Source: Oscillospiraceae bacterium
GTDB lineage: Bacteria; Bacillota; Clostridia; Oscillospirales; CAG-272
Assembly: GCA_015063855.1 (NCBI GenBank)
Contig: SVTI01000001.1
Coordinates: forward strand, 8,017 to 72,016
DNA length: 64,000 nt
Direction: 5' to 3'
A model generated the notes under the pieces. That model saw only the letters and a list, made by a program, of their open reading frames with translations, was not told the DNA's origin and did not search any database. The number at the start of each line of letters is the position of its first letter. The stretch's first letter is position 1. The position numbers and the translations under genes were made by a program. Positions 1 through 64,000 of the stretch are shown here, piece after piece.

Positions 1-1573
1 TACCTTCTGAATCTGCCTTGTATACCTCTGCTCTCCATTTCTTAAGAACGTTATGGAAGGTCTTTTCTGTTACCTTGTTCCATTCTATAGTTACATTCTG
101 AGCTTCGGGAACTACGTAACGAGCATTTGTTTCAACTTCTTCAAGTGTATACGGTGTATCACCCGATATCAGTACGTCTTTGAAATATGCTTTGCCGCTA
201 TCATCGGTAACGGCATACAGATCTACTTTTTCTCCCGAAAGAGCGGTTCCGTATAGATGGAACTTGATACCTGTAACAAAACCGTCTTCTGAGGTTTTAG
301 TTACGGTGAGATCACCTCTTTTAAGAGTATTACTAAACGTTACCGTTGCCGTCTGTCCGCTTGTTACGGTAACCGTCTGTGAATTCTGAGGTTCATATCT
401 GTTGTCTACCTCTTCGGTTACGGTATATGTGCCGAGAAGTAACTGTTTTTCTATAATGCCTTGTGTATTAGTAGTGACGATTTCATCTACACCGTTTCCG
501 GTTATTTTGAATTTAACTCCCGATATCTTACCATCCTCGGAGCTTTTTATTATCTTTACGGTTCCGTAGATTTCGGTATTAAAGTTTGCATAGAAACGTA
601 TAGGATCGGATACGCCTGTTATCATCGCCTGGTTTCCTACGTTACCCCATACAAGAAGCTTGTCTCCGTATAGGGTAATATTCTTTTTGTATTCCATCAA
701 TGCGGCTGTGGTTATCATTGAATTTGAGGTGAAGGTGTATTTGTTACCACTTCGTGTAACGGTAATACCGCTTTCACTTGTAGCAGATATGTCTATATTA
801 GTGCTATTTGTATCTGTAAGCGTTAAAGAGTATTTCTTTGTTGCGGTATCGTATTTGAGCGTATGTGTCGGTGCATTATCTCTGTTAGATGAAGCGAAGG
901 ATGGAATTGTCGCATGCTTTGTCATCTGTGATAATATCCAATTGTATGCCAGCTCTGCAGGTCTGCCTTTTATCTCGCTATAGAACTTATCTGCAGTTAA
1001 AGCTCCGTTTGCTATTCTTGTGGTGGGATTAGTCCTTATACCTTGCTGATATTCCCAAATAATTATCTGTGTAGCAAGAGAGTAATCATCCTCATTTATA
1101 CCCGATATGGGCAAGCTCTTACCGGGATGCCATCCGTACACCGTTGTCAGCATTATACCTCTCTTTACTGTCATAGGGAGCATATTGAAATATGCGTTGT
1201 TTTCTGCATTTTGGGATACGTATGTGTCAGAACCTCGGGCAATATCCACACCGTATTCTATACACAATGCCTGCATAGATTCACCGTTTTCGATTATCAT
1301 CAGCTTTGCTCTGACAGAACCGACCTGTCCTTCCTGAATATACGTACCGCCGTCCGAACGGTAACGTAAGCAATAGTTATTATCGTTTACGTAATACTTG
1401 CCGCCGTCATAGCCTATATAGGCGCTGCCGTAATCCGAGTCAACCGTCTGTGACTCGCTTGTTGTAAAGGCAAAAGAACTTATTGCAGAAAGGGGAAGGA
1501 GGGTTACTGTCATAACTATTGTAAGTATCAGGGACAGTAACCTTTTTGAGAAGTGATTGAGATTAGATTTCAT
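1..1573 (-). CDS. Surface adhesin, N-terminal part: signal peptide, thioester (TQXA-type) domain, CnaB/SpaA-fold repeats; ORF runs off the left edge
   Basis: Absent from the ORF track because it has no stop in the window. Manual minus-strand translation from ATG 1573 (AAGGA upstream) gives MKSNLNHFSKRLLSLILTIVMTVTLLPLSAISSFA. It contains the Cys motif QALCIEYGV and the Gln motif LATQIIIWEYQ. CnaB-like repeats follow (GTVKIIKSSEDGKISGVKFKITG, GDLTVTKTSEDGFVTGIKFHLYG). No stop was seen down to position 2. Confidence 0.7.
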   Translation of the reverse strand, partial: MKSNLNHFSKRLLSLILTIVMTVTLLPLSAISSFAFTTSESQTVDSDYGSAYIGYDGGKYYVNDNNYCLRYRSDGGTYIQEGQVGSVRAKLMIIENGESMQALCIEYGVDIARGSDTYVSQNAENNAYFNMLPMTVKRGIMLTTVYGWHPGKSLPISGINEDDYSLATQIIIWEYQQGIRTNPTTRIANGALTADKFYSEIKGRPAELAYNWILSQMTKHATIPSFASSNRDNAPTHTLKYDTATKKYSLTLTDTNSTNIDISATSESGITVTRSGNKYTFTSNSMITTAALMEYKKNITLYGDKLLVWGNVGNQAMITGVSDPIRFYANFNTEIYGTVKIIKSSEDGKISGVKFKITGNGVDEIVTTNTQGIIEKQLLLGTYTVTEEVDNRYEPQNSQTVTVTSGQTATVTFSNTLKRGDLTVTKTSEDGFVTGIKFHLYGTALSGEKVDLYAVTDDSGKAYFKDVLISGDTPYTLEEVETNARYVVPEAQNVTIEWNKVTEKTFHNVLKKWRAEVYKADSEG

Positions 1574-1645
1574 ATCTTTATCCTTTCTTGAAAATATTTA
1601 AGCCCCTTGCTTTTTTGGCAAGAGGCTAATTTACTTTGTATTTGA

Positions 1646-2446
1646 TTAGTGGAGAAAATATATTTCATATCCGCCGGATATGGGTCTAATATATATGGTG
1701 AAGTCGGTAATAGGTTCTCCGCCGTATATTTCATATCCCACGTATGAGGAAACATAATCATATAGGCTACGCTTCAATGTTTCACCGCTAAAAGAGGAGG
1801 ATGCTATAATAGGAATTTCCCAAGAGGAATTGTCGGGAGTGACTACCGTTCCGTCCTTATAGTTTGTCCTATGCCTAAAGCCTAAACTTTGTACATATGA
1901 AATGAGTTCTGAACGTATCTTCTCGATATCAAACGGCATATCATATGCACTTTTAGGTGTAGGTGGTTCGGTATCAATGGCAGCTGTTGTTTCTGCCAGT
2001 TTTGTGGTTTCAGGCGGTACTGTTTCTTTAGGACGTTGAGTTGTAACGGGCGGTGGGTAAGTTTCTTTTGGAACTGTGGTTTCAACCGCTTTGGTGGTGT
2101 TTTCAGGAAGCTTCGTGTTTTTTGGTTTATCTGTGCTTTTAGTGGTTTCTGACTTTACCGTATCCGTAGCGGGAGTTTTAGTAGTTGGAACGGTGGATTT
2201 TGTTGTGTCGGACGTTTTTACCATTGTAGTATCGTATGTTGTAACACTTTCTTCTTTACCGGCTGAGAAAGAAATGGTATCATCCGTATCTTCAACTATC
2301 GGCTCTGTTTTAAGTGACAACTGACTTCTGTCCTTTTCGTTGAGTATTATTTCACCTGTATCAACTGCGACTTCGGTATTATCAGCTTTTGAACAGCCTG
2401 TAAGTAATATGAGTAGTGCAAGTGTTGTAAATATGAGCTTTTTCAT
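1646..2446 (-). CDS. Lipoprotein with Thr/Pro/Lys-rich linker
   Basis: N-terminus MKKLIFTTLALLILLTGCSK carries a lipobox (LTGC). The central region is low-complexity TTKxT/PPxTT. AGGAGG lies upstream of the ATG. Confidence 0.7.
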   Translation of the reverse strand: MKKLIFTTLALLILLTGCSKADNTEVAVDTGEIILNEKDRSQLSLKTEPIVEDTDDTISFSAGKEESVTTYDTTMVKTSDTTKSTVPTTKTPATDTVKSETTKSTDKPKNTKLPENTTKAVETTVPKETYPPPVTTQRPKETVPPETTKLAETTAAIDTEPPTPKSAYDMPFDIEKIRSELISYVQSLGFRHRTNYKDGTVVTPDNSSWEIPIIASSSFSGETLKRSLYDYVSSYVGYEIYGGEPITDFTIYIRPISGGYEIYFLH

Positions 2447-2624
2447 TGTACATACCTCCTTTTGATGACATTTTACTTGAAACTATACTTTTGAGCAAAT
2501 GTATGTTTTCTTTCTCAGCCGGTAACAGCAGGTAATTCAGGGGGAGAGGTGTGGAGAGGGGGAGAAGCAGAGTCCACCCATTTCAGCTACCGTAAAAACA
2601 AACATTTACCCCTTGTCCGAGGAG

Positions 2625-3545
2625 TTATCTTTGCATATCTCTTTGGCGCTTGCGGTACAGCTCCAAAGCTTTTATTATCGTATCTTCGATTTTCTGTGCG
2701 GGCGTCCCCGGTGCGAAATACTTGCTGATACGTTCTGTTGGTATCTTTAGTTTTTCTTTTTGATTAGGTTTTTCCTCCTGTATTATTGATAAGATAACTT
2801 CCTCTGTGAGCTTGCCTGCTTTAGAGAAGTTTCTCATTTTGATCGCTTGAGCATGTGAGGGTGTACAGTCCTCCAACTCCATTGTTTCATACAACATCTT
2901 TTGCTCATGCTCGGTTAAATATGATAATTCCACCGCAGGCCGCATTGCGATCTTGTTTTCATCTACCATATCTAATATTTCGGGGATTAGGTTGGTTAGG
3001 CGGATGAAACGATATACTTGGTCTCGACTATCTCCGGTATTTTTGCCAAGTTCTGAGGCTGTATCTAACTTTGTCGCCATTGGCGACGAAGTTAGATCTG
3101 TTCGCTGGCCTTGTCTTCTCATAGCATCAAGCTTCATTTTGTAGGCAAATGCTTTCTCTGAGGGTAATAAAACATCCCTTTGAAGATTTGAATCAACCAT
3201 AATGATGGTTGCTTCATCATCGCTTAACTCTCTTACAATGCACGAAATACTTGTTTTACCTGCAAGCTCACTTGCTTTCTTTCTCCTGTGTCCGGCTATC
3301 ATTTCATAACTACCGTCCTCTTTCGGTCGTACAAGAGCAGGGACCAAGACTCCGTAATCTCTTATACTTTCTGCCATTTCGGTCAGAGCATCGTCCACTT
3401 TCACCTTAAATGGATGATTTGGAAAATCCGATATGTCCGAAAGAGGTATATCCATTACCGTTTCACGGTTGGCATTGTCTCGTTCTTCCTGTGTAGTGAA
3501 TAGCTCATCTACCGATGTCAACAGACCTTTTGCGCTTCTTGTCAT
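2625..3545 (-). CDS. parB: ParB/Spo0J-like partition or nuclease-domain protein
   Basis: Shows ParB N-terminal domain hallmarks ([25 protein letters not shown]). It overlaps the 3' end of the upstream ParA gene. Confidence 0.85.
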
Positions 3546-4326
3546 ATATTCCTTCTACCTCCTTTACAAGTTCTTTATATGCTTTAGCTGCACGACCGTT
3601 CGGATCGTGCTTAAATATGCTTTTATCGGCAGTGCTTACTTCTGCTAACCTTACGGTTGAGGGAATAACTGTATCAAAAATAGGTAAGTATTTGCCGAAG
3701 TTTTCTTTGACTGAGCTTACAATATCCTTACGGAAATTTGTTTCGTTTGCCATTGTCATAAAGACACCGCCTATCTTCAATTTAGGATTGATCTGTCTTT
3801 TAATTTGCTGGACTGTGCTGACAAGCTCGGTCATATTCTCAGCAGCTAAATAGTCTGCCTGTACCGGAATAAGGACTGTATCGGCAGCAGACAGAGCATT
3901 GATAACAAGCATACCAAGTGAGGGTCTGCAGTCGAGCAATACGTAGTCGTAATCATTCTTGATACCGTCTATATATTGCCGTAATACCGTCTCACGGCTC
4001 ATAACGTTCACAAGCGATACCTCTATCGCTGAAAGGGTATTGTTTGCCGGGACAAAAGAAAATCCTTCGTGATGACGAAGGATTTCGGGATGATCTTTCT
4101 TATATGCACCTGTTACAATATCATTAAGGCAGTTTGACAGGGTGATGGGTATTTCTTGCGGCTTTCTCTTACCGAGCATTTTTGTCAGGTCTCCTTGCGG
4201 ATCTACGTCCACAAGCAGTACCTTCTTGCCGTTCATTGCTAATCCTGCACCGAGGTTGTATACAGTAGTACTTTTACCAACCCCTCCTTTTTGATTAGCT
4301 ACGGCTATGATTTTGGTTTTGTTCAT
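3505..4326 (-). CDS. parA: ParA/Soj-family partition ATPase
   Basis: Deviant Walker A motif: [25 protein letters not shown]. Confidence 0.9.
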
Positions 4327-4474
4327 TTTGCCCTCCTATTTCAAAATATATTTGATTTAATATTATACATGTTGAAAGTAAACATTCACTTCAAAGAATA
4401 TGGCTAACCACTTGAAATGGTTATCCGATTAGACTATAATAGAAGAAATTAATTATTTCTTGAGGTACTATTAT

Positions 4475-5480
4475 ATGAAAAAAAATACTGCCGTTCAAAT
4501 TAACCGATTATTTATTTACTTATAATTATGGAGTTCATTATTATGGGATATTACTGAATAATCCCGAGGGAGTAAAACAACTTTATAATCAATATGTCAT
4601 ACCTTATTTATTCGATGATGGCTCATATCAAGAAATCAATTATTATTTTTTGTCTGATGAAACACCTGTAACATTTGATCCCAATAATGGGTTACCACCA
4701 ATTTATGAGGAAAAAATTGTTTTAAATAAAGAAACGGGTAAATCTCTAATTGATAGGAAATTAGAGTTGATCAACCTTGTAAAGAATTCCATTGATGACG
4801 AAAAGTATTTTATAGGTTGGTGGGATGAGTTTTATATTCCAGAGACCCAATTTTATCATAGTTTTAACTTTTCTCACGATTATTGCATAATTGGATATGA
4901 TGATTGCTGCTTTTATTGTGCTGGATATTATTCAGGATATCCCAAAGTAATAACAGTAACATATAATGATTTTTTTGAAGCCAATGAAGCACTTACTATC
5001 AATCACGCATTATTATGGAAACGTAATCCAAATTATATTTTTAATTTTGACCTTAACCTTGTCATTCGAGGTTTAGAATCATATATAACTGGCAAAGTAC
5101 CGAATACTGAAAAAAGGGATTATTCTTCGCATGTTTTTGGAAAGAATGTATTGCTTAAATTATCAGAGATGATTGAAAAGAATAATTGTGTTGATATTAG
5201 GTTTATTCACACAATAAAGCAGCAAAAACTACTAATGAAGATGCGTGTGGAATATATCTACAATCTTTATAATTTTTCCGACTCAAATGAGTTAGAGGTT
5301 ATTAATTCTATATATCAGCAAATACAACATATTTTTAATTTATGTTTAAAGTTAAACCTTACTGGAGAATCATACATTAGTAGTAAGATTTCTAGAAAAT
5401 TAAATGATATTGTAGCATCGGAGGAAAAGATATATCCTGTCCTTGAATGTAAATTTAAACATATCTTAGATAATAAATAA
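4475..5480 (+). pseudogene. Hypothetical protein (~335 aa if repaired), frame broken in an A8 run right after the start codon
   Basis: ATG 4475 with a GAGG RBS, then A8 at 4478-4485. The frame of track ORF 4650..5480 stays open upstream to 4479 with no start codon (..KKILPFKLTDYLFTYNYGVHYYGILLNNPEGVKQLYNQYVIPYLFDDGSYQEINYYF-LSDETP..). Removing one A joins the two parts. I recognise no family. Confidence 0.5.
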
Positions 5481-5851
5481 TTAATTAACTCAATTATGAT
5501 CATAATTGCCGGATATAATGGTGGTTTACGATAACTATATCGGAACATTCCATGTGTTAAATCTATGGGCTGGTCAAACGTTCCGTTTGCAAATGTTACT
5601 TTTGCTACAGAGATATTAACTTTAATCTAAAAATCCCCCAGTTAAACGGAGGCAGTAAAAAGTTATAGTTTGAGAGATTCTTGTATTAAACAACTTTTCG
5701 TCCACCACATTGTGGTTCTTCATATCCAGTAGAAAATAGCTATTGTATTCCTTTTCACTCAAATAAATTATTAGCGAGAATCTAAAGTGTTTTGGAACCA
5801 CTAATACACTTTTTGTAGTTCCGTTATATAATAAAAAAACCAAACAGTTTA

Positions 5852-6562
5852 TTACAAACTGCTTGGTTTTTCTCGTTGATTTTCACCTAAAACATCGTCC
5901 AAGGTTAGAATATTCACAGAATCCTCTGTAAAATACTTGTCTTCTGGATATATAGGTTCTAAATCCCTATTTTCTAATAAGAACTTGTATCTGCAATTGC
6001 GTTCGATCATTTTCAATATATGTGCGATAGACAATAAATTATATGCACCATCTTGCCTTATTTGATAGAGTTCCCATTCCCATTCTATTCGCTCGGTTAT
6101 TGATATTGGTATTTCTTTTTCAAAAATTTGCTCGTCTTGTTTAATAACATGACCAAAAACCTGTTTTGATATAGGTTTTCCGGAGAACGCATAATCAACT
6201 CTACCAAGAATAAATGCACGTAATACAGACAGTGCTACCGTTATGGCTAAAGACTCATTAAAAGGCCAGTACTTTAATTGTCCGTTAATATCGGACTGAT
6301 AATATAATATATCTATCTTTTTTATTGGTTTTGTTTTTAAGATAGCAATCATTATTGCAGCCGCAACTTTATGTCTATTTAGATAAGAATTTTTATCATG
6401 CATATAAAACTCTTTAGCATGTCTAGTTATCTCATCATAATGAAGCTTGAAAGTACCTTTTTCACTATCAGGGCAAATTAACCCTCCGTGAGTCTGATTC
6501 ATTTCTGAATATGTTGGTACAACCAACTTAGTCCATATATTATTTAACGTACTCTCTTTCAT
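5852..6562 (-). CDS. Hypothetical cytosolic protein (ICE cargo)
   Basis: 236-aa ORF, AT-rich. Its last codons form part of a terminator hairpin (5836-5872). Confidence 0.55.
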   Translation of the reverse strand: MKESTLNNIWTKLVVPTYSEMNQTHGGLICPDSEKGTFKLHYDEITRHAKEFYMHDKNSYLNRHKVAAAIMIAILKTKPIKKIDILYYQSDINGQLKYWPFNESLAITVALSVLRAFILGRVDYAFSGKPISKQVFGHVIKQDEQIFEKEIPISITERIEWEWELYQIRQDGAYNLLSIAHILKMIERNCRYKFLLENRDLEPIYPEDKYFTEDSVNILTLDDVLGENQREKPSSL

Positions 6563-6594
6563 TTTTGATCACCAACTCATCAATTATACTTGTC

Positions 6595-6798
6595 TCACTT
6601 ATCTCCACTTGGTACATGAATATTAGTTAAAATGAGATATCGATCGCATACATCATCTAAATGTATATCACCATTATACGCTTTATTTCTCGAATATGTT
6701 TTTTTATTTTTTATAGTATTATTGTATGCTAATAGAATAGAAATTAGAAATCCTATTACACCTACTAATACAGTTATTATTACAACTACAATATCCAT
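6595..6798 (-). CDS. Small single-pass membrane protein
   Basis: 67 aa with N-terminal TM helix MDIVVVIITVLVGVIGFLISILLAY. It lies between two co-directional ORFs. Confidence 0.4.
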   Translation of the reverse strand: MDIVVVIITVLVGVIGFLISILLAYNNTIKNKKTYSRNKAYNGDIHLDDVCDRYLILTNIHVPSGDK

Positions 6799-6839
6799 AA
6801 TTAATTATTTATTCCTCAATTCCATACAACATAAGTGCG

Positions 6840-7244
6840 TTATGATTGTTGACCATCTGTACTTCTATTATACCACTGACATATTGAAACAAATATCGGG
6901 TAACCCTTTATAGGAATACATATAACTGGACATGCAACCAAAACGGTTTTCCACACCAATGAAATGGAGGGCACCTCTTTAACTACAGATAAATAAGACA
7001 ATAGTACAATTAAATATATGACAGCTATTATAAAAAAAACAATTGTTACAACAATAAGCCATTTTTTATGAAAACTCATTGTCTGCATTGTTTCTATGTA
7101 GTCTATGGCAACTGGAAAGAAATAAATTAATGCTGCAACTACAATCCATGAGGAATCACCAGCCCATAATGCAAACACATATGATACATATGCAACAACA
7201 GTAAAAATAAACGAAATAACCGCGCCTGTAACAGACTTGGACAA
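6840..7244 (-). CDS. Hypothetical integral membrane protein (about 4 TM)
   Basis: 134 aa, with four hydrophobic segments. Confidence 0.55.
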   Translation of the reverse strand: MSKSVTGAVISFIFTVVAYVSYVFALWAGDSSWIVVAALIYFFPVAIDYIETMQTMSFHKKWLIVVTIVFFIIAVIYLIVLLSYLSVVKEVPSISLVWKTVLVACPVICIPIKGYPIFVSICQWYNRSTDGQQS

Positions 7245-7710
7245 ATTATATCACATCCCAAATGTCGAATTAGTTCTATATTTATCCTAGTATAGCACTT
7301 TTGTTTAACAAAAGCAACACTAATTTAAACATTTTTCTGCATTTTTGTGTGTTTTTTTACACTTTTGTATCATTAGAACTATATTAATAGCATTATATAA
7401 GTGATTTAAACCTTTGTCATCATCCTTTTGAAAATGTATACTACCGCAATTGTTTTACTATAAATATTTATCTTATAATTATCTTTGATTTCTTCTATGT
7501 TCATCACAACTATCCCCTATAATAATGAAAATCAACCACAATATAAACTTAAAATAATTCGGAGTTGTTGTAAGATAAACGAAAACACCGGAGTTCCTAA
7601 CGATAGAAACAATCGGTGTTTTGGTAGTGAACAATATGTCTAGAGGTTATTTGTTTTGATTCTGTAAGTTATGTAATTGCTCATAACGGACAAGGGGGTT
7701 AGTAAGTCAC

Positions 7711-7728
7711 ATCTCTCCTTCTCCGCCA
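7711..7728 (+). repeat. 18-bp copy of the tRNA-Ser(GCU) 3' end (atctctccttctccgcca); candidate att junction of the left element
   Basis: Exact match to 39506-39523 of the tRNA gene in this window. It sits at the AT-rich to GC-rich transition. Confidence 0.6.
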
Positions 7729-7730
7729 AG

Positions 7731-7762
7731 AAAAAGGACACCTTTGGGTGTCCTTTTTTCTT
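7731..7762 (+). terminator. Rho-independent terminator hairpin (aaaaaggacacc ttt gggtgtcctttttt)
   Basis: Perfect GGACACC/GGTGTCC stem flanked by an A-run and a T-run. Near-identical hairpins recur at 48763-48795 and 49613-49643. Confidence 0.6.
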
Positions 7763-7878
7763 GTCAAACAAATCCGGAGAATCGAAAAGCCAGTAAAAGG
7801 CGAAGTCTTTTGTCTTATACATTCTTATCCTATAATACACAAAAATCCGACAGGAGTTCACTGTCGGATTTTTAATTG

Positions 7879-9612
7879 TTAATTAAAGATAATACATGCA
7901 GTTTCGGAGTTAAGTGTATTACCCTCGTCATCAATGATAATTATACGGTAACGCCCATTATAATCACGATCCTCAAAATCCGCTATAAAGGTAACATCGA
8001 TAATAAGAGAATCGGTAGTCTCCTTTTGGAGCAACACCCACTTTCTTCTGAGATCGCTGAAATATTCGATACGATAGGTGTAGGGAGCAGTACCGTAGTC
8101 TGACACAAGCTTGGTATAAAGTCTGACGTCATCACCCGTTGCGCTTACAGAAATCTCAGCAGGAAGATCATCCGCAAATGCCATTGCAGTAAGAGTGAAT
8201 GACGTTATCGGAGAATATGCCGTCATACCCTCTGAATCGGTAACCTTACAACGGAAGGTGTCATAATACTCGGCTATGTGACCCGTCACCGTAACCTCAA
8301 AACTTTCACCATCAAGCATACCAAATTCGGCTCTGTCGAGACTTGATACCGACACCCATTCATTATTATATAATACCTCCCATTCGTAGGTATAGGGTGC
8401 TGTACCGCCCTTAGGATCAACGCTAAGAGTATTTATGGTATTAGGTTCTACAGCCAAAGTCTTTTCCTCATAATCAAACCACAGAGGATAATTTATACTT
8501 ACCGTATCGGAGGTAAGGCGCTGTGCAAGAGCGTCGACAGCAACACATCTGAACTGAGCATCTGCTTTTCTGTACTCCTCGGTTACCGTAAAGCTGTAGC
8601 TTGAAGCTATAGCTCCCGAAATATCCTCGAAGCCGTTACCGTAGTCGATCTGCCACTGATATCCTATAGAAGGCTTACCACCTGTAGTCTCAACCATAAA
8701 GGTAGCCGTATCGCCTATATCTGCCTTAACACTTACGGGCTGTATTTTTATTTCAAAGGGATCAGGAATCAAAACGGGGATGATGCGTTCCTCGGTTATA
8801 CCGCATTTGTTACAGCTTCTTACATCCTTGCCTTCGTCATCATAAGTAGGGAGAACGCTTACAGACCAATCACCAAAAAGGTGTCCTAAAGCAGGAATAG
8901 TCTCAGTCTGCATTTCCCCGCATTCACACACACGGGTGTTTATACCATCATCAGTGCAGGTTGCCGGAGAGGTTTCCTTCCATTCACCGAAGATATGCTC
9001 ATGAGGCGGCTCCTTGAAGGCTCTGTAAAGGAAGGTAACTATCTGAGAACGGTCACAGATCATAAGGGGACTGAACTTGTTACCGCCCGTACCTGTGGTA
9101 ATTCCCTTCTCTACCGCCCAAAGAACTGCTTCGGCATAATATGCGGTATCGGATACGTCTGAAAAGGGATTATCTGCTTCAACCCTTTCATTACCCGTAG
9201 CTCTCCAAAGGAAGGTAACTATCTGAGAGCGGTCACATTTCATAAGAGGAGAGAACTTACCGTTTCCCGTACCGGAGGTAATTCCCTTCTCTACCGCCCA
9301 GAGGACTGCCTTATAATAATATGCATCAGCCTTAACATCCCCAAAGGGATTTTCAGCAGACGTGGGTTCAGGTGAGCCTGCAGCACGCCAGAGGAAGGTT
9401 ACCGCCTGAGAACGGTCACAGGTCATCTTGGGAGCAAAGGTAGTAGCGGAGGTACCGGTCGTTATAGCTTTTTCTACCGCCCAAACAACAGCCTCCTCAT
9501 AATATGCCCCTTCGGGAACATCCTTGAAAGGATGACTCGAAGCAAGCACGGTGATTCCGAAGCACTGCAGTGCAAACACGAGTACAACAAGAATTGATAA
9601 TATTCTCTTCAT
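7879..9612 (-). CDS. Cell-wall-associated protein: signal peptide, 3 SLH-like repeats, Cys-rich modules, Ig-like repeats
   Basis: Start moved to MKRILSILVVLVFALQCFG (AGGAGA RBS). There are three repeats of the form F.DV....YY..AV.WAVEKGIT.GT....F.P...CDRSQ.VTFLWRA. The CxC/CxxC modules are TRVCECGEM and SCNKCGI. Repeats carry GGTAPYTYEWE and YGTAPYTYRIEY. Confidence 0.7.
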   Translation of the reverse strand: MKRILSILVVLVFALQCFGITVLASSHPFKDVPEGAYYEEAVVWAVEKAITTGTSATTFAPKMTCDRSQAVTFLWRAAGSPEPTSAENPFGDVKADAYYYKAVLWAVEKGITSGTGNGKFSPLMKCDRSQIVTFLWRATGNERVEADNPFSDVSDTAYYAEAVLWAVEKGITTGTGGNKFSPLMICDRSQIVTFLYRAFKEPPHEHIFGEWKETSPATCTDDGINTRVCECGEMQTETIPALGHLFGDWSVSVLPTYDDEGKDVRSCNKCGITEERIIPVLIPDPFEIKIQPVSVKADIGDTATFMVETTGGKPSIGYQWQIDYGNGFEDISGAIASSYSFTVTEEYRKADAQFRCVAVDALAQRLTSDTVSINYPLWFDYEEKTLAVEPNTINTLSVDPKGGTAPYTYEWEVLYNNEWVSVSSLDRAEFGMLDGESFEVTVTGHIAEYYDTFRCKVTDSEGMTAYSPITSFTLTAMAFADDLPAEISVSATGDDVRLYTKLVSDYGTAPYTYRIEYFSDLRRKWVLLQKETTDSLIIDVTFIADFEDRDYNGRYRIIIIDDEGNTLNSETACIIFN

Positions 9613-9721
9613 GGTTTTTCTCCTGATATCGATATGTAATAATCTTTCATATATATTTATTATACCATACAGTACGCCAATGTCAACCACCCCATTATTA
9701 ATAAATGTGGAAAAAACTGTT

Positions 9722-9765
9722 TTTCAAAAGAAAACCGTATCGATACCAAGATACCGATACGGTTT
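9722..9765 (-). terminator. Terminator of the mdh-to-permease operon
   Basis: 11-bp stem aaaccgtatcg/cgatacggttt, followed on the minus strand by a U-rich tract. Confidence 0.6.
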
Positions 9766-9780
9766 AATTTTGTTTTCATC

Positions 9781-11037
9781 TTAGAATATTATAATGATAA
9801 ACTGGGAAACAAGAACTACTGCGATAAGAGCAATAGGATATGTTGCCGCGTAAGCCGCAGCCACGTCCTCTGTGCCTGCAGTACCGATAAGGGTACCGAG
9901 AGCGGGAGTGGATGTCATACCACCGGTAAGAGAACCGAGGTTGTTGAGAAGACTTAATTTGAGTACATACTTCGCAAAGAGGAATCCGAGGATCATAGGA
10001 ACGATAGTCATGATGATACCGTATACGAAGTACATACCGTTGAAATTAGCTACGAAATCGATACCGCCGGGGATACCTGCGCCTACAAGGAAGAGTACAA
10101 GACCAAGCTCACGGAAGAGCTTAAGTGTGGACTCTGCGGGCATAAGGCTTATCTTACCTACTCTACCGAAGTGACCGATAATAAGAGACACAAGGAGACA
10201 GCCGCCTGTAGTGGTAAGAGAGAAGCAGGTACCGGTAAGACCATCACCGGAAAGGGGAATCTTAACCTTACCGATAAATGTACCAAGGATCGCAGCAATA
10301 GAGAATGCCGCAATTCCCATATGGTCGAGATGGAAGAGCTTGAAGTTCTTCTTTTTTTCATCTTCCTTTACCTTGATAGCGATCTTTGCTCTCTCCTCTT
10401 CCATATTAGCCTTTGTAAGCTTAGGAATAAGCTGTACGAAGAGAACAACACCGATAACACCGAAAATATATGCAATACCGTGACCAACGGATACAAGACT
10501 CTGATACTCCTCCGCTACAGTTGCCTTCGCAGCGCTGAATGCGGGAGTTGAGGTAAGAGAACCGGAAAGAAGACCGACGATCATTGCAACAAAGCCATCG
10601 ATATCCTTAATAGTATCTGCACCGTAGCCAAACACATGCTCACCGAGAAGTACACAACCCACAGCCGCAAGACCGCCTGCAAGGATTATGATAAGGCCGA
10701 GAAGCACGTAGCTCTTGAAGTTTTTCTTCATATTTGCAAAGAACTTAGGACCTGCAATAAAGCCTACACTTGTTACAAAGAGGATAAGACCGAGACTCTC
10801 TGTGAGCTCAAGCCAATGTCCCCAGTTCGCCGTTGTCTCAGAAGAAATAACGGGTGCCTCACCGGCGCAGAAAAGTGCGCCGAAGAGGAGTGCGATTATA
10901 AATACGCCTGCATCACCGAGGGCAACACCCTTAACAGTGATTCTGCCGAGAGCATATCCTGCAAAGAGAACTGCAAATACGCAGAACAGGAAGAAGGATA
11001 CTCCTGTTACGGGAATAACACCGCCGAATAATTCCAT
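9781..11037 (-). CDS. Permease of the AspT/YidE/YbjL (AAEx) type, without the central TrkA-C domains; candidate C4-dicarboxylate (succinate) exporter
   Basis: 418 aa with two hydrophobic halves and a charged central loop (KANMEEERAKIAIKVKEDEKKK). Family assignment rests on sequence resemblance recalled from memory only. It is the last gene of the operon. Confidence 0.45.
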   Translation of the reverse strand: MELFGGVIPVTGVSFFLFCVFAVLFAGYALGRITVKGVALGDAGVFIIALLFGALFCAGEAPVISSETTANWGHWLELTESLGLILFVTSVGFIAGPKFFANMKKNFKSYVLLGLIIILAGGLAAVGCVLLGEHVFGYGADTIKDIDGFVAMIVGLLSGSLTSTPAFSAAKATVAEEYQSLVSVGHGIAYIFGVIGVVLFVQLIPKLTKANMEEERAKIAIKVKEDEKKKNFKLFHLDHMGIAAFSIAAILGTFIGKVKIPLSGDGLTGTCFSLTTTGGCLLVSLIIGHFGRVGKISLMPAESTLKLFRELGLVLFLVGAGIPGGIDFVANFNGMYFVYGIIMTIVPMILGFLFAKYVLKLSLLNNLGSLTGGMTSTPALGTLIGTAGTEDVAAAYAATYPIALIAVVLVSQFIIIIF

Positions 11038-11055
11038 TGTATGTACGCCCCCCGA

Positions 11056-12660
11056 TTAGATGTTCTTCTGCTTTGTATAGTTAGGAAGAAGCTTGGGAGA
11101 TACAGCATCAGTTTCAACGCCTGCATCCTTAAGCTCTGTCTCGAACTTAGCGATGTGATCAAGAGTAAGAGTACCAACCTCAACATCCTTTGCGGTCTTA
11201 GCAGCGTTAATACCTGCATTACGTCCGAATACGATGATATCGAGGAGGGAGTTACCCATAAGTCTGTTCTTACCGTGGATACCGCCAACAGCCTCACCTG
11301 CAACGAAGAGGTTTTCTACGTTTGTGGTCATACCGTTAACGTTGATATCAAGACCACCGTTCTGATAGTGAAGTGTGGGGAATACGAGGATAGGCTCTTT
11401 ACGGATATCAATACCGTATGCCATATACATTCTCATCATAGCGGGAATTCTCTTTTCAATTGTACCCTCACCGCCGATAGCCTCGATCATGGGAGTATCA
11501 AGCCATACTGCCTTGCCGTTACCTGCTTCAACGCCGTTATCACGGTCAGAGCACTCACGGATAATAGAAGCAGCAGTTACGTCACGGGTCTCAAGGGGAT
11601 GCATAAATACCTTACCGTCCTTATTTACGAGCTTTGCACCGAGAGAACGAACCTTCTCTGTTACAAGAGCACCGAAGATCTGCTCGGGATGAGCAGCACC
11701 GGTAGGATGGTACTGGAGGGTTTCAGCATAAAGGAGCTTAGCACCTGCACGGTAACCTAAAACAAGACCGTCTGCGGTTGCACCGTAGTGGTTGGAGGTG
11801 GGGAAGCCCTGGTAATGCATACGACCTGCACCGCCTGTAGCGATAACAACGGTCTTAGCCTTTGCTACAAGGAGATCCTTTGTTTCCATGTTCATAAGAA
11901 CAGCACCTGCAGCTCTGCCCTTATCGTCGAGGATAAGCTCTATTGCAGATGTGAAATCTACAACGGGAATACCTCTGTTAAGAACCTCGTCACGGAGAGT
12001 TCTCATGATCTCAGCACCGGAATAGTCCTTAGCTGCATGCATACGCTTTCTGGAAGTACCGCCACCGTGAGTTGTAACCATGGTACCGTCAGCTTCCTTA
12101 TCGAATTCAACACCGAGGTTGGAAAGCCACTGGATAGCTTCGGGAGCATCGCAAACGAGCTTTGCAAGAAGATCTCTCTTAGCTGCAAAGTGACCGCCGC
12201 CGAATGCGTCAACAAAGTGGATAGCGGGGGAGTCATTGGGCTTATCTGCCGCCTGGATACCGCCTTCAGCCATCATGGTGTTAGCATCACCCATACGGAG
12301 CTTTGTAACGATCATAACATTAGCGCCTGCCTCATGAGCCTCGATAGCTGCAGATGTACCTGCGCCGCCACCGCCGATAACGAGAACGTCAACGTCATAA
12401 TCGGGTTTTGTAAGATCTACAGAATCAGCAGTGATTCTGGAATGAGCCTCGAGCATTGCACAAAGCTCATGGGGTACCTTATCGCCCTTATTGGGACCTA
12501 CCTTGAGAGTAGAGAACTGATCCTCACGGTAGTCGGGGTGGTATGTTTTAAGAAGGGTCTCCTTCTGCTCTGCAGTCATTCTTGCAGGCTCCATAGCGAT
12601 ATTCTCTGCTCTTGCCGCCGCAACTGCTGCGAGCGATTCCTGATAGTATTCAGAATACAT
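11056..12660 (-). CDS. Fumarate reductase / succinate dehydrogenase-type flavoprotein (soluble, FrdA-like) with a ~95-aa N-terminal extension
   Basis: Motifs: DVLVIGGGGAGTSAAIEA (FAD), QYHPTG, HYQNGG, NRLMGNSLLD. These are family hallmarks of SdhA/FrdA/NadB. Confidence 0.75.
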   Translation of the reverse strand: MYSEYYQESLAAVAAARAENIAMEPARMTAEQKETLLKTYHPDYREDQFSTLKVGPNKGDKVPHELCAMLEAHSRITADSVDLTKPDYDVDVLVIGGGGAGTSAAIEAHEAGANVMIVTKLRMGDANTMMAEGGIQAADKPNDSPAIHFVDAFGGGHFAAKRDLLAKLVCDAPEAIQWLSNLGVEFDKEADGTMVTTHGGGTSRKRMHAAKDYSGAEIMRTLRDEVLNRGIPVVDFTSAIELILDDKGRAAGAVLMNMETKDLLVAKAKTVVIATGGAGRMHYQGFPTSNHYGATADGLVLGYRAGAKLLYAETLQYHPTGAAHPEQIFGALVTEKVRSLGAKLVNKDGKVFMHPLETRDVTAASIIRECSDRDNGVEAGNGKAVWLDTPMIEAIGGEGTIEKRIPAMMRMYMAYGIDIRKEPILVFPTLHYQNGGLDINVNGMTTNVENLFVAGEAVGGIHGKNRLMGNSLLDIIVFGRNAGINAAKTAKDVEVGTLTLDHIAKFETELKDAGVETDAVSPKLLPNYTKQKNI

Positions 12661-12674
12661 TTTCTTTTCCCTCC

Positions 12675-13361
12675 TTATTTCTCTATCTCACGGGTGTTAT
12701 AGAGCTCCTTGAGCTCTTCAATGGGCTTCTGCATAAGTGCTTCGATAAGCTCATTGAAATCACCGTCTTTGATTTCTTTAACTCTGTCTTCAAGGTGTCC
12801 GCATCCGGGAGCGAGGTACTTACCGTTGATACGGCGAGCAAGCATTGCAACCTGGGGATGAGAGATACCTGCAGGACAACGTGAAGAACATACACCGCAC
12901 ATTACACAGTCGAAGGACTCCTCTGCACAAGCCTCGAAATCGCCGCGCTGAGCATATGCGATATACTGCATTACGTTAAGGCTCTGTGTACAAGCCTTGG
13001 TACAAGCGTTACAGCCTACACAAGCATAGATCTCGGGGTAAAGCTGCATCATAACTGTTTCTGTTGTGCTTATCTTTTCGATATCGTAGGGCTGCTTAAC
13101 AAGGGGGAAGAAAGGAAGTGTAGCAATGTACATATTATCTTCAACAGTTGTCTGGCAAGCGAGGCAAGCCTTAAGCTCAGTCTCACCCTTGATACGGTAT
13201 ATGGTAGCGCAGGCACCGCAGAAGCCGTTACGACATCCACAGCCTCGAACGAGCTGGTAACCTGCATACTCCATAGCTGACATAATGGTCAGATTAGAGG
13301 GTACTTCATATTTCTTACCGAAAAGAAAAATATTAACCATCTTTTCCATTTTATTCACCAA
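12675..13361 (-). CDS. FrdB/SdhB-like iron-sulfur subunit (2Fe-2S plus two Cys clusters)
   Basis: Motifs: GCGCRNGFCGACA, CVGCNACTKAC, CVMCGVCSSRCP. The start is uncertain (TTG 13361 or ATG 13349/13340). Confidence 0.7.
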   Translation of the reverse strand: MVNKMEKMVNIFLFGKKYEVPSNLTIMSAMEYAGYQLVRGCGCRNGFCGACATIYRIKGETELKACLACQTTVEDNMYIATLPFFPLVKQPYDIEKISTTETVMMQLYPEIYACVGCNACTKACTQSLNVMQYIAYAQRGDFEACAEESFDCVMCGVCSSRCPAGISHPQVAMLARRINGKYLAPGCGHLEDRVKEIKDGDFNELIEALMQKPIEELKELYNTREIEK

Positions 13362-13374
13362 TCTTTCTCTTCAA

Positions 13375-14205
13375 TTAATATTCGTCAGGCAATTCGTCTA
13401 TTTCGTCAAAGCGGAATACGGGTCCATCCTTACATACGTACTTGGAACCAACGTTACATCTTCCGCACTTACCAACACCGCACTTCATACGAAGCTCGAG
13501 AGTGGTATAAACCTGTGTGGTCTCAAATCCAAGGCTGCGAAGACCTTCAAGGGTAAACTTGATCATGATGGGAGGACCGCAGAGAACCGCGATTCTGTCT
13601 GTATCAAAGCCAAGCTCCTTTACGTAGTTGGGCACGAAACCAACGTGTCCGTCCCATTCGGGCTGTTCACGGTCAATGGTCAAATGAACGTCAACATTTG
13701 TGTCCTTTGTCCATTCCTCGATGATCTCCTTGTAGTCAAGGAGGTCTTCCTTACTTCTGGAACCGTAAACTATATCTATCTTGCCGTAACGGTCACGGTA
13801 GTGACGGCAATAGTTAATTACAGAGCGAAGAGGTGCAAGACCAACACCGCCTGCGATAAAGAGCATGTTCTTACCTGCAAACACATCGTCTACAGGGAAG
13901 GGATTACCGTAGGGACCGCGGATGGTGATCTGCTGACCAACCTCTGCAGCATGGAGCCATTCGGTAACGCAACCGCACTTCTTAATGGAAAATTCCATAA
14001 ACTCCTCGTTTGTGGGAGAGCTTGTTATAGAGAACATAGCCTCACCAACACCGGGGATGGAGAGCATAGCACACTGTCCGGGGCGGTGGTCAAATGCCTT
14101 TTTGCCGTCGGGAGTTACTACGCGGAATGTCTTTATATCGGGTGTATCAATACGAACGTCTGTGATGACACCGATCTTAGGGATCAAGGTCTCTTCTCTG
14201 TTCAT
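13375..14205 (-). CDS. FlxA-like FAD/NAD(P)-binding oxidoreductase with C-terminal 2Fe-2S (PyrK / sulfhydrogenase-gamma / AsrB type)
   Basis: Start trimmed to MNREETLIPKIG (ATGA overlap with the upstream stop). C-terminal motif: CGVGKCGRCNVGSKYVCKDGPVF. Confidence 0.7.
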   Translation of the reverse strand: MNREETLIPKIGVITDVRIDTPDIKTFRVVTPDGKKAFDHRPGQCAMLSIPGVGEAMFSITSSPTNEEFMEFSIKKCGCVTEWLHAAEVGQQITIRGPYGNPFPVDDVFAGKNMLFIAGGVGLAPLRSVINYCRHYRDRYGKIDIVYGSRSKEDLLDYKEIIEEWTKDTNVDVHLTIDREQPEWDGHVGFVPNYVKELGFDTDRIAVLCGPPIMIKFTLEGLRSLGFETTQVYTTLELRMKCGVGKCGRCNVGSKYVCKDGPVFRFDEIDELPDEY

Positions 14206-15227
14206 TTCTTTTCCCCTCCGATCTTCTTCATTACTTTTGCAATATTCATTGAAATGGGACACTTTGCAAGGCATCTGCCGCATCCTACACAGCTGTAAAG
14301 ACCGTTGTTATTTTCAGGATAATATACAAGCTTGTGCATAAAGCGCTGACGGAAACGTTCCTTCTGAGTAAGACGGTTGTTACCGTGAGCCATCTTTGTA
14401 AATTCGGAATACATGCAGGAATCCCAGCATCTGTATCTGATGATACCGTTACCGGTATCAAAATCCTTGATGTCATAGCACTGACAGGTAGGACATACGA
14501 AGGTACATGTACCGCAACCAAGACAGGTCTGGCTCATTTCATCCCATGCGGGATCGTTGAAGAGCTCCATGGTCTTGCCTGCGCCAAAACCGTCGGTTGT
14601 AAGGTCAGCCAAGGGAAGCTTCTTCATGATAGAAGCAGTCTTTTCCTTCTGTGCATCTACTTCAGCAACGTCACCATCCTCAGTAAGTGCGGAGATAGAA
14701 GCAAGGAGCTTTTCACCCTTCTCGGTGTTCGCCTGCCAGAAGAGCTCGGTTTCTGTCTTCCATACGGAAATATCACCTGCGGGATTTGTGCAGTCGATAT
14801 CGAAAGTAGTACAGAAGCAGGTCTCGGAGGGCTTTGTACAAGCAAGAGCTACGATCACACCGTGCTCGCGTCTGGAAGCGTAGAAGCTGTCTACAGGATC
14901 AACCAGGAACACGCGGTCAAGGATCTCAAAGCTCTTAACGTCACAAGCTCTTACACCGAATATGACGAAATCCTCGGATTCTTTTCTTATATCGGTAAGT
15001 TCGATATTTCTACCTTCAACCTTAAATTCCATAAGGTCTTCGGTCTGGGGAAAGAAGAAGTCCTTGGGGCTTCTTACTGTGTTGAGAGCATTGCTCCACA
15101 CACTTCCCTCCTCCCACTTTGTGAACTTGGCACTGCCGTCATTCTGATCTGTGGGAAGATATAAGGTATTTGCCTTTGCGATCTCGGCAAAGACGAGATT
15201 CATTTTATCAAGAGAACACTTAAGCAT
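14202..15227 (-). CDS. FlxB-like 4Fe-4S protein (AsrA / sulfhydrogenase-beta type)
   Basis: Start trimmed to MLKCSLDK (GGAGGGG RBS). Motifs: CLGCGTCTFVCPTCQC and CVGCGRCLAKCP. Confidence 0.65.
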   Translation of the reverse strand: MLKCSLDKMNLVFAEIAKANTLYLPTDQNDGSAKFTKWEEGSVWSNALNTVRSPKDFFFPQTEDLMEFKVEGRNIELTDIRKESEDFVIFGVRACDVKSFEILDRVFLVDPVDSFYASRREHGVIVALACTKPSETCFCTTFDIDCTNPAGDISVWKTETELFWQANTEKGEKLLASISALTEDGDVAEVDAQKEKTASIMKKLPLADLTTDGFGAGKTMELFNDPAWDEMSQTCLGCGTCTFVCPTCQCYDIKDFDTGNGIIRYRCWDSCMYSEFTKMAHGNNRLTQKERFRQRFMHKLVYYPENNNGLYSCVGCGRCLAKCPISMNIAKVMKKIGGEKK

Positions 15228-16215
15228 CTTCACCCCTCCTATCAAAAACTTCACCGGGCTCGAGGTCCTCGGTTGTATAGTTAACAAGGGGAGCTCTCAT
15301 GCCAACCTCTTCGCCTGCCTGATACTCACCGTAGCATTCGTTCATTTCCTTGATGAACTTACGGTTGAGAAGGTGGAGAGGAATATTCTGAGGACATACT
15401 CTGGAGCATTCGCCGCAGTCGGTACATCTGCCCGCTACGTGGTATGCTCTGATGATATGGAACATCTGCTCCTCAAAGGAGTTTACGGGAGCTTTATTTT
15501 CAACACCGGAATTGGGATTGTTGAATACGCAGGTCTCACAGGTACAAGCGGGACAAGCATCACGACAAGCATTACAACGAATACACTTGGAAAGCTCCTT
15601 CTGCCAGAAAGCAAATCGCTGGTCGGGAGTCATAGCTTCAAGTGCTGCAACCTCATCGAAACGTGCGGAATCGATAACATCGCCTTCCTCACCGATAAGC
15701 TCGTCATAAGCAACGTGCTTCTTGCTCTTACAGTTAAGACATCTTTCGAGAAGAACATCCTTTGCATCTACGAATACTGCTTCGTCGTCGTAAATTGTGG
15801 TAACCTTAAGACCACCTTCAACACACTCAACGCAGGAAATGCCGTCAACCTTAGCCTTAAGCTTATTTACGTCAACCATTCCTTCGCAGGATACACCGAC
15901 AGCATAAACCTTTTCGCGGTCGAAACGGTGCTCGGTGAGAAGCTGATTGAAGCTGTATGTATCGCAGGGCTTTAAGAATACAAGCAGCTTGCCCTCGATA
16001 CGGTCGGTTTTTGCAACGAGGTACTTGGAGAAATTGGAATAACAGAAATCATTCCATACAAAGCCTTCCTTCAACTCTTCCTCGGTCTTGAAGATGTGGG
16101 GAGTAACGTCATAGTCAAACTCACCCTTCTGCCAGCCGAGAACAGAATTTACGGTACCGTCGGAAAGGAGGCTTATCGCTCTGTCGAGGAGAGCGTCACG
16201 GGTTATCTTTTGCAT
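15220..16215 (-). CDS. FlxC-like 4Fe-4S protein
   Basis: Motifs: CIRCNACRDACPACTCETC and CTDCGECSRVCP. It overlaps both neighbouring genes. Confidence 0.65.
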   Translation of the reverse strand: MQKITRDALLDRAISLLSDGTVNSVLGWQKGEFDYDVTPHIFKTEEELKEGFVWNDFCYSNFSKYLVAKTDRIEGKLLVFLKPCDTYSFNQLLTEHRFDREKVYAVGVSCEGMVDVNKLKAKVDGISCVECVEGGLKVTTIYDDEAVFVDAKDVLLERCLNCKSKKHVAYDELIGEEGDVIDSARFDEVAALEAMTPDQRFAFWQKELSKCIRCNACRDACPACTCETCVFNNPNSGVENKAPVNSFEEQMFHIIRAYHVAGRCTDCGECSRVCPQNIPLHLLNRKFIKEMNECYGEYQAGEEVGMRAPLVNYTTEDLEPGEVFDRRGEDA

Positions 16216-16637
16216 CTTAAGTCCTCCAATCTCTTATTTTCGCCGAGAGCTGTTACCTTCTCAACGAAATCATTCATTGTAGCGGCAAACTTTGCACCTT
16301 CTGCCGCAGATACCCATTCAACACGGGTACGCTCTCTTTCAATGCCGAGATAATCAAGCATCGAGAAGAGCATCGCCATACGGCGGCGGGTGTAATAGTT
16401 ACCGGAGGTGTAGTGGCAGTCACCGGGATGACAGCCACAGAGGATCACTCCGTCCGCGCCTCTCTGGAAGGCACGGAGTATAAACATGGGGTTTACACGG
16501 CAGGAGCAGGGTACGCGGATGATCTTAACATCCGCAGGATAGTTAAGACGGTTGTTACCTGCAAGGTCAGCGCCTGCATAGGAACACCAGTTACAACAGA
16601 ATGCCACAATAAGGGGCTTATATTCTTTTACTTGCAT
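16203..16637 (-). CDS. mvhD: MvhD/FlxD-like [2Fe-2S] electron-transfer subunit
   Basis: Start trimmed to MQVKEYKPLIVAFCCNWCSYAGADLAG, a characteristic MvhD motif. It overlaps the hdrA stop. Confidence 0.8.
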   Translation of the reverse strand: MQVKEYKPLIVAFCCNWCSYAGADLAGNNRLNYPADVKIIRVPCSCRVNPMFILRAFQRGADGVILCGCHPGDCHYTSGNYYTRRRMAMLFSMLDYLGIERERTRVEWVSAAEGAKFAATMNDFVEKVTALGENKRLEDLRCKR

Positions 16638-18622
16638 ATTGCATCTACCTCCGCCATGATCTGATCGTTTGCAAAGCCGCGAAGATCCATTGCACCACTG
16701 GGACAAGCTACGGTACAAGCACCGCAACCCTGACATACTGCAGGATTTACAGAGGCTACGCGGCGAATCTTTGTTGTTCTGTCGGGCATACGGAATTCCT
16801 TATCGGAATAGGTGATAGCACCGTAGGGACATACTCTTTCACAGGAAGAACAGCCGTTACACATAAGCTCATTGGAGCTTGCGATACAGGGGTTACCTAC
16901 GAGCTTATCCTTGCAGAGAAGTCCTATAACCTTAGAAGCTGCCGCACCTGCCTGGGATACTGTCTCGGGAATATCCTTGGGACCCTGACAAGCACCGGAA
17001 AGGAATACACCTGCTGTGGGGCTCTCTACAGGACGAAGCTTAGGATGTGCTTCTGTGAAGAAGTCATTTGTATCCATACTTGCGGTGAGCATTGTTGCAA
17101 GAGGTCTTGCAGACTTATCAGGCTCGATAGCCGCTGCCAATACTACGAGATCGGCATCAATATGGAGCTGCTTATTATTTATAAGATCGGAAGCCTGAAC
17201 CTTGAGAACATCACCCTCGGGAACGATCTTACCAACCATACCCTTCACATACTTAACACCGAATTCCTCAACTGCACGGCGGTAGAACTCATCGAAGTTC
17301 TTACCGGGAGTACGTACGTCGATGGTAAATACGGTAACATCGGTATCAGGGTACTTATCTCTTGTAAGCATTGCATGCTTAGCTGTGTACATACAGCAGA
17401 TCTTGGAACAGTATTCCTTACCCTTCTCTGCACAGTTTTCACATCTGGAGCCTACACACTGTACAAATACTATCTTATGGGGATGCTTACCGTCAGAGGG
17501 ACGAAGGAGTTTTCCGGCTGTAGGACCTGCAGCATTTGTAAGTCTCTCGAACTCAAGGGATGTGATAACGTCCTTGGACTGGTTGTAAGCATATTCATCA
17601 AACTTATCAAGGTTGATTACGTTGAAGCCTGTTGCAACTATGATAGCACCGTACTTCTCGGAAACGAACTCGTCCTTCTGAGTATAGTCGATAGCACCTG
17701 CGCCGCAAACCTTGGAGCAGAGTCCGCACTTACCCTTCTTGAGCATTGTACAAGCGCCTGCATCAATGGTAGCAACCTTCGGTACTGCCTGTGCAAAGGG
17801 AATGTAGATAGCAGAGCGGTTATCCATGCCCATATTGAACTCGTTGGGGTTCTTCTTCATGGGGCACTTGTCAACACAGTCACCACAGCCTGTACACTTG
17901 GTCTCGTCAACGAATCTTGCCTTTCTCTTAATGGTAACGTCAAAGTTACCTACGAAACCCTTAACCTCGGTTACCTCACTGTAGGAGAAGATTCTGATCT
18001 TCTCATGCTGAGCAACGTCAACCATCTTGGGAGTGAGGATACAAGCCGCACAGTCGAGGGTGGGGAATGTCTTGTCAAGCTGAGCCATCTTACCGCCAAT
18101 GGTAGGCTTGGTCTCAACAATGTCTACAGGGAAACCTGCATCAGCGATATCAAGTGCAGTCTGAATACCTGCGATACCGCCGCCGATAACAAGAGCTCTC
18201 TTGGTAACGGGGGATTCACCGGGGGTAAGGGGTGTGTTAAGATTTACCTTAGCAACAGCCGCCTTAGCGAGGATGATCGCCTTCTCTGTACCTACAGGCA
18301 TTTCCTTATGTACCCAAGAGCACTGCTCACGGATATTTGCGATCTCTACCATGTAGGGGTTAAGACCTGCAGCTGCTGCAGTCTTGCGGAAGGTTGCCTC
18401 GTGCATACGGGGCGAGCAGGAACAGATAACAAGTCCTGTAAGATTGTGCTCCTTAACAGACTCAATGATCATATTCTGACCTGCCTGAGAGCACATATAC
18501 TGATAATCGGTGGAATAAACTACACCGGGTTCGCTCTTAATTGCTTCGGCAACAGCCTTAACGTCAACAGTACCTGCAATGTTACTGCCGCACCAGCAAA
18601 CAAATACGCCAATTCTCTGCAT
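16628..18622 (-). CDS. hdrA: Heterodisulfide reductase subunit A-like flavoprotein (HdrA)
   Basis: Motifs: VIGGGIAGIQTALDIADAG (FAD) and the HdrA signature CVGSRCENCAEKGKEYCSKICC. It has four ferredoxin-type CxxCxxCxxxCP motifs. Confidence 0.85.
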   Translation of the reverse strand: MQRIGVFVCWCGSNIAGTVDVKAVAEAIKSEPGVVYSTDYQYMCSQAGQNMIIESVKEHNLTGLVICSCSPRMHEATFRKTAAAAGLNPYMVEIANIREQCSWVHKEMPVGTEKAIILAKAAVAKVNLNTPLTPGESPVTKRALVIGGGIAGIQTALDIADAGFPVDIVETKPTIGGKMAQLDKTFPTLDCAACILTPKMVDVAQHEKIRIFSYSEVTEVKGFVGNFDVTIKRKARFVDETKCTGCGDCVDKCPMKKNPNEFNMGMDNRSAIYIPFAQAVPKVATIDAGACTMLKKGKCGLCSKVCGAGAIDYTQKDEFVSEKYGAIIVATGFNVINLDKFDEYAYNQSKDVITSLEFERLTNAAGPTAGKLLRPSDGKHPHKIVFVQCVGSRCENCAEKGKEYCSKICCMYTAKHAMLTRDKYPDTDVTVFTIDVRTPGKNFDEFYRRAVEEFGVKYVKGMVGKIVPEGDVLKVQASDLINNKQLHIDADLVVLAAAIEPDKSARPLATMLTASMDTNDFFTEAHPKLRPVESPTAGVFLSGACQGPKDIPETVSQAGAAASKVIGLLCKDKLVGNPCIASSNELMCNGCSSCERVCPYGAITYSDKEFRMPDRTTKIRRVASVNPAVCQGCGACTVACPSGAMDLRGFANDQIMAEVDAICK

Positions 18623-18635
18623 TGCTTATTCCTCC

Positions 18636-19025
18636 TTACTTTGTGTATTTTCTGAATGCGCTGACGAGAAGCTGCTGAGGAGTTTCATCGTCAACCTTTT
18701 CGGGAATGTCGTTAGGTGTCATATGATTCTTACCCTTCTCACGGATAACCGAAAGTCTTACCGCTTCGATAAGCTTTGCGGGCTCAACGCCTCTGGGGCA
18801 TCTCTCCACACAAGCAAAGCAGGAAAGGCACTTATATACCGATTCTGAATCGATAAGGGGCGCAATGTCGCCCGAATCGATCATGCTTGCAAACTGGTGA
18901 GGATGAAATTCCATTTCATCGTATGCAGGGCATGTACCGGAGCACTTACCGCACTTCATGCACTTCTTGGGGTTTACGCCGCTGCGGCGGATTATTTCTT
19001 CGCGAAGGAGATCATTCTTATTCAT
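18636..19025 (-). CDS. hdrC: HdrC-like 2x[4Fe-4S] subunit
   Basis: Start trimmed to MNKNDLLREE (AAGGAGG RBS, ATGAATAA overlap with the hdrB stop). Motifs: CMKCGKCSGTCP and CLSCFACVERCP. Confidence 0.8.
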   Translation of the reverse strand: MNKNDLLREEIIRRSGVNPKKCMKCGKCSGTCPAYDEMEFHPHQFASMIDSGDIAPLIDSESVYKCLSCFACVERCPRGVEPAKLIEAVRLSVIREKGKNHMTPNDIPEKVDDETPQQLLVSAFRKYTK

Positions 19026-19809
19026 TTCCTGCCTCCTTAATACCAAGCGCTTCTGCAAGAAGCTCTGTGAAATAAACTACAGGGATATCCGCACCGTTCT
19101 TTTCAAGATTGTAACGGCAAAGAGGACATGCGGTGATAATCATATCAGCGCCCTGTGCCTTTGCGTTAGCTACAACAGCGTTGCTCTTTTTCTTAGCAAG
19201 CTCGGGACTCTCGAGAGCGATGTAGCCGCCACAGCACTCATTACGCATGCCGTAAACAACGGGGGTAGCACCCATAGCGGAAATAAGCTCTTCCATGATA
19301 GTGGGGTTTTCGGGATCATCCATTCGCATAACCGAATTGGGACGAAGGAGAAGACATCCGTAATATGCGGCGATCTTCTTACCTTTAAGAGAATTAACAA
19401 CCTTCTCCTTAACAGCATCAAATCCGATCTTATCTCTTAACATTTCAAGGTAGTGAAGAACCTCGGTCTCGCCGTTGTAGGGCTCCTCATCTGCCATGTA
19501 TCTGTTTACCTTATCTGCAAACTCCTTATCTGTCTGCATTGCATGGTTTGTCTGCTTGATTACATTGTGACAAGCGGAGCAAACACTTACAAGAGGCTGT
19601 TCCTTGCTTCCTGCATCCTTCAATGCACGAACAGAGGAAAGCTTTGTGGCAATCTCGTCCTTGGAGGTGGTATAAACACCGCCGCAGCACTGCCAATTTT
19701 CGATTTCTTCCAGATCTACACCGAGAAGAGCGGCACACTTGCGAGCGTACTCGTCAAGATCCTTTGCCTTATTCTTCAGGGTACAGCCGGGAAAATAACT
19801 CATTTTCAT
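19018..19809 (-). CDS. hdrB: HdrB-like subunit with two CCG domains
   Basis: The N-terminus MKMSYFPGCTLKNKA is typical. CCG motifs: NWQCCGGVY and NECCGGYIA, plus CSACHNV and CPLCRYN. Confidence 0.85.
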   Translation of the reverse strand: MKMSYFPGCTLKNKAKDLDEYARKCAALLGVDLEEIENWQCCGGVYTTSKDEIATKLSSVRALKDAGSKEQPLVSVCSACHNVIKQTNHAMQTDKEFADKVNRYMADEEPYNGETEVLHYLEMLRDKIGFDAVKEKVVNSLKGKKIAAYYGCLLLRPNSVMRMDDPENPTIMEELISAMGATPVVYGMRNECCGGYIALESPELAKKKSNAVVANAKAQGADMIITACPLCRYNLEKNGADIPVVYFTELLAEALGIKEAGNE

Positions 19810-19895
19810 TGAATTACCTCCGTTTTATACTATATAGGAAAGTGCTTTGCCCTCGGTTGAGGGCTAAGCAAAAATGATTTCTGCAGTTTATACGA

Positions 19896-21272
19896 TCAAA
19901 CCATCTCTTCGGGATGGAATACTTCGTCAAATCTTTCTGCGGTCAAGAAGCCTAGCTCAACGCAAGCTTCCTTAAGGGAGATGTTATCCTTATATGCCTT
20001 CTTAGCTGTCTTAGCTGCATTTTCGTAACCGATGTAGGGATTGAGAGCAGTAACAAGCATAAGGGAATTGTGAAGGTTGTGGTGCATCTTTTCCTTGTTA
20101 GCCTTAATACCAACTGCACAGTTGTTATTGAAGGAAACAATAGCCTCCGAGAGAAGTCTTGCGGACTGAAGGAAGTTGTAAATGCAAACGGGCATGAACA
20201 CGTTAAGCTCAAAATTGCCCTGTGATGCTGCCATTGAAACCGCAACATCGTTACCCATAACCTGAACTGCAACCATTGTTACAGCCTCACACTGAGTGGG
20301 GTTAACCTTACCGGGCATGATAGATGAACCGGGTTCGTTCTCAGGAATGAAGATCTCACCGAGACCGTCACGAGGACCGGATGCAAGCCATCGAACATCG
20401 TTTGCTATCTTCATCATATCTGCCGCAAGTGCTTTGATAGCACCGTGAGCGAATACCAGCTCATCCTTAGAAGTAAGAGCATGGAACTTATTGCCTGCTG
20501 TAACGAAGGGCTTACCTGTGATCTCTGCAACCTTAGCCGCAACGGTTGTGTCAAAGCCCTTGGGTGTGTTAAGACCTGTACCTACTGCAGTACCGCCGAG
20601 TGCAAGCTCATAAAGGGGCTTTATTGCGAGCTTGATAAGCTCAACGTCCCTTTCAAGAGAACTTCTCCAGCCACTGATCTCCTGGCTGAAGGTAATGGGA
20701 GTTGCATCCTGAAGATGTGTTCTGCCGCTCTTAACGATACCTTCGTTCTCCGCCTCAAGACGCTTGAAGGTCTCGATGAGCATTTCTGCAGCGGGAACGA
20801 GCTTATCCTCAAGAACGATAACAGCTGCGATGTGCATTGCTGTAGGGAATGTGTCGTTGGAGGACTGACTCATATTAACATCATCGTTGGGATGAAGGAG
20901 CTTCTTGCCAAGAATCTGATTGCCGCGATTAGCAATAACCTCGTTAGAGTTCATGTTGGACTGTGTACCGCTTCCTGTCTGCCATACAACGAGAGGGAAA
21001 TTATCCATAAGCGCACCGGAGGAAACCTCATCGCAAGCCTGTGTGATAGCAGCAAGCTTCTCATCAGTCATCTTCTCGGGCTTGAGAATGTTGTTTGCCA
21101 TAGCGGCAGCCTTCTTGAGAATACCAAAGGCATGTACGATTTCGCGAGGCATTGTTTCGATACCAACACCGATTGGGAAGTTCTGAGAGCTTCTCTGGGT
21201 CTGTGCAGCCCAAAGCTTATCTGCAGGAACCTTAACCTCACCCATGGAGTCATGTTCAATACGGTAATCCAT
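19896..21272 (-). CDS. fumC: Class II fumarate hydratase
   Basis: The GSSIMPGKVNPTQCEA signature is present. 458 aa. Confidence 0.9.
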   Translation of the reverse strand: MDYRIEHDSMGEVKVPADKLWAAQTQRSSQNFPIGVGIETMPREIVHAFGILKKAAAMANNILKPEKMTDEKLAAITQACDEVSSGALMDNFPLVVWQTGSGTQSNMNSNEVIANRGNQILGKKLLHPNDDVNMSQSSNDTFPTAMHIAAVIVLEDKLVPAAEMLIETFKRLEAENEGIVKSGRTHLQDATPITFSQEISGWRSSLERDVELIKLAIKPLYELALGGTAVGTGLNTPKGFDTTVAAKVAEITGKPFVTAGNKFHALTSKDELVFAHGAIKALAADMMKIANDVRWLASGPRDGLGEIFIPENEPGSSIMPGKVNPTQCEAVTMVAVQVMGNDVAVSMAASQGNFELNVFMPVCIYNFLQSARLLSEAIVSFNNNCAVGIKANKEKMHHNLHNSLMLVTALNPYIGYENAAKTAKKAYKDNISLKEACVELGFLTAERFDEVFHPEEMV

Positions 21273-21307
21273 AATCTATATGTTCCTTTCAGTTTTTTAC
21301 TAATAAT

Positions 21308-22258
21308 TTAGAAATTAACGTTGCTGATAATATTCTTCAAGCAGTTAGCGCTGTTATGTAATGCAGCGATCTCATCATCGGTCATGGGAAGGATAACTTT
21401 ACTTTGAACACCCTTATTACCTACAACGTTGAGAAGGCTCAGACATACGTCGTCGATTCCGTATTCACCGTGCATCATGGTGGAAACGGTCATGGTGGTA
21501 TCAATACCGCTTAAGATACACTTACATACGTGGCAAACGGAAATAGAAACTGCGTAGAAGGTAGCACCCTTACGCTGAATAACGCTTGCGCCGGACTTGC
21601 GAACATATTCCTCGATATCAGCTTCCTTAAAGGCGGGATAGATACTGCGACTGCCAAGCTCCTTTACAGAATTACCGAAATCCTTTGCGGGAACATTGGA
21701 AACGTTTGCAAGAGACCAGGGGATAAAGCAGGAATCACCATGCTCGCCGAGAACGTAAGCATGAACGTTCTTTTGGCTGATATTGTAGTATTCTGCAATT
21801 CTTGCACGAAGACGCGCGGTATCAAGAATGGTACCGGAGCCGATGATTCTCTCCTCGGGAATGCTGGAGTACTTATGGAAGGCATAAGTAAGAATATCAA
21901 CGGGATTACTTACCAATACGTATATTGCATCGGGTGCATGCTTGGTGATCTCTCTGGATACGTTCTTGATCATATCTACGTTTATCTGTGCAAGGTCAAG
22001 ACGTGACTGTCCTGCCTTTCTCGGGATACCGGATGTAATAACTACGATATCAGAGCCCTTAGCGTCAGCATAAGAGCCTGCATATACGGATGCAGGAGAG
22101 CAGAAGGGTATACCCTGTCTGATGTCAAGAGCCTCGCCCTCAGCCTTCTCGCCATTGATATCGATCATCACAACCTCGGATGCTATACCCTGTACTATCA
22201 TGGTATAAGCGATGGTAGATCCAACGCTGCCGGAGCCGATAATAGTAATCTTGTTCAT
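21308..22258 (-). CDS. mdh: LDH-like malate dehydrogenase
   Basis: Motifs: IIGSGSVGS (NAD) and GEHGDS. The substrate loop GIPRKAGQSRLDL has Arg at the LDH Gln102-equivalent position (MDH-type). Context with fumC supports the call. Confidence 0.7.
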   Translation of the reverse strand: MNKITIIGSGSVGSTIAYTMIVQGIASEVVMIDINGEKAEGEALDIRQGIPFCSPASVYAGSYADAKGSDIVVITSGIPRKAGQSRLDLAQINVDMIKNVSREITKHAPDAIYVLVSNPVDILTYAFHKYSSIPEERIIGSGTILDTARLRARIAEYYNISQKNVHAYVLGEHGDSCFIPWSLANVSNVPAKDFGNSVKELGSRSIYPAFKEADIEEYVRKSGASVIQRKGATFYAVSISVCHVCKCILSGIDTTMTVSTMMHGEYGIDDVCLSLLNVVGNKGVQSKVILPMTDDEIAALHNSANCLKNIISNVNF

Positions 22259-22342
22259 TTAAAAGTCCTCATTTCGTTTATTTTGTTGAATATCATCTGC
22301 ATTCATTCGTTAAATAAATAACTAACTATTTAATTGTAACAC

Positions 22343-22371
22343 ACAATTGTGAATGAATCAATAACATGTAC
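22343..22371 (-). promoter_or_regulatory. Candidate sigma-A promoter of the mdh operon (TTGATT-17-TACAAT, TGn extended) overlapping a 10-bp palindrome CACAATTGTG
   Basis: Read on the minus strand: ttgatt cattcacaattgtgtgt tacaat. It lies about 85 nt upstream of the mdh ATG. Confidence 0.45.
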
Positions 22372-22574
22372 TACATTTAAAGTTAAAAAATCTACAAAAA
22401 ATCGCAAAAAATCATCTTCGTTTTGTTTCATAAGTACAATATGGTAAATTGCTCCCAAAATCCATTATTTTCCGCCACTTTTGCCATGAACAAAATGCAG
22501 TCTGATTTTCGCTCTGATAAAAGGTCAAAGTGTACTCGTTGTATTATTTATATCAAAAATTATCAAATATTTCA

Positions 22575-22603
22575 TTTACAAAACGGATAGATTGTGCTAT
22601 AAT
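22575..22603 (+). promoter_or_regulatory. Candidate sigma-A promoter of the glycyl-radical enzyme gene (TTTACA-17-TATAAT)
   Basis: Sequence: tttaca aaacggatagattgtgc tataat. It lies 38 nt upstream of ATG 22641. Confidence 0.5.
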
Positions 22604-22640
22604 AATTATATATGTTTATTTTAGTACCCAGGAGGCAATT

Positions 22641-24815
22641 ATGGACGAAAGACTTAAACTGGATCCGTTAGCATTTGGATTTTTAAAAAACAAGGATGGC
22701 GAGCTTGCGGAGCGCATCGCAGATGCACTTCTCGAAGGCTCCAAGAACATTGAGATCGCCTTTAACAGACATCTGCTTCCTCATGTATGGTGTCATGTAA
22801 GCGGCGGAGCAGGCTTCAGCTATGAATGCTCCTTGGAATATAACTTCAGTGCCGACAGACATGAAAAGAGAAAAGAAGAAAATCCCGAGCATGCCGATTA
22901 TCTCGACGAGGTTTGGAGAGAGTTCCGCTTTTTCCACGACGGATGTTACCGTCACAACTATACTCCGTGGCAGGGACAGATGCGCGATTCGGGTGCTATG
23001 TGGGGCGGAACATGGGAAGGACACTCCAATCCCGATTTCGGCAGACTTATAAATCTCGGTACAAACGGTATACGTAAGCTCGTTGCAGAAGCAAAGACAA
23101 AAAATACGTACGATACCGATTGGTTCTACCGAGCTCTTGAAAAAACTCTTGATGCAATAGATAATTTCGGTGACAGATTCCGCGAATTGGCAATAAAGCT
23201 TGCTTCTGAGTGTGACGATCCCAAAACAAAAAAGAGATATGAAAGAACCGCAGAGGCTTTTGAGGTCATCCCTCGTGAGCCTGCATATGACTTTAACTCC
23301 GCAGTTCTTGCATTCTGGTTCATCTTCTCCTTTGACGGAGTGGATTCACCCGGACGCTTTGACCAGTATATGTACCGTTGCTATGCGGTAGATCAGGATA
23401 AGGAAGAAAGAGCAGAGATGCTCGAGCGTCTTTGGGAAACCTTCCACGATACCCGCACATGGAATCTCTGCCTTGCAGGCTCGGATGAAAACTGGAACGA
23501 TACCGCAAACGAGCTTACCTTTGATATTCTTAAATTAGCGGCAGTAAAGAAATACGAAACTCCCAACATTACTCTCCGTATTCACAGAAATACCTCCGAA
23601 GAGCTTTGGAAACAGATAGCTAAGACCACCGCATCGGGTATCGGTATGCCCGCACTCTATAATGACGAGATCGTATGTCCCGCTCTTGAAGCTATAGGCA
23701 TCCCCTCCGTTCACAGCCACGAATACTGCATGAACGGTTGTAACCAGATAGATATCTTCGGTAAGAGCCACATGGGTCTTGAGGATGGCGAGGTATTCTT
23801 TGCAAAATGTCTTGAATATACTCTTCACAACGGCAAAAATGCGCTTAACGGAAATGTTGAAACTCTTGCCACAGGCGATGCTCGTAAATTCGAGAGCTAT
23901 GAGGATCTTGAACGCGCCTTCTATAAGCAGCTTGAATACGTAACCTTCCTTGCCTGCAACTGGGCAAATTCCGCACAAGCACACAGAGCTAAATATAAGC
24001 CTAATCCCTTACGTTCCCTTCTCATTGAAGGCTGTATCGAAAAGGGTAAGGATTACCGTAACGGCGGACCTCTTTACGGCCACGGACAGATACTCGCTGA
24101 AGGTATCGCCGATGCGGGTGACAGCCTCTATGCGGTAAAGAAGCTTGTATTTGACGAAAAGAAATATACCATGGATGAGCTTATCACCGCTCTTGAAGCA
24201 AACTTTGAGGGCTATGAAAAGCTCCGAACAGAATTTGCAAACTGCGAAAAGTTCGGTAACGATTGCGAAGAGGTAGATAGCATAACCTCAAAGATGCTTA
24301 ACCGCTTCTTCACCGTTCTCAAGAGAATAAACACCTATCGAGGCGGTGTATACACAGGAGGCTGCAGTCCCTTCTCCCGTGCCGCAAACTACGGAAGACA
24401 GCTTGCCGCAATGCCTAACGGAAGAAAGGCAAAGGACCCCATTATCGCAGACAGCACAGGCCCCGTTCCCGGCTGTGCGTCCAACGGTCCCACCGCAATT
24501 CTCAATTCCGTGCTTAAATTCGATCATTGGAATGCGGGCAGCGGCTTCATACTTAATGTAAAGTTTGATAAGAACTTCTTTGATACCGAGGAGGGCTATG
24601 CAAACTTCATCGCTCTTGCAAAGGCTTATTTCACAATGGGCGGTCAGCAGTTAACCTCCACCGTTGTTGATCCCGCAGAACTCTTAGATGCTCTCGAGCA
24701 TCCCGAAAACCATAAGGACCTTATCGTCCGAGTAGGCGGTTTCTCTGCAAAATTCATTGAAATAGACAGAGGTCTTCAGGAAAACGTTATTAAACGCGCC
24801 ATGATGAACGAATAA
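22641..24815 (+). CDS. Glycyl-radical enzyme (PFL2/dehydratase-like superfamily), unassigned specificity
   Basis: Start trimmed to MDERLKLDP (AGGAGG RBS). The C-terminal glycyl-radical motif is LIVRVGGFSAKF. The putative thiyl loop is CMNGCNQIDIFG. Confidence 0.8.
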   Translation: MDERLKLDPLAFGFLKNKDGELAERIADALLEGSKNIEIAFNRHLLPHVWCHVSGGAGFSYECSLEYNFSADRHEKRKEENPEHADYLDEVWREFRFFHDGCYRHNYTPWQGQMRDSGAMWGGTWEGHSNPDFGRLINLGTNGIRKLVAEAKTKNTYDTDWFYRALEKTLDAIDNFGDRFRELAIKLASECDDPKTKKRYERTAEAFEVIPREPAYDFNSAVLAFWFIFSFDGVDSPGRFDQYMYRCYAVDQDKEERAEMLERLWETFHDTRTWNLCLAGSDENWNDTANELTFDILKLAAVKKYETPNITLRIHRNTSEELWKQIAKTTASGIGMPALYNDEIVCPALEAIGIPSVHSHEYCMNGCNQIDIFGKSHMGLEDGEVFFAKCLEYTLHNGKNALNGNVETLATGDARKFESYEDLERAFYKQLEYVTFLACNWANSAQAHRAKYKPNPLRSLLIEGCIEKGKDYRNGGPLYGHGQILAEGIADAGDSLYAVKKLVFDEKKYTMDELITALEANFEGYEKLRTEFANCEKFGNDCEEVDSITSKMLNRFFTVLKRINTYRGGVYTGGCSPFSRAANYGRQLAAMPNGRKAKDPIIADSTGPVPGCASNGPTAILNSVLKFDHWNAGSGFILNVKFDKNFFDTEEGYANFIALAKAYFTMGGQQLTSTVVDPAELLDALEHPENHKDLIVRVGGFSAKFIEIDRGLQENVIKRAMMNE

Positions 24816-24834
24816 GCTTTAATTAAATAAAAAT

Positions 24835-24885
24835 AACAGAGAATGATCGTATGTAATCTATACGTTTCATTCTCTGTTTTTGATT
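24835..24885 (+). terminator. Bidirectional rho-independent terminator
   Basis: 12-bp stem aacagagaatga/tcattctctgtt with a T-run. Confidence 0.7.
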
Positions 24886-24898
24886 TTGAAGAATAACG

Positions 24899-25855
24899 TC
24901 ATTGCGACAGCATTTTTTGCATTCTTATTTCAAAGCTCGCAGGGTCAAGCAGCACCATTTTATCATCGTAATAAGTAGTACCGTATTTAAAATCAACATC
25001 CTTCACACGGAAAAGCTCGGGTCCCTCTTCGGCAAGGGTAGTCCATTCGTCAGGAAAGAAATAATAACCGTCAAGTGTTATCTCTATCTGAGGATGATAA
25101 GGGTATTGGGTGGAATAAGGGGTCCTGCGCTTGATGTCTCCCTCTGCGGTATGGGCATTCAGAGATATTATCGATATATCCTCACCTGCATTATATATAG
25201 GTACAAGATAGCTGTGTCCCTTCTGCATGTAAAACTGAGAGCCGCAGAAAAGCTGCATATCCTCGATGAGTACAGTATCTCCGACACTATACTCTCCCCG
25301 CCATACGCGGCTTATCTCAAATTCGTATATAACGCTGTAGGTATAGCAATATGCTCTGTCTCCCTCCTTGAATTTATGGGAGGCGACTGTATATTCATAC
25401 CTCTTTTCATATACGTCAACCACCCTGCCCTCGATGAAATCACAGTCCTCGGTAAAGCTCTCATAGAAAGGTGCTATATCACCCATCACACCATTGTCTG
25501 CAACCTCCTCCGAGGGAACAAAGTCGTCATCCGGCAAAAGCTTTATCGTCGAATACATAAGATCGGGCACGGGCTCGGGAGGTATAGGGTACGAATCCGA
25601 CTCTTTAGGAGCTTCCTCGGTTGATTTATCAGTATCCGAAGCGGCTTTTTCAATTCCGTCGGTTATATTATCTTCATTCTTCTCGGGTGTTCTGTCCTTT
25701 ACAGCCAACGGAATTACGGCAATCGATAAAGCAAGAGCTATACACGCGGCTATCAATACCGCATTTCTTACCTTACGAGGCTTTTTTTCTTCCGCTTCGT
25801 TTATAAATTCGGGAGCGATAAGCTCCATTTTATCAAGAAGTTCTCTACCCTTCAT
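24899..25855 (-). CDS. Anti-sigma-factor-like single-pass membrane protein
   Basis: Short cytosolic N-terminus, then TM helix AVLIAACIALALSIAVIPLAV, then a ~250-aa extracytoplasmic domain. It shares an ATGA overlap with the upstream sigma factor gene. Confidence 0.55.
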   Translation of the reverse strand: MKGRELLDKMELIAPEFINEAEEKKPRKVRNAVLIAACIALALSIAVIPLAVKDRTPEKNEDNITDGIEKAASDTDKSTEEAPKESDSYPIPPEPVPDLMYSTIKLLPDDDFVPSEEVADNGVMGDIAPFYESFTEDCDFIEGRVVDVYEKRYEYTVASHKFKEGDRAYCYTYSVIYEFEISRVWRGEYSVGDTVLIEDMQLFCGSQFYMQKGHSYLVPIYNAGEDISIISLNAHTAEGDIKRRTPYSTQYPYHPQIEITLDGYYFFPDEWTTLAEEGPELFRVKDVDFKYGTTYYDDKMVLLDPASFEIRMQKMLSQ

Positions 25856-26412
25856 ATAGAAAATCCCTTCCCTTCAAGTTGTTTTTTCAGTTCTTGGCGG
25901 CAACGGAAAAGCAGAGTTTTTACCTTTGACTGAGTTACCCCGTACCTTACGGAGATATCCGCCACAGAATCGCAGAAAAAATATCTTCTGACAAATATTT
26001 TTCTCTTTTTCTCATCGAGAGAAGCAAGAAAGCTGTTGATGGCTTCACCAAGCTCCTTGTCCGCAAGCATCTCTTCCGTACCGAGCCCCGAAGAAATACA
26101 TTCCTCCATCTCCGCGCTCAGTTCATATATTAACGCATTTCTTTTCAAGCTGTTTTTTTCCCGAACTCTGTTAAGAGAGATATTACGTACAATACGGACA
26201 AGATATGCATAAAAATATTCGTAGGGAGCTTTAGGAGGGATACTGCTCCATGCCTGCATATAGGTATCATTTTCGCACTCTTTTGCAGTCTCATCACATC
26301 CGACGATCCCGCGGCTGACCGAAAAAAGCCTGCTTCCGTATTTATCCCTTGTATATACTACAGCGTCCTCGTTACGGTCAAAATAAAGCCCTATTATCTT
26401 ACTGTCGTCCAT
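25852..26412 (-). CDS. Sigma-70 family (ECF-like) RNA polymerase sigma factor
   Basis: Start trimmed to MDDSKIIGLYFDRNEDAV (AAAGGAG RBS). The C-terminal HTH is SVADISVRYGVTQSKVKTLLFRCRQEL. Confidence 0.75.
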   Translation of the reverse strand: MDDSKIIGLYFDRNEDAVVYTRDKYGSRLFSVSRGIVGCDETAKECENDTYMQAWSSIPPKAPYEYFYAYLVRIVRNISLNRVREKNSLKRNALIYELSAEMEECISSGLGTEEMLADKELGEAINSFLASLDEKKRKIFVRRYFFCDSVADISVRYGVTQSKVKTLLFRCRQELKKQLEGKGFSI

Positions 26413-26501
26413 GCTGCGCTCCTTTCTGTCCTCAACCATATAAACACAAATAAATCCAAAAGGTTACAAAAACAGCAAAAATAAAATTTTCTTTTTTACT
26501 C

Positions 26502-26530
26502 TTTACATATTATAATTAATTTGATATAAT
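26502..26530 (+). promoter_or_regulatory. Candidate sigma-A promoter of the T7SS operon (TTTACA-17-TATAAT, TGn)
   Basis: Sequence: tttaca tattataattaatttga tataat. Confidence 0.5.
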
Positions 26531-26589
26531 TATATAATAATGCAATATTATGGATAAATATACAATTTTAAAATATTTCAGAGGGAATT

Positions 26590-29500
26590 ATGTTAATATC
26601 AGCAGTATTGTTACATGATAATCAATCTTATTATTTCGTCCTTGAGCCCGGTAAGGATATAAGCATCGGCTCAGGCAAGAAGGACGGTATAAACGTCGTC
26701 GGCTTTGCCAACTCACAGATCACCATAAAAAACAGAAATGGGGATATCTATGTCAATGCGAAAAAGGCATATGGCTACGAGACCGCCTCCGCGCCTCTCG
26801 ACGACCTTATAGTCCTTGACATGAACAGCTCTACCATACTCTATTTCAGTTCAATAACCTCGGAGTCGGAAACCACCCTCACTCTCCCCTACAGCTGTAT
26901 GCTCAAGTTCGGAAGAGCTCCCGCCAACGACGTTATATTCAAGCTTCCCTTCGTTTCGGGATCTCACTTCACCCTCAAAAAGGAGGGTGCTAACATCCGT
27001 GTTGAGGATAACGGAAGCACAAACGGTCTGTTCCTTAACGGACGCAGATGTAATATTGCCAAATTGGTTTCGGGCGACGTCCTCTCTATATTAACTCTTC
27101 AGATCCGCCTTGTCAACGGTGTACTTTATTTCTCCAACGTCGGAAAATGGCTCACCGTCAAGGAGATAGTTACTGAGGATACCCGTTCACACGCTGATAA
27201 CGATGCTTCTGTGCTTAAATACAGACGTTCCCCCCGTACCAGAGACAGCCTTCCCTCTGAGGATATAGTTCTCGCTCCCGCACCCCAGAAGGGTCTGAGA
27301 CCTGAAAAGGCAAAGGGCTTCTTTGCTTCTATCGCTTCTCCTACGGCAAAGGTTGCCACCACCATCGTAACCTCTGCTGCCTCCCCCGCCCTTATGGCAG
27401 CAAGAACCGCCAAGCTTGTTCCCACCCTTGCCCGCGCAGTAACCACAGACGCAAACGCCAAGAAGAGAATGGCAGCACACGAACAGCAGGAATCGGCGCT
27501 TTACGAAAAGTACGGAGCATATATCAACGATCAGCGTGCCCGTATAGAGTCAGTCGCACAGCAGCAGCGTGAAATACTTACCCGTGAAAACCCCGATCCC
27601 TCCGAATGCATGAAGATACTTTTCAGCCTTCGCAGAAATTTGTGGGAAAGAATGCCCTCCGACAAGGATTTTCTTGATGTACGTATAGGTATGGGATACG
27701 AGGATCTCTGCGTAAGCATCAAAAGCAGAGAGGATGCGATGAACTTCCGTGCAGACGATGAGAATGCCCGTCTGACCGCACAGATAATTGAAGAGAACCG
27801 CATAGTTGACAACCTTCCCGCAAGGCTGTCCTTAAAAACAAGAAATACCATCGGCTTCATCGGAAACAGACAGAAAACTATAGATACCGTTAAAAACCTT
27901 ATCGTTTCCCTCACCTGCTCCCACTTCTACGAGGACGTAAAGCTCGTAGGTATATTTGATCAAAAGGAGTTTTCTGTATGGGAACCTCTGAAATGGCTTC
28001 CACACATGTGGGATAATGACCGTCAGTTCAGGACCCTCGCCTTCGACCGTGAAAACGCACATCACCTCTGTGATATGTTCACAGACATAATAAAGAAGCG
28101 CAGAGAGGAAGCAGCCTCGTCAAGAAACGGTATATCCCCCAAGCCTCACTATATTCTTATTTTCGGTTCAAAGGATATGGTGGAGCATGAGCAAATAATG
28201 AACGAGCTCTTCTCTAACGAGGATGTTGGCATAACCTCTCTCTTCCTCTTTGATGACATGTATATGCTTCCTCCCGATTGTCAGACCATCGTTGATATGG
28301 ACAACGATCCCTCGGTATTTGACAGATATGAGGCAAACAAGAAATTCTATTTTTCTCCCGACCCCGAGTTCAACTCCGTCGTTTTCGATGCTTATGCGAG
28401 AAGAATGTCTGCGGTAGAGCCTGAGGGAGTCGGTAAATCCAGCGTTCTTCCCAACAGTGTCACCTTCCTTAGCGGATTCAATGTACAGACCCCCGAGGAG
28501 CTTAACATCCTTGAACGTTGGGAAAACTCAAAGACCTACAAGAGTCTCGCCGCACCCATCGGTGTAATGGCAGGAGACAAGACCTTCTCCTTTGATATCC
28601 ATGAGAAGGCTCACGGTCCTCACGGTCTCGTAGCCGGCACTACAGGTTCCGGTAAAAGCGAGCTTCTCCAGACCTGGATGCTCTCCATGGCGGTAAATTA
28701 TCATCCCCACGACGTATCCTTCGTAATAATCGACTATAAGGGTGGCGTTACCGCAAGCCTTCTTGAACCCCTTCCCCACGTAGTCGGCAAGATAACTAAT
28801 ATAAATTCCAACATAAACCGTTCTCTTATCTCTCTTCGCGCAGAGGTCAAGAGGAGATCTGCAATACTCGCGGATCACGGTGTCACAGGTATAGATGCAT
28901 ACCAGATGCTCTATAAGTCGGGTAAGGCAAACGATCCCCTGCCCCACCTTATCATTGTGTCGGACGAGTTTGCCGAGCTCAAAAAAGAGGAGCCCGAATT
29001 CATCTCCCAGCTTGTAAGTATAGCCCGAGTCGGACGTGCGCTTGGTATACACCTTGTACTGGCCACACAGAAGCCCGGCGGTATAGTTGACGAGCAGATA
29101 CAGAGTAACTCCCGTTTCCGCCTTTGTCTTAAGGTTCAGGACGTAAATGACAGCCGCGAGATGATCAAACGTCCCGATGCGGCGCGTATCACCCAGGCAG
29201 GCCGTGCATTTGTCCGTGTAGGCGAGGATGAATATTTTGACCTCTTCCAATCCTTCTGGAGCGGTGCTCCCTATAAGGGTGCGCATAGCAGTGAAGACGA
29301 AAAGGAAAATCAGGTACGTCTCGTAGATATAAACGGAAGAAGGGTCAAGGCTGTTTCCGACGAAAAGACCCGATACTTCTCAGAGCTCAATGAAATAACC
29401 GCAATAGTACGATACATCGCTCATATTTCCGAAAAGAACGGTATAGAAAAGCTCCAAGGGCCTTGGCTTCCCGAGCTTCCCGACAGCATCACCCTTGACT

Positions 29501-31116
29501 CCCTCGGTGTGCCGGGAGGATTTGACGGCAATACTTGGGGTGAGACTCCCGACGGTCTCTGTGTGCCCATCGGTCTCTACGATGAGCCTCAGAGCCAAAG
29601 CAGAGGAGTTCAGTATATGGACTTCGGTGCCGAGGGTCACTTCGGAATATACGGTGCATCAGGCACAGGCAAAACCACTCTCTTAAAAACAGTTCTCCTC
29701 TCTATGGGTAAGTACTACTCACCCGAGGACGTAAATATATACGTCCTCGATTTCGGCGGCTGGAGCACCGGTGTATTTGCCGACATGCCCCATGTCGGTG
29801 GTATAGCCCTTGACCGAGAGGAAGAGAAATTCTCTAAATTCGAAAAGCTCATAATGCAGGAATTTGATCGCAGAAAGAAGCTTTTCCTTAAAAACGCGGT
29901 AGGCTCTCTCTGGGCATACCGTGAAGCCGTAGCCCGCGACATCCCTGCAATAGTTATAGCCATAGACAACATCACCCCCCTCTTTGATCTCTATCCCGAG
30001 CTTGAAAATCTCTTTGTAACGATAGCAAGAGACGGTGCGACCTACGGTATCTATCTTCTCTACACTGCGGGCAGTACCGCAGGTGTACGCTACAAGATAC
30101 TGCAGAGCGTCCGAGGAGCAGTAGCCTTTGAGTTGGTCGACAAGAGCGACTACTCCTCTATAGTCGGCAGACTCGACGGAGTAACTCTGCCTAAGGTTGC
30201 AGGAAGAGCGTTCTATAAGGGCAATCCTCCGGTCGAATTTCAGGCTGCACTCTTCTCCAAGGGTAAGACTGAGCGTGAAATGACAGTTGCTCTGCGCAGT
30301 ATTGCAGAACAGATGAATATGGCATGGCAGGGAGAACGTCCCAAGCCCATTCCCGTTATGCCCGATACCGTTACCTGTGAGGATATGCTCTCATGCTACA
30401 ATAAGAGAACAAACATCCCCGTGGGAATCGATTACGAAGACGTATCAAAGGCATATATAGACCTCTCTGACAACTATTCTATGCTGGTAGGCGGATCTAT
30501 GCGTTGCGGCAAGAGTGAGATGCTTTGTAAGCTTGCAGACAATATAAGCCACCGCTTCAACGATACCAAAATATTTATCTTTGACAGCATATCTGCATCT
30601 CTTACACCTCTCAAGGGGATCGCATATAAATATACCCCCGTCACAGAGGATACAAACGTCAGCGATATGTTAAACGAGGTAGTAGGTTATCTTAACGAGA
30701 GAAAGAAGGCCCAGAACAAGAGCCGCGCCGAATCGGACTCATCCTTCAGCGAGAAAAGATTCATCGAGGCCTACGAGCTTATATGTATCATCATAGACGA
30801 TCTGAAGGAGTTTACAGACTCTGTATCCAACGCTAACAAAAACACTATGGAGCGTATATGCAGGATGGCAGGAGATCTTGGAGTCATCGTTCTCAGCGCA
30901 GGACGTATGGCAGACGTGTCGAGATATAACGAGGTCGACAGCTTCACCGCTTCTATAATATCCAACCAGAACGCTGTTGTCCTTGCAGGAACGCCCAACA
31001 ACCATTCCTATCTGCAGAATTCTCTTCGCTTCAGCGAAAGAGATACCGAGCCCGGCGAAGGTAATGCTTACCTTTACTCAAAGGGTAGGTGCAGATTGAT
31101 TAAACTCATGCAATAA
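26590..31116 (+). CDS. essC: Type VII secretion FtsK/SpoIIIE-family ATPase EssC with N-terminal FHA domains
   Basis: 1508 aa. FHA-like region: FGRAPANDVIFKLPFVSGSHFTL..STNGLFLNG. Three P-loops: GTTGSGKSELL, GASGTGKTTLL, GGSMRCGKSEM. Confidence 0.9.
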   Translation: MLISAVLLHDNQSYYFVLEPGKDISIGSGKKDGINVVGFANSQITIKNRNGDIYVNAKKAYGYETASAPLDDLIVLDMNSSTILYFSSITSESETTLTLPYSCMLKFGRAPANDVIFKLPFVSGSHFTLKKEGANIRVEDNGSTNGLFLNGRRCNIAKLVSGDVLSILTLQIRLVNGVLYFSNVGKWLTVKEIVTEDTRSHADNDASVLKYRRSPRTRDSLPSEDIVLAPAPQKGLRPEKAKGFFASIASPTAKVATTIVTSAASPALMAARTAKLVPTLARAVTTDANAKKRMAAHEQQESALYEKYGAYINDQRARIESVAQQQREILTRENPDPSECMKILFSLRRNLWERMPSDKDFLDVRIGMGYEDLCVSIKSREDAMNFRADDENARLTAQIIEENRIVDNLPARLSLKTRNTIGFIGNRQKTIDTVKNLIVSLTCSHFYEDVKLVGIFDQKEFSVWEPLKWLPHMWDNDRQFRTLAFDRENAHHLCDMFTDIIKKRREEAASSRNGISPKPHYILIFGSKDMVEHEQIMNELFSNEDVGITSLFLFDDMYMLPPDCQTIVDMDNDPSVFDRYEANKKFYFSPDPEFNSVVFDAYARRMSAVEPEGVGKSSVLPNSVTFLSGFNVQTPEELNILERWENSKTYKSLAAPIGVMAGDKTFSFDIHEKAHGPHGLVAGTTGSGKSELLQTWMLSMAVNYHPHDVSFVIIDYKGGVTASLLEPLPHVVGKITNINSNINRSLISLRAEVKRRSAILADHGVTGIDAYQMLYKSGKANDPLPHLIIVSDEFAELKKEEPEFISQLVSIARVGRALGIHLVLATQKPGGIVDEQIQSNSRFRLCLKVQDVNDSREMIKRPDAARITQAGRAFVRVGEDEYFDLFQSFWSGAPYKGAHSSEDEKENQVRLVDINGRRVKAVSDEKTRYFSELNEITAIVRYIAHISEKNGIEKLQGPWLPELPDSITLDSLGVPGGFDGNTWGETPDGLCVPIGLYDEPQSQSRGVQYMDFGAEGHFGIYGASGTGKTTLLKTVLLSMGKYYSPEDVNIYVLDFGGWSTGVFADMPHVGGIALDREEEKFSKFEKLIMQEFDRRKKLFLKNAVGSLWAYREAVARDIPAIVIAIDNITPLFDLYPELENLFVTIARDGATYGIYLLYTAGSTAGVRYKILQSVRGAVAFELVDKSDYSSIVGRLDGVTLPKVAGRAFYKGNPPVEFQAALFSKGKTEREMTVALRSIAEQMNMAWQGERPKPIPVMPDTVTCEDMLSCYNKRTNIPVGIDYEDVSKAYIDLSDNYSMLVGGSMRCGKSEMLCKLADNISHRFNDTKIFIFDSISASLTPLKGIAYKYTPVTEDTNVSDMLNEVVGYLNERKKAQNKSRAESDSSFSEKRFIEAYELICIIIDDLKEFTDSVSNANKNTMERICRMAGDLGVIVLSAGRMADVSRYNEVDSFTASIISNQNAVVLAGTPNNHSYLQNSLRFSERDTEPGEGNAYLYSKGRCRLIKLMQ

Positions 31117-31128
31117 GGAGAAGAACCT

Positions 31129-31650
31129 ATGTTAAGCGCAAATATCGGTGAATTGGAGAAGATGGCGGACGCTGTTGCCAAGGCATCCGAGGACGCAGAG
31201 GAAGCAATGCTCGTACTCAGAGCCCTTCGTTCCGAAATGATGAACGATGTCGGATTTATATCCCATTCCGAGGCTGCTTCGATATTAGAGGAGCTTACCT
31301 CGGCATATTCCCTGCTCTACAAAAGCAATGATAGTCTTAAATCGCTTAAAAGCTCCACTGCCGGCATTTCAGGTGTATATACAGAAAACGAGCAAAAAAA
31401 TATTGCGACCCTCAATTCAATGAAGACAGCTGCGGGAAATGTCGGAAAAATGGTTAAGATCGCATCCACCTCCGAAAATTATCCTCTTATGGAACAGAGC
31501 TCTGACAGAGAGCTTGAGGACAGGACCGAAAAGCTCACCGATATCAAAACCGATGATGTCGAGCCCGTAAACATCTCCTGTGTAACCGAAACACTTCATA
31601 AGGATTACAAGCTCAAAAAAATAAAGATCATGGAGGAGCAAGAGGACTAA
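31129..31650 (+). CDS. Hypothetical helical protein in the T7SS operon (no WXG motif)
   Basis: 173 aa with a helical N-terminal half and an acidic C-terminus. Position only; I recognise no family. Confidence 0.5.
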   Translation: MLSANIGELEKMADAVAKASEDAEEAMLVLRALRSEMMNDVGFISHSEAASILEELTSAYSLLYKSNDSLKSLKSSTAGISGVYTENEQKNIATLNSMKTAAGNVGKMVKIASTSENYPLMEQSSDRELEDRTEKLTDIKTDDVEPVNISCVTETLHKDYKLKKIKIMEEQED

Positions 31651-31651
31651 G

Positions 31652-32422
31652 ATGATAAACACGGAGTATTCTGCAGAGTTAAGCTCTTCGGAGATCATCA
31701 CCCTTGCCGCCATACTCAAGTGCGATGCCGTATTCGGTATAAACAAGCCCTCGGGCACCTGGCTTACCGATACCAAGCGCCGTATCGACTCGGCATTTCA
31801 AAGTCTTGAGGAAAAGGGACTTATTTACTTCACCTTTGACGGCGATCTTTATTTAAAAAACGAACTGAAGAAGATAATTCAAGCAATGACCGAGGCGGAA
31901 TCGGTTGCCTTATTTACACACATTCCGTACAATTCAAAAAAACAAAGCTACTATGTTTTTTACAGACAAGGATATATGGTCCGATGCGAAAAAACAGGAA
32001 GCTCAAGCTACAGCATTGTCCTGAAGGACAGCTTTGAAGAAAGCGATCTTCCGAAGACTCTGTCCGAGGAAAAGGGAGAAAAAATATCAATAACTCTTCC
32101 CTTGAAAAATGCGGAAAAAGCAAAAAAGCTCATACGTGCATTTGATACCGATTCTGCAGGAAAGCTTCTTTTGGAAGATTGCGGTCATTCAGAAGCATCG
32201 GAGCTTATGACTGAGGTTCTTTCAGGTGGCTGCTCGGCTACGAGCATCAGGATCCGTGTAAAAAATGGACGTCTCTACACCAAAACTTCAAATGATCTTA
32301 TAATCAGCACGTCAAAAGGAAATATGAAGCTTTATACCGGTGAGGACGAGCTTCTGAAAGTCGAATCTATAAGTAAGGATGAGTTGCTTTCCGAGATCAA
32401 ACGCAATTTAGAAGTAAATTAA
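31652..32422 (+). CDS. Hypothetical T7SS-associated protein (weak EspG-chaperone-like N-terminal pattern)
   Basis: 256 aa with a 1-nt gap to the upstream gene. The resemblance (LSSSEIITLAAILKCDAVFGINKP) is only pattern-level. Confidence 0.45.
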   Translation: MINTEYSAELSSSEIITLAAILKCDAVFGINKPSGTWLTDTKRRIDSAFQSLEEKGLIYFTFDGDLYLKNELKKIIQAMTEAESVALFTHIPYNSKKQSYYVFYRQGYMVRCEKTGSSSYSIVLKDSFEESDLPKTLSEEKGEKISITLPLKNAEKAKKLIRAFDTDSAGKLLLEDCGHSEASELMTEVLSGGCSATSIRIRVKNGRLYTKTSNDLIISTSKGNMKLYTGEDELLKVESISKDELLSEIKRNLEVN

Positions 32423-32447
32423 ATTTTAATAACAGGAAGTTATATAA

Positions 32448-32729
32448 ATGAAAAGTATTATAGTTACATTAACTGATGAAAGAAGATCCTTTTCCTACGA
32501 TCTTGAGCTGAGATGTGACAGGAAAATCGAAAAGCTCAAGCTCGATATCGCTGAGGTTTTGTGCGGATGCAATCCCGATCTTTATATCGAAACATCAAAG
32601 ATGGCTCTCTTTGTACCGAGAAAGCAGAGACTTATAGGTGACAAGGAGACTCTCGAAGAGGCGGGAGTATGGAACGGCGATTATATTCATATCACCGAAA
32701 AAGAAAATTCCACAAATAATTTTATGTAA
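32448..32729 (+). CDS. esaB: YukD/EsaB-like ubiquitin-fold T7SS protein
   Basis: 93 aa. The N-terminus IIVTLTDERRSFSYDLELRCDRKIEKLKLDI is typical of YukD. T7SS context supports the call. Confidence 0.6.
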   Translation: MKSIIVTLTDERRSFSYDLELRCDRKIEKLKLDIAEVLCGCNPDLYIETSKMALFVPRKQRLIGDKETLEEAGVWNGDYIHITEKENSTNNFM

Positions 32730-32741
32730 GGAAGGTCGGAA

Positions 32742-32990
32742 ATGAGCGAAATCACTTTTGAAGATAGTCTTACTCATTACAATACTTATTTAAAGCGTGT
32801 AAAGGAAGAGATTTCCTCCTCACGTAACAATCTTAAGACCGCTCTCAGAGCCATCGAGGACGGCTGGCAGGGAGAGGTCGCCAAAGCATGCAAGGAAAAG
32901 ATCGAGGATATAAGACTGGATCTTAAAAATGCAAACAAGGATATCTCTGAGGCAACCTCAAAAATATCCAAGCTCCAAAAATCATTTTAA
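32742..32990 (+). CDS. WXG100-family protein 1
   Basis: 82 aa with a central DGWQGE motif in a helical hairpin context. Confidence 0.7.
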   Translation: MSEITFEDSLTHYNTYLKRVKEEISSSRNNLKTALRAIEDGWQGEVAKACKEKIEDIRLDLKNANKDISEATSKISKLQKSF

Positions 32991-33008
32991 TACACAAGGA
33001 GAAAGATC

Positions 33009-33308
33009 ATGGCACTTATTCAGGTAACACCCGAGCTTTTAGATTCAAAGGCAAACGAGCTTCGTACACTCAGAAGCCAGCACGACGAAATAATGAACAA
33101 GATGAGTACGCTTATTTCAAGCTTAAGCGATGTATGGAAGGGCGATGCTCAGCAGGCATTTGTAGACAAATATGACGAAATGAAGGGCACCTTCTCCAAT
33201 TTTTCCGATCTCTTGGAGGAGTATGCAAAAATGATGAATACCGCGGCACAGAAGCTCTATGATGCTGACCAAAGTATTCAGGTATCCATGGCCGGCTTCG
33301 GTGAATAA
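33009..33308 (+). CDS. WXG100-family protein 2 (EsxA-like)
   Basis: 99 aa beginning MALIQVTPELL, with motif DVWKGDAQQAF. Confidence 0.8.
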   Translation: MALIQVTPELLDSKANELRTLRSQHDEIMNKMSTLISSLSDVWKGDAQQAFVDKYDEMKGTFSNFSDLLEEYAKMMNTAAQKLYDADQSIQVSMAGFGE

Positions 33309-33310
33309 GC

Positions 33311-33604
33311 ATGACTACCATAAACGTTAACGATGCGGCAATGCTTGAAAAAAGCAACGAGATCGCAATGTTAAAAAACGAGCTTTCACATAATCTGAAA
33401 AAGATCGAGGATACTGTATTGTCCATGCAAGGAGACTGGCAGGGTGCAGGTGAAAAGATTTTCTCTGCAAAAATACTGACCGTCAAGGATCAATATAACG
33501 ATATCCTTGATTTCTTCGACGATTACGCAAAGATCCTTAAGGGATTTGCGGAATCCTACGAGAGACAGGAAGCCGATCTTGTTTCAAAGATAAAGATGGC
33601 TTGA
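33311..33604 (+). CDS. WXG100-family protein 3
   Basis: 97 aa with motif GDWQGAGEKIF. Confidence 0.75.
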   Translation: MTTINVNDAAMLEKSNEIAMLKNELSHNLKKIEDTVLSMQGDWQGAGEKIFSAKILTVKDQYNDILDFFDDYAKILKGFAESYERQEADLVSKIKMA

Positions 33605-33615
33605 CGGAGTCACAG

Positions 33616-35658
33616 ATGAAACGATTCACTAAACTGTTATCATTGATATCGGCGCTCATAATGGCATTTGCAACGCTTGCGCCCGTGTGTACGGTTCATT
33701 CCATGCCCTCGGCTCCCGTAATAAGCGTCCAAAACTACACTGTATGCCTGACCGAAGCCGAGAGCATAAAATACATACGCTTTGCATTGGGAACGTACAA
33801 AAGCGCCTCCGAAATTAAAAATGCGGCGGACTGTGTTACTCTTAACTCTTCCGTGATTTCCGTAAATACTGCAAACGGGGTATTTTCCTACGAAATGCCG
33901 AACGGCGGCATATACAGCTTCTGGGTTAAGACCGATTCAAGCGAATACATCTTTTCTCCTGTCGATATGACGTTTATGACACCCGAGATCGTCACCGACG
34001 GTGTGACTATTACCGTAAAGAACGTATACGGCGCAAGTGATCTCTTTATCGCCAAGGGTACATGGAACAGCTATCCCGAAATCAAGTCTAACGGATATAT
34101 AGTCCGTGCGACCTCCAATAAGCTAAGTACGCTCAAGAATTATTCCTATACGGTAAAGGATCCGGGCGATTATACCGTTCTTGTCCGTTACAACGGCAGA
34201 GAATGGTATAAAAATTTCAATATCTACTGTATCACTCCCACCTACAGCGGTAACGGATTGCAACTCACGGTCGGCAATCTTGAGGGTGTTAAGGTTATAA
34301 GAACAGCCTGCGGGAAATATACCACTATCTCAGCTATGAAGAAGTCTGATACCCACAAGGCATTCACGGCCAAGGGGGTACTCAAGGATCAAAGCGAATA
34401 CACCATTCAGCTCCGTAACAGCGGCATTGTGACCGTAGCCGTTCAGTATGAAAACGGCTATTACGAATTCTACGAATATAATGCCGTACAGAAAACTCCG
34501 ACTATATCTCAGGATAATGAAAAGATCACCTTCGGAGACCTTGACGGACTTAAGCTTATCCGTTACGCCAAGGGTGAGTACACAACCTCAAAGGAAATTA
34601 AATATGCACCCGATTCCAGGGTAATAAAATACGAATCGGCATTAAACGGATATATCACAGTCACTCTTGACCCGGGAATATATTCCTTCTGTGTTCAATA
34701 CGATGATGAGAGCTATAACTATTATACCTTCACCGTAACCGACAAGGAAAAAGCCCCTGCCGTATTCAGCAAGCAATACCGGTTTACAGATGCACAGGGA
34801 AATACGGTAAGCACCCTTCCCTACTGGCTCTACACACCCGCCGATGCGACAGAGGGAATGCCCCTGATCGTCGTCCTGCACAGTGCTCACGTCAAATCCA
34901 AAAATGAGCTTACGGCAGAAGCAAATCTCGATAACATGGTAAGCTCAGCGGACGATCTGCCGAAATTCATATACAACGGAGAGTTTGGAAACATCCCCGC
35001 CTATATCGTAATGCCTCAGACAAGTGGAGCATCAAGAGGATGGGCAAAGCGCGGAGCCGAGCTCAAGGAATTGGTTGGATTTTGTCAAAGAGAATACGGT
35101 ATAGATTCAGGTAACGTCAGCATTATGGGCTACAGCCTCGGCGGAACGGGAGCAATCGAGGTCGCGTCCGCTTATCCCGAGACGTTCACCCGTGTTTTTT
35201 CGGCAGCAGGCGGTCTTGACGGTGTAACCAATAATTCAAGACCTTATATTGAAGGAACAGGCAGACTTGATATCAATACCGAAACATACAAGGCTCTTCG
35301 TGTTCTAAAAGAAAACAGCACAACCGAATACGAAAAGGAAACTATGAAGTACCAATATGCCGCCTCGGGTAACAAGTATCTTACCATAACCAAAGAAGAG
35401 ATCGATGCGGCAAAAGCTTTCGAGATACAGAGAATAACCGAGATCGCAGGTATCTTTAATAATGATGATATCCTTGTATGGACTGTGGTAGGAGACAGGG
35501 ATACAGAGGTAGCACCCTCTGTATCGGCAGAACTCTGCGACACAATAGGCTCAAACAAAGCAAAATGTGACGTAATTGAGGACTGCAGTCATGCCGGGGC
35601 AATATCCTACTGTCTTGAAATCAAGTCAGAGATAATCTCTTTCCTTTTAAATGAATAA
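33616..35658 (+). CDS. Secreted protein: Sec signal peptide, four ~90-aa beta-rich repeats, C-terminal alpha/beta-hydrolase (esterase)
   Basis: Start trimmed to MKRFTKLLSLISALIMAFATLAPVCTVHS. The repeats share an I(R/K)xAxGxYxxxxEIK pattern. The nucleophile elbow is IMGYSLGGTG. Confidence 0.7.
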   Translation: MKRFTKLLSLISALIMAFATLAPVCTVHSMPSAPVISVQNYTVCLTEAESIKYIRFALGTYKSASEIKNAADCVTLNSSVISVNTANGVFSYEMPNGGIYSFWVKTDSSEYIFSPVDMTFMTPEIVTDGVTITVKNVYGASDLFIAKGTWNSYPEIKSNGYIVRATSNKLSTLKNYSYTVKDPGDYTVLVRYNGREWYKNFNIYCITPTYSGNGLQLTVGNLEGVKVIRTACGKYTTISAMKKSDTHKAFTAKGVLKDQSEYTIQLRNSGIVTVAVQYENGYYEFYEYNAVQKTPTISQDNEKITFGDLDGLKLIRYAKGEYTTSKEIKYAPDSRVIKYESALNGYITVTLDPGIYSFCVQYDDESYNYYTFTVTDKEKAPAVFSKQYRFTDAQGNTVSTLPYWLYTPADATEGMPLIVVLHSAHVKSKNELTAEANLDNMVSSADDLPKFIYNGEFGNIPAYIVMPQTSGASRGWAKRGAELKELVGFCQREYGIDSGNVSIMGYSLGGTGAIEVASAYPETFTRVFSAAGGLDGVTNNSRPYIEGTGRLDINTETYKALRVLKENSTTEYEKETMKYQYAASGNKYLTITKEEIDAAKAFEIQRITEIAGIFNNDDILVWTVVGDRDTEVAPSVSAELCDTIGSNKAKCDVIEDCSHAGAISYCLEIKSEIISFLLNE

Positions 35659-35696
35659 ACCGAATGCGAGATATTTCAAGAAAAAACGAATATTTA

Positions 35697-35725
35697 TTGA
35701 CAATAAAAATAAAATGTGATATAAT
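35697..35725 (+). promoter_or_regulatory. Consensus sigma-A promoter of the SCIFF operon (TTGACA-17-TATAAT, TGn)
   Basis: Sequence: ttgaca ataaaaataaaatgtga tataat. Confidence 0.6.
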
Positions 35726-35762
35726 CATATCAATAATTTGAATTACTACGGAGGTAATAGAA

Positions 35763-35912
35763 ATGAGCAGAATTAAGACTATCGAAACCAAGGATATTGT
35801 TAAGACTGTAAAGGACGGCGGATGCGGAGAATGCCAGACCTCTTGCCAGTCTGCTTGCAAGACTTCTTGCGGCGTTGCTAACCAGGCTTGCGAAAACAAG
35901 AAGGCTAAGTAA
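35763..35912 (+). CDS. scfA: SCIFF six-cysteine ranthipeptide precursor
   Basis: Not in the ORF track (49 aa). Sequence: MSRIKTIETKDIVKTVKDGGCGECQTSCQSACKTSCGVANQACENKKAK. GGAGG RBS. It lies directly upstream of its maturase. Confidence 0.9.
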   Translation: MSRIKTIETKDIVKTVKDGGCGECQTSCQSACKTSCGVANQACENKKAK

Positions 35913-36001
35913 TTATTTTTAGAAAATTGCTTCACTTCGGGTGCTGAAGAGATAAGTTTATACCCGATCTTCGGTGCGCCCGGCGGCGCTTTTACGGTTA
36001 T

Positions 36002-36036
36002 AACGCTGTCTTCTACAAGGCAGCGTTTTATATTTT
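36002..36036 (+). terminator. Leaky terminator or attenuator hairpin between scfA and scfB
   Basis: Stem aacgctg/cagcgtt followed by ttttatatttt. Confidence 0.4.
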
Positions 36037-36056
36037 GTTATAATTAAGGAAGAAAA

Positions 36057-37433
36057 ATGGTACATCAGTATAAATTAAACGGATATAATATAGTCCTTGA
36101 CACCTGTAGCGGCTCTGTTCACACCGTGGATGAGGTAGCTTATGATATAATCGAAATGTTTAACGATCATACAAGTGAACAAATAGTCAAGGAAATATCA
36201 CAGAGATATAAGCATCTCCCTGACGTAACCGAGGAGGAGATACTTGAGTGTATCGATGATATCAACTCTCTTATCGATGCGGGAAAGCTATTCTCCGAGG
36301 ACAAGTATGAAAAGCTTGCTTATACATATAAGAATAATTCTAATGTGGTTAAGGCGCTCTGTCTCCATGTTGCCCATGTATGCAACCTCAACTGCTCATA
36401 CTGCTTTGCAAGTCAGGGTAAGTATCAGGGAGAGAGAGCTCTCATGAGCTTCGAGGTCGGTAAGCAGGCATTTGACTGGCTTATTGCAAATTCGGGAACA
36501 AGAAGAAACCTCGAGGTAGACTTCTTCGGCGGCGAACCCCTGATGAATTGGGATGTAGTTAAACAGTTAGTTGAATATGCCAGAAGCATAGAAAAGAAAT
36601 ACGACAAGAATTTCCGCTTCACCCTTACCACTAACGGTGTATTGGTAGATGATGACGTTATCGAGTTTGCCAACCGTGAGATGAGTAACGTGGTATTAAG
36701 TCTCGACGGCAGAAAGTGTGTCCACGATCACTTCCGTGTAGACTATGCAGGCAAGGGCAGCTATGACACCATAGTTCCCAAGTTCAAGAAGTTTGTAGAG
36801 TCCAGAGGCGGCAAGGACTACTATATGAGAGGTACATTCACTCATAATAACGTAGACTTCACCGAGGATATCTTCCACATGGCAGACCTCGGGTTTACAG
36901 AGCTCAGCATGGAGCCTGTAGTATGTCCTCCCGATGATCCCTATGCATTGACAGAAGAGGATCTCCCCAAGCTCTTTGAGCAGTATGAGATCCTTGCTAA
37001 GGAAATGATCAAGCGTAAGAAGGAGGGTCGCCCCTTCACATTCTACCACTATATGCTTGATCTTAAAAACGGCCCCTGTATCTACAAGAGAATTACAGGT
37101 TGCGGTTCGGGTACGGAATATATGGCTGTTACCCCCTGGGGTGAGCTTTTCCCCTGCCATCAGTTTGTAGGTGATGAGAAGTACAGCCTCGGCAACGTAT
37201 GGGACGGTGTTACCAAGAAGGACGTTCAGGATCAGTTCCGTTGCTGTAATGCATACAGCCGCGAAGAATGTAAGGATTGCTGGGCAAGACTCTATTGCTC
37301 AGGCGGTTGTGCCGCTAACTCCTACCATGCCACCGGTTCTATCGGTGGTGTATATAAGTACGGCTGTGAGCTTTTCAAAAAGCGTATAGAATGTGCAGTG
37401 ATGATGCAGGTAGCAGAATCAGAGGAAGAATAA
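36057..37433 (+). CDS. scfB: SCIFF radical SAM / SPASM maturase
   Basis: CNLNCSYCF radical-SAM motif. Cys-rich SPASM C-terminus: CGSGTEY..CHQF..CKDCWARLYCSGGC. Confidence 0.9.
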   Translation: MVHQYKLNGYNIVLDTCSGSVHTVDEVAYDIIEMFNDHTSEQIVKEISQRYKHLPDVTEEEILECIDDINSLIDAGKLFSEDKYEKLAYTYKNNSNVVKALCLHVAHVCNLNCSYCFASQGKYQGERALMSFEVGKQAFDWLIANSGTRRNLEVDFFGGEPLMNWDVVKQLVEYARSIEKKYDKNFRFTLTTNGVLVDDDVIEFANREMSNVVLSLDGRKCVHDHFRVDYAGKGSYDTIVPKFKKFVESRGGKDYYMRGTFTHNNVDFTEDIFHMADLGFTELSMEPVVCPPDDPYALTEEDLPKLFEQYEILAKEMIKRKKEGRPFTFYHYMLDLKNGPCIYKRITGCGSGTEYMAVTPWGELFPCHQFVGDEKYSLGNVWDGVTKKDVQDQFRCCNAYSREECKDCWARLYCSGGCAANSYHATGSIGGVYKYGCELFKKRIECAVMMQVAESEEE

Positions 37434-38755
37434 TGAAAACCCCTATTTCCGATTTTGTGAGTAAGTACGCAGACTCCGATATTACCCGTTTTCATATGCC
37501 GGGACATAAGGGAAAGAGCTTTCTCGGTTGCGAGTCCCTTGACATAACAGAGATCGACGGAGCTGACGTGCTGTACAGCTGTAACGGAATAATCAAGGAA
37601 AGCGAAGATAATCTGTCTTCGCTTTTTGGTACTGCACACAGCTTCTACAGTACCGAGGGATCTACCCTGTGTATTAAAGCTATGCTTGCCCTCGTTACAT
37701 TGGGTAAGAAAAATCCGCTGGTTCTGGCGGCGCGTAATATTCATAAGGCATTCTGCTATGCGGCGGCTCTGCTCGATATAGATGTAGAATTTATCTATAG
37801 CTCCTCCCGACACCTCTGCAGCTGTGAGTTAAGCTGTGACGATGTAGAGAAGGCTATTGATAATTGTACAAGAAAACCTGATGCTCTCTACCTGACATCC
37901 CCCGATTATCTCGGTCATATACAGAATATCGAGGGTATAGCTAAGGTATGTAAGGAAAAAAATATACCTCTTTTGGTAGACAATGCCCACGGTGCATATC
38001 TTAAATTTTTACCCGAGTCCCGTCACCCGATAGATCTCGGCGCGACTATCTGCTGTGATTCAGCACATAAGACCCTGCCCGTTTTGACAGGCGGTGCTTA
38101 TCTGCATATTTCAAAGGATGCTCCCAAGGAATATACCGAGCGTGCAAGAGAGATGCTTTCCCTCTTTGCTTCTACCTCGCCTTCCTATCTTATCATGCAG
38201 AGTCTTGACATCTGCAACAGATATCTGACAGAGGATTACAGAGCCAAACTCCTTGGTACCGTCAACAGAATAGAGCATTGTAAGGCAAAAATATGCAATC
38301 TTGGTTATCATATCAAAGGAAGTGAACCCCTCAAGATAGTTATAGAGTGTGCCGAAGCTGAAAAGCTCAGCGCACATCTGAGAGAATACAAGGTAGAATG
38401 CGAATTTGCAGATGAGCGCTATCTTGTGCTTATGGCAGGTACAGAAAATACAGAAAGCGATTTTGTCAAATTAGAAAAAGCTCTTGAGTGCTATAAGGGA
38501 TGCAGAGAAGCTTCCAAGCTTACGCTCCCGATAGGATTTAAGGCAAAAAAAATCATGAGTATCAGAGAAGCCATGCTCTCCGCAAGTGAGATCGTTCCCC
38601 TGAGCCAAGCCTTAGGCAGAGTGTGTGCCACACCCACCGTCTCCTGTCCCCCCGCAGTTCCTATCGTTATCAGCGGTGAGGAGATAACCGCCGAAGCCGT
38701 CGACCTTTTTGACAGATACGGTATAACAAGCATTTCTGTGGTACAGGACGGTTAG
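37433..38755 (+). CDS. PLP-dependent Orn/Lys/Arg decarboxylase-family protein
   Basis: Start trimmed to MKTPISDFVSKYADSDITRFHMPGHKG (TAATG overlap with the scfB stop). The lysine motif region is DSAHKTLPVLTGG. Confidence 0.75.
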   Translation: MKTPISDFVSKYADSDITRFHMPGHKGKSFLGCESLDITEIDGADVLYSCNGIIKESEDNLSSLFGTAHSFYSTEGSTLCIKAMLALVTLGKKNPLVLAARNIHKAFCYAAALLDIDVEFIYSSSRHLCSCELSCDDVEKAIDNCTRKPDALYLTSPDYLGHIQNIEGIAKVCKEKNIPLLVDNAHGAYLKFLPESRHPIDLGATICCDSAHKTLPVLTGGAYLHISKDAPKEYTERAREMLSLFASTSPSYLIMQSLDICNRYLTEDYRAKLLGTVNRIEHCKAKICNLGYHIKGSEPLKIVIECAEAEKLSAHLREYKVECEFADERYLVLMAGTENTESDFVKLEKALECYKGCREASKLTLPIGFKAKKIMSIREAMLSASEIVPLSQALGRVCATPTVSCPPAVPIVISGEEITAEAVDLFDRYGITSISVVQDG

Positions 38756-38764
38756 CACCGCGGC

Positions 38765-39316
38765 TATGCTTCGAGCATGGAGATTAATTAAATTTATTAT
38801 TCAATACCCGAAGTAGAGTGACCGATAAATTGTAGTTTGAAGGGTTTCACCCTTCACCCGTATGCTTCGGGCTTGAAGTTCGATTAAATTCATCCTTTAA
38901 TGCCCGAAGTAGAGTGATTGATAAATTGTAGTTTATCGGGGAGTTTACTATAACAAAATGTCTTAAACAAACTAACGGAGAGCACTACACTAATAGCCTT
39001 CCCCAGCGGGGAAGGTGTCATTGGTGGAATTTTCAAAGCGCTTTCAGGCGGTTGGAAAATTCTACTCAATGACGGATGAGGAGAGCGTTTAAGATAGATA
39101 AGGTTTTCTATCGTATTAATTAAAGAGTAAACTATTAAATTTATAATTGTACCCTTTAAATATTACAATCAATTATTCAACGTGGCTTTACGTTCTCCTC
39201 ATCCGTCATTTAAAATAATTACCAAACGAGTTTAGTAATTATTTCAAATGACACCTTCCCCGCTGGGGAAGGCTACACGTGAAGTGCAAACACACCGATA
39301 TACTACAATTTACCGA
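38765..39316. repeat. Composite repeat region: 96-bp-period direct repeat plus a ~320-bp imperfect palindrome of hairpin modules
   Basis: The 32-bp unit cccgaagtagagtgaYYgataaattgtagttt occurs at 38807-38838 and 38903-38934, with an inverted partial copy at 39301-39314. The arm agccttccccagcggggaaggtgtcatt (38995-39022) pairs with aatgacaccttccccgctggggaaggct (39248-39275). The arm caatgacggatgaggagagcg (39067-39087) pairs with cgttctcctcatccgtcatt (39191-39210). Confidence 0.75.
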
Positions 39317-39383
39317 TACAAACAAGGATTTTATTACAAATAAATCCTAAAACAAGATTTTTTAAGAAATTTTCAAAAACCCC

Positions 39384-39412
39384 TTGTCAAAATGAAATTA
39401 ATGTGTTATAAT
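39384..39412 (+). promoter_or_regulatory. Candidate tRNA-Ser promoter (TTGTCA-17-TATAAT)
   Basis: Sequence: ttgtca aaatgaaattaatgtgt tataat. It ends 20 nt upstream of the tRNA 5' end. Confidence 0.55.
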
Positions 39413-39432
39413 AACTTTTGTTCAGCGAACAC

Positions 39433-39523
39433 GGAGAAGTACTCAAGTCGGTGAAGAGGCGCCCCTGCTAAGGGTGTAGGTCGAGCAATCGGCGCGAGAG
39501 TTCGAATCTCTCCTTCTCCGCCA
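39433..39523 (+). tRNA. tRNA-Ser (anticodon GCU), class II with long variable arm, encoded CCA
   Basis: Acceptor stem GGAGAAG/CTTCTCC. Anticodon arm CGCCC-CTGCTAA-GGGTG. T arm GAGAG-TTCGAAT-CTCTC. Discriminator G followed by CCA. Confidence 0.9.
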
Positions 39524-39670
39524 CATAATCCCACACGGGATAATGAAACAACCCTCGAATTTCAAAGGTTCGAGGGTTGTTGCTTTAACTACAGGTGAAC
39601 AACAGTTCTAAAAATAAATACTGAACAGAACCCCGTATCAACAGTGAACCCTATTGATACGGGGGATATA

Positions 39671-40735
39671 TTACATAGGAGAAATCAAAAAATTATTCAT
39701 AAGCCGAACATTACCAGGATTATTACTAAGAAAATTCATCATCATTTCATCAAAAGATATTAAATATGAACTTTGGTCAACAAGAACGCTTAAACTATTG
39801 TCAATCTCATTTTTATCTAAAACTCTCACACATAACATATCAAATATATCATTTTTTAAAAGTTTTTGACCACGATCCAACCAAGCATTTAACATCAGTT
39901 TTAAATATTTAGCTTGGTGAATTGAATAGCCCTTTCGCATAAAGGCACTCACAATTTTGTTTTTTGCATATTCGGCAAATTTTGAATCTTCCGCAAGAGC
40001 GTCAACAATTATACCCATTATTTTAGAATCATTAAACCCGTTATTTCGTGCATCCATTGCCGATTGGCACATTATATCGTATAAATTCTCTTCACCGTTA
40101 AAATATTCAACTATAGTATCTATGATCATTTGAAAAACAATGCAATTTTGAACGAGTAAGTCTATATATTCTTTTTTTAAATACTGTTCAGGCTTGTTAG
40201 CGACGTAACCGTTTTTTAAGGAATCAGTTAATTGACCTTGATATTCATTTAAGTGATTGGACATTTCCTTTCCTAAATATGTTAAGACGTTGTTTTTAAC
40301 ACTTTTTAAATTGGAAAAATTATTGATATAATATTCTGCATATATAAGACTAATAATTGTTAAAAACATACACGAATGTTTAACTTCAATTTCAATTTTT
40401 TTATCTAACAAAGTATCAGCATACTGCTTCAAATCATCTTCCAACATAACGGAAAGCAATGTAAAGTTTTCGTTTGTATAACAATACTCTTGAATATTGT
40501 TTAAAATTCTTAAGTTTTTTTCTTGAATAAAATCAATAATGGTTCTAATCATTTTTGGCTGGTTTCTAAAATGAACTATCATTTCAATCAAAACAGAAGA
40601 AGGGATACTTTTGTTAGTTTGTTGGTCCAAATAATTACGTAACAATTCAACATGATGTTTTGGAACACTTTCTCCCATACCTAGCTTATCTCTCCCTATA
40701 TACCAATAAAAAGAATTTGCATCTAAATAAACCAT
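39671..40735 (-). CDS. Hypothetical protein; possible split PIN-like nuclease fold
   Basis: 354 aa. The N-terminus is VYLDANSF, the central region is helical, and acidic motifs lie near the C-terminus (NDIFDMLCV, ISFDEMM). The fold assignment is speculative. Confidence 0.5.
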   Translation of the reverse strand: MVYLDANSFYWYIGRDKLGMGESVPKHHVELLRNYLDQQTNKSIPSSVLIEMIVHFRNQPKMIRTIIDFIQEKNLRILNNIQEYCYTNENFTLLSVMLEDDLKQYADTLLDKKIEIEVKHSCMFLTIISLIYAEYYINNFSNLKSVKNNVLTYLGKEMSNHLNEYQGQLTDSLKNGYVANKPEQYLKKEYIDLLVQNCIVFQMIIDTIVEYFNGEENLYDIMCQSAMDARNNGFNDSKIMGIIVDALAEDSKFAEYAKNKIVSAFMRKGYSIHQAKYLKLMLNAWLDRGQKLLKNDIFDMLCVRVLDKNEIDNSLSVLVDQSSYLISFDEMMMNFLSNNPGNVRLMNNFLISPM

Positions 40736-41056
40736 AATTATTGCCTTTCAAATAATCTCGTAAATTTCCTTATTTTATAAAAATAATTATATAATATACA
40801 GATATAAATGTCAATTTAAATTAAATAGGGTTTTAAATGTACAAAATACTTTTGTATACTTATAATTAAACCGTTGTACGAAACAAAAATAATTGAAAAT
40901 ATATATTATTGAATTGAATAATGATAGATAAACCGTATCAAGGCTAAGTGCTTTGATACGGTTTTTTACTGGAAATTTGCGTGGAAAAAGGCGGTGGAAA
41001 GATTTTTTGAGAGGTATATAATTTTAATTAACTAAAAAGGACGGTGATATTGTTAT

Positions 41057-41332
41057 ATGAGTAAGAACTCTAAACCCGTATTGAACGGTGTATATGAAAC
41101 TATCAGCGAATTAATCGGGTTCGATAACACCGTTGAAATCTATAAGCATTTTGCAGGTAGTCAGATCAACTTTCCTACAAGACTTTTTTCAAAAGAATTT
41201 GTCTTGCAAGAAGCAATTAAAAACTACGATGGAACATCTAAATCAATCAATAAAATAGCCGTCAAATACAAATATAGCGAGCGTACAGTTAGAAAATTAC
41301 TTAAAGAACATCTTGATAACGATGATACGTGA
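41057..41332 (+). CDS. Small HTH protein (Mor/CD3324-like)
   Basis: 91 aa with C-terminus INKIAVKYKYSERTVRKLLKE. Confidence 0.5.
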   Translation: MSKNSKPVLNGVYETISELIGFDNTVEIYKHFAGSQINFPTRLFSKEFVLQEAIKNYDGTSKSINKIAVKYKYSERTVRKLLKEHLDNDDT

Positions 41333-41341
41333 GGTTTACAA

Positions 41342-41814
41342 ATGGGTAGAAATTCAATCACTTATATTACAGAAAACAACGATCATACAGAAGTAGAAAA
41401 AGAATTACAATTAAGGATCGCAAAAGAAAAAAACGGTGTCAAAAGATAGCTTTAGATTTTGGAGAAACCATAAGCGAAGAGGGTATATATACTACTACGA
41501 GAATTTCAAATACCGTAAAAGCAGACGGCACTGATTGTTTTTCCTGTACAGTAGTTTGCTATAATCTGCAGGAATATCGAAAGTCAACATTAGAGGAGCT
41601 TAAAGAAGAACTTTCAGAAGCGAAAGAAGAACTCGAGGACCTGAAAGAAGAATTGGGAGAAATAGAAGATCTGGACAAAGATGATTATGATGACTATGGT
41701 TTTGATTCCGAAAAAGAGTATAAGAAAAAGCTTGAAGATTTAAATGTAGATATCTTTCTAATCGAAACGGATATTGAAGTGATAGAGAAAATTTTTAGAA
41801 GAAAAAACTTATAA
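41342..41814 (+). pseudogene. Hypothetical coiled-coil/acidic protein (~157 aa) interrupted at an A7 run
   Basis: ATG 41342 (GAGG RBS) reads 33 codons to a TAG. The frame entered by adding one A at 41427-41433 stays open for a further ~125 codons to 41814 and has no start codon of its own. Confidence 0.45.
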
Positions 41815-41836
41815 AAAATAGAAGGAGGTAATTGTT

Positions 41837-42010
41837 TTGTCCATAAAGTTTTCTGATATTAAAAACTTTGTAAATAAGATTATAGCTTTTGTTATTGAAG
41901 ATCAAACGGCTACTCAAAAGTCACGCTTACTCGATGCAGAATCTAAAGCAAGACAAGCAGGAAGAAAAGATCTCGCTGAAGAAATCAGAAAAAAGAGAAA
42001 CGAATTATAA
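41837..42010 (+). CDS. Small hypothetical protein (57 aa, TTG start)
   Basis: GGAGG lies 8 nt upstream of the TTG. Sequence: SIKFSDIKNFVNKIIAFVIEDQTATQKSRLLDAESKARQAGRKDLAEEIRKKRNEL. Confidence 0.35.
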   Translation: MSIKFSDIKNFVNKIIAFVIEDQTATQKSRLLDAESKARQAGRKDLAEEIRKKRNEL

Positions 42011-42037
42011 TCTTAACAAAGACAAGGAGAAAGAATT

Positions 42038-42232
42038 ATGAGAAAATCACTCGGATCAAAAAAAGACAAGAAATGCTATACTTGTAGATTTTGGCAAGGA
42101 ACTTCAATGAGAGTCACAGGTCCGCAATTCTTGGAATACGACCAATCCGAAGAAGCAATATGTAATAACACAGGCTTTAAAAAGAAAGCTTGGTCAAGCT
42201 GTAGCGATCACGAAAAAAGATATGACCTTTAA
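42038..42232 (+). CDS. Small Cys-containing hypothetical protein
   Basis: 64 aa with an AAGGAGA RBS and a downstream hairpin (ccatcattc..gaatgatgg). Confidence 0.45.
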   Translation: MRKSLGSKKDKKCYTCRFWQGTSMRVTGPQFLEYDQSEEAICNNTGFKKKAWSSCSDHEKRYDL

Positions 42233-42332
42233 TACATAATGTTGGTGGGAAATTAAAAACGATGACTCCATCATTCTTTCGGGAATGATGGAGTTTTTTA
42301 TATAAATCTAATTTTACAACAGGAGGTGAACA

Positions 42333-42611
42333 ATGAAACATTTACTTGAAGATTTCTGGTACGGAAACATTTCACCGCAGACAGACAGTATCGAAAACAA
42401 CCCTGAGATCAAGAAATTGCTTGAACTTATGGGGCAGAACAGGGATAAGCTTTGTAAAACAATCTCCGATGAAGAACAGTTAACCTTGGAGAAATACGAT
42501 GATTGCCTTAATGAAATGAACGGGATTATTGAACGAGAAGCATTTATTTACGGCTTCAAGCTTGGCGGTAATATAATGCTTGAAATAATGAGCGAATCGA
42601 ATAACGAATAA
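42333..42611 (+). CDS. Hypothetical protein (family common on clostridial mobile elements)
   Basis: 92 aa beginning MKHLLEDFWYGNISPQ, with an AGGAGG RBS. Confidence 0.5.
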   Translation: MKHLLEDFWYGNISPQTDSIENNPEIKKLLELMGQNRDKLCKTISDEEQLTLEKYDDCLNEMNGIIEREAFIYGFKLGGNIMLEIMSESNNE

Positions 42612-42666
42612 TTGACCTATCATCCGATTTGGAGATGATGGATCTTAATTTTTCAAGGAGGAATTA

Positions 42667-42756
42667 ATGAAACACTTTATTTTAGGATTTATAACAACCT
42701 TTGCAATGCTTGTAGCAACCGATAAATTAGTAATGTCAAAAAAGGAAAGGGAGTAA
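42667..42756 (+). CDS. Tiny membrane peptide (29 aa)
   Basis: AGGAGG RBS. Sequence: MKHFILGFITTFAMLVATDKLVMSKKERE. Confidence 0.3.
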   Translation: MKHFILGFITTFAMLVATDKLVMSKKERE

Positions 42757-42759
42757 TTT

Positions 42760-42882
42760 ATGTTTGTGTTGGTGACAACATTATCAAAAATTGCGGTTGA
42801 ATCATTTTTGAGCGGTGTTAGCTGTGCTATTTCCCTCTACTGTGGGGTAAAAACTCCGAGGAACAGGAGGAAAAATGGTTAA
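42760..42882 (+). CDS. Tiny hydrophobic peptide (40 aa)
   Basis: GGGAG RBS. It overlaps the next start codon by 8 nt. Confidence 0.3.
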   Translation: MFVLVTTLSKIAVESFLSGVSCAISLYCGVKTPRNRRKNG

Positions 42883-43210
42883 GATAACTAAACACGCTGA
42901 CCTTGTTAATGTCAAGGATGAGAACATTCTGCCGTATATTAAATGCTTGCTTGGAAGAATTCAAGCAAGTTATAATTATCGCCCCGATCAGTCAATAGAA
43001 CCGATTGGGGCAGTTTTCCTTTTGGAAACAGATATCGACTTACTTAACTACGCTGAATTTGGACTATCCGTTCCCTTAACAGAAAATCGTTTTGAATGGA
43101 TAGAAACAGTTGAGCAAGGAAACTATTGTGACGGGTGTATCGTCATAGACAACGAGAGAGCCATCAACATTGTGGGAAAACGTGATTTCTTTGCAATGTT
43201 TGGGGCATAG
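42875..43210 (+). CDS. Hypothetical protein
   Basis: 111 aa with an AGGAGG RBS. Confidence 0.5.
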   Translation: MVKITKHADLVNVKDENILPYIKCLLGRIQASYNYRPDQSIEPIGAVFLLETDIDLLNYAEFGLSVPLTENRFEWIETVEQGNYCDGCIVIDNERAINIVGKRDFFAMFGA

Positions 43211-43275
43211 GTCATATAATCCATAGGGCATAAATCTAAGTGCCGTAACGAACAAAATTAGGAGTTGAAATTATT

Positions 43276-43602
43276 ATGTCAGAAAATAAAAACAGTAAGA
43301 ACGATAAGGAGAAGTTCAATGAACTTCTCACCTATCTTTCGGAGAACGAAGACAAGTTGAGGGTGCTTCTGTCTGGAGATCAAAAATTAGCACCCCTTGT
43401 TTACCCCATAAAAGGCAAGCGGTCAACTAAAACTGTGTTCATTGCCGAGAAGCTCCAATGCCTTGTAAACGAATACTGTATCGATAAGGAGCTAAAGATC
43501 GGTGATGTAATGGAATATGCCTTGATACAGTATTTGAATCAAAACGGCTATTCGGATAAGCTTGAAGCGATCCTTAAAAACTCGGAGGTGGTTAATCCGT
43601 GA
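43276..43602 (+). CDS. Small DNA-binding-like protein (possible ribbon-helix-helix), coupled to recombinase 1
   Basis: 108 aa. The C-terminal half KTVFIAEKLQCLVNEYCIDKELKIGDVMEYALIQYL has a strand-helix-helix pattern. It shares a GTGA overlap with the recombinase start. Confidence 0.45.
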   Translation: MSENKNSKNDKEKFNELLTYLSENEDKLRVLLSGDQKLAPLVYPIKGKRSTKTVFIAEKLQCLVNEYCIDKELKIGDVMEYALIQYLNQNGYSDKLEAILKNSEVVNP

Positions 43603-45092
43603 CATCCGAGAAGAAAGCAGCCATCTATGCCAGATACAGTTCAGACAATCAACGTGATGAATCAATAGATGCACAAATATGTGCTATGGAGAATTACGCT
43701 AAGAATCACGATATTCGTATTGTTGCTACATACATTGACAGAGCCAAGAGTGCTACAAGCGACCAACGACCCAGCTTTCAGGAAATGATCAAGGTAAGCG
43801 AAACGGGTCTGTTTAACATCGTCATGGTACATAAGCTGGATAGATTTGCAAGAAGCAAATATGATAGTGCAATCTACAAGCAAAAGCTTAAAGCAAACAA
43901 AGTTCAGTTGATAAGCGTAACCGAACAGTTGGACGGCTCTCCTGAATCTATTATTCTGGAATCTGTTCTTGAAGCAATGGCAGAATACTATTCCAAAAAC
44001 CTTGCAAGAGAGGTAATTAAGGGTCTAAGGGAGAACGCTAAGACTGCCACTCATACAGGCGGTGTAGCTCCTCTCGGCTATGATATAGTTGACAAGAAAC
44101 TTGTAATTAACGAGAACGAAGCTCAGGCGGTTAGAATAATCTTTGATATGTATTCACAAGGTCATCCGTATAGTGAGATCATCAACGTTCTTAATCAACA
44201 GGGACATGTAACACGAAAGGGAGTACCTTTTGTAAAGAACAGTTTGTATGAAATACTCCGCAACGAAAAATACCGTGGTGTCTATATATACAATAAATCT
44301 GCAAGTAAATCAGCTAATGGTACATACAATCGTCATGCCTACAAATCCGAGGACGAGATAATCAGGATAGATGGTGGGTGTCCTGCCATTGTTTCTAACG
44401 AGGTCTTTGAGATAGTTGCCAAGCGGCAGAGGGAGAACCGCAGGAAATTTGGCAGGAATGAAGGACGTCAGAAATACCTTCTGAGCGGATTGGTGTTCTG
44501 CGGTAACTGTAATGCTCCCATGCATGCCAACAAACGTAAAAAAACATCTCAGCTGACTTTTCGATGCAGCAACCAAGGAAAGACTTGCAAAGAAATAAAC
44601 ATGGCGGTATTAGAGACCCATGTGCTTCGAGTATTGAGAGAGAATATTTTCTCTTATCAAAAAATCCCTGATATAATGCGTATTATAGAGAAATATACAG
44701 GGGATTGCGATAATATGCAACGAAGCAAAACTGAGGATATAGAAACACAGCTTGCTGAGATATCACATTCTAAGGAAAACATTTTGAAAGCAATAGAAAG
44801 CGGAATCGTTGCTTCTCATTTCAGTATGCGATTGGATGAACTAAAAGCTCAGGAAGAGCTTCTACAAGCAGAATTAGTGCTTGCAAACCAACCTCAGAGC
44901 TTTCACGTGACCGAGAAGGACGTTAAACTGTTAATAAACCGATTTCACTTTATGATGAAGGAATACGATGTGGTAGGTCTTAGAAAAATCATTCTTGATT
45001 TTGTTAAGTCTATCACCGTAACTGCCGGAACAATCGATGTGAAATTAAAGATCTCCTTCGGTGATGTGGCGATTGATGAATTGTCTGCCTGA
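43599..45092 (+). CDS. Large serine recombinase 1
   Basis: GTG start. Catalytic motif: AAIYARYSSDNQRDESIDAQ. It has a recombinase domain, a zinc ribbon (CGNCNAPMH..FRCSNQGKTC) and a coiled coil. Confidence 0.9.
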   Translation: MTSEKKAAIYARYSSDNQRDESIDAQICAMENYAKNHDIRIVATYIDRAKSATSDQRPSFQEMIKVSETGLFNIVMVHKLDRFARSKYDSAIYKQKLKANKVQLISVTEQLDGSPESIILESVLEAMAEYYSKNLAREVIKGLRENAKTATHTGGVAPLGYDIVDKKLVINENEAQAVRIIFDMYSQGHPYSEIINVLNQQGHVTRKGVPFVKNSLYEILRNEKYRGVYIYNKSASKSANGTYNRHAYKSEDEIIRIDGGCPAIVSNEVFEIVAKRQRENRRKFGRNEGRQKYLLSGLVFCGNCNAPMHANKRKKTSQLTFRCSNQGKTCKEINMAVLETHVLRVLRENIFSYQKIPDIMRIIEKYTGDCDNMQRSKTEDIETQLAEISHSKENILKAIESGIVASHFSMRLDELKAQEELLQAELVLANQPQSFHVTEKDVKLLINRFHFMMKEYDVVGLRKIILDFVKSITVTAGTIDVKLKISFGDVAIDELSA

Positions 45093-45096
45093 CGAT

Positions 45097-45175
45097 GTGT
45101 CAATGTGTCCATGAAGAGTTAAGTCAAGCAAAATAATCAATCTAATGTGTCCGTCAAGTGTCCACTGATGTGTCA
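45097..45175 (+). repeat. Iteron cluster 1: five direct copies of GTGTC(C/A)
   Basis: Copies at 45097, 45105, 45147, 45158 and 45170, all on the plus strand. They lie between the convergent recombinase genes. Confidence 0.6.
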
Positions 45176-45199
45176 AATGCCCCTTAAAAAAGGGGCATT
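45176..45199. terminator. Bidirectional terminator (aatgcccctt aaaa aaggggcatt)
   Basis: Perfect 10-bp stem between convergent genes. Confidence 0.65.
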
Positions 45200-45202
45200 G
45201 AC

Positions 45203-46714
45203 TCAACAAGCTAACAAGGAAACCGTAGCACCTTCATTGTCAATATCAACTCTTTCGACATAGGTGCGGATCAAACTTTCAACGAAATAACGGTTGGTTT
45301 CCTGCTTGCAATAGGAAATGAAGATTGACCTTGCTCTTATAATATCATCTTCGCTTGGGACATAGGATAAAGACCTTGTCAATTCCGTAATGGCAATGGA
45401 AAGCTCGGCTTTTTCTTTGGCTAAAATATCCAAGCGTTCGGTGATTTGTTCGGAAGTCTCCTCAGAGCATTCCTCTAACTGGCTGATTAGGTTGTCACAA
45501 CGCTTTTTGAGTCTTGAATGCTGAGTCTTCAACTCTGATAACTTAGCCTTATTTTTTTTGGAAAGATTGGAGAAATTTTCGGAAAAGGTTTGAAGGAATT
45601 CCTTGGATAATAATTTTTGACACAAACAATTCAAGACAAAATCCTCCAACTTGAACATATCGACTTCTTTGACGTCGCATTCCCTGTGAGCCTTACTGTT
45701 GGGACAATAAAAACTGATATATAGCTTATCGTGGTTGTTTCTACGGTTAGCGTGCATGACCTGATCTCCGCAATTCTTGCAAAACACCTTGCCTGACAAT
45801 AAATAACGGGTACTTTTCGAGGAACGCTTCTTTTTCGAGGCTTCAGGCTGAGCCTTATCCCAAAGCTCAGGGCTAACGATTGGAGTACATGAGTACTTGA
45901 CGATAAGCTTTTCGTCCTTGTATAAATGCCTGTTAAACCCGTTTGTACCACGAGCAGATGAACGATTGTATTGTAATTCTCCCTTGTAACAAGGATTTGT
46001 GATAATTTCACGAATCCCGCTGACCTTAAACTGACGGTTCAACTTAGAAGTATAACCCTGCTCATTTAATATATCAGCAATTTTCTGCATACTTACTCCT
46101 TGAGCACGTTGATTAAAGATTTTTTCGACAATAAGCTTCTTTTTAGGGTCGATGGTAAGAATTCCATCAATAACCTGATAGCCCAATGGAGCTGTTCCGC
46201 CCTGCCATCTGCCCTTTTGAGCTCCTGTCAGCTTTCCACGTGCAATGTTTTCTCCGATTCGATGTGACTCTAATTCAGCCTGTTGTGCAACAAAAAAGCG
46301 GAAGGTCTCTGTCATGGGGAACACGTTGTTCAGCATAGATTCTTGTGCAGTCAACAGATTGGTATCATAATCCTTCATGGTATATTGATACTCCATAAAT
46401 AATCTTGCATTTCTGAAAAATCTGTCAAGACGATAAACAAGTACCAGATCCCATTCTCTCTCAGGATTAGATAGCTCACTCATTAGAGCTTGTAAGCCCT
46501 CACGGTCAGCGTTGCGTCCGGACTTGCCATCGTCTTTGAAAATGCCAACAATTTTGAGACCATTTCGTTTGGCAAATGCCTCATTGAATGAGATTTGGCT
46601 TTCGATAGATTCTTCTTGGTAGGAGGTAGAACAACGGGCATAAATAACACAGCGTTTTGTACGGCTTAACTCAATCATATCAGGGGATTTCTCCCCTGAA
46701 TTAAAATCAATCAT
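45203..46714 (-). CDS. Large serine recombinase 2
   Basis: Catalytic motif: RCVIYARCSTSYQEESIESQ. It has a zinc ribbon (CKNCGDQVMH..FYCPNSKAHREC) and a coiled-coil C-terminus. Confidence 0.9.
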   Translation of the reverse strand: MIDFNSGEKSPDMIELSRTKRCVIYARCSTSYQEESIESQISFNEAFAKRNGLKIVGIFKDDGKSGRNADREGLQALMSELSNPEREWDLVLVYRLDRFFRNARLFMEYQYTMKDYDTNLLTAQESMLNNVFPMTETFRFFVAQQAELESHRIGENIARGKLTGAQKGRWQGGTAPLGYQVIDGILTIDPKKKLIVEKIFNQRAQGVSMQKIADILNEQGYTSKLNRQFKVSGIREIITNPCYKGELQYNRSSARGTNGFNRHLYKDEKLIVKYSCTPIVSPELWDKAQPEASKKKRSSKSTRYLLSGKVFCKNCGDQVMHANRRNNHDKLYISFYCPNSKAHRECDVKEVDMFKLEDFVLNCLCQKLLSKEFLQTFSENFSNLSKKNKAKLSELKTQHSRLKKRCDNLISQLEECSEETSEQITERLDILAKEKAELSIAITELTRSLSYVPSEDDIIRARSIFISYCKQETNRYFVESLIRTYVERVDIDNEGATVSLLAC

Positions 46715-46871
46715 AAAGCACCACCTCCTCTGAGAAGAAGCGATAGAGAAACTCTAAGGCAACCGTTACGTCAGTTACAATATTAGCGTTATGAACAGCC
46801 GTTTTAACGGCTTCGTAATCAGCGGAATATAGGGCGTTTCTACTGATTGTGATAAGTAACTTTTTCATCAT
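46707..46871 (-). CDS. Small protein (54 aa) translationally coupled to recombinase 2
   Basis: Not in the ORF track. GGAGG RBS. Sequence: MMKKLLITISRNALYSADYEAVKTAVHNANIVTDVTVALEFLYRFFSEEVVLYD. Its stop overlaps the recombinase ATG. Confidence 0.4.
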   Translation of the reverse strand: MMKKLLITISRNALYSADYEAVKTAVHNANIVTDVTVALEFLYRFFSEEVVLYD

Positions 46872-46883
46872 TTTACCTCCTAA

Positions 46884-48257
46884 TCAAAACTCAGTATAAC
46901 GATAATCTCTTTTGATAGAAACACCATGGCAAAAACGATGATTACCTGAGTTTTTTCTCACAGTGGGAGGGTATCCTAACAGGATCATTGCATTGTCAAG
47001 CTCTCTCCAAAATTTTTTGGATGACATATTTGAAAATCCTCTGTGTCCATTTTCGGAGCACCAAAGCTTAAATGAATTATATACAACACGATTCTCCTCT
47101 TTTTCACGAGGATCATCGAGAATCAAGCATTCATTGATAAATTCTAAGAAGGGATTCTGTTCTACACGATATTCTTGTAAGAGAATATCTGAGCTTTTAC
47201 AGGGGCTGAATTTGAAGTCATTTGACTTTAGACGGTCAAGTCCTATCAATGCCCAGTTGAAAATTCCAGGGAGCTCTTCTTTGAGCTTCTCTGTGAGATG
47301 AACGTCTCTTTCATCATCATTAAAGAATTTTGAGAAATGAAGGAATTGAAGCCTACGGTAATAACCCTCACTTCTATCCTTTGTGTCTGGAAGGTTATTG
47401 GTTGACATTACGATCTTGCACTTAGGAAAGAATTCAAAAGGTTTCTTGTTCTTGTGAGATGCCATGATGCAAGTGTCTCCGCCTACAATCTGTTTGAAAT
47501 ACTGTGTGTTAAGATGGGATATTTCATTTTCCGAGCTCATAATTAACTGCTTGTCAACAAGGGTAGCTCTAACGAACTGATTGGATAAGTCAGCTAAACC
47601 TGCATAGGAGATGTTAGATCTACCAACAAGGGCTTCAATAATTGAGCTGAAAACACCTTTGCCATTACCGCCAGAGCCGTACAATACCAAAGCTTTTTGA
47701 GCTCTCGTTTCACTACTTAATAAATAACCTAAACATTCCTGTGATAGATTAATTCTTTCTTTGTCACCCTCGAAAGATGATTCCAAAAAGCTTTCCCAAA
47801 TTGGGCATTGGGCATCTGGGTCATATTCGAATGGTAATTGAACCGTACTGTAATATTCTCTCGCATGTTCGATTAAATCTCTTGTTTCTAAATCCAACAT
47901 CCCATTACGGAAATTTATGAATTTTTTGTTCTCGTTCAGTTCTCCTGCATAAAAAACCTTGTGCTTAAGAGATTCCCAATATAGGTGCTCATAACTTGGT
48001 TTCCAAGTATTTTGAGCACGCTCATTAAAATCATTCACCAACGTATTTTTGAGTTCCATATCTGATGTTTGGGTATATACCCCGTCGTTGTAATAATACC
48101 AGCATTGGTCTTTTGAGTACATTAAATCGTAATCATTATCAACAACATTAGCATACACATTACCATTAAACTCTTTGATGTCACCATTATCTTTAAATAC
48201 AAAACCAATTTTCACCATACGCAATGTTGCATAATCCGCTATCTTTTTTTTGGGCAT
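46884..48257 (-). CDS. P4-alpha / poxvirus D5-type replication protein (SF3 helicase, primase C-terminal domain family)
   Basis: Start trimmed to MPKKKIADY (GGAGG RBS). Motifs: FRNGMLDL, CPIWESFL, Walker A VLYGSGGNGKGVF, YYRRLQFLHF. Confidence 0.8.
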   Translation of the reverse strand: MPKKKIADYATLRMVKIGFVFKDNGDIKEFNGNVYANVVDNDYDLMYSKDQCWYYYNDGVYTQTSDMELKNTLVNDFNERAQNTWKPSYEHLYWESLKHKVFYAGELNENKKFINFRNGMLDLETRDLIEHAREYYSTVQLPFEYDPDAQCPIWESFLESSFEGDKERINLSQECLGYLLSSETRAQKALVLYGSGGNGKGVFSSIIEALVGRSNISYAGLADLSNQFVRATLVDKQLIMSSENEISHLNTQYFKQIVGGDTCIMASHKNKKPFEFFPKCKIVMSTNNLPDTKDRSEGYYRRLQFLHFSKFFNDDERDVHLTEKLKEELPGIFNWALIGLDRLKSNDFKFSPCKSSDILLQEYRVEQNPFLEFINECLILDDPREKEENRVVYNSFKLWCSENGHRGFSNMSSKKFWRELDNAMILLGYPPTVRKNSGNHRFCHGVSIKRDYRYTEF

Positions 48258-48486
48258 AAAAACCTCCAAAATAATAATAAATTTCTCTTTCGAGATAGTA
48301 CTATTATTTACATAACGCCAAATATAAACTCATATTTCCAAAATAAGCTAAATAATGCCGTGCTATATCAATCTTAATTAAACCTAAAATGCCCGTCGCA
48401 CATGGGCAAACAGGCATTTTGTAATTATTTCTTATAATTAAAATTTCTAATGAATAAAATAAAAAATCTAATTTTTCTAAATTGGA

Positions 48487-48636
48487 AAATTGATTCAAAT
48501 TGAAACAAATTGATTTGTGGAATTGAAATAGCATGAACTTAGAAAAATGTTGTTCGAAGTGTCCATGTGTCCATCGACAGTAACTATAAGGAAAAAAGAC
48601 AACAGGAAGTGTCAAAGAAGTGTCCTGAATCTGTCA
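48487..48636 (+). repeat. Candidate replication origin: 10-bp-phased AAATTGA repeats in an AT-rich tract, plus iteron cluster 2 (GTGTC(C/A) x4-5)
   Basis: AAATTGA occurs at 48487, 48497 and 48507, with AATTGA at 48521. GTGTCCA occurs at 48559 and 48567, GTGTCA at 48609, GTGTCC at 48620 and TGTCA at 48632. Confidence 0.5.
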
Positions 48637-48760
48637 AAGAACGATGTTCCTGATGAATGTAAGGAATTAACACAAGCAATATAGTTAAAAAACTTGATGT
48701 GGGACATAACAATTTTCGGATTTCTGTGTGGGAAACTACGGGCAGCGAACCTTCTCCGCC

Positions 48761-48839
48761 AACAAAAAAGGACACCATAAGGTGTCCTTTTTTGTTGCTG
48801 TTTGTTTGGCAGATTCGAACTCGAAGCGCCGAGTATCGG
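48761..48839 (+). repeat. ~80-bp direct repeat, copy 1 (terminator hairpin plus inverted partial tRNA-Ser variable/T-arm fragment)
   Basis: About 93% identical to 49612-49688. It is preceded by ccttctccgcca (48750-48761, a 12-bp tRNA 3'-end match). The reverse complement of 48805-48839 resembles the tRNA segment tcggcgc..agttcgaatct. Confidence 0.7.
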
Positions 48840-48959
48840 CGGGGGTCAAGTGCAGGTTTGCGCCGCCGGGGGCGGATAAAGCAAACCGAACTTGCGTGCC
48901 GCAACACAACGAGCACGAGCGACTTTAGGAGCGAAGGGGGAGTTGATGTTGCAAACGGG

Positions 48960-48980
48960 CGAATCTCTCCTTCTCCGCCA
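48960..48980 (+). repeat. 21-bp direct repeat of the tRNA-Ser 3' end (right att-type junction)
   Basis: Exact match to 39503-39523. Confidence 0.85.
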
Positions 48981-49079
48981 AACAAAAACCGCAATTCCGA
49001 TACAAAGGGATTCCGTTTTTTGTATTTATGTGGTATAATAATATAATAATAATCAGTTACGACGAATGGAGGATACTTT

Positions 49080-49582
49080 ATGGCAAAACAATTTTTGTGG
49101 ATAACGAACACAGAAGAAAACATACAGTTTTATCGTGATTCTTCCCCTAAGTCCAACCTTTCGCTTCATTTTGCATCTGCTATTGATTGCGACACAAAGA
49201 AAAACATTTGCAGATTTGTTCGCTATTTAAGGAAAGAGTTTTTCTTCCCGATAAGATGCAATGTTTATTTTTGCAATCAGGAAAAGTTTCATTCCTCCAA
49301 AGGAGGATATTGCTACGGTATCTTTTACTCAAACGAGGAAAGCGGAGGACGCATTTATCCGCAGATCTACATACCTACAAACATGAATTTGTTCTCCGTT
49401 TATCATTCGCTCTCGCACGAGCTAACGCATTATTTTCAGTGGTACTTTTTAGACGATAACGAAAAAGCGACCGTTCGCTCGAAGTTCAGGCGTCAAGATA
49501 TGCGGATCGCGTTTTGGAAGATTATTGTAGTTACTATTGTAAAGAGCCAGACAGTTCATGTAATGGTTGCCGCGGACAATAA
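49080..49582 (+). pseudogene. Small HExxH (putative metallopeptidase-like) protein interrupted at an A5 run
   Basis: Contains the motif YHSLSHELTHYFQWYF. After the A5 run at 49462-49466, a plausible C-terminus (SLEVQASRYADRVLEDYCSYYCKEPDSSCNGCRGQ*) continues in the frame reached by adding one A. That frame ends just before a terminator. Confidence 0.5.
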
Positions 49583-49611
49583 ATTTTGTATCAAAATTAC
49601 AGTCATCTGTC

Positions 49612-49688
49612 AACAAAAAGGACACCTTAGGGTGTCTTTTTTGTTGCTGTTTGTTTGGAAGATTCGAACTCGAAGCGCCGAGTATCGG
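49612..49688 (+). repeat. ~80-bp direct repeat, copy 2 (includes the terminator of the HExxH gene)
   Basis: Sequence: aacaaaaaggacaccttagggtgtcttttttgttgctgtttgtttggaagattcgaactcgaagcgccgagtatcgg. Confidence 0.7.
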
Positions 49689-49725
49689 ATTATTTATACA
49701 AAAATAAATAATTTACGCAATAAAA

Positions 49726-49754
49726 TTGACAATCACAGCAATATACTATATAAT
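49726..49754 (+). promoter_or_regulatory. Consensus sigma-A promoter (TTGACA-17-TATAAT) of the aminotransferase gene
   Basis: Sequence: ttgaca atcacagcaatatacta tataat. Confidence 0.6.
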
Positions 49755-49787
49755 AATAATCAAAATATTACTGTAAAGAGGCTTATT

Positions 49788-50636
49788 ATGAAAACCGTAG
49801 CTTATTTTAACGGGGCATTTGGAGATTTTGACACAATGACTGTTCCCATGTCGGAACGCTCAATATATTTCGGTGATGCCGTGTATGATGCAGTGCTTGT
49901 GTTGGATGGCAAGGCATTTACCCTCGATATGCATCTTGACAGACTGTATAACAGTTGCAGTCTGATGAATATAGACTTCACTATGGAGAGAGCCGAGCTT
50001 AATGCTGAGATAAACAAGCTTCTTTCTCTCGGCTGTGGCGGTATCGAGATGCTGTATGTTCAGGTGTCACGAGGTAATGCATCCCGTAAGCATGAATTCC
50101 CCGAGAATGTCCGTCCCAATCTTCTCATGTTCGTTAAGTCTATCACCCTTCCCTCTGCAGATAAGCGTGCTTCCCTTCTCTCAATGGAGGATATGCGCTT
50201 TAAGTATTGCAATATCAAGACTGTAAATCTCTTACCTAACGTTTTTGCAGCACAGAAGGCTACCGAAAGCGGATATACCGAAGCAATTATGCACCGAGAC
50301 GGTCGTGTGACCGAGGCAGCTCATTCAAGCATTCTTATCCTTAAGAACGGCAAGGTAATAATGCCTCCCTTGGATAATCTCATTCTTCCCGGCATCACAA
50401 GAGCGGTAATATCGCAGATATGCGAGGAGCTGGGCATTCCCGCAGAGATCAGAGAATTCACCCTCGACGAGGTCATGGATGCCGACGAGATCCTTCTCTG
50501 CTCCACCACAAAGAACGTTATTTTCGTCTACAATATAGACGGCAGAGAGGTTGGCGGCAAGGATCAGGAAACAGCTAAGAAGATTCAAGAGCTTTTCCTT
50601 GATAAAATTTATAAAGAAACAGGAGTACGCTTATAG
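49788..50636 (+). CDS. dat: Class IV aminotransferase, D-amino-acid aminotransferase-like
   Basis: Start trimmed to MKTVAYFNG. The track ORF from 49080 is a read-through artefact. It has the HLDRLYNS motif, and 282 aa is typical of Dat. Confidence 0.65.
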   Translation: MKTVAYFNGAFGDFDTMTVPMSERSIYFGDAVYDAVLVLDGKAFTLDMHLDRLYNSCSLMNIDFTMERAELNAEINKLLSLGCGGIEMLYVQVSRGNASRKHEFPENVRPNLLMFVKSITLPSADKRASLLSMEDMRFKYCNIKTVNLLPNVFAAQKATESGYTEAIMHRDGRVTEAAHSSILILKNGKVIMPPLDNLILPGITRAVISQICEELGIPAEIREFTLDEVMDADEILLCSTTKNVIFVYNIDGREVGGKDQETAKKIQELFLDKIYKETGVRL

Positions 50637-50651
50637 TGTACTCCTGTTTTG
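50619..50651 (+). terminator. Terminator of dat
   Basis: Stem acaggagtac/gtactcctgt with a T-run. Confidence 0.65.
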
Positions 50652-50940
50652 GTGAATTGACAGCGTTGCTGTCGTGAATTACATCACTTCGTGATGTGTG
50701 AATTGGCTTCGCCGTGAATTGAAACCGTCTCAACGGTTTCGTTGAGGTAACTTTTCTCCCTGAAGGTCGAAAAGTGTTTTGTCATTAATTGTTGACATAA
50801 TTATCTAATTAATATATAATAAAATTGATTTTCGTCCACGGGCGAAAATCTACCTTAACGAAAGCTCTGCTTTCTATTCACGGCGCAAATCGATTCGCGT
50901 ACCAAAGGTACAATTCACAACAGCAATGCTGTCAATTAAC
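50652..50940. repeat. 289-bp imperfect palindrome built from two 5-hairpin arrays with conserved linkers (GTGAATT x4, GTTGAGGTA) around a central promoter
   Basis: Left arm: GTGAATT at 50652, 50674, 50698 and 50714, each followed by a different hairpin. Right arm: the mirror image, with AATTCAC, TATTCAC, TACCTTAAC and AATTAAC linkers. The linkers and the outermost hairpin are conserved, while the inner hairpins differ in sequence but keep stem potential. Confidence 0.8.
50792..50820 (+). promoter_or_regulatory. Consensus sigma-A promoter (TTGACA-17-TATAAT) at the centre of the palindrome, driving rarA
   Basis: Sequence: ttgaca taattatctaattaata tataat. The predicted start site falls at the first right-arm hairpin (about 50827). 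Confidence 0.6.
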
Positions 50941-50958
50941 TACTGAAAGGTTAAAGCT

Positions 50959-52185
50959 ATGTCAAACCGACCCTTAGCGGACCGTATCCGTCCGCAGAGC
51001 TTTGACGATATGGTGGGACAAAAGCATCTCTTCGGAGAGAAGGGTGCCATCCGCCGTATAGTCCAAAGCAACTATCTTCCCAATATGATATTCTGGGGTC
51101 CTCCCGGCACGGGTAAGACCACCGCAGCCAATATAATAGCCGCACAGTCGGGTATGACTCTGCGTTCTCTTAATGCTACCTCTGCATCTCTTTCCGATGT
51201 CCGCGAGGTAATAGCGGAGACCTCCTCCCTTTTCGGTGCGGGCGGTATACTTCTCTACCTTGACGAGATACAGTACTTTAACAAGAAGCAACAGCAATCT
51301 CTGCTTGAATATATGGAGGACGGAAGGATAACCCTCATCGCCTCCACCACAGAGAATCCTCATCTTTATGTTTATAACGCTATCATTTCAAGAAGTGCTA
51401 CCTTTGAGTTTAAATCGGTTACCACCGAGGATATAATACCTGCATTAAAACGTGCTCTAGATATTCTAAACGAGGATTCTTCTGTAAAGAAGACTGCCGA
51501 CGATGATGCTCTTCTCTATATTGCGGAAATAGGCGCAGGGGATGTAAGACGAAGCCTTAATTATCTTGAAAATGCATATCACGTTTCTGATGAGGTGATA
51601 ACAGCCGAGGGTGTAAAGACCTTTGCGCCTAAGGTGGTAGGAACTTTTGACAAGTCGGGCACGGTTCATTATGACATACTCTCGGGAATACAGAAGTCTA
51701 TTCGCGGCTCCGATCCCGATGCCACCATATTCTATGTGGCGAAAGCTCTTGAGGGCGGCGACCTTATAGGAGTTTGCAGAAGATTGCAGGTTATCGCAAG
51801 TGAGGACATAGGTCTTGCCTATCCTCAGGCGGCATCGATCGTGCGCGCCTGCGTACAGTCTGCATTTGATCTCGGAATGCCCGAGGCGAGAATACCTCTT
51901 GCCAATGCGGCTATCATGCTTGCAACAGCACCCAAGTCCAATTCAGCTTACCTTGCTTATGCGGCAGCGGCAGAGGATATCGAGAAGGGTAAGGGGCAGA
52001 ACATTCCCGATCACATGAGACCCTCCAACCGCTATGACAACTATAAATATCCTCATGACTATCCCGGCCACTATGTGAAGCAGCAGTATCTCCCCGATGA
52101 TCTCAGAGGTGCTAAATACTATGAGTACGGTGAAAACAAGACCGAGCAGGCGGCTAAAGCATATTGGGATAAAATTAAGAAATAA
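50959..52185 (+). CDS. rarA: Replication-associated recombination protein A (AAA+ ATPase)
   Basis: Motifs: LADRIRPQSFDDMVGQKHL, WGPPGTGKTT, and the conserved C-terminus PHDYPGHYVKQQYLP. Confidence 0.9.
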   Translation: MSNRPLADRIRPQSFDDMVGQKHLFGEKGAIRRIVQSNYLPNMIFWGPPGTGKTTAANIIAAQSGMTLRSLNATSASLSDVREVIAETSSLFGAGGILLYLDEIQYFNKKQQQSLLEYMEDGRITLIASTTENPHLYVYNAIISRSATFEFKSVTTEDIIPALKRALDILNEDSSVKKTADDDALLYIAEIGAGDVRRSLNYLENAYHVSDEVITAEGVKTFAPKVVGTFDKSGTVHYDILSGIQKSIRGSDPDATIFYVAKALEGGDLIGVCRRLQVIASEDIGLAYPQAASIVRACVQSAFDLGMPEARIPLANAAIMLATAPKSNSAYLAYAAAAEDIEKGKGQNIPDHMRPSNRYDNYKYPHDYPGHYVKQQYLPDDLRGAKYYEYGENKTEQAAKAYWDKIKK

Positions 52186-52197
52186 TATAATAAAATC

Positions 52198-52232
52198 GGC
52201 GGATATGCTTTCACACATATCCGCCCTCTTTT
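52198..52232. terminator. Bidirectional terminator
   Basis: Stem ggcggatatg/catatccgcc between convergent genes. Confidence 0.6.
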
Positions 52233-52638
52233 ATTTCTTCGTACTGCTTTTGAACTTTTTAAGATTTTTTGGTTTTTTACCCTTCTTTTTGCTTCCGATG
52301 AATGCACACACGATACATACGGCAATAACAGTAAGATAGGACACCCAATTACTGAGAAGATCGGTATCTCCGAAAAGAAGCGAAAGCGCAAAGCATATAA
52401 AAATATATACACCGCCGAAAAGAATAGACGATGTAAGCTTCCCCGTATCACGTGAAAGAGACATGGAAAGTGCACCGATAAATGCCGAAGTAAAAAGCGT
52501 TGCCCTTCCGAATAATGCAAGATTCTTTGTACTGTCGCTTGAACTGTCGGCAACAGCTCCGAAAATTAAAATAAGCACTGCCGCTGTGATAACACAGAGC
52601 AGCAGTGCCCTTATAAGTGATCTGAACAAACCTGTCAT
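52231..52638 (-). CDS. Hypothetical membrane protein (4 TM, Lys-rich tail)
   Basis: 135 aa, hydrophobic. It lies downstream of yajC. Confidence 0.55.
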   Translation of the reverse strand: MTGLFRSLIRALLLCVITAAVLILIFGAVADSSSDSTKNLALFGRATLFTSAFIGALSMSLSRDTGKLTSSILFGGVYIFICFALSLLFGDTDLLSNWVSYLTVIAVCIVCAFIGSKKKGKKPKNLKKFKSSTKK

Positions 52639-52691
52639 GATCTCTGCCCTCCGATAATACTGTAGTACAGTATATTCGGCAGGAATTTAAA

Positions 52692-52979
52692 TTATAACGC
52701 TTCCTTTTCGCTTGCCTTAACGTCTACACGGCTGATAGCGCTGCGAAGAACTCTGATCTTTGTCTTGTCCTTGCCTGTTTCGATCATAACTGTCTCTTCT
52801 CTTACAGAAACGATCTCACCTACGATACCGCCGATAGTGGTGACTTCGTCGCCTACCTCGAGGCTGTTAAGCATAGCCTGCTTTTCCTTCTCCTGCTTCT
52901 TCTGGGGTCTGATAAGAAGAAAATAGAAGATGAGAAGCATTGCAACGATCATAATAAGTGAACCCATAGGATTGCCCAT
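52692..52979 (-). CDS. yajC: Preprotein translocase subunit YajC
   Basis: Motifs: LLIRPQKKQEKEKQAML and GDEVTTIGGIVGEI. Confidence 0.85.
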   Translation of the reverse strand: MGNPMGSLIMIVAMLLIFYFLLIRPQKKQEKEKQAMLNSLEVGDEVTTIGGIVGEIVSVREETVMIETGKDKTKIRVLRSAISRVDVKASEKEAL

Positions 52980-53062
52980 GTTTATATCCTCCTGAAATTA
53001 ATTACTTTTTTGTATTAAAACAACACTAAGCTATATTATAACCTATATTACCCTCGGTGTGT

Positions 53063-53659
53063 TTAAATATTTGTAAACTTTTCCTCGGTTCCCGTCGGAG
53101 CATAGTCTCTTGCCAATATAGCACAGATGCCGATATCACAAAAACCTTTTTTAACAAACATAGCCTGACGCTGTATACCTTCGAACTGCATACCGCATCT
53201 TTCCATAACGCGACGGCTTCTGTCGTTACCGAGCATATACCTTGCCTCGATACGGTTAAGACCCATTCGGTCAAAGCCGAGACGAAGCACCGCGTTTACC
53301 GCCTCACAGGCTATTCCCCTACCCCAGTAATCGGGGTTCAGAACGTACCCGACCTCTCCCTTGAAATTTGCCATATCAAGCTCTGCAAAGCCGCAGGTTC
53401 CTATGAATTTTCTGTTTTCCTTAAGTATAATGCCGAAATCGTGAAACTCGTTCTTTTTATATGCTTCCTCTATCTGAGAAAGAAAATCACGAGTATAACC
53501 CAAGCTCTCGTGAGGGGACCACAAAAGATAACGGGTCACCTCGGGCAAGCATGCGTATTCATACATATCAGAGGCATCCGAGACCCGCATGTGGCGAAGG
53601 ATAAGTCTCTCAGTCTCTATTTTCGGTGTTCGGTCAAAAAGCTTGCTTAAAAGTTTCAT
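53063..53659 (-). CDS. GNAT-family N-acetyltransferase (RimJ/RimL-like)
   Basis: Motifs: ETERLILRHM and YWGRGIACEAV, followed by a GNAT core pattern. Confidence 0.75.
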   Translation of the reverse strand: MKLLSKLFDRTPKIETERLILRHMRVSDASDMYEYACLPEVTRYLLWSPHESLGYTRDFLSQIEEAYKKNEFHDFGIILKENRKFIGTCGFAELDMANFKGEVGYVLNPDYWGRGIACEAVNAVLRLGFDRMGLNRIEARYMLGNDRSRRVMERCGMQFEGIQRQAMFVKKGFCDIGICAILARDYAPTGTEEKFTNI

Positions 53660-53812
53660 CTCTGCTCCGTCGTTGATATACTTTAAGATATATTATAACC
53701 CTGATATATCAAATTGACAATAGCAAAATTTGAAAAATTTTTAATTTGTATTGATTTGCATTTAATTTAGTGTTATTATAATATATATATTACTTTCAGG
53801 CGGTATAACTTT

Positions 53813-54601
53813 ATGAAAAAGACTTTGACATTTATCGGTTGCGGAAACATGGCAGGCGCCATCATCGAGGGTGCCGGATCCTATTCCATATGCCTTTATG
53901 ATAAAGACGCAACAAAATATGAAAGATTCAAGGATAAGCCCTATACGGCAACCTTCTCTGTTTCGGATGCCGTAGCAGAGGGCGATTATATATTCCTATG
54001 CGTCAAGCCGCAGAATAAGGACGAGATATTACCCGAAATCGCAAAATGCGATCTCTCGGGCAAAATGATAATCTCTATTATGGCAGGCGTAAAGATCTCC
54101 ACCATCGCAAAATATATCGGAGAGGAAGTCCCCGTAGTCCGTCTTATGCCCAACACTCCCCTTATGTTAGGCAAGGGTGTTACCTCCCTTACCCGTAACG
54201 ATAAGGTTACGGATAAAAAATTCTCGGACATCTGCCGTCTGTTCTCCGAGATAGGCGAGGTTATGATAGTAACCGAGGATAAGATAGATGCGGTAACCGC
54301 AGCATCAGGATCCGCACCCGCCTACGTTTATCTTTTTATAAAATCGATTGCCGATGAGGCGAGAGCCCAGGGACTTGATATAAAAAATCTCGATGCGATA
54401 ATCGCACGTATGGTCATAGGCTCATGTCACATGGTACTTGAAAGCGGCAAGACTCCCGATGAGCTTATAAACATGGTCTGCAGTCCCAACGGTACTACCG
54501 AGAGAGCGATGAAGGTATTTGAGGAAGAAAACTTCTCCGAGATCATCTCAAAGGCAATGCAGAGATGTGCCGAGCGTTCAAAGGAGCTCTCGGAAGAGTA
54601 A
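53813..54601 (+). CDS. proC: Pyrroline-5-carboxylate reductase
   Basis: Motifs: FIGCGNMAGAII, VRLMPNTP, SPNGTTERA. Confidence 0.85.
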   Translation: MKKTLTFIGCGNMAGAIIEGAGSYSICLYDKDATKYERFKDKPYTATFSVSDAVAEGDYIFLCVKPQNKDEILPEIAKCDLSGKMIISIMAGVKISTIAKYIGEEVPVVRLMPNTPLMLGKGVTSLTRNDKVTDKKFSDICRLFSEIGEVMIVTEDKIDAVTAASGSAPAYVYLFIKSIADEARAQGLDIKNLDAIIARMVIGSCHMVLESGKTPDELINMVCSPNGTTERAMKVFEEENFSEIISKAMQRCAERSKELSEE

Positions 54602-54720
54602 TAAACCTCAGTCCCCTTGCATATCTTTTAAACACAAACGTTTAAAAGAAGGGCGGGACAAGTATCACATACTCAGAGGAACAAAAAAGATACAGAAACA
54701 ACTTCATACTGCTATGTTTA

Positions 54721-55227
54721 ATGGCAGTATTGGGAATAATGATTGGTATATTTCTATACGAATATACCGATTTCTTCGCAGCACTGCGTCAAGAGAGCAT
54801 AGACACAGACTCTAAGCCCGAATTCAATACGCTTATCTCTCTTATATCCGGGGAGATAAAGCTTATAGCTTTGATCTTCATATCAGGCTTTACGCTTTTC
54901 AGTCCCTATGTCATCCCCCTTGTCTTAGTGTATAAAGGCTTTATGACAGGCTTTGCTACCCTCTATTACGGCATGCAGTACAGAAATTCGGTTCTCGATA
55001 CCCGATGCTTTATCGTGATAAGCACTTCTCTGATACTTACGGTCATAGTATTTATTATAATGGGGGCAAAGGGCTCGGTCTTTGGCTCAGCATTAAAATA
55101 TGCTGCTCCCGACATCTCATTTATTTTCAAACAGCAATTCACCAAGGATTATTTTACCGTATTTTTGCTGATGACAGCTTTCCTTGTTTTGCTGACAGCA
55201 TCAAAATATTTTATTGTATATATATAA
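54721..55227 (+). CDS. Hypothetical membrane protein (SpoIIM-like topology?)
   Basis: 168 aa, multi-TM. The frame stays open upstream to 54646 (..SEEQKRYRNNFILLCL) without a canonical start, so the true start is uncertain. Confidence 0.45.
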   Translation: MAVLGIMIGIFLYEYTDFFAALRQESIDTDSKPEFNTLISLISGEIKLIALIFISGFTLFSPYVIPLVLVYKGFMTGFATLYYGMQYRNSVLDTRCFIVISTSLILTVIVFIIMGAKGSVFGSALKYAAPDISFIFKQQFTKDYFTVFLLMTAFLVLLTASKYFIVYI

Positions 55228-55257
55228 AGCGACTTATGGTCACAAAAGGATGTAAAA

Positions 55258-56181
55258 ATGGAAAACGAACTCAAACCAATCAAGCAGAAAAAACATTTTC
55301 TCTACAATCTTTTTAACCCCCAAGGTAACGGCAAGGGGGTAGAAAAGCTCCCTGAGGGACCCGACAATATTTCAAAGTGCTTTAAGCTCTTAGGAAGAAA
55401 TATATCGAATATGTTCTATCTCAATCTCTTATTCATATTCGGAAATTTTCCTATATTCTTCGGACTTTTGGGATTCTACTTCATGGAGAGTACCACTGCT
55501 GCTTCATCCTCACTTTTCGGACCTGTAAGCGGTGCTGTAGCATTTAATGCATCCCCTGTAACAGCAGCACTCTTCGGTGTGCACGGCGCACAGGTAGCCA
55601 CCAACGTTCCCTCGAGCACCTCCTACCTCTTCTGGTTGCTTACCTTACTTGTAATATTCACCTTCGGCTTTGTTAACGTAGGCTGTGCATATATTATGAG
55701 AGCCATAGTCAAGGGACAACATTTTTCCCTCTTCTCCGACTTTTTCTCTGCAATCAAGAGAAATCTTAAGCAGGGCTTCTTCATGGGTATTGTGGATGCC
55801 ATACTTATCGCGGCATGCGTATATGCAATGGCATTCTACTATATGGTAGGATCACAGCTCTTCCTCGTTTCCATAATAATGATGTGCTTCTATGTTATGA
55901 TGCGTTATTATTTCTATATAATGCTCATTACCTTTGATCTCAGCATATGGAAGATAATCAAGAACTCACTTATATTCACCCTTTTAGGATTCAAGAGAAA
56001 TATCCTCGCCTTTATCGGAGGACTCCTTATGATATTCATTGAATATATGGTGCTCAACATCTTTATGCCCTTGGGTATTATTTTCCCCTTCGTACTCTTC
56101 TTCTCAGTTCCTATGTTCTTCGGTACCTTCGCTGCATATCCGAAGGTAAAGGAGATAATGATAGACCCTCAGCTTCAGTAA
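55258..56181 (+). CDS. Integral membrane protein (DUF624/YesL-like)
   Basis: 307 aa, polytopic. Family resemblance only. Confidence 0.5.
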   Translation: MENELKPIKQKKHFLYNLFNPQGNGKGVEKLPEGPDNISKCFKLLGRNISNMFYLNLLFIFGNFPIFFGLLGFYFMESTTAASSSLFGPVSGAVAFNASPVTAALFGVHGAQVATNVPSSTSYLFWLLTLLVIFTFGFVNVGCAYIMRAIVKGQHFSLFSDFFSAIKRNLKQGFFMGIVDAILIAACVYAMAFYYMVGSQLFLVSIIMMCFYVMMRYYFYIMLITFDLSIWKIIKNSLIFTLLGFKRNILAFIGGLLMIFIEYMVLNIFMPLGIIFPFVLFFSVPMFFGTFAAYPKVKEIMIDPQLQ

Positions 56182-56184
56182 TCC

Positions 56185-56673
56185 GTGACTCTTCATTCGA
56201 TACCGCCCGTATATGATAAAAACTCTCGTATCCTGATCCTCGGAAGTTTTCCTTCTGTTAAATCAAGGGAAGAGGGTTTCTTCTACGGGCATGTACAAAA
56301 CCGATTCTGGAGAGTTATTTCTGCGGTGTTCGAGGAGCCTGTTCCCGAAAACATTGAGAAAAAGAAACAGCTTCTCCTCAACTGCGGAATCGCTCTCTGG
56401 GACGTAATAGGCTCATGTGACATTACAGGAAGCTCGGATTCTTCCATCAAAAACGTTATTCCTAACGACCTTTCTGCAATACTTGATGCTTGCAGCATCA
56501 CGGCTATCTATACAAACGGAAAAACAGCGGAAAAATATTATAATAAATATATCGGCAATAAGATAGGCCGCAATTCGGTCTGTCTTCCTTCCACATCACC
56601 CGCAAACGCGGCATGGAGTCTTGAAAGGCTTATAAACGAATGGAATATTATAAAGACGGGATTACAAGTTTAA
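56185..56673 (+). CDS. Uracil-DNA-glycosylase-superfamily protein (DNA-deoxyinosine glycosylase-like)
   Basis: GTG start. Motif: RILILGSFPSVKSREEGFFYGHVQNRFW. Confidence 0.65.
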   Translation: MTLHSIPPVYDKNSRILILGSFPSVKSREEGFFYGHVQNRFWRVISAVFEEPVPENIEKKKQLLLNCGIALWDVIGSCDITGSSDSSIKNVIPNDLSAILDACSITAIYTNGKTAEKYYNKYIGNKIGRNSVCLPSTSPANAAWSLERLINEWNIIKTGLQV

Positions 56674-56686
56674 TCCCGTCTTCTTG

Positions 56687-57363
56687 TTATCCCAACAATT
56701 CGGACACCGTCACGAAGCTGTAGCCAAGCTCCTTAAGTCTTGGTATCAATAGTTTGAGTGCTGCAGGGGTAGGCGATTCTCCCGACACGAAATCATGGAA
56801 AAGCACGATCGAACCGTCGGCAGAATTATTCACCACGTTATTAACTATATTATCAACCGGACTGTGTGCCCAATCACGGGTATCCACCGACCAGAGGATA
56901 ACGTCGTATCCGAGTGATTCGATAAATTCACAGTTTTCACGCGAGGCATAACCCTCGACAGGACGAAAGAGCTTAGGCATATATTCGTTCTCAGAAAGTA
57001 ATATTTCCTCACACCGTTCTATCTCTGCGGCTATATCGGCATTATTGAGATTTGAGATGTTTTTATGAGAATAGGTGTGGTTTGCCACCTCGTGACCCTC
57101 CCTTATCTCACGCTCCACTATTTCGGGAAATCTCTCCACGTTCTCTCCCACGGTAAAAAGGTAGCACTGACACCTTCATTCTTCAGTATATCAAGTATCT
57201 CCTCGGTATATTTGTAATGAGGCCCATCGTCAAAGGTAAGCGCTATTCGCTTTTTGCACTCCTTGGCCTCACCGTGGTATATCGGATTTGCCGATATGCA
57301 AGAACTGCACAAACTTAATACCATGAGCGTACAAATAACAAATTTACCTTTTACAAAGCTCAT
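56687..57363 (-). pseudogene. Polysaccharide deacetylase (NodB domain) split by a frameshift in a T5/A5 run
   Basis: Track ORFs 57118..57363 (..[20 protein letters not shown]) and 56687..57151 ([18 protein letters not shown]) are halves of one NodB domain. Adding one base at 57155-57159 restores ..SATFFTVGENV. Confidence 0.7.
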
Positions 57364-58135
57364 TTAGATCACCAAACCTATATCCTTGTTTTTCCCACTC
57401 ACAAAGCAGACCTTCAAGTATTTCGGCATTGGTGGCTGAGGTGGGATGAAGCAGAAGCACCATTCCGTTATGGGTATTTTTTAAAATAAGTTCCTTTGCA
57501 TTTTCGGGATCGGGCTGTCTTTGATTATCCCAATCGGCATAAGCAAGACTCCAAAACACCGTATCATATCCCAGCTCATCGGCAAACTTCATATTTTCCT
57601 CGCTGAACTTACCCTCGGGCGGACGATAGAACTTAGCCATCTCATTACCCGTATATTCCTTATATACGGCTTCAAGATCATTTAATTCTTTCGCAAAGCT
57701 GTCCCTGTCACAAAGGGTGGTCATGTCCTTATGACTGGCAGTATGATTACACACAAGATGACCTTCCTTTGCCATACGCTTTACAAGCTCGGTATCCCTC
57801 TTTATAAGATTTTCAAGAATAAAGAACGCACCGGGAGCATTATGCTTTTCAAGGGTATCAAGGATCTTTGCTACATTTCCGTTTTCATACCCTGCATCGA
57901 AGGTCAGGTAAATGACCTTGTTTTTCTCATCAGCCCTTTTGTCTAGATAAAATCCGTCGTATTTCTCTATAAAGGACATTTGAGGCTCAAGTATCGGCTG
58001 CTCGTTTCCCTTTCTCATACAGTACCACGAATGGGTCTGCCGCGATGCTGAAAATGAAGAAAGAGGCATTGAAATGAACAGAGAAAAAATTAATAAAAAG
58101 GTAAAAATCAACTTTTTAATTTTAATCACCTCCAT
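57344..58135 (-). CDS. pdaA: Polysaccharide deacetylase, PdaA-like (spore cortex delta-lactam synthesis type)
   Basis: 263 aa with motifs [13 protein letters not shown] and [12 protein letters not shown], plus a signal peptide. Confidence 0.65.
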
Positions 58136-58250
58136 TCTAATTTTGTGTAAAACTACGTATAATACTCTCTGTAATTATTGCAATTTCTTTAAGTATATGA
58201 TAAAATAGATAAACGGTAAAAATCTGATTTTTTATTAATAAGAGGTTACT

Positions 58251-58991
58251 ATGCCAAGATTTTTTACAGATGAAAGCATGATAAATGATAATAATATAAA
58301 AATAACGGGACCTGACGTTAACCACATCAGGAATGTTCTCCGCATGCAGGAGGGTGAATCCATTACCGTATGTGATGGTAATGGTACAGACCACAAATGT
58401 ATCATTTCATCCATTGACCGCGAAGAAATAATCCTTGATATAAAATCATCCTCACCTTCGTCAAGCGAGCTCGGACAAAGGCTGTATCTCTTCCAGGGCC
58501 TTCCAAAATCGGATAAAATGGAGCTTATAATCCAGAAAGCGGTAGAGTTGGGGGTATATGAAATAATCCCCGTAGCTACCATGCGCGCCATAGTTAAGAT
58601 AGATGCTAAAAAAGAGGATAAAAAAATAGCCCGTTGGCAGCAGATAGCGCAAGCTGCAGCCAAGCAATCGGGCAGAGGTGTTATTCCAAAAATTAAAAAT
58701 CCCATGACCTTTAAAGAGGCATTAAGCTATGCCTCGGAGCTTGACGGCGTTATAATCCCGTACGAAAACGCCGAGGGTATTGAGCATGCAAGAAATGTGA
58801 TATCAGAGCTTAAGGACAAAAACTCTGTAGGTATATTTATAGGTCCCGAGGGTGGGTTTGATACAACCGAGATAGAAGCGGCACAAAAAAGCAACGTTAT
58901 TCCGATCTCATTGGGAAAACGAATTCTCCGTACCGAAACCGCAGGTCTTACAATACTTTCAATATTAATGTTCCAGGCAGAAAAAGATTAA
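58251..58991 (+). CDS. rsmE: 16S rRNA (uracil1498-N3)-methyltransferase
   Basis: MPRFF start, with motifs LFQGLPKSDKMELIIQKAVELGV and GPEGGF. Confidence 0.85.
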   Translation: MPRFFTDESMINDNNIKITGPDVNHIRNVLRMQEGESITVCDGNGTDHKCIISSIDREEIILDIKSSSPSSSELGQRLYLFQGLPKSDKMELIIQKAVELGVYEIIPVATMRAIVKIDAKKEDKKIARWQQIAQAAAKQSGRGVIPKIKNPMTFKEALSYASELDGVIIPYENAEGIEHARNVISELKDKNSVGIFIGPEGGFDTTEIEAAQKSNVIPISLGKRILRTETAGLTILSILMFQAEKD

Positions 58992-59311
58992 AGAGGCTCT
59001 TGTGAGCCTCTTTCAGACTGTCGAAAAAGTCGGTCGGACGTGTGAAATTAATAATTATTAAAAGTTTTATTCTCCCAAAAAGATTTTTTAATAATTAACA
59101 TCTGGTACCCCAAACCAACCGAATAAGCGTTCAAAAAGGGCTAAAACATCGAGTTTCAGCCCTTTTTTCACACTTTTCCGCGAAAAGCCTCACTACCGTA
59201 CTTAGTACGCCTACGGAGACTTTTCACGAAAACCTACCATCCTTTTTCAACGTCTGCCAGCTTGTCGATAGGTTTATCGACAAGCTGAAAGAGGCTCTTG
59301 TGAGCCTCTTT
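58990..59311. repeat. 24-bp perfect direct repeat of a bidirectional terminator (aaagaggctcttgtgagcctcttt) bracketing a 274-bp multi-hairpin insert
   Basis: The copies are at 58990-59013 and 59288-59311. The insert carries at least 6 hairpins (for example cttttccgcgaaaag, gtacttagtac, cagcttgtcgata..tatcgacaagctg) linked by TTCAC / CTCAC / TTTTCAC and GTGAAA motifs. Confidence 0.7.
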
Positions 59312-59527
59312 TTAATATTTATCTGTTTCGATATATTCCTCTCTCTGTCTGAAAAGAAGGGATATACACCAAAGAGCTGCAAGTCCTACCAACGTATAAA
59401 TGATACGGCTCACAAGCTCGGTCTGTCCACCGAACAGCCAAGCCACGATATCAAAACGGAACAAACCGATGCTGCCCCAGTTGATACCGCCGATGATTGC
59501 AAGTATAAGTGCGATCCTGTCAAGCAT
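59312..59527 (-). CDS. DUF378-type small membrane protein
   Basis: Sequence begins MLDRIALILAIIGGINWGSIGLFRFDIVAWLFG. Confidence 0.7.
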   Translation of the reverse strand: MLDRIALILAIIGGINWGSIGLFRFDIVAWLFGGQTELVSRIIYTLVGLAALWCISLLFRQREEYIETDKY

Positions 59528-59582
59528 ATTAAAAACTCCTTTTGTTTTATTACACTTGTAGTTTGCACCAATATTTCAATTT

Positions 59583-60557
59583 TTATTCACTGATATCCTC
59601 GATCGAGTCTTCTTCGCTGATTTCTTCTTCGGGAAGGTCGGCCGGAGCCTCGTAGGGTATCTCTGTAATGATTATATCACCGTCATACACCTTACCTGCA
59701 ACATCAATAGGCTGATATCTGAGAACCTCTTCCTCACCATCCGAATTGGTTACAAGCTCTGCTCTTTCGGCCTTTGGGAATATCATTCCCTTTTCGATCT
59801 CGATATATTCATCACCGTCTATGGTTATAATACCTGTATCGCATTCAAGCTTGGTAAAACGGCACTGCCTATGAAGCTTAAGATGAGCATCACCGCCGGT
59901 AACAGTAAAATCAAGGGCTTCTATATAAGCGGAATCAGCATAGAAATCTCCGCCCTTTACCGTTGCCTTCACCTTACCCTTGGTTTCCATGTCCTTAAAG
60001 GATATGTCACCCTTTTTCGTTTCAAGAGTATAAACACAGTTTACCGTGGTTTCCTCTACGCTGATACTGCCGTTATTAAGGGTCACATTCATCTTACCCA
60101 CGTTGGAGGTATCGGTTATATAAATATTTACTGAAGCTGCCTTATCTTCGTACTCATCAAGATAGAGATAGCTTCGCAGACCCGAGAAGGGCGAGCCGTT
60201 CTCACGGAGCTTGATAAAGGATTTGATATTAAAGGGCTTTATGGTCTTAAGCTCCATTGTTCCGTTGGAGATCTTATAATCATAAACCGCAGGATTGATA
60301 TTTACAAATTCGATATAGGATTTTTTTGCTGTGCGGATAACGTTTATATCCACATCCTTCATGTTGATTTCAAAGGATGTAACGTTATATGCATCGAGGT
60401 CATCTCTGGTTATTGCATTGCCATCCTTATCTATCTCGTCACAGATAAGCTCAATACCCTTACTGTCAGCGCTTTCTGCACTTACAGAGCAGATTATTAT
60501 TCCGACTGCGAGAAGCACTACAGACAATATCAAGAAAATTATAGACGTAGGTTTCAT
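59583..60557 (-). CDS. Membrane-anchored beta-rich protein (DUF4097-like putative adhesin fold)
   Basis: Start set at MKPTSIIFLILSVVLLAV (TAATG overlap with the upstream stop). The C-terminal tail is acidic. Confidence 0.55.
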   Translation of the reverse strand: MKPTSIIFLILSVVLLAVGIIICSVSAESADSKGIELICDEIDKDGNAITRDDLDAYNVTSFEINMKDVDINVIRTAKKSYIEFVNINPAVYDYKISNGTMELKTIKPFNIKSFIKLRENGSPFSGLRSYLYLDEYEDKAASVNIYITDTSNVGKMNVTLNNGSISVEETTVNCVYTLETKKGDISFKDMETKGKVKATVKGGDFYADSAYIEALDFTVTGGDAHLKLHRQCRFTKLECDTGIITIDGDEYIEIEKGMIFPKAERAELVTNSDGEEEVLRYQPIDVAGKVYDGDIIITEIPYEAPADLPEEEISEEDSIEDISE

Positions 60558-61627
60558 TATCTGCCACACTCCTTCTTAGCCTTATTGAAAAGCATGATCA
60601 ACTGCTTAACTACCAATTTCAAAAGCTTTGTAAGCCACTTGTAAAGCAGAGGTGAGAATCGGATAGCGAGATTATACATAAGCACAGATAAAAGCATGGT
60701 CAAAGAACCTACGATAATACCGATACCAACCTCATACATACCAAGAGGAGCAATCTTGAAGGCAAGTATTGCGCCGTAAATAATACCAACAAGAGACACG
60801 ATCGTACCCATCGTTACAACAGCAACGATAGCACCGCACAAAGCAACTATAAGTAGGGTTATCGCAACGTAAACTGAAGCAAATACACCTGCACCGAGCA
60901 GAAGTACGGGACAGATTATGGGAAGGAGAAGGACAAATATTGTCCAAAAGAGAGGCGTACCCTTGATCTTTTCCTTCTTTTCACTTTCTTTGAATCTTTT
61001 ATCAGTCCTTTTAGGCTTTTCTCCTGCTTTTTTTAAGGAGGAGGTATCAACGAGAAAATCACTACCCTCTTCCTCGATAAACTCATCGTCTACGGCATCG
61101 TTGAGTGCTTCTGACTCATCGAACGCAACATCGGGACGCTCTTCGGGATCCACAGCCTCTATAATAGGATCTCCATCATCCTCAAAAACGCTGCGAAGCT
61201 CGTTCACCTCTTCATTTTCGGCTTCGTTTTTTGCGATGATCTCATCATTCTCAGCAATAGCACGCTCGATAGCCAAGCGTTTAAGCTCCTCTGCCTTTTC
61301 CTGATTTCTTCTCTCCTCCTCAGCCTCTCTTGCAAGAACCTCAAGAATATCCTCAGGAGCCTCGTCATGCTCCTCATCTTCGGTTATTGCATCAGCTTCG
61401 GGCGTATCAGTATTGCCTGCTGATTTTGATTCAATATACTTACTGTACACGGTATCCGCCATATCATCGACATCGGCCTCGCCGGGATTCTGTCTTGCGA
61501 ATTCCTCGTCGCTTATGGTATCAAGATATTCCCGTACCTTGGCAACACAAATATCGATCTCATCATCCATCAGAGAAAACTTTGTCAGCCTTTGGGACAG
61601 CTCGGCAAGAAAAGTAATCTTGTCCAT
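60557..61627 (-). CDS. DUF1700-like membrane protein with long acidic linker
   Basis: Start trimmed to MDKITFLAELSQRL (AAGGAGA RBS). It has an acidic middle region and C-terminal TM helices. Pairing with a DUF4097-like gene is a common arrangement. Confidence 0.55.
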   Translation of the reverse strand: MDKITFLAELSQRLTKFSLMDDEIDICVAKVREYLDTISDEEFARQNPGEADVDDMADTVYSKYIESKSAGNTDTPEADAITEDEEHDEAPEDILEVLAREAEEERRNQEKAEELKRLAIERAIAENDEIIAKNEAENEEVNELRSVFEDDGDPIIEAVDPEERPDVAFDESEALNDAVDDEFIEEEGSDFLVDTSSLKKAGEKPKRTDKRFKESEKKEKIKGTPLFWTIFVLLLPIICPVLLLGAGVFASVYVAITLLIVALCGAIVAVVTMGTIVSLVGIIYGAILAFKIAPLGMYEVGIGIIVGSLTMLLSVLMYNLAIRFSPLLYKWLTKLLKLVVKQLIMLFNKAKKECGR

Positions 61628-61745
61628 TCTAAAATTCTCCTTAAAAATTATCAAAAAGTCTTTATTTTTGACTTAATATATAGTATAATATAGAAAAATC
61701 ACATAATCAATATATAGTATAACACATGGAGAAGAAAATTTCAAT

Positions 61746-62876
61746 ATGAGAATGCGAAAAAAAAAGAACTCTGAGTCACGTTTAGAGCTTTGCTTAGAGC
61801 TTTTGCTGAATTCAAGAAACGAAATCACTGAATTTCCCGTAACAGTTGAGATCGGATGCGGCAAGGGTAAGTTCATTTTAGAAACTGCCAAGCGTAATCC
61901 CGACGTCAATTATATCGCCATTGAGAAGATTCCGGATGTGGCACTCCTTGCTATGGAGAAGGTAAAGGAGGCAGGGCTTACCAATGTAAGATTCATCATC
62001 GGTGATGCTCTTTCTCTTCCCCAATATTTCAAAAAAGGTGAAATAGAACGCATCTATCTCAATTTCAGCGATCCCTGGCCTAAAAGCGGTCATACACGCC
62101 GCCGTCTTACCTACCGTGGATTCCTCGAAATGTACAAGGGACTCTTAGCTCCTAACGGTGAGATAGTGTTCAAAACAGACAACCGTCCCCTCTTCGACTT
62201 CTCGGTTGAGGAATTTAAATATATGGGCTTTGAGCTTGAGGATCTCACGTATGACCTTCACAACAGTGAGTATGCCGCTGACAATGTAGTAACAGAGTAT
62301 GAGGCAAACTTCTCTGCCAAGGGCTTTTCTATAAACCGTGTACGAGCAAAAATGAACCGTATTACCAACCTGGAGGTCAGAAAAGCAAACATTTCCGAGC
62401 TTGACAGGATAATGGAAATGGTGGCACAGGCTCAGGAATATATGAGAGAAGCAGGCTTCTGTCAGTGGGACAACGGCTATCCCTCCCGCGAGCTTATTTC
62501 GGAGGATATAGAGAAGGGCAATCGTTATGTCGTATGCGAGGGAGATACTGTTATGGCAAGCGCAGGCATATTCTTCGGAGAAGAACCCGATTACAAGGAA
62601 ATATATGACGGTAAATGGATAAACGAATCTCCCTATCTCTCAATACACCGTATCTGTGTTGATAACAGCTCCAAGGGTATGGGGCTTGGGGGTGCGTTGG
62701 TACGCTGTGCCGAGGAAATCGGAAGAAATAACAATATCAAGAATCTTCGTTGTGATACCCACGAGGAAAACAAGTCGATGCGCCGTATGCTTGAGAAAAA
62801 CGGTTTTGTCCATTGTGGTACCATCCATCTCTCCGACGGCTCTCCCCGAGTTGCTTATCATAAAAAGATGAGATAA
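61746..62876 (+). CDS. trmB: tRNA (guanine46-N7)-methyltransferase TrmB fused to a C-terminal GNAT acetyltransferase domain
   Basis: N-terminal motifs: EIGCGKGKFI and NFSDPWPKSGH. The C-terminal ~165 aa has a GNAT pattern (HRICVDNSSKGMGLGGALV). Confidence 0.75.
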   Translation: MRMRKKKNSESRLELCLELLLNSRNEITEFPVTVEIGCGKGKFILETAKRNPDVNYIAIEKIPDVALLAMEKVKEAGLTNVRFIIGDALSLPQYFKKGEIERIYLNFSDPWPKSGHTRRRLTYRGFLEMYKGLLAPNGEIVFKTDNRPLFDFSVEEFKYMGFELEDLTYDLHNSEYAADNVVTEYEANFSAKGFSINRVRAKMNRITNLEVRKANISELDRIMEMVAQAQEYMREAGFCQWDNGYPSRELISEDIEKGNRYVVCEGDTVMASAGIFFGEEPDYKEIYDGKWINESPYLSIHRICVDNSSKGMGLGGALVRCAEEIGRNNNIKNLRCDTHEENKSMRRMLEKNGFVHCGTIHLSDGSPRVAYHKKMR

Positions 62877-62920
62877 AATTTTATAAATGCTGAAGGCACA
62901 CCATTTGGTGTGCCTTAATT

Positions 62921-64000
62921 TTATGCTTTAAGGTTAAATCCTTTATCCGCAAGCTTAGCTATGATATCGTCAACCACAGGCTGAATATCGGTTCTTGCAA
63001 GGGTCTTTTCCTTGGAGGAGAAGTAGAAGCGGATGCTGATACTCTTAACTGTACCGTCATCATAGTTATCAACTACAGATGCACCGGTAAGATACTCATA
63101 ATCCGCACCCTGCCATACTGTCGTAAGGTCGCTGTACTTGGTATCCTTTCCTATTACGAAGGAAAGGTCGATATCCATTGAAGGATACTTGGAGGGCTCA
63201 TTATAGTTTATGGGAGCCTTCTTGCTTTCTGCAAAATCGTCCATATCGATCTCACCGAATACAACGCAAGCCTTCTTTGCAACCTTAGAAGCAACGGTGG
63301 GATGTGCAGTTGCCATTTCACCGATCTTCTTGCCGTCAAGCATGATTGCAACGGTGTTCTTGGGATGCTGCCAGTTATGAGCAGGAGCGATGTTTTCAAA
63401 GGTGAAGCTCTTATGCTTGATATCGGATACAAGGTGTGCAAAGATATCACGAAGCTCGAAGAAGAGCTCTTTTTCGCTCTTCTGCTGTGAGAAGAGGAGG
63501 ATGCCGAGAGTCTTTCTCTCATTTGCCTCTCCGTTTTCGCGCTTGCCCTTAACCACACGACCTATCTCAAAGAGACCGTAGGAGGGAGCATAGCCTCTGT
63601 TCTCATGAGCCATGCATACGAGGGTGGGAACCATAGAATTACGAAGTACTGTGTGCTCAACGGTCATAGCGTTGATGACCCTTACATTGTCCTCAACATC
63701 CATGCCGAGATTCTCAAACTTCTTGGAGTCACACCAGATATAGGAGTGAACCTCATGAAGCTTGAACTTCTTAACGAGGATATCCTTTGCCTGATTGTCA
63801 TTGTTTCTGCCTGCAGATTCCTCAACAGGATAGAGAGCCGCCTTTGTGGTCTCGATCTTGAAGTTATCATAGCCGTAGATACGGGTGATCTCCTCAATGA
63901 TATCGGCAGGAATGGTAACATCCTTTGTCGCTCTCCAGGAAGGAACGATAACAGAGAAGTTGTCACCGTCATTTGTAACCTCAAAGCCGAGGGAGGTAAG
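62921..64000 (-). CDS. pheT: Phenylalanine--tRNA ligase beta subunit, C-terminal part (ORF continues past the window end)
   Basis: The track ORF 62921..63703 extends upstream in frame with no stop to 64000 (..EEITRIYGYDNFKIETTKAALYP..). The B5 and C-terminal anticodon-binding-like regions are present. Confidence 0.8.
   Translation of the reverse strand, partial: LTSLGFEVTNDGDNFSVIVPSWRATKDVTIPADIIEEITRIYGYDNFKIETTKAALYPVEESAGRNNDNQAKDILVKKFKLHEVHSYIWCDSKKFENLGMDVEDNVRVINAMTVEHTVLRNSMVPTLVCMAHENRGYAPSYGLFEIGRVVKGKRENGEANERKTLGILLFSQQKSEKELFFELRDIFAHLVSDIKHKSFTFENIAPAHNWQHPKNTVAIMLDGKKIGEMATAHPTVASKVAKKACVVFGEIDMDDFAESKKAPINYNEPSKYPSMDIDLSFVIGKDTKYSDLTTVWQGADYEYLTGASVVDNYDDGTVKSISIRFYFSSKEKTLARTDIQPVVDDIIAKLADKGFNLKA

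Follow-up and report, generated by a model that had tools for sequence, protein, structure and literature searches.

A 12-gene operon for a candidate soluble NADH-dependent Flx-Hdr-Frd fumarate reductase

A 12-gene operon on the minus strand (22258..9781) of the window, by which we mean the whole 64,000-nucleotide stretch of DNA analyzed here, encodes a set of flavin and Fe-S proteins together with a predicted malate dehydrogenase, a fumarase, and a permease. On balance, we lean toward the reading that its product is a soluble, quinone-free Flx-Hdr-Frd fumarate reductase that depends on NADH, probably reduces ferredoxin by bifurcation, and acts in the branch from oxaloacetate to succinate. The initial annotation had proposed an Hdr-linked NADH:fumarate reductase, and this is supported, with those of its refutation tests that can be run in silico all turning out in its favor.

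Organization of the operon

The features of the operon, in the direction of transcription, are as follows:

22333..22361, minus strand: promoter-like site, TTGATT-17 nt-TACAAT with an extended -10 TG, 9 of 12 matches, about 75 nt upstream of mdh
21308..22258, minus strand: mdh, LDH-clade NAD-dependent 2-hydroxyacid dehydrogenase (Pfam Ldh_1_N/C), predicted malate dehydrogenase (oxaloacetate to malate)
19896..21272, minus strand: fumC, class II fumarase (malate to fumarate), Lyase_1 and FumaraseC_C, TIGR00979 708.5 bits versus a cut-off of 664.75
19018..19809, minus strand: HdrB-like protein with two CCG domains (PF02754 twice), two 5-Cys motifs for non-cubane [4Fe-4S] clusters
18636..19025, minus strand: HdrC-like 2x[4Fe-4S] subunit (Fer4_8/Fer4_17), 129 aa from the ATG at 19025, RBS AAGGAGG
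16628..18622, minus strand: HdrA flavoprotein, full-length methanogen type, with FAD, N-terminal domain, and inserted and C-terminal ferredoxin domains
16203..16637, minus strand: MvhD/FlxD-like [2Fe-2S] adaptor, 144 aa from the ATG at 16637, PF02662 FlpD 187 bits
15220..16215, minus strand: FlxC-like Fe-S protein, Fer4_8 and related families
14202..15227, minus strand: FlxB-like Fe-S protein (AsrA/sulfhydrogenase beta type), 341 aa from the ATG at 15227, PF17179 Fer4_22 104 bits
13375..14205, minus strand: FlxA-like NAD(P)H-binding FAD/[2Fe-2S] subunit (AsrB/HydG/PyrK type), 276 aa from the ATG at 14205
12675..13349, minus strand: FrdB-like Fe-S subunit, Fer2_4, Fer2_3 (weak), and Fer4_9
11056..12660, minus strand: FrdA-like flavoprotein, predicted fumarate reduction site, PF00890 (FAD_binding_2) 239 bits
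9781..11037, minus strand: AAEx-family permease, PF06826 (Asp-Al_Ex) twice, 178 bits, TIGR01625 121.5 bits versus a cut-off of 71.95
9732..9765, minus strand: intrinsic terminator, 15-bp stem, 4-nt loop, T-rich tail

The 12-gene operon is confirmed as real. An ORF check returned 12 co-directional, tightly packed genes at the coordinates first noted, and overlaps, one promoter candidate, and one strong terminator were recovered, as originally noted, together with ribosome binding sites. Shine-Dalgarno sequences support the starts of mdh (22258), fumC (21272), hdrB (19809), hdrC (19025), hdrA (18622), mvhD (16637), flxC (16215), flxB (15227), flxA (14205), frdB (13349), frdA (12660), and the permease gene (11037). 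Five junctions overlap by 4-13 nt (hdrB/hdrC 8, hdrA/mvhD 10, mvhD/flxC 13, flxC/flxB 8, and flxB/flxA 4 nt, the last an ATGA overlap), and the remaining intergenic gaps are 13-86 nt. Shuffled sequence yields promoter-like and terminator-like matches at least as often as the operon region does, so these two calls are supported by position and not by statistics.

Profile searches of all 12 products against Pfam and NCBIfam support the gene identities. By hydropathy analysis the nine redox subunits are free of TM segments and thus soluble, and none of the 12 operon genes encodes a membrane anchor, in agreement with the earlier statement that an FrdC/D-type anchor is absent.

Flx and Hdr subunits

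HdrA is an end-to-end match to the structurally characterized bifurcating HdrA 5ODC_A, with 687 bits over residues 3-661 and all of the Cys motifs that ligate its clusters aligned; together with 783 bits to the NCBIfam HdrA2 model, this bears out the original assignment. HdrA homologs are also present in complexes without known bifurcation, and FBEB is not readable from sequence. The adaptor scores 131 bits to VhuD and 180 bits to the MvhD part at the HdrA2 C-terminus (NCBIfam), and the HdrC-like subunit scores 58 bits to TIGR03290 HdrC and 50 bits to QmoC. In HdrB, the two CCG motifs that had been noted are present as PGC...CCGG...CSAC and YGC...CCGG...CPLC. In NCBIfam this protein scores 148 bits against HdrB, about level with the 150 bits it reaches against SdhE, a subunit of type E fumarate reductase; methanogen HdrB 8rvv_B gives 128 bits. 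Both of its disulfide-reducing cluster motifs are complete, which is compatible with a thiol/disulfide intermediate.

FlxB and FlxA correspond to the NAD(P)H module found in sulfhydrogenase and AsrAB. FlxA contains FAD_binding_6, NAD_binding_1, and DHODB_Fe-S_bind domains (Pfam) and scores 204 bits to HydG and 191 bits to AsrB (NCBIfam), while FlxB scores 173 bits to HydB/ShyB and 142 bits to AsrA (NCBIfam), with 172 bits to 9nez_B. Two AsrA/HydB-like 4Fe-4S proteins had been annotated; FlxB is of that type, but the resemblance of FlxC to FlxB is confined to the dicluster region. This C-terminal region of FlxC resembles the C-terminus of FdhB from Fdh-Hdr supercomplexes of known structure (78 bits to 7bkb_E residues 282-385).

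FrdA-like flavoprotein and FrdB-like subunit

The FrdA/FrdB-like pair is indeed an FAD_binding_2 flavoprotein and a 2Fe-2S/2x[4Fe-4S] protein, as initially annotated, but both are atypical of FrdA and FrdB. The flavoprotein has an 88-residue N-terminal extension and lacks the Succ_DH_flav_C domain. Its best NCBIfam model is TfrA at 336 bits, far short of the cut-off of 718, within a range of 283-336 bits for Frd models and with NadB at 272 bits. Residues H318, T334, E335, R338, R359, H431, and R466 are the equivalents of FrdA H232/T244/E245/R248/R287/H355/R390, and these substrate and catalytic residues are retained in 80/80 close relatives and invariant across the diverse family. An AF2 model (pLDDT 88.6) has E. 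coli FrdA (1kf6_A) as its top Foldseek match. The position of the FAD-linking His is N127, an Asn invariant in the family, which indicates a non-covalent FAD. In complex II enzymes, absence of covalent FAD favors fumarate reduction over succinate oxidation, and the invariant Asn thus favors the fumarate-reducing direction.

In a neighbor-joining tree the flavoprotein falls in its own clade, with NadB separate at 100/100 bootstrap; the initial annotation had named grouping with L-aspartate oxidases as a result that would refute it. This separation and the His that replaces NadB Glu121 make an L-aspartate oxidase identity highly improbable, and by its sub-cut-off score and separate clade the flavoprotein is not a TfrA. 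A short sister clade of the flavoprotein is located in non-respiratory gene clusters.

The FrdB-like subunit carries a [2Fe-2S] motif, C-x5-C-x2-C-x13-C, and two CxxCxxCxxxC(P) motifs, and no CCG domain was found in it with Pfam or NCBIfam. It scores 40 bits to the TfrB N-terminus (NCBIfam), and its PDB matches are all weak, including the 2Fe-2S region of W. succinogenes FrdB (E=4.5e-4). A natural FrdB-FrdA fusion protein (P0122) also occurs.

Malate dehydrogenase and permease

The mdh product falls in the L-LDH clade and passes LDH cut-offs (325 and 342 bits in NCBIfam), with MDH at 281 bits versus a cut-off of 283; its annotation as a malate dehydrogenase is a prediction from its specificity residue. 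Arg occupies the Gln102 position (VITSGIPRKAGQSRLDL aligned with LDH VITAGAAQKPGETRLDL) and is retained in all operon-linked homologs with the motif covered by the alignment. The AAEx permease has about 10 TM segments by hydropathy and two Asp-Al_Ex halves, without TrkA-C domains, and is a candidate succinate exporter or dicarboxylate antiporter.

Conservation of the gene neighborhood

Synteny is strong in the 80 species genomes closest to this one, which belong to a single lineage (Oscillospirales) and have FrdA proteins of at least 74% identity. The genes from hdrB through frdA are colinear in 56 of the 57 genomes with enough flank, confirming the expected co-occurrence of the frdAB-like pair with flx-hdr, and the order and tight spacing of flxA-frdB-frdA are kept in the same proportion (56/57). 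Related loci also contain fumC (52/55) and mdh (45/53), with the permease adjacent in 49/71. A distant relative with an FrdA 55% identical has kor-hdrA-mvhD-hdrC-hdrB-frdB-frdA, in which hdrB adjoins frdB. Remoter members of the family are seen as single genes, as a frdBA pair, as a fusion, or alongside a NuoF-like NADH module, and in one close relative (L047, FrdA 81% identical) frdB-frdA lies behind a CitMHS transporter with flx-hdr absent within 9 kb. Since the pair is found without an Hdr neighbor in some genomes, Hdr is not strictly required by FrdAB, which may also accept other electron donors such as ferredoxin.

Proposed electron path

The host is a Ruminococcaceae bacterium of the gut or rumen that has not been cultured, and the operon would serve as its oxaloacetate-to-succinate reductive branch. 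The LDH-clade malate dehydrogenase, with its natural Gln102-to-Arg change, would form malate and FumC would form fumarate, which would be reduced with NADH by a soluble nine-subunit Fe-S flavoprotein system. FlxA (FAD, 2Fe-2S) would take electrons from NADH and pass them on, via the clusters of FlxB and FlxC, to the 2Fe-2S cluster of FlxD/MvhD, and the electron pair would be split at the HdrA FAD. The downhill electron would travel via HdrC and the two HdrB non-cubane clusters to FrdB (2x[4Fe-4S], then 2Fe-2S), the non-covalent FAD of FrdA, and fumarate, with HdrB probably relaying electrons and not reducing a disulfide. The uphill electron would reach ferredoxin through the HdrA ferredoxin domains, giving the net reaction 2 NADH + fumarate + Fd(ox) -> 2 NAD+ + succinate + Fd(red, 2 e-), which is about -40 kJ/mol by textbook potentials. 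Bifurcation, ferredoxin reduction, coupling through HdrA, and a physical complex are what we infer from these gene products. Succinate would leave the cell via the AAEx permease. Reduced ferredoxin could power H2 formation or ion pumping of the Rnf type, and fumarate reduction would then conserve energy with no need for quinones.

Alternative explanations

Electron transfer from NADH to fumarate is strongly exergonic unaided, and Flx-Hdr could be a mere wire in a non-bifurcating soluble NADH:fumarate oxidoreductase that uses one NADH per fumarate and leaves ferredoxin unreduced. Gammaproteobacterial MAGs pair the FrdAB type with a single NuoF-like NADH-binding subunit and no obvious bifurcating flavin, and sequence alone cannot reveal bifurcation. 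We nonetheless consider such a wire unlikely, as 56/57 genomes keep seven additional Fe-S/flavin subunits, among them MvhD and a full-length HdrA that has both ferredoxin domains, and these would be costly given a one-subunit solution within the same family; H2 suppression of succinate in Pseudoclostridium thermosuccinogenes also matches ferredoxin coupling (PMC7282089). The intact 5-Cys motifs of a disulfide-reducing HdrB and the TfrA model as top flavoprotein hit would fit a two-enzyme arrangement, in which Flx-Hdr bifurcates to ferredoxin and a disulfide carrier (a DsrC-like protein or low-molecular-weight disulfide) and the thiol is re-oxidized for fumarate reduction, as with methanogen thiol:fumarate reductase. 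This scheme is the D. vulgaris Flx-Hdr model and one of two options discussed for tubeworm symbionts. It seems quite unlikely here: HdrB is the sole CCG protein of the operon, FrdAB would have no thiol-oxidizing site of its own because the FrdB-like subunit lacks a CCG domain, no carrier gene lies within the operon, and the flavoprotein is not a TfrA.

It is also distinctly improbable that FrdAB works on its own as a fumarate reductase fed by ferredoxin or flavodoxin, with Flx-Hdr serving another acceptor and co-location reflecting only co-regulation for redox balancing. The pairs, fusions, and lone FrdA-type genes without an Hdr or Flx neighbor, among them the 81%-identical pair, fit such independence, but the conserved flxA-frdB-frdA arrangement and the hdrB-frdB adjacency in the distant relative do not. 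Flx-Hdr would moreover be left without a nearby-encoded high-potential acceptor, and transfer from reduced ferredoxin (about -450 mV) to fumarate (+30 mV) would be energetically wasteful. Another substrate for the flavoprotein (as an L-aspartate oxidase or another enoate or 2-enoate reductase), or a reverse, succinate-oxidizing confurcating enzyme, is highly improbable. NadB models score only moderately below Frd models, the FAD_binding_2 superfamily is functionally diverse, and the non-respiratory setting of the sister clade would suit a different substrate; against this stand the NadB differences, both invariant carboxylate-binding His/Arg pairs, and the co-operonic fumC and mdh, while absence of covalent FAD argues against the reverse direction.

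Comparison with known systems

The idea of such an operon is not new. The P. thermosuccinogenes "succinate operon" has the same order of fumarase, seven Flx-Hdr genes, two Frd genes, and a putative succinate transporter, and bifurcation has already been hypothesized for it (PMC7282089, BMC Microbiol 2020), with an earlier source cited there (Koendjbiharie & van Kranenburg 2019, Preprints 10.20944/preprints201912.0288.v1). The genes of this orthologous operon are induced together, about 4-fold, when CO2 is limiting (PMC7282089). Added H2 abolishes succinate formation in that organism (PMC7282089), which fits obligatory ferredoxin reduction. We found no biochemical characterization of an enzyme with this subunit composition in the literature searched, and within that literature the original remark that no such bacterial enzyme is characterized stands. 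A related tfrAB/flxABCD-hdrABC linkage has been proposed for tubeworm symbionts (PMC6315080, PMC11636981). FrdB, HdrC, and HdrB of the operon map along the fused TfrB of thiol:fumarate reductase (model positions 10-92, 132-220, and 413-487), and this enzyme and type E fumarate reductase (SdhE) are both precedents for electrons moving from a CCG protein to a fumarate-reducing flavin by way of an Fe-S subunit.

Organization of the operon

The initial annotation had described a row of twelve co-directional genes at 9781-22258, and this row is real, consisting of twelve minus-strand ORFs with no competing long ORFs with database support in the same region. Pfam and NCBIfam profiles bear out the functions originally assigned to the twelve products, with some refinements. 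Gene starts were placed at start codons preceded by a Shine-Dalgarno sequence.

Features of the operon and its ends
22361..22333 (-), promoter-like site, extended -10 (pattern match)
22258-21308 (-), mdh, 316 aa
21272-19896 (-), fumC, 458 aa
19809-19018 (-), hdrB, 263 aa
19025-18636 (-), hdrC, 129 aa
18622-16628 (-), hdrA, 664 aa
16637-16203 (-), mvhD/flxD, 144 aa
16215-15220 (-), flxC, 331 aa
15227-14202 (-), flxB, 341 aa
14205-13375 (-), flxA, 276 aa
13349-12675 (-), frdB-like, 224 aa
12660-11056 (-), frdA-like, 534 aa
11037-9781 (-), AAEx permease, 418 aa
9765..9732 (-), terminator, 15-bp stem (pattern match)

Five of the gene junctions are overlaps of 4-13 nt and the other gaps measure 13-86 nt, while GC content is even across the operon (0.46-0.48). 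The promoter and terminator proposed earlier do sit at the two ends of the row, but such pattern matches are not enriched over shuffled sequence, so the support for both comes from their placement only. No Rfam family, riboswitch or other known RNA, was found at gathering score in the leader or in the window as a whole. Within the 86-nt spacer between fumC and hdrB (19810-19895) lies a GC hairpin of 6 bp, GCCCTCaaccGAGGGC, that no T-run follows. Since fumC and mdh are absent upstream of hdrB in two relatives (loci L004 and L051), an internal start or processing site is possible.

The initial annotation had also remarked on the absence of a membrane anchor. The nine redox subunits contain no hydrophobic segments (0 transmembrane segments) and no intergenic gap exceeds 86 nt, which confirms the observation and rules out a hidden anchor.

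Subunits of the Flx-Hdr module

All seven Flx-Hdr subunit types are encoded together and translationally coupled, according to Pfam and NCBIfam matches: FlxA (FAD, NAD(P)H and 2Fe-2S), the Fe-S proteins FlxB and FlxC, the MvhD-like FlxD (187 bits to MvhD/FlpD), HdrA, HdrB with 2 CCG domains, and HdrC. FlxA is an AsrB/HydG/PyrK-type NAD(P)H-FAD-2Fe-2S protein. FlxB and FlxC had both been called AsrA/HydB-like, which stands for FlxB, a homolog of AsrA and the sulfhydrogenase beta subunit, but FlxC has only the dicluster region in common with FlxB, and at its C-terminus it is similar to the C-terminal portion of FdhB from solved Fdh-Hdr supercomplexes.

HdrA matches 5ODC_A, the bifurcating HdrA of known structure from Methanothermococcus thermolithotrophicus, with 687 bits over residues 3-661, with every Cys motif aligned. 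Its architecture is full-length, comprising the N-terminal cluster domain, the FAD domain, and the inserted and C-terminal 2x[4Fe-4S] ferredoxin domains with all Cys ligands. With an MvhD partner also present, HdrA has the complete architecture of the bifurcating, methanogen type. HdrB contains two CCG domains (PF02754, two stretches), each carrying a CXnCCGXmCXXC five-Cys motif, aligned to 8rvv_B. It scores 148 bits against the NCBIfam HdrB model, whose cut-off is 345, and about equally (150 bits) against SdhE, the subunit that carries the CCG domains in type E fumarate reductases, so that its placement in the HdrB subfamily is tentative.

One local feature of HdrA was observed at window 17400-17470, where the sequence reads CVGSRCENCAEKGKEYCSKICC versus CVGSRD---AKVGNKYCSNVCC in the solved methanogen HdrA. 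The short insertion after CVGSR, CENC, places two extra cysteines beside the cluster-binding motif.

The FrdA-like flavoprotein and its FrdB-like partner

The FrdA-like protein (534 residues) has a full FAD_binding_2 domain (239 bits) and lacks Succ_DH_flav_C (PF02910), the C-terminal helical domain, by Pfam. Its best NCBIfam model is TfrA (NF004900), with 336 bits where the cut-off is 718. Scores against TIGR01812 (283 bits, cut-off 567, with matches stopping near model position 415-425) and NadB (TIGR00551; 272 bits, cut-off 453) are lower still.

Alignment to solved SdhA, FrdA and NadB proteins showed that H318, T334, E335, R338, R359, H431 and R466 correspond to His232, Thr244, Glu245, Arg248, Arg287, His355 and Arg390 in E. 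coli FrdA numbering. All seven of these active-site residues are kept in 80/80 close relatives, and all but T334, which is Ser in some members of the diverse family alignment, are invariant in that alignment down to 39% identity. The FAD-linking His (His44 of E. coli FrdA) is replaced by Asn127, which aligns to the His of GKAHTVMAEGG in 7d6v_A; Asn at this position is invariant in the family, including 80/80 close relatives. The lack of covalent flavin that this predicts fits a dedicated reductase.

Glu121 of NadB, which serves the substrate amino group, is diagnostic for L-aspartate oxidase. The window protein has a His in place of E. coli NadB Glu121 (compared with 1chu_A), as do 80/80 relatives. 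A monomeric AlphaFold2 model of the FrdA-like protein (pLDDT 88.6, pTM 0.89) returned FrdA of E. coli quinol:fumarate reductase (1kf6_A) as the top Foldseek match (E=3.8e-35, TM 0.72), with NadB ranking 47th among structural matches; an 88-residue N-terminal extension is modeled as confidently folded. In a neighbor-joining tree, a crude one built from BLOSUM distances over 401 columns with 100 bootstraps, the window protein groups with its relatives in a clade (100/100) that also takes in a set of ~408-residue proteins. This clade lies apart from NadB (100/100), a robust split, as well as from the TfrA-like, Sdh1-like and Gram-negative SdhA proteins. Residues, fold ranking and tree thus agree in placing the flavoprotein outside the L-aspartate oxidases, as initially expected, and rule that identity out. 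True membership in TfrA/TfrB is likewise ruled out by scores far under cut-off, the unfused CCG domains and the separate clade. The pattern of residues and domains points to a distinct complex II-type clade with non-covalent FAD, no C-terminal domain and an N-terminal extension.

Besides one 2Fe-2S motif, the FrdB-like partner contains the complete CxxCxxCxxxC(P) motif twice, and Pfam and NCBIfam found no CCG domain in it. It is only faintly recognizable as FrdB or TfrB by sequence, matching TfrB positions 10-92 only. A natural FrdB-FrdA fusion protein exists among the relatives (P0122), which supports a partnership between the 2 proteins.

Malate dehydrogenase, fumarase and permease

The first gene of the operon had been assigned to malate dehydrogenase. 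Its product passes both NCBIfam L-lactate dehydrogenase (LDH) models (325 bits, cut-off 303.55; 342 bits, cut-off 339) and falls just under the cut-off of the malate dehydrogenase subfamily model (281.3 bits, cut-off 283), and all 60 of its best solved (PDB) relatives are LDHs. The specificity stretch reads VITSGIPRKAGQSRLDL versus VITAGAAQKPGETRLDL in LDHs, and GIPRKAGQSRLDL aligns to GAAQKPGETRLDL of solved LDHs with Arg at the Gln102 specificity position. This Arg is kept in all operon-linked homologs in which the alignment covers the motif. Arg171 and His195 are present in the motifs LDTAR and GEHGD. In the enzymology of the LDH/MDH superfamily, a Gln102Arg change switches Bacillus LDH to oxaloacetate, and because Arg replaces Gln102 here, this member of the L-LDH clade is predicted to be a malate dehydrogenase and the natural counterpart of the engineered Q102R switch. 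The original assignment holds at the level of Arg102, Arg171 and His195, while clade membership is that of L-LDH and the malate dehydrogenase model is narrowly missed. Automated pipelines will give this protein the name LDH, and its mis-annotation as a lactate dehydrogenase is likely to be systematic.

FumC scores 708.5 bits against TIGR00979 (cut-off 664.75) and has Lyase_1 and FumaraseC_C domains (Pfam), which clearly mark it as a class II fumarase. The last gene encodes a protein with ~10 hydrophobic segments in which PF06826 (Asp-Al_Ex) is duplicated in two stretches (178 bits), and it exceeds the cut-off of TIGR01625 (121.5 bits versus 71.95). It belongs to the AAEx (aspartate:alanine exchanger) family and is a putative succinate transporter.

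Conservation and modularity of the FrdAB pair

The FrdA-like protein is 100% identical to a protein of a "Ruminococcaceae bacterium" MAG, and relatives turned up in at least 591 species-level genomes when each species was scanned through one genome. The twelve window proteins were mapped onto the loci of the best 80 of these at least 591 genomes (74-87% FrdA identity). All of these best 80 loci are from Clostridia, either MAGs or isolates, and include Ruminococcus flavefaciens and Yeguia hominis. The eight genes from hdrB through frdB are colinear with frdA in 56/57 loci with enough upstream sequence, so that the frdAB-like pair is indeed kept beside flx-hdr as the initial annotation would have it. 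Among the best 80 loci, fumC is present in 52/55, mdh in 45/53, and the permease lies directly downstream in 49/71. The sole break in synteny among the 57 informative genomes occurs in a Congzhengia MAG (L047, 8079-11605), where frdB and frdA (81% identical) come after a gene for a CitMHS-family transporter. The genes upstream are of housekeeping type, pyrimidine and PTS enzyme I genes among them, and no flx or hdr gene occurs within 9 kb. This break could be a rearrangement, a gene relocation or an assembly artefact.

More distant relatives are found in other settings. One metagenomic contig (L081, 811-9771) carries, in this order, a ferredoxin gene, four 2-oxoacid:ferredoxin oxidoreductase (kor) genes and hdrA-mvhD-hdrC-hdrB-frdB-frdA. 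Its FrdA shares 55% identity with the window protein, the contig stops short of any flx region, and the layout is similar to the kor/hdr/tfr clusters of tubeworm symbionts. Two marine Gammaproteobacterial MAGs (L082 and L083, 9366-12891) encode a frdB-like gene, a frdA-like gene whose product shares 47% identity and the N-terminal extension with the window protein, and a NuoF-like subunit (Complex1_51K and NADH_4Fe-4S). This three-gene module is a candidate minimal soluble NADH:fumarate reductase and appears to be undescribed so far. Other deeper relatives occur as a frdBA pair alone, as a fused protein or as a lone flavoprotein. This distribution shows that the FrdAB pair is modular and is joined to different NADH modules.

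A short sister clade (406-411 aa) is encoded directly upstream of fumarase-type genes (L089, 6001-8704; L090, 6001-9497) containing either Lyase_1 or Fumerase and Fumerase_C domains. Both neighborhoods are clusters of the glycan-biosynthesis type, and in L090 the fumarase-type genes precede ComA (phosphosulfolactate synthase) and a His_Phos gene. This context suggests a different, non-respiratory role for the short clade, perhaps on a fumarate-like or sulfonated acid.

Proposed electron flow and alternatives

The reading of the operon as a candidate Hdr-type, electron-bifurcating NADH:fumarate reductase is supported by every computational test available. Electrons would enter through a soluble chain from NADH to FlxA, FlxB/FlxC, FlxD and the FAD of HdrA. 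The high-potential branch would run from there through HdrC, HdrB and FrdB to the FAD of FrdA and fumarate, while the low-potential branch would pass through the ferredoxin domains of HdrA to ferredoxin. With potentials of -320 mV for NAD, +30 mV for fumarate and ~-450 mV for ferredoxin, the net reaction of 2 NADH with fumarate and oxidized ferredoxin would be exergonic by ~40 kJ/mol (inferred from textbook potentials). Each leg has a precedent among homologous enzymes: the NAD(P)H module of sulfhydrogenase/AsrAB for the input, and FdhB and MvhD in solved systems for docking to HdrA. For the last leg the precedents are thiol:fumarate reductase and type E complex II, where electrons move between a CCG protein and a FrdB-type subunit. 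In NCBIfam alignments the window FrdB, HdrC and HdrB tile along the fused TfrB.

We tentatively propose, with somewhat less than even confidence, that FlxABCD, HdrABC and FrdAB assemble into a single soluble supercomplex. In this arrangement the two non-cubane clusters of HdrB would serve solely to pass electrons on to FrdB, and no thiol or disulfide would be a substrate. The alternative that we rank first is a non-bifurcating NADH:fumarate reductase. The family members that are linked to NuoF or stand alone are the main reason why we do not rate bifurcation higher. Ranked after it are a system in which electron transfer is mediated by a thiol, then an FrdAB that works independently of Flx-Hdr and depends on ferredoxin, and, ranked fourth, a different substrate or operation in the reverse direction. 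If the bifurcating supercomplex is correct, it would be the first electron-bifurcating enzyme of the Hdr type to use a C=C bond (that of fumarate) as the high-potential acceptor, and together with a ferredoxin-oxidizing Rnf or hydrogenase it would provide a quinone-free, energy-conserving "fumarate respiration" in several hundred gut/rumen Oscillospirales species, including Ruminococcus flavefaciens.

Other features of the window

Divergent from the operon, a glycyl-radical enzyme with PFL-like and Gly_radical domains is encoded at 22530-24815 (+). It reaches none of the NCBIfam equivalog cut-offs (among them those for HypD, CutC and sulfopropanediol dehydratase) and has no adjoining activase gene. 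The GTG start annotated for it probably lies too far upstream, a start at an internal MDERLK being likelier. Further along, a 1508-residue protein (26590-31116, +) with an FHA domain at its N-terminus and with FtsK/SpoIIIE ATPase domains is an EssC-like ATPase of the type VII secretion type; beside it lie genes for a sigma-70 family (ECF-like) factor (25852-26439) and for a 318-residue product without Pfam matches (24899-25855).

An AT-rich stretch (GC 0.29-0.40) comes after a tRNA-Ser(GCT) gene (39433-39523) and carries two large serine recombinases at 43599-45092 (+) and 45203-46714 (-) and a D5_N/DUF5906 primase-helicase at 46884-48269. The region 39433-48269 is probably a mobile element or prophage remnant integrated at the tRNA. 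At the other end of the window, 1646-6562 includes the partition genes ParB (2625-3545) and ParA (3505-4326), beside an AT-rich block (4001-8000, GC 0.31) of ORFs without Pfam match, and an SLH-domain surface protein (7879-9690) lies just downstream of the operon terminator.

Significance

If the mechanism is right, it would represent a new class of flavin-based electron bifurcation and would explain energy gain and the balance of NADH, ferredoxin and H2 in quinone-free fermentative Clostridia that make succinate. In gut and rumen, succinate is a central intermediate on the way to propionate and in cross-feeding. Since the carriers include the cultured Ruminococcus flavefaciens and Yeguia hominis, the hypothesis is directly testable. 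CRISPRi exists for Pseudoclostridium thermosuccinogenes (PMC9044749).

Metabolic models of such bacteria are distorted because the genes of this system are systematically given wrong or incomplete names in three cases: the malate dehydrogenase is labeled L-lactate dehydrogenase, the fumarate reductase subunits are labeled "FAD-binding protein" or "4Fe-4S protein", and Hdr in non-methanogens carries the label "CoB-CoM heterodisulfide reductase".

Comparison with known systems

The seven subunit types, their cofactor motifs and the predicted role from NADH to HdrA are common to the window and to FlxABCD-HdrABC of Desulfovibrio vulgaris Hildenborough, as far as Ramos et al. 2015 is relayed in PMC7282089 and PMC6315080. 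The gene order is hdrB-hdrC-hdrA-flxD-flxC-flxB-flxA in the window versus flxABCD-hdrABC in D. vulgaris. The high-potential acceptor proposed there, in ethanol and sulfate metabolism, is the DsrC disulfide (as relayed in PMC7282089 and PMC6315080), whereas the window has a FrdAB pair attached and no DsrC-type gene in the operon.

Methanothermobacter TfrAB (Heim et al. 1998, as relayed in PMC6315080) resembles the window system in being soluble and quinone-independent, with an Fe-S subunit joined to HdrB/HdrC-type modules. In the window, however, the CCG modules are on separate polypeptides instead of being fused to the Fe-S subunit, the flavoprotein is far under the TfrA cut-off, lacks the C-terminal domain and belongs to a different clade, and the predicted donor is NADH via HdrA rather than CoM-SH/CoB-SH. 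With HdrABC-MvhAGD of Methanothermococcus thermolithotrophicus (5ODC) and the Fdh-Hdr supercomplexes (7BKB, 8RVU) it has in common a full-length HdrA match, HdrB, HdrC and MvhD, and a FlxC C-terminus like that of FdhB. Its input differs in being an NAD(P)H module, FlxABC, instead of hydrogenase or formate dehydrogenase, and its predicted output is C=C reduction through FrdAB rather than heterodisulfide reduction.

With FrdABCD/complex II (E. coli 1KF6, Wolinella succinogenes 1QLB), the window system has in common the flavoprotein fold, the complete active site and the 2Fe-2S start of the Fe-S subunit, and type E SdhABEF/MFR pairs SdhB with a CCG subunit, to which the window HdrB is related by its SdhE score. 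Unlike FrdABCD/complex II, the window system lacks a membrane anchor, a quinone site, the FAD-linking His and PF02910 and has the added N-terminal extension, and its FrdB carries two full CxxCxxCxxxC motifs versus the 4Fe-4S and 3Fe-4S pair of complex II.

In the rTCA clusters of tubeworm symbionts and Thioflavicoccus, described independently, tfrAB, korABCD and flxABCD-hdrABC are interleaved, and Hdr-Flx has been proposed to hand NADH electrons to the fumarate reductase either without an intermediary or through a DsrC-like carrier (PMC6315080, PMC11636981). A STRING-based survey lists succinate dehydrogenase/fumarate reductase as an HdrA neighbor in Ruminococcus champanellensis.

The closest published description is that of the "succinate operon" of Pseudoclostridium (Hungateiclostridium) thermosuccinogenes (CDQ83_RS03365-03315), whose genes comprise one for fumarate hydratase, seven for the Flx-Hdr complex, two for fumarate reductase and one for a putative succinate transporter. 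This operon is induced ~4-fold under CO2 limitation (Koendjbiharie et al., BMC Microbiol 2020, PMC7282089). Gene order is identical, the proposed mechanism is the same, and both hosts are Clostridia with succinate as a fermentation product. Bifurcation of NADH to fumarate and ferredoxin was already proposed for it in a 2019 preprint by Koendjbiharie and van Kranenburg, as relayed in PMC7282089, and the enzyme has been characterized by genomics and transcriptomics only (PMC7282089). The initial annotation had noted no characterized bacterial enzyme of such composition, and we likewise found no purification, activity, structure or other biochemical characterization of one in the literature searched, which covers few of the subscription journals. 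The concept has been published, and the mechanistic idea belongs to those earlier authors of 2019-2020. The hypothesis is not original here, and the value of the present analysis lies in confirmation, breadth and sharper predictions; new are the spread across gut/rumen Oscillospirales, the definition of the flavoprotein clade, the modular pairing, the one synteny exception and a set of refutable predictions. Compared with P. thermosuccinogenes, the window adds the upstream LDH-clade malate dehydrogenase, and its host is a mesophilic gut/rumen Ruminococcaceae MAG.

Follow-up and report, generated by a model that had tools for sequence, protein, structure and literature searches.

A tRNA-Ser(GCU) island in an Oscillospiraceae bacterium, probably placed there by large serine recombinases

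What put a mobile island at the end of a tRNA gene, and where does that island stop? The question is raised by a window of 64,000 nucleotides from an Oscillospiraceae bacterium (GCA_015063855.1, SVTI01000001.1:8017-72016). This window is the whole stretch that was analysed, and positions are counted from its first letter. An original prediction described a 9.5-kb island, ending at a 21-bp copy of the tRNA end, in which the only recombinases are two large serine recombinases (LSRs). It also noted a conflict, as a repeat of around 20 bp looks like the attachment (att) site of a tyrosine integrase.

The tRNA gene is present and intact as predicted, and the boundary features are as follows.

39433-39523, + strand: intact tRNA-Ser(GCU) gene, the integration target (ARAGORN; Rfam RF00005, 54.7 bits).
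39524-39587, + strand: left element end (P' arm), with CATAA, TCCCACAC at 39529-39536 and a hairpin at 39541-39587 (inverted-repeat search; the P' arm is conserved in relatives).
48716-48761, + strand: right element end (attR), a P arm with GTGTGGGA (48726-48733), then 16 nt, then the 12-bp core CCTTCTCCGCCA (48750-48761); the arm is conserved in 12 relatives.
48762-48980, + strand: separate 219-bp unit outside the LSR element, made of a host-type tRNA terminator hairpin, a GC-rich structured stretch and the 21-bp copy (48960-48980).

The 21-bp tRNA end, CGAATCTCTCCTTCTCCGCCA, is indeed found exactly at 39503-39523 and again 9.4 kb downstream at 48960-48980, where chance would give 0 copies. 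There is also a third, 12-bp copy of the tRNA end, at 48750-48761. A 12-mer search shows that the last 12 nt of the gene (39512-39523, the attL core) have four occurrences in the window, versus 0 expected. This core consists of the last T-stem base, the 3' strand of the acceptor stem, the discriminator and CCA. The layout is that of Islander-type tRNA islands: a whole tRNA gene at one end, with displaced 3' fragments (12 nt, and a further 21 nt) beyond.

Which of these copies ends the island follows from comparison with related elements, labelled L002 and so on. The window, L002, L012, L021, L144 and L147 have in common an arm GTGTGGGAAACT..GGGCA.CGAA directly followed by the core, and an equivalent arm, GTGGGGATT..CGAA plus core, is common to L008, L014, L015 and L018. 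Rightward of the core the relatives diverge into host terminators; the DNA there is unrelated host DNA, mostly a terminator hairpin. Because of this comparison, the right junction is placed at the 12-bp copy and not at the 21-bp repeat. This gives the island a span of 39524-48761, about 9.24 kb, and makes 48762-48980 something else. A same-species empty site was searched for and none was found, so the boundaries rest on element-to-element comparison.

This also removes the conflict, since the att identity of the element does not lie in the 21-bp repeat. It amounts to 12 bp, starts where an LSR-type attP has its centre of symmetry, and simply gives the tRNA back its acceptor stem and CCA. Region 39524-48761 is best read, with good but not complete confidence, as an integrated small replicative island that used large-serine-recombinase chemistry to enter tRNA-Ser(GCU) at its 3' end.

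The 219-bp unit is separate from the LSR element and lies in tandem to its right. It has no match in Rfam. L014 carries a homologous 218-bp unit in a likewise nested arrangement, with a 22-bp outer copy. Elsewhere in the same genome, another island ends in a similar tRNA-Ser end, at 7708-7728. The earlier suggestion that an LSR element had landed inside an older tRNA island does not hold, as the LSR element itself abuts the tRNA gene, like it does in 14 other genomes.

One could still take the 21-bp repeats as the true ends. A 9.46-kb unit would then have been moved by a tyrosine integrase supplied in trans, in the manner of a cis-mobilisable element, leaving the serine recombinases to resolution or inversion. 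The T loop, where the 21-bp identity begins, is a typical starting point for tyrosine-integrase sites in tRNA genes, and both the nesting in L014 and the end of the other island agree with this. Yet at least eight relatives with sequence past attR have the 12-bp copy only, without an outer repeat, the conserved arm abuts that copy with a host-type terminator after it, and the attP-type junctions described below use the 12-bp core. A tyrosine integrase is also missing from, and from beside, every family member. This account is very unlikely.

That absence had been predicted for the island, and it extends further. No Phage_integrase match was found in any ORF of at least 45 aa, nor in intergenic stop-to-stop peptides, nor in the called genes of relatives.

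For the LSR reading, the rebuilt attP is informative. Its 49 bp form an imperfect palindrome, GTGTGGGA-N33-TCCCACAC, whose centre is the first core base and whose layout is GTGTGGGA-N16, the 12-nt core and N5-TCCCACAC. The spacing is identical in both types of element in the family (A and B), and the motif pair co-varies between them. In the window's attP, symmetry about CC holds at 16 of 24 positions. As a sequence pattern, this geometry (around 50 bp, inverted arms, short attB identity) fits an LSR site. By symmetry alone, strand exchange would most likely take place at the CC where the T stem meets the acceptor stem, because this is both the attP centre and the first position identical to the tRNA. 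The B half-site (the T arm) is dissimilar to the other three half-sites.

Junctions of the attP type exist. Two metagenome contigs of element length in Logan, L098 and L099, which stem from two sequencing runs, have them at their ends, and the tandem arrays L015 and L019 contain them as well. The ends of L098 fail to close exactly, with about 25 nt missing, and tandem chromosomal copies could be the source of such junctions instead of free circles.

On the LSR reading, a circular form would carry the attP of about 49 bp, its arms flanking 12 bp identical to the tRNA end. On integration the element would supply everything 3' of the crossover in the restored tRNA: acceptor strand, discriminator, CCA and a terminator hairpin. 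The hairpin at 39541-39587 can serve as that terminator. At the other end, attR would be marked by the displaced original 12 nt and then the host terminator.

The window is not alone. Uncultured Clostridia carry at least 14 related elements, every one of them directly 3' of tRNA-Ser(GCU) and ending in arm plus 12-bp core. They measure 5.1-11.6 kb, each with a 12-bp direct repeat. Of 11 close relatives of the first recombinase, SR1, from GTDB species genomes, 10 have tRNA-Ser(GCU) 2-4 kb upstream and share its orientation, and the metagenome copies L002, L003/4, L008-10 and L144-147 are likewise at this gene. SR1 homologues at 55-84% identity sit there whenever enough flank is available. The prediction of a tRNA-Ser-targeted island with two LSRs as its only recombinases is supported. 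The target always lies downstream of a Ser(UGA) gene with which it forms a pair, and L011 has the 12-nt end in both genes; specificity for GCU is therefore inseparable from place in the pair. No family member was found in IMG/VR. The island itself, in a gut or rumen Clostridia genome, belongs to a conserved family that is apparently undescribed so far.

The recombinases and their immediate surroundings are these.

43276-43602, + strand: 108-aa ORF, translationally coupled to SR1 by a 4-nt overlap with its start.
43599-45092, + strand: SR1, large serine recombinase of 497 aa, motif YARYSSDNQ (Pfam).
45095-45198, + strand: iteron cluster 1, five A[AT]GTGTC[AC] copies (45095-45175), then a bidirectional terminator hairpin.
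45203-46714, - strand: SR2, second large serine recombinase, 503 aa, motif YARCSTSYQ (Pfam).
46707-46871, - strand: 54-aa ORF between helicase and SR2, overlapping the SR2 start by 8 nt.

Much of this had been anticipated: two recombinases of around 500 aa with these motifs and zinc ribbons, facing each other across a terminator (the hairpin at about 45175-45198), with SR2 coupled to a 54-aa ORF after the helicase gene. Both have all the LSR parts, with Pfam matches above cut-offs. SR1 scores 4.4e-28 for Resolvase, 2.7e-18 for Recombinase and 5.6e-10 for Zn_ribbon_recom, and SR2 scores 3.4e-27, 1.4e-20 and 1.7e-06; the Resolvase domains contain the Y-x-R-x-S-[ST] serine motif, and the zinc domain is a beta-ribbon. 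The two are only 29% identical to each other. Among solved structures, TP901-1 Int and SprA/YokA come closest.

SR1 nests within a radiation of LSRs whose genes border on the 3' ends of tRNA or tmRNA genes. Among distant homologues with enough flank, a tmRNA or tRNA 3' end lies within 200 bp of the recombinase gene end, on the opposite strand, in 21 of 60 genomic and 13 of 31 viral cases, and target type tracks clade. Many distant relatives are prophage integrases at a prophage end. Since its wider clade consists of recombinases abutting tRNA and tmRNA genes, SR1 is read as the site-specific integrase, probably the one specific for tRNA-Ser. SR2 is different: its search gave 14 hits versus 5494 for SR1, and its types A and B form one small clade, seen only in this family.

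Perhaps, then, the integrase is SR2, or both proteins act as an obligate heteromer, and the kinship of SR1 is uninformative about its role here. SR2 is always present and confined to the family, and in type-B elements its gene is next to attR. The odd T-arm half-site could be helped by two specificities, as proposed for CcrA/CcrB (PMC10581047, citing Misiura 2013). A deletion derivative, L145/146, keeps both att sites, SR2 and the helicase, and has lost most of SR1. This fits decay, and equally SR2 sufficiency; it may be a dead remnant. Against such a role, SR1-like recombinases acting alone are found at tRNA-Ser, tRNA-Pro and tmRNA genes, so that a requirement for two is not implied. SR1 is also the more conserved of the pair, at 83% versus 70% between the window and L002. 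An SR2 or heteromeric integrase is a possibility to keep in mind, if a rather unlikely one.

With SR1 as the integrase, SR2, which is co-inherited with it throughout the family, would most likely be a partner (as with CcrA/CcrB) or a replicon resolvase. The 108-aa ORF is in every family member, at 37-76% identity. Its coupling to SR1 was correctly predicted; its supposed RHH-like nature is not verified by a low-confidence single-sequence model (pLDDT 56.6), which has a strand-helix-helix C-terminal half. The protein is a candidate directionality factor or regulator.

The remaining genes are listed here.

39671-40735, - strand: cargo ORF of 354 aa, 26-28% GC.
41057-41332, + strand: Mor-like transcription activator, 91 aa, the first conserved core gene (Pfam Mor, E 1.5e-4; PHROG 836 'late transcriptional activator', E 2.5e-10).
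41653-43210, + strand: small ORFs of 53, 57 and 64 aa (the last Cys-rich), DUF6809 (42333-42611) and a 111-aa ORF (42875-43210).
46884-48269, - strand: SF3 helicase of P4 primase C-terminal / D5 type, without primase domain (Pfam D5_N, DUF5906, Pox_D5).
48270-48715, + strand: AT-rich non-coding region, GC 0.29, with iteron cluster 2 (four copies, 48557-48625).

The helicase scores 236 bits for TIGR01613 (cut-off 109), and its matches to PHROG primase families are limited to their C-terminal parts. By sequence it is a probable self-loading replication initiator, and 48270-48715 is a probable replication origin or control region. Iteron cluster 1 is at the equivalent position in L002, L012, L021 and L147. 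All type-A elements have iteron clusters at two positions; type-B elements have another repeat instead. Helicases in the family are either Primase_Cterm/D5_N, as in the window, or DUF927, which type-B relatives carry with HTH_56, and both types have an ORF of 50-55 aa in the position of the 54-aa one. After excision, the helicase, which resembles Cch2 and SaPI5 Rep, would load at the A[AT]GTGTC[AC] iterons and the circle would be replicated. The Mor-like activator, present in all relatives, would drive expression of the core genes.

There are cargo slots at both element ends. The left one here holds the 354-aa protein, whose AF2 model (pLDDT 86.5) has a PIN/VapC-like N-terminal domain and then a long helical domain. 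VapC matches are weak only, and Pfam, NCBIfam, PHROG and PADLOC give none. A consensus promoter (12/12) lies ahead of the gene at 40814-40786 on the - strand, and the gene next to a homologue codes for an Mrr_cat nuclease, in surroundings of toxin and defence genes. It is a candidate toxin or defence gene. As the only large ORF of unknown function it could have been a recombinase, but the model has no recombinase fold. In relatives the cargo is Thoeris, or an AAA_15 ATPase together with a DUF4276 protein. L002, L012 and L021 have also kept the 64-aa and 111-aa ORFs. The interior had been called AT-rich, which is strongly so for 39.5-42 kb (GC 0.26-0.34); the rest of the island is at 0.36-0.43, and the left flank at 0.44-0.47.

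Might all this be a decayed prophage, or unrelated mobile fragments that accreted at a tRNA hotspot and no longer form a functional unit? Structural, packaging, relaxase and conjugation genes are absent from the element ORFs (Pfam, NCBIfam, PHROG), most small ORFs have no assigned function, prophage integrases are among the distant relatives of SR1, and deletion derivatives exist: L145/146 and the second copy in L015. Decay is nevertheless hard to square with a compact order (Mor, 108-aa ORF, SR1, helicase, small ORF, SR2) kept with intact frames in at least 14 genomes, where SR1 is at 55-84% identity, or with catalytic motifs kept in both recombinases. A 97%-identical variant has different cargo, which indicates recent mobility, and there are the attP-type junctions. 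Decay or accretion is most improbable.

Several known systems resemble a functioning island of this kind. Closest in working are SCC/SCCmec and SbCIccrDE, likewise cassettes moved solely by LSRs, often paired. SCC also enters and restores the 3' end of a conserved housekeeping gene, leaves short direct repeats, has a self-loading helicase and small ORFs next to its recombinase genes, and shows variable cargo and tandem or composite arrays. The SCC helicases are Cch (DUF927) and Cch2 (Primase_Cterm/D5_N) (PMC7581432), and these two alternatives equal those of the tRNA-Ser family, as matched by domain definitions and not by orthology: TIGR01613 and D5_N in the window, DUF927 in type-B relatives. 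As SbCIccrDE illustrates, rlmH is not the only target open to SCC-like islands (PMC10581047).

The island is not a member of SCC, however. SR1 and SR2 reach 153.8 and 142.5 bits for NCBIfam CcrB (cut-off 900), 85 and 111 for CcrA (cut-off 700) and 86 and 56 for CcrC (cut-off 900). The target is a tRNA gene versus rlmH or rimL, and the direct repeats copy the tRNA end. Unlike in SCC, the recombinase genes are convergent or separated by the helicase gene, with no adjacent operon; CCPol, LP1413, DUF950, DUF960 and DUF1643 genes are missing; and there are a Mor-like activator and anaerobic Clostridia as hosts. Of the SCC-like gene set proposed originally, the helicase, small ORF and LSR stand. This is an SCC-like replicative island with a tRNA gene target.

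For tRNA targeting by a serine recombinase there is an experimental precedent. ORF14 of phiRSM, a filamentous phage of Ralstonia, is a small serine recombinase using a 13-nt core, TGGCGGAGAGGGT, which is the 3' end of tRNA-Ser(UCG) (PMC3816273). The logic is the same, with nearly the same part of the tRNA. ORF14 is however of the small resolvase/invertase type, without the Recombinase and zinc-ribbon domains of LSRs, and phiRSM is an 8.9-kb inovirus of Betaproteobacteria with a single recombinase and no helicase module. Prophage LSRs (A118, SPbeta SprA, TP901-1) share the domain architecture and an attP of around 50 bp with inverted arms, but these model integrases target protein-coding genes, and here two LSRs are inside a non-phage island.

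SaPI/PICI elements are also islands of about 7-15 kb with a Rep-type self-loading SF3 helicase, iterons, site-specific integration, accessory or defence cargo and no structural genes; their integrases, in contrast, are of the tyrosine type. P4-like satellites share the helicase family of the P4 alpha C-terminus (TIGR01613), tRNA 3'-end integration, a transcription activator gene and cargo hotspots with defence genes. P4 differs in its tyrosine integrase and psu, sid and delta, whereas here LSRs are the recombinases and the helicase is without primase domain. Of possible satellite genes, Pfam, NCBIfam and PHROG gave only the Mor-like activator and the helicase; a Stl-like repressor, terS, and genes for capsid remodelling, packaging or psu/sid/delta were not recognised. 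Hidden satellite functions are possible, because five small ORFs are without known function. An Islander-type tyrosine-integrase island would share the tRNA arrangement but have the Phage_integrase gene that is missing here, and an IME or ICE would differ in its relaxase, coupling protein and type IV secretion domains, which the element ORFs lack. For transfer between cells, phage hitch-hiking is the leading guess.

More tentatively, at somewhat short of an even chance, this may be the first recognised case of widespread SCC-like replicative cassette islands in anaerobic Firmicutes, in which an ancestral LSR pair targets tRNA-Ser(GCU), one LSR coming from the radiation at tRNA and tmRNA 3' ends and the other confined to the family. 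If so, tRNA and tmRNA genes would regularly be targeted by serine recombinases besides tyrosine integrases, and SCC would turn out to be one staphylococcal branch of a much broader design, consisting of a helicase, an LSR pair and cargo slots.

The window contains a single tRNA gene according to ARAGORN, a tRNA-Ser(GCU) at 39433-39523 on the forward strand, which scores 54.7 bits in Rfam. The 21-mer at its 3' end, CGAATCTCTCCTTCTCCGCCA, has exact copies at 39503-39523 and 48960-48980, where chance would give none. The original prediction had described this arrangement of an intact tRNA and a downstream 21-bp copy of its end, and ARAGORN, Rfam and the 21-mer search agree on it. A shorter word, the 12-mer CCTTCTCCGCCA, has four copies in the window (7717, 39512, 48750 and 48969), also against an expectation of zero. 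This 12-mer consists of the last T-stem base, the 3' strand of the acceptor, the discriminator and CCA. The gene set between the repeat copies is as had been described.

Predicted genes of the island, in window positions (LSR, large serine recombinase)
39671-40735, reverse strand: 354-aa ORF, in DNA of 26-28% GC
41057-41332: Mor-like ORF of 91 aa (ORF calls and domain search)
between the Mor-like and 108-aa ORFs, forward strand: several small ORFs, including DUF6809
43276-43602: 108-aa ORF, overlapping the GTG start of SR1
43599-45092, forward strand: SR1, an LSR of 497 aa with Resolvase, Recombinase and Zn_ribbon_recom domains and the catalytic serine motif
45203-46714, reverse strand, convergent to SR1: SR2, an LSR of 503 aa with Resolvase, Recombinase and Zn_ribbon_recom domains and the catalytic serine motif
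46707-46871: 54-aa ORF, overlapping the start of SR2
46884-48269: helicase of 461 aa with D5_N, DUF5906 and Pox_D5; TIGR01613 (P4-family primase C-terminal) at 236 bits, cut-off 109

SR1 and SR2 share 29% identity. No tyrosine recombinase signature is present in any ORF or in the intergenic stop-to-stop peptides, as had been claimed. The interior had also been called AT-rich. This holds for the left 2 kb, but the rest of the island is not markedly so. The 108-aa ORF gives a single-sequence AF2 model with a pLDDT of 56.6, too low a quality for a structure search.

The 21-bp repeat had been taken as the end of the island, and this is where the original prediction has to be corrected. SR1 homologues at 55-84% identity were traced to their own contigs, which carry L-numbers here. 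The right end of these relatives is the same arm plus the 12-bp core, and beyond the core the sequence is unrelated, usually with a terminator hairpin. In the window, GTGTGGGAAACTACGGGCAGCGAA lies directly 5' of the 12-mer copy at 48750-48761, and a perfect terminator hairpin with a 17-bp stem lies 3' of it. Such a hairpin is what the downstream region of the native tRNA gene would be expected to show. At least eight relatives have sequence past attR, the right junction, and none of these has a longer outer repeat. Because relatives end in arm and 12-bp core without an outer repeat, comparison with them places the predicted LSR element at 39524-48761. Core-to-core lengths run from 5.1 to 11.6 kb across the family, and the window copy measures 9,238 bp.

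Empty sites were also looked for. A scan of metagenomes for junctions between the tRNA end and either downstream flank turned up nothing but the unoccupied tRNA-Ser of an unrelated organism (L090). Exact look-ups of the flanking proteins led to short contigs breaking at the repeat, or to contigs matching the window at 100% identity. The GTDB species genomes do not include the window's species with its island, and the best match there is 84%.

Joining the right arm to the left end gives the attP site. In the window it reads GTGTGGGA, 16 nt, the 12-nt core, CATAA and TCCCACAC. The family has two variants, called type A (which includes the window) and type B, and the type-B attP reads GTGGGGAT, 16 nt, the core, 5 nt and ATCCCCAC. 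Types A and B have the same spacing, and a change in the outer motif goes with a change in its inverted partner. The whole site is 49 bp long, with 16 of 24 positions symmetric in the window. Its axis of symmetry falls on the first C of the core, and for this reason identity to the tRNA starts exactly at the centre of attP; it extends to the 3' side only. Judging by this geometry, strand exchange would occur at the central dinucleotide CC. The half-site on the P' arm, which is the left end of the element, would then have to supply the acceptor strand and CCA for the tRNA to be restored. One-sided identity from the centre outward is what such an exchange would be expected to leave. A hairpin supplied by the element (39541-39587) follows right after the restored tRNA.

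Every family locus with enough flank has the same gene set immediately 3' of tRNA-Ser(GCU), in the same orientation. This placement is found in 10 of the 11 GTDB loci, and also in L002, L003/4, L008-10 and L144-147. In L008 (7430-7521) the tRNA adjoining the element has the anticodon GCG, which ARAGORN reads as Arg, and is otherwise the Ser(GCU) gene of L009 and L010; the difference is due to a point mutation or to a variant of the assembly. Directly upstream of the type-B element in L017 there are three consecutive serine-recombinase-like ORFs (23-3794; 433, 287 and 535 aa), at the position where other loci have tRNA genes.

There are also signs of movement. L098 (7,591 bp) and L099 (6,569 bp) are element-length Logan contigs from different runs, and both end in an attP-type junction made up of arm, core and 18 nt of the P' arm. 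The start of L098 maps about 25 nt further along the circular map. We take the Logan assembly graph to have k=31, and our interpretation is that the break 18 nt past the 12-nt core marks the merging of the attP path with that of attL, the junction at the intact tRNA. The attP-type junction is also found inside the MAG contigs L015 and L019, as tandem arrays; in L015 the second copy is a deletion derivative. Over 5 kb, L094 matches the window element at 97% identity, but its left-hand cargo is different. The attP-type junctions and this cargo swap show recent activity, and they fit free circles or tandem copies alike. A further derivative, in L145/L146, has shrunk to 5.06 kb from the element of L144 (L145 cores at 1540-1551 and 6599-6610). 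What remains of it is both att junctions, the helicase, the small ORF, SR2 and the C-terminal 195 residues of SR1; the Mor and 108-aa genes are gone. A virus-like identity of the element is not supported: in IMG/VR nothing matches the element arm exactly, and no close member of the family turned up.

The two recombinases differ greatly in their number of relatives: at E<=1e-30, SR1 has 5,494 and SR2 only 14. In a neighbour-joining tree the SR2 proteins of types A and B form one clade, apart from SR1 and its relatives. SR1 and SR2 are therefore both ancestral to the element family. We take SR1 to be the targeting integrase. SR2 would be its partner, as in CcrA/CcrB, or a replicon resolvase.

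Distant SR1 homologues (27-49% identity, with enough flank) frequently adjoin the same kinds of gene. With "near" defined as a tmRNA or tRNA 3' end at most 200 bp from the end of the recombinase gene and on the opposite strand, such an end is near in 21 of 60 genomic loci and 13 of 31 from IMG/VR. The neighbours of these 34 recombinases are tmRNA (12), tRNA-Ala (10), tRNA-Ser with anticodon GGA or GCU (5), tRNA-Pro(CGG) (3) and others (4). Target type tracks the clades of the tree, in which the sister of the SR1 family is a mixed group, with several tmRNA-adjacent clades among its members. Adjacency is what points to integration of the distant relatives at these genes, because displaced fragments were not found: within 10-kb flanks there was no repeat of at least 11 nt, except in L086, with one 16-nt copy 200 bp from the tRNA. 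Many single LSR genes in L026-L089 and L107-L139, whose products are 27-49% identical to SR1, end no more than a few bases from the 3' end of an opposite-strand gene for tmRNA or for tRNA-Ser, -Pro, -Ala, -Arg or -Gln. These loci include Paenibacillus and Brevibacillus genomes and IMG/VR prophage contigs, and the recombinase ORF sometimes overlaps the tRNA end.

Types A and B are told apart by the module around SR2. In type A (the window, L002, L012, L021, L144 and L147) a Primase_Cterm/D5_N helicase goes with a 50-54-aa ORF, and SR2 is on the strand opposite SR1. In type B (L008-10, L015, L017-20 and L098) the helicase is DUF927 plus HTH_56, the small ORF has 55 aa, and SR2 is on the strand of SR1. 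The staphylococcal SCC elements have two helicases: Cch, a DUF927 protein resembling SaPIbov1 Rep, and Cch2, a Primase_Cterm/D5_N protein resembling SaPI5 Rep (PMC7581432). The helicases of types A and B are exactly these two types.

Nine of the 11 A[AT]GTGTC[AC] motifs in the window lie in two clusters:
45095-45175, forward strand: five copies, between SR1 and SR2
48557-48625, forward strand: four copies, upstream of the helicase, about 125 bp before attR

The two clusters are built alike: a pair of copies spaced 8 bp apart, then about 42 bp of AT-rich sequence, then copies spaced 11 bp apart. L002, L012, L021 and L147 have these clusters in the same two positions. Type-B elements lack them; in L008, which is of that type, TTTTGAAAGTCAA occurs three times upstream of the helicase. 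The clusters bracket the module of SR2, 54-aa ORF and helicase, and it is possible that they are SR2 sites. By analogy with the SaPI and Cch2 origins (PMC7581432), they are most likely origin iterons.

The segment from attL to Mor varies between elements, and in some relatives so does the segment from helicase to attR.

Cargo of family elements
Window: 354-aa ORF
L094: HMA-domain protein
L003: AAA_23/AAA_21 ATPase
L144: Thoeris ThsA/ThsB, LRR_5 and GIY-YIG proteins
L147: AAA_15/21 ATPase and DUF4276 protein

A Ruminococcaceae MAG encodes a hypothetical protein identical to the 354-aa cargo protein. The structural model of the cargo protein is confident (pLDDT 86.5), and against the PDB it gives weak VapC/PIN-like matches over the first ~85 residues (E 0.6-2, probability <=0.98). 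PADLOC has no match for the protein. In L151 (9203-11071) an Mrr_cat nuclease gene is followed, after 16 nt, by a homologue with 58% identity, and Fic, RelB/ParE, HipA and Macro genes are the neighbours. This suggests that Mrr_cat and the homologue form a two-gene defence or toxin module there, and a putative toxin or defence role of the 354-aa protein is plausible. It was also considered as a divergent tyrosine integrase. This was rejected, given no family matches and a confident model with only a weakly PIN/VapC-like N-terminus.

The longer repeat copy belongs to a unit of about 219 bp, which two of some ten family members have between the 12-bp attR and a 21-22-bp copy of the tRNA end. In the window (48762-48980) the order is host-type terminator, GC-rich stretch and 21-bp copy. 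At the corresponding position L014 has a unit of 218 bp (14521-14738), which ends in a 22-bp copy. The two units align, and their hairpins are conserved, with one compensatory change (CCGCC/GGCGG versus CUGCC/GGCAG). Folding z-scores are weak (-1.75 and -1.57), and Rfam has no family for the unit, even at E up to 5. Since it is without the arm motifs of the LSR element, the unit was rejected as a miniature copy of that element. It may be a remnant or miniature derivative of a different island family targeting tRNA-Ser.

Other repeats and neighbours were seen as well. The first 74 nt of the unit, a terminator hairpin plus 53 nt, are repeated with 95% identity (48765-48839 and 49615-49688). The second copy is inside a 518-aa ORF (49080-50636), in which a 177-aa part with an HExxH motif runs in frame into a class IV aminotransferase (true start 49788). 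Just upstream of the tRNA a 74-nt sequence occurs twice in direct orientation with 82% identity (38765-38838 and 38861-38934), and the same region (38765-39317) has long inverted repeats (38982-39022 with 39247-39287, and 39051-39088 with 39190-39227). Further left, a gene annotated as SCIFF peptide in an identical JGI contig is found upstream of a gene for a radical-SAM/SPASM maturase (36057-37433); this region (35700-37433) is ordinary host content. The first 7,728 nt of the window are AT-rich, with ParA (3505-4326, reverse), ParB (2625-3545, reverse) and ORFs of no assigned function. Positions 7708-7728 read CACATCTCTCCTTCTCCGCCA, which matches the tRNA-Ser 3' end at 19 of 21 positions. A hairpin resembling that after 48761 comes next. 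Another island probably has its right end here, with its tRNA left of the window.

In how it works, the element most resembles SCC. In both, insertion is LSR-driven and goes into the 3' end of a housekeeping gene, which is restored; both also have short direct repeats, a helicase of the Cch or Cch2 type adjoining the recombinase, cargo slots and tandem arrays. However, on the CcrB model (cut-off 900) the two recombinases score 154 and 143 bits, insertion is not in rlmH, and the other conserved ccr-complex genes are absent. The element is therefore SCC-like in operation and not a member of SCC. A change of target has a parallel in SbCIccrDE, an SCC-like island that moved to rimL (PMC10581047). 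The one verifiable experimental precedent for a serine-family enzyme at a tRNA-Ser 3' end comes from phage phiRSM, whose small recombinase has a 13-nt core (PMC3816273). No description of the element family or of a tRNA/tmRNA-specialised LSR clade was found in the literature; island databases may already hold such calls. The original prediction of a tRNA-Ser-targeted, SCC-like island with only LSRs was substantially right on the target, the recombinases and the gene set, and what it had noticed is real and non-random. Two points are to be corrected: the boundary and core are the 12-bp copy at 48750-48761, and the likeness to SCC does not extend to membership.

According to standard teaching, insertion at tRNA and tmRNA genes is a hallmark of tyrosine integrases. 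Elements like these would escape any island finder that accepts a tRNA gene as a target only together with a tyrosine integrase. LSRs are preferred tools for genome engineering, since short sites suffice and no host factors are needed. Those with a near-universal tRNA or tmRNA 3' end as attB could give ready landing sites in gut anaerobes that are hard to engineer.

A 2026 survey reports that serine integrases prefer coding sequences (PMC13626063). The island family and the wider clade, at tmRNA and tRNA-Ser, -Pro, -Ala and -Arg, point to LSRs routinely targeting such genes in Firmicutes. Rumen and gut bacteria also have Thoeris and ATPase-based defence systems on these elements. Cch- and Cch2-type helicases paired with LSRs outside staphylococci bear on the origin of SCCmec, and this pairing likewise bears on whether replication after excision is a general feature of cassettes. 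The main interest lies in the family-wide targeting of tRNA by LSRs, together with the parallel to both SCC helicase types.

Follow-up and report, generated by a model that had tools for sequence, protein, structure and literature searches.

Two facing hairpin arrays around the rarA promoter of an Oscillospiraceae bacterium are related to Gut-1 and may represent a dispersed DNA repeat

The spacer between a class-IV aminotransferase gene and rarA contains two arrays of short hairpins that face each other across a promoter. This locus lies in a 64-kb stretch of DNA from an Oscillospiraceae bacterium, analyzed here in full and referred to as the window. It raises three questions: what the arrays are, how they came to surround the promoter, and whether they are constrained as DNA or as RNA. 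The upstream gene has a true length of ~282 aa and ends at position 50636; the 518-aa open reading frame at 49080-50636 is an extended version of it. The features of the locus are as follows:

50617..50649, + strand: intrinsic terminator of the class-IV aminotransferase gene, with an A-tract, a 15-bp stem, and a U-tract (inverted repeat I4)
50645..50651, + strand: TGTTTTG, first copy of a 7-bp direct repeat around the left arm, located in the terminator U-tract
50652..50775, + strand: left arm, consisting of four GTGAATT-plus-hairpin modules, GTTGAGGTA, and hairpin 5
50652, 50674, 50698, and 50714, + strand: starts of the left-arm GTGAATT heptamers
50659-73, 50681-97, 50705-13, and 50721-40, + strand: perfect hairpins hp1 to hp4 of the left arm
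50705..50720, + strand: short hairpin GGCTTCGCC and the GTGAATT on its 3' side, the sub-family's conserved core, common to the left arm and the metagenomic arrays L337 and L350 and decayed in the right arm
50741-49, + strand: GTTGAGGTA of the left arm
50750-75, + strand: hairpin 5 of the left arm
50775..50781, + strand: TGTTTTG, second copy of the direct repeat, which gives the T-tract after hairpin 5
50792..50820, + strand: rarA promoter TTGACA-17-TATAAT (TTGACA at 50792-97, TATAAT at 50815-20), 12 of 12 positions matched
near 50827, + strand: predicted rarA transcription start
50827..50940, - strand: right arm, the left-arm unit reversed, with partly decayed linkers; on the + strand it forms the rarA leader
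50940-34, 50933-19, 50918-12, and 50911-899, - strand: in this order, GTTAATT, hp1', GTGAATT, and hp2' of the right arm
50898-92, 50891-82, 50881-75, and 50874-60, - strand: continuing in order, GCGAATC, GATTTGCGCC, GTGAATA, and hp4'
50859-51, then 50850-27, - strand: GTTAAGGTA and hp5', the end of the right arm
50945..50961, + strand: rarA ribosome-binding site GAAAGG and ATG (50959), unpaired in the predicted leader fold

In the repeat unit, ~115 to 125 bp long, GTGAATT plus a short hairpin is repeated four times; GTTRAGGTA comes next, followed by hairpin 5 and its T-tract. The initial annotation had described two mirror-image hairpin arrays, and these are real: the same unit is present in both, on opposite strands, the left one reading on the + strand and the right one on the - strand, so that they converge on a perfect TTGACA-17-TATAAT promoter. 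The left arm begins 1 nt past the U-tract of the 50617-50649 terminator. Exact GTGAATT occurs four times in the left arm and once in the right arm, which also has three near copies, and the start-to-start spacing of the heptamers is an irregular 16 to 27 bp with no helical phasing. The conserved core, taken together with the GTGAATT on its 5' side (50698-50704) and the next G (50721), gives the pattern GTGAATTGGC-N3-4-GCCGTGAATTG, and hp5' followed by AATTTTATTA is terminator-like on the - strand. The arms form inverted repeats around the promoter, an outer pair of 29 nt (90% complementary) and inner pairs of 24 nt (83%) and 15 nt (93%). The 289-bp region is identical in the window, in L001 (JGI 3300032167), and in L355 (JGI 3300024268); since these are three independent assemblies, an assembly artifact is excluded.

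A chance origin of the linked heptamers and hairpins is excluded as well. The pattern GTGAAWT-N7-30-GTGAAWT is found three times in the window, all at this locus, compared to 0.10 in shuffled sequences, and none of 100 shuffles reaches three. Because MAFFT alignment leaves the stems out of register, the hairpins were assessed by per-hairpin shuffles and a census of base pairs rather than by a covariance model. In the GTGAATT sub-family, 17 of the 18 inter-linker spacers fold better than their own shuffles (combined Fisher P = 7e-24); the 18 spacers contain 101 Watson-Crick pairs and 1 G.U pair. At the level of whole arms, the fold of the left arm has a z-score of -3.2 and that of the right arm has z-scores of -2.6 and -3.45 on either strand. 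The entire 311 nt, folded as one strand, reach z = -11, with helices formed by the linkers and hairpins on their sides. Peptide-coding and CRISPR-like readings were rejected: the period is no multiple of three, the repeats are 7 nt long, and the spacers are palindromic.

Comparison of the two arms changes the initial description in several respects. The right arm was thought to contain two adjacent hairpins without a linker between them; in the MAFFT alignment, this segment resolves into a decayed linker, GCGAATC, and a decayed copy of the short GGCNNNGCC hairpin. The inner hairpins, previously called non-homologous, are instead positionally homologous units whose stems have turned over. Of the linkers and outermost hairpin described as conserved between the arms, hp1 is conserved, and the right-arm linkers are partly decayed. 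Stems are conserved between copies only in hp1 and the short GGCNNNGCC hairpin, and all others differ by arm and by locus. By estimate from the MAFFT alignment, about half of the aligned columns match between the arms. Given that both arms are recent gains (see below), this degree of divergence indicates that the left and right arms probably came from distinct source copies.

The arrays were said to belong to no known element family. Their architecture is nevertheless that of Gut-1 (Rfam family RF01706), three hairpins joined by GUGAAAU, which provides the only meaningful Rfam match at the locus (positions 50650-50730). The score of 30.1 bits is below the gathering score of 50 and corresponds to E = 5e-4 when the region alone is considered and 0.075 over the entire window; the 50-bit level is reached nowhere in the window. 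In the cmscan alignment, the three hairpins and the linkers of the model all find counterparts in the left arm, with a one-position difference in the linker. As judged from this architecture, the unit in the window is a GTGAATT-linker sister sub-family of the Gut-1 class that lies outside the curated threshold. Canonical Gut-1 arrays above the threshold are found in the viral contigs L075 (77.7 bits) and L025 (61.9 bits) and in L146 (74.2 bits), a related metagenome-assembled genome whose RarA is 63% identical. The mirror arm of L025 scores 30.5 bits, and the L337 and L350 arrays are not detected by the Gut-1 model in Rfam. Six more canonical arrays in viral contigs, besides that of L075, have the same layout after a tRNA piece and a terminator.

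The study that described Gut-1 reported it from human gut metagenomes alone and classed it as RNA (“RNA: Y”) on the basis of covariation (Weinberg et al. 2010; PMC2864571). The seed alignments with their flanks, taken from Additional file 4 of that work, display features that are beyond the reach of the 77-nt Gut-1 model. Specifically, the seed arrays begin 0 to 2 nt after a terminator with an A-tract, hairpin, and U-tract, often behind a tRNA or a stop codon, and most of them are then followed by a mirror array with the linkers AUUUCAC or AUAUCAC; the seed linker is lineage specific, either GUGAAAU or GUGAUAU (PMC2864571). In four contigs of one metagenome, the seed copies are 91 to 95% identical over 204 nt and have unrelated flanks.

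Further homologues of the window array, which the initial annotation had proposed to look for, are found in metagenomes. A scan with the pattern GTGAATT...GTGAATW...GTTRAGGTA gave 58 matches, 56 of them by chance. The two additional GTGAATT-type arrays, L337 and L350, each consist of a gene, a terminator, four GTGAATT-plus-hairpin modules, and GTTAAGGTA. Their stems are unrelated to those in the window, and the GTGAATTGGC-N3-4-GCCGTGAATTG core is common to both and to the left arm. There is no second GTGAATT-type locus within the 64 kb of the window, and ~1.3 Mb of related loci contain no member of the sub-family, apart from the one canonical Gut-1 array in L146. In viral contigs, GTGAATTGGC-N3-5-GCCGTGAATTG has no match; searches there for three copies of GTGAAWT or of GTGAATT return mostly tandem repeats, and L025 and L075 are the only real arrays among the matches listed. 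Two further roles were considered and set aside. A phage att site or integrase arm sites do not fit L358, where the integrase ends at a tRNA fragment and the terminator and array beyond it belong to the host flank, not to attP; for a replication origin, the context in the L025 phage contig is uninformative.

To see how the arms arose, the contigs encoding RarA homologues of graded identity were located, and the sequences of their intergenic regions were examined. In L207 and L208 (RarA 95% identical) and L209 (93%), the spacer is 88 to 104 nt long and contains the aminotransferase terminator, “atttaattgTTGACAtaatt...TATAAT,” and a short leader, with no arms. L206 (RarA 98%) has a 204-aa minus-strand open reading frame at the site, and L202 to L205 and L356 (RarA 96 to 97%) have a different, hairpin-rich insert of 274 nt; the right arm is missing from all of these. 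The 274-nt insert was examined as a possible relative of Gut-1 and is not Gut-1-like. The same terminator is present in L207, L209, and L206, and the homologous promoter is found at the sites without arms in L207, L208, L209, L206, and L202. In the genome scan, the best RarA among species representatives is 76% identical, none of these relatives has an array upstream of rarA, and the more distant representatives have a tRNA and a short leader there instead. Gene order around rarA is rearranged among the relatives.

Since relatives with 93 to 95% identical RarA have arm-less sites with the same promoter, the promoter is ancestral and the arms are best read as two recent insertions. The site comparison thus places insertion of the arms after the split from relatives with 98% identical RarA and, by the same reading, makes the terminator at 50617..50649 older than the arrays; loss of both arms in the relatives, rather than gain here, is less parsimonious. 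The insertion polymorphism that had been proposed as a check is therefore present, the arms being found here and not in L207, L208, and L209. The initial picture of the promoter as the center of one mosaic element does not survive this comparison: the promoter predates the arms, and the “palindrome” is two separate insertions. The left arm is bracketed by the direct repeat TGTTTTG, which may be a target duplication made within the terminator U-tract; deletion of 50652-50781 restores an L207-like junction. The right arm, L337, and L350 show no sign of such a duplication. No terminator precedes the right arm, and a single arm has no terminal inverted repeats.

The ancestral position of the promoter bears on two readings of the locus that assign it a regulatory function. 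The arms could be the inverted repeats of an inverton, by which a recombinase or homologous recombination would flip the promoter and make rarA phase variable. This would account for a consensus promoter located between inverted repeats, the outer ones 29 nt long with 90% complementarity; two serine recombinase genes lie 4 to 7 kb upstream, and the rearranged gene order in relatives would also fit. These recombinases, however, are large serine integrases (Resolvase, Recombinase, and Zn-ribbon domains), not small invertases adjoining the switch, and they are located, together with a primase, in a 9.5-kb island with tRNA-Ser repeats at its borders. All three assemblies have the same orientation (a minor orientation could be hidden in assemblies), other members of the class are mirror pairs with no promoter between them, and the arms were inserted around a promoter that was already fixed. 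We therefore give the inverton very little credence.

Alternatively, the heptamers could form a duplex binding-site array through which a transcription factor or nucleoid protein regulates rarA, similar to the regulator-binding array proposed initially. The GTGAATT heptamer resembles half-sites such as GTGAA/TTCAC, and the five exact and three near copies are symmetric about the promoter. Such a function sits poorly with sites that are 16 to 27 bp apart and out of helical phase, and it leaves unexplained why every spacer is a perfect hairpin. Moreover, arrays of the same kind are located after terminators that belong to unrelated genes and to tRNAs, where there is no promoter close by, and close relatives use the same promoter without the arrays. 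The proposal thus deserves hardly any weight.

A further question is whether the hairpins are constrained as DNA or as RNA. Across the class, 82 hairpins drawn from the window, L337, L350, L146, L075, L025, and 11 seeds contain 374 Watson-Crick pairs and 1 G.U pair; read on the opposite strands, they contain 6 G.U pairs in 379. For comparison, G.U pairs make up 11% in 841 terminator-like hairpins from the window and related loci (Fisher P = 1.5e-17) and 4.2% in the 131 of these that have no more than 8 pairs (Fisher P = 2.5e-5). The near lack of G.U pairs is evidence against a constraint that acts solely at the RNA level and suggests that pairing is constrained as a DNA palindrome, perhaps in one folding strand, with the reservation that short GC-rich stems tolerate G.U poorly in any molecule.

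The loops point in both directions. On the GTGAWWT strand, 21 of 35 triloops are TNC, and the mirror arms have mostly the complementary loops (GAA, GCA, and the like). Read on the AWWTCAC strand, the TNC triloops become C(GNA)G loops, including exact GCGAAGC. The C(GNA)G loop is reportedly a very stable DNA minihairpin. Loops in 13 of 24 cases are also readable as C(UNCG)G RNA tetraloops. Comparison of folding energies shows no strand bias in the forward arms; a bias in the reverse arms comes from GNRA/GNA loops and a hairpin with a GA/GA internal loop.

The case for RNA is the published view of Gut-1 as a structured noncoding RNA, on its own or within an untranslated region. The heptamers, single stranded between the hairpins, would act as repeated binding sites for a protein or another RNA, so that the array works as a sponge or scaffold. 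On this view, the right arm in the window would serve as the rarA leader. The left arm would be either a divergent small RNA with its end at the bidirectional terminator or a 3' extension made by read-through. Linkers that are conserved and single stranded, joined to stems that covary fully, are a classic RNA signature, reflected in the “RNA: Y” rating (PMC2864571), and the UNCG-compatible loops, together with the GNRA loops and the conserved GA/GA internal-loop hairpin of the reverse arms, are consistent with it. The AWWUCAC strand of the arrays runs into the A-tract, hairpin, and U-tract of the terminator, as a small RNA would at its 3' end, and the right arm certainly lies downstream of a consensus promoter. 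On the other hand, 1 G.U in 375 pairs, against 4 to 11% in terminator hairpins of the same genomes, speaks against this view. In the Rfam orientation, the arrays start 0 to 2 nt after a terminator, which leaves no space for a promoter, and mirror pairs place the arms on opposite strands. The left arm is served only by a weak minus-strand promoter (9 of 12 positions), there is no consistent neighbor gene, and relatives with 93 to 98% identical RarA do without the arms. On balance, we consider an RNA function, including the pair of divergent structured RNAs proposed in the initial annotation, possible but rather unlikely.

A REP/BIME- or MITE-like dispersed, nonautonomous DNA repeat of the Gut-1 class is the account of the arms that we favor, and it is reasonably probable. 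It is suggested by the insertion polymorphism, the diverged paralogous arms, the multicopy, near-identical relatives at unrelated loci, the lack of a constant gene partner, and the preference for terminator-proximal, T-rich DNA. The BIME/REP-like reading in the initial annotation thus turns out to be the best fit, given that the arms vary in presence between close relatives and that Gut-1 has near-identical copies at unrelated loci.

Under the dispersed-repeat account, two units would have landed separately in the aminotransferase-rarA spacer, one in the terminator U-tract and the other between the rarA transcription start and the ribosome-binding site, and the original rarA promoter would have been left between them. 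More generally, repeats of the Gut-1 class might spread by being copied elsewhere, as a rule directly 3' of intrinsic terminators, and frequently end up as convergent pairs. Selection or the copying machinery would preserve the heptamer and, in each spacer, the capacity to fold into a hairpin when single stranded, stem sequences would drift freely, and pairing would be constrained at the DNA level. From the patterns above, we infer mobility of the GTGAATT sub-family and single-stranded DNA as its active form. A far-reaching extension is that the Gut-1 class is a new mobile DNA repeat of gut Clostridia, hairpin arrays with C(GNA)G-type loops on a lineage-specific heptamer, copied by a putative hairpin-recognizing enzyme to sites 3' of intrinsic terminators and so building convergent pairs; we advance this tentatively, as a possibility that may well prove wrong. 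No Y1/HUH (RAYT) transposase is found in a Pfam scan of 40 of the 42 predicted window open reading frames of at least 150 aa, with rarA and the frame at 62921-63703 outside the scan.

At rarA itself, the initial annotation read the right arm as a leader of ~130 nt that starts with a stem-loop, and this geometry is correct: the leader is about 131 nt long, with a stem-loop at approximately +1. The gene would thus have gained a 131-nt leader with five hairpins from +1, the first of them a 10-bp stem-loop, and a free ribosome-binding site. The leader hairpins may stabilize the rarA mRNA, and each arm is predicted to offer a terminator-like hairpin and T-tract to transcription that enters the promoter region from outside. 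This pair of insertions is probably neutral.

Gut-1, an orphan small RNA family in Rfam for 15 years, hereby gains a testable identity. The family and its sister sub-family are now placed in assembled Clostridia genomes and in prophage flanks, from both ruminant and human gut. The filled and empty rarA sites can be used to define the ends of the element, and the terminator U-tract as an insertion site, the nearly pure Watson-Crick stems, and the GNA-type loops on one strand provide leads to the mechanism. The rarA locus shows how such inserts can add a long structured leader to a housekeeping gene and box in its promoter. If the class is indeed a mobile DNA repeat, Gut-1 matches should not be annotated as small RNA genes, gut Clostridia would possess a REP-like system served by a putative enzyme, and such repeats could rewire untranslated regions and bracket promoters, as they would at rarA.

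Among known systems, the REP/BIME/REPIN elements of Proteobacteria, which RAYT Y1 transposases mobilize, share with the window arrays the form of extragenic palindromic units located after genes and terminators. They likewise form alternating-orientation mosaics and doublets, vary in presence between strains, and can stabilize mRNA or terminate transcription. In contrast to the REP stems, which are conserved in sequence within a genome and carry a 5' GTAG, the stems in the window differ from one another, a 7-nt linker is kept instead, and there is no GTAG. REP/BIME elements occur in tens to hundreds of copies per genome; the 64 kb of the window contain one two-arm locus, and the related Gut-1 class reaches at least four copies of 91 to 95% identity in one metagenome. 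The hosts of REP/BIME elements belong to a different phylum from that of the window.

MITEs and small repeats of Firmicutes, such as bcr1 of Bacillus cereus and the pneumococcal BOX and RUP elements, are similar to the arrays in being small, noncoding, hairpin rich, and polymorphic for insertion. They also resemble them in the possible short target duplication (TGTTTTG) and in the ability to join untranslated regions. Unlike MITEs, the arrays have no terminal inverted repeats of an identifiable insertion sequence and no known parent element, and they are organized as linkers and hairpins. Invertons of gut anaerobes have in common with this locus a promoter between inverted repeats; the repeats seen here are, however, long, imperfect, and themselves hairpin arrays, with no dedicated invertase.

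The closest likeness is to Gut-1, which has the same freely varying short hairpins on a constant heptamer (GUGAAAU there and GUGAAUU here), starts after a terminator, frequently forms convergent mirror pairs, and is found in uncultured gut Clostridia. The window unit differs by one base in the linker and in its makeup of four hairpins and a GTTRAGGTA end, to which a fifth hairpin is added at this locus. Finally, the Rfam model of Gut-1 covers one arm only and calls it a small RNA gene, whereas the present evidence points to a dispersed DNA repeat.

In L202 (region 9608-9935), a contig of a relative, the spot upstream of rarA that carries the hairpin arrays in the window is occupied by a different hairpin-rich insert of 274 nt. 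The same insert is found in the related contigs L203, L204, L205 and L356 (RarA 96-97% identical, as for L202), and an Rfam search with it returned no match. The terminator palindrome AGGAGTTATACTTTAAATATAACTCCT flanks the insert as a perfect 27-bp duplication. L203 has different genes upstream, and there the breakpoint coincides exactly with the left end of the insert.

The gene order around rarA also varies. Compared with the relatives L206 and L209 (RarA 93-98% identical), window positions 50959-62900 are inverted or reshuffled in two blocks, YajC-GNAT-P5CR-UDG and the polysaccharide deacetylase/methyltransferase genes.

Just upstream of the class-IV aminotransferase gene, a 75-nt block consisting of a terminator hairpin and a tRNA-like fragment (48765-48839) is duplicated at 49615-49688; the copies are 98% identical and 850 bp apart. 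The 518-aa ORF at 49080-50636 is an extended form of this gene, because the Pfam match spans only residues 268-484 and the relatives have 282 residues. Further upstream lies an island of ~9.5 kb (39433-48985), whose edges are repeats of a tRNA-Ser 3' end; this end recurs at 48960-48985 (92% identical) and, in part, at 48750-48769. The island features are as follows:

39433-39523, tRNA-Ser(gct); Rfam e-value search, 54.7 bits over 39433-39520 (threshold, 29)
43599-45092, plus strand, large serine recombinase, inside the island
45203-46714, minus strand, large serine recombinase, inside the island
46884-48269, minus strand, D5_N/DUF5906 primase, inside the island

The whole-window Rfam search at the gathering threshold gave no match; in the e-value search, the tRNA at 39433-39520 scores above its threshold.

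Genes for four-helix-bundle/23S rRNA intervening-sequence proteins begin directly after pairs of Gut-1 arrays (Rfam RF01706) at two independent loci:

L362, about 1-230, minus-strand reading
seed BAAV01000249 (PMC2864571, Additional file 4)

Such a gene is also present in L208, a relative's contig, 3 kb upstream of rarA. In the phage contig L025 (5188-5407), two short repeats, one of 11 bp (3.7 copies) and one of 7 bp (17 copies), come after a Gut-1 mirror pair, all upstream of the scaffold and capsid genes.

In canonical arrays (the Gut-1 seeds and loci L359-L363), the 5' segment, e.g., GAAATAAATCC or TATATTCGCC, has two complementary partners: the half of hairpin 1 that lies next to it, and a central segment of the array pair (GGATTTATTTC or GGCGAATATA). 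With these two partners, the canonical Gut-1 5' segment could form two mutually exclusive pairings.
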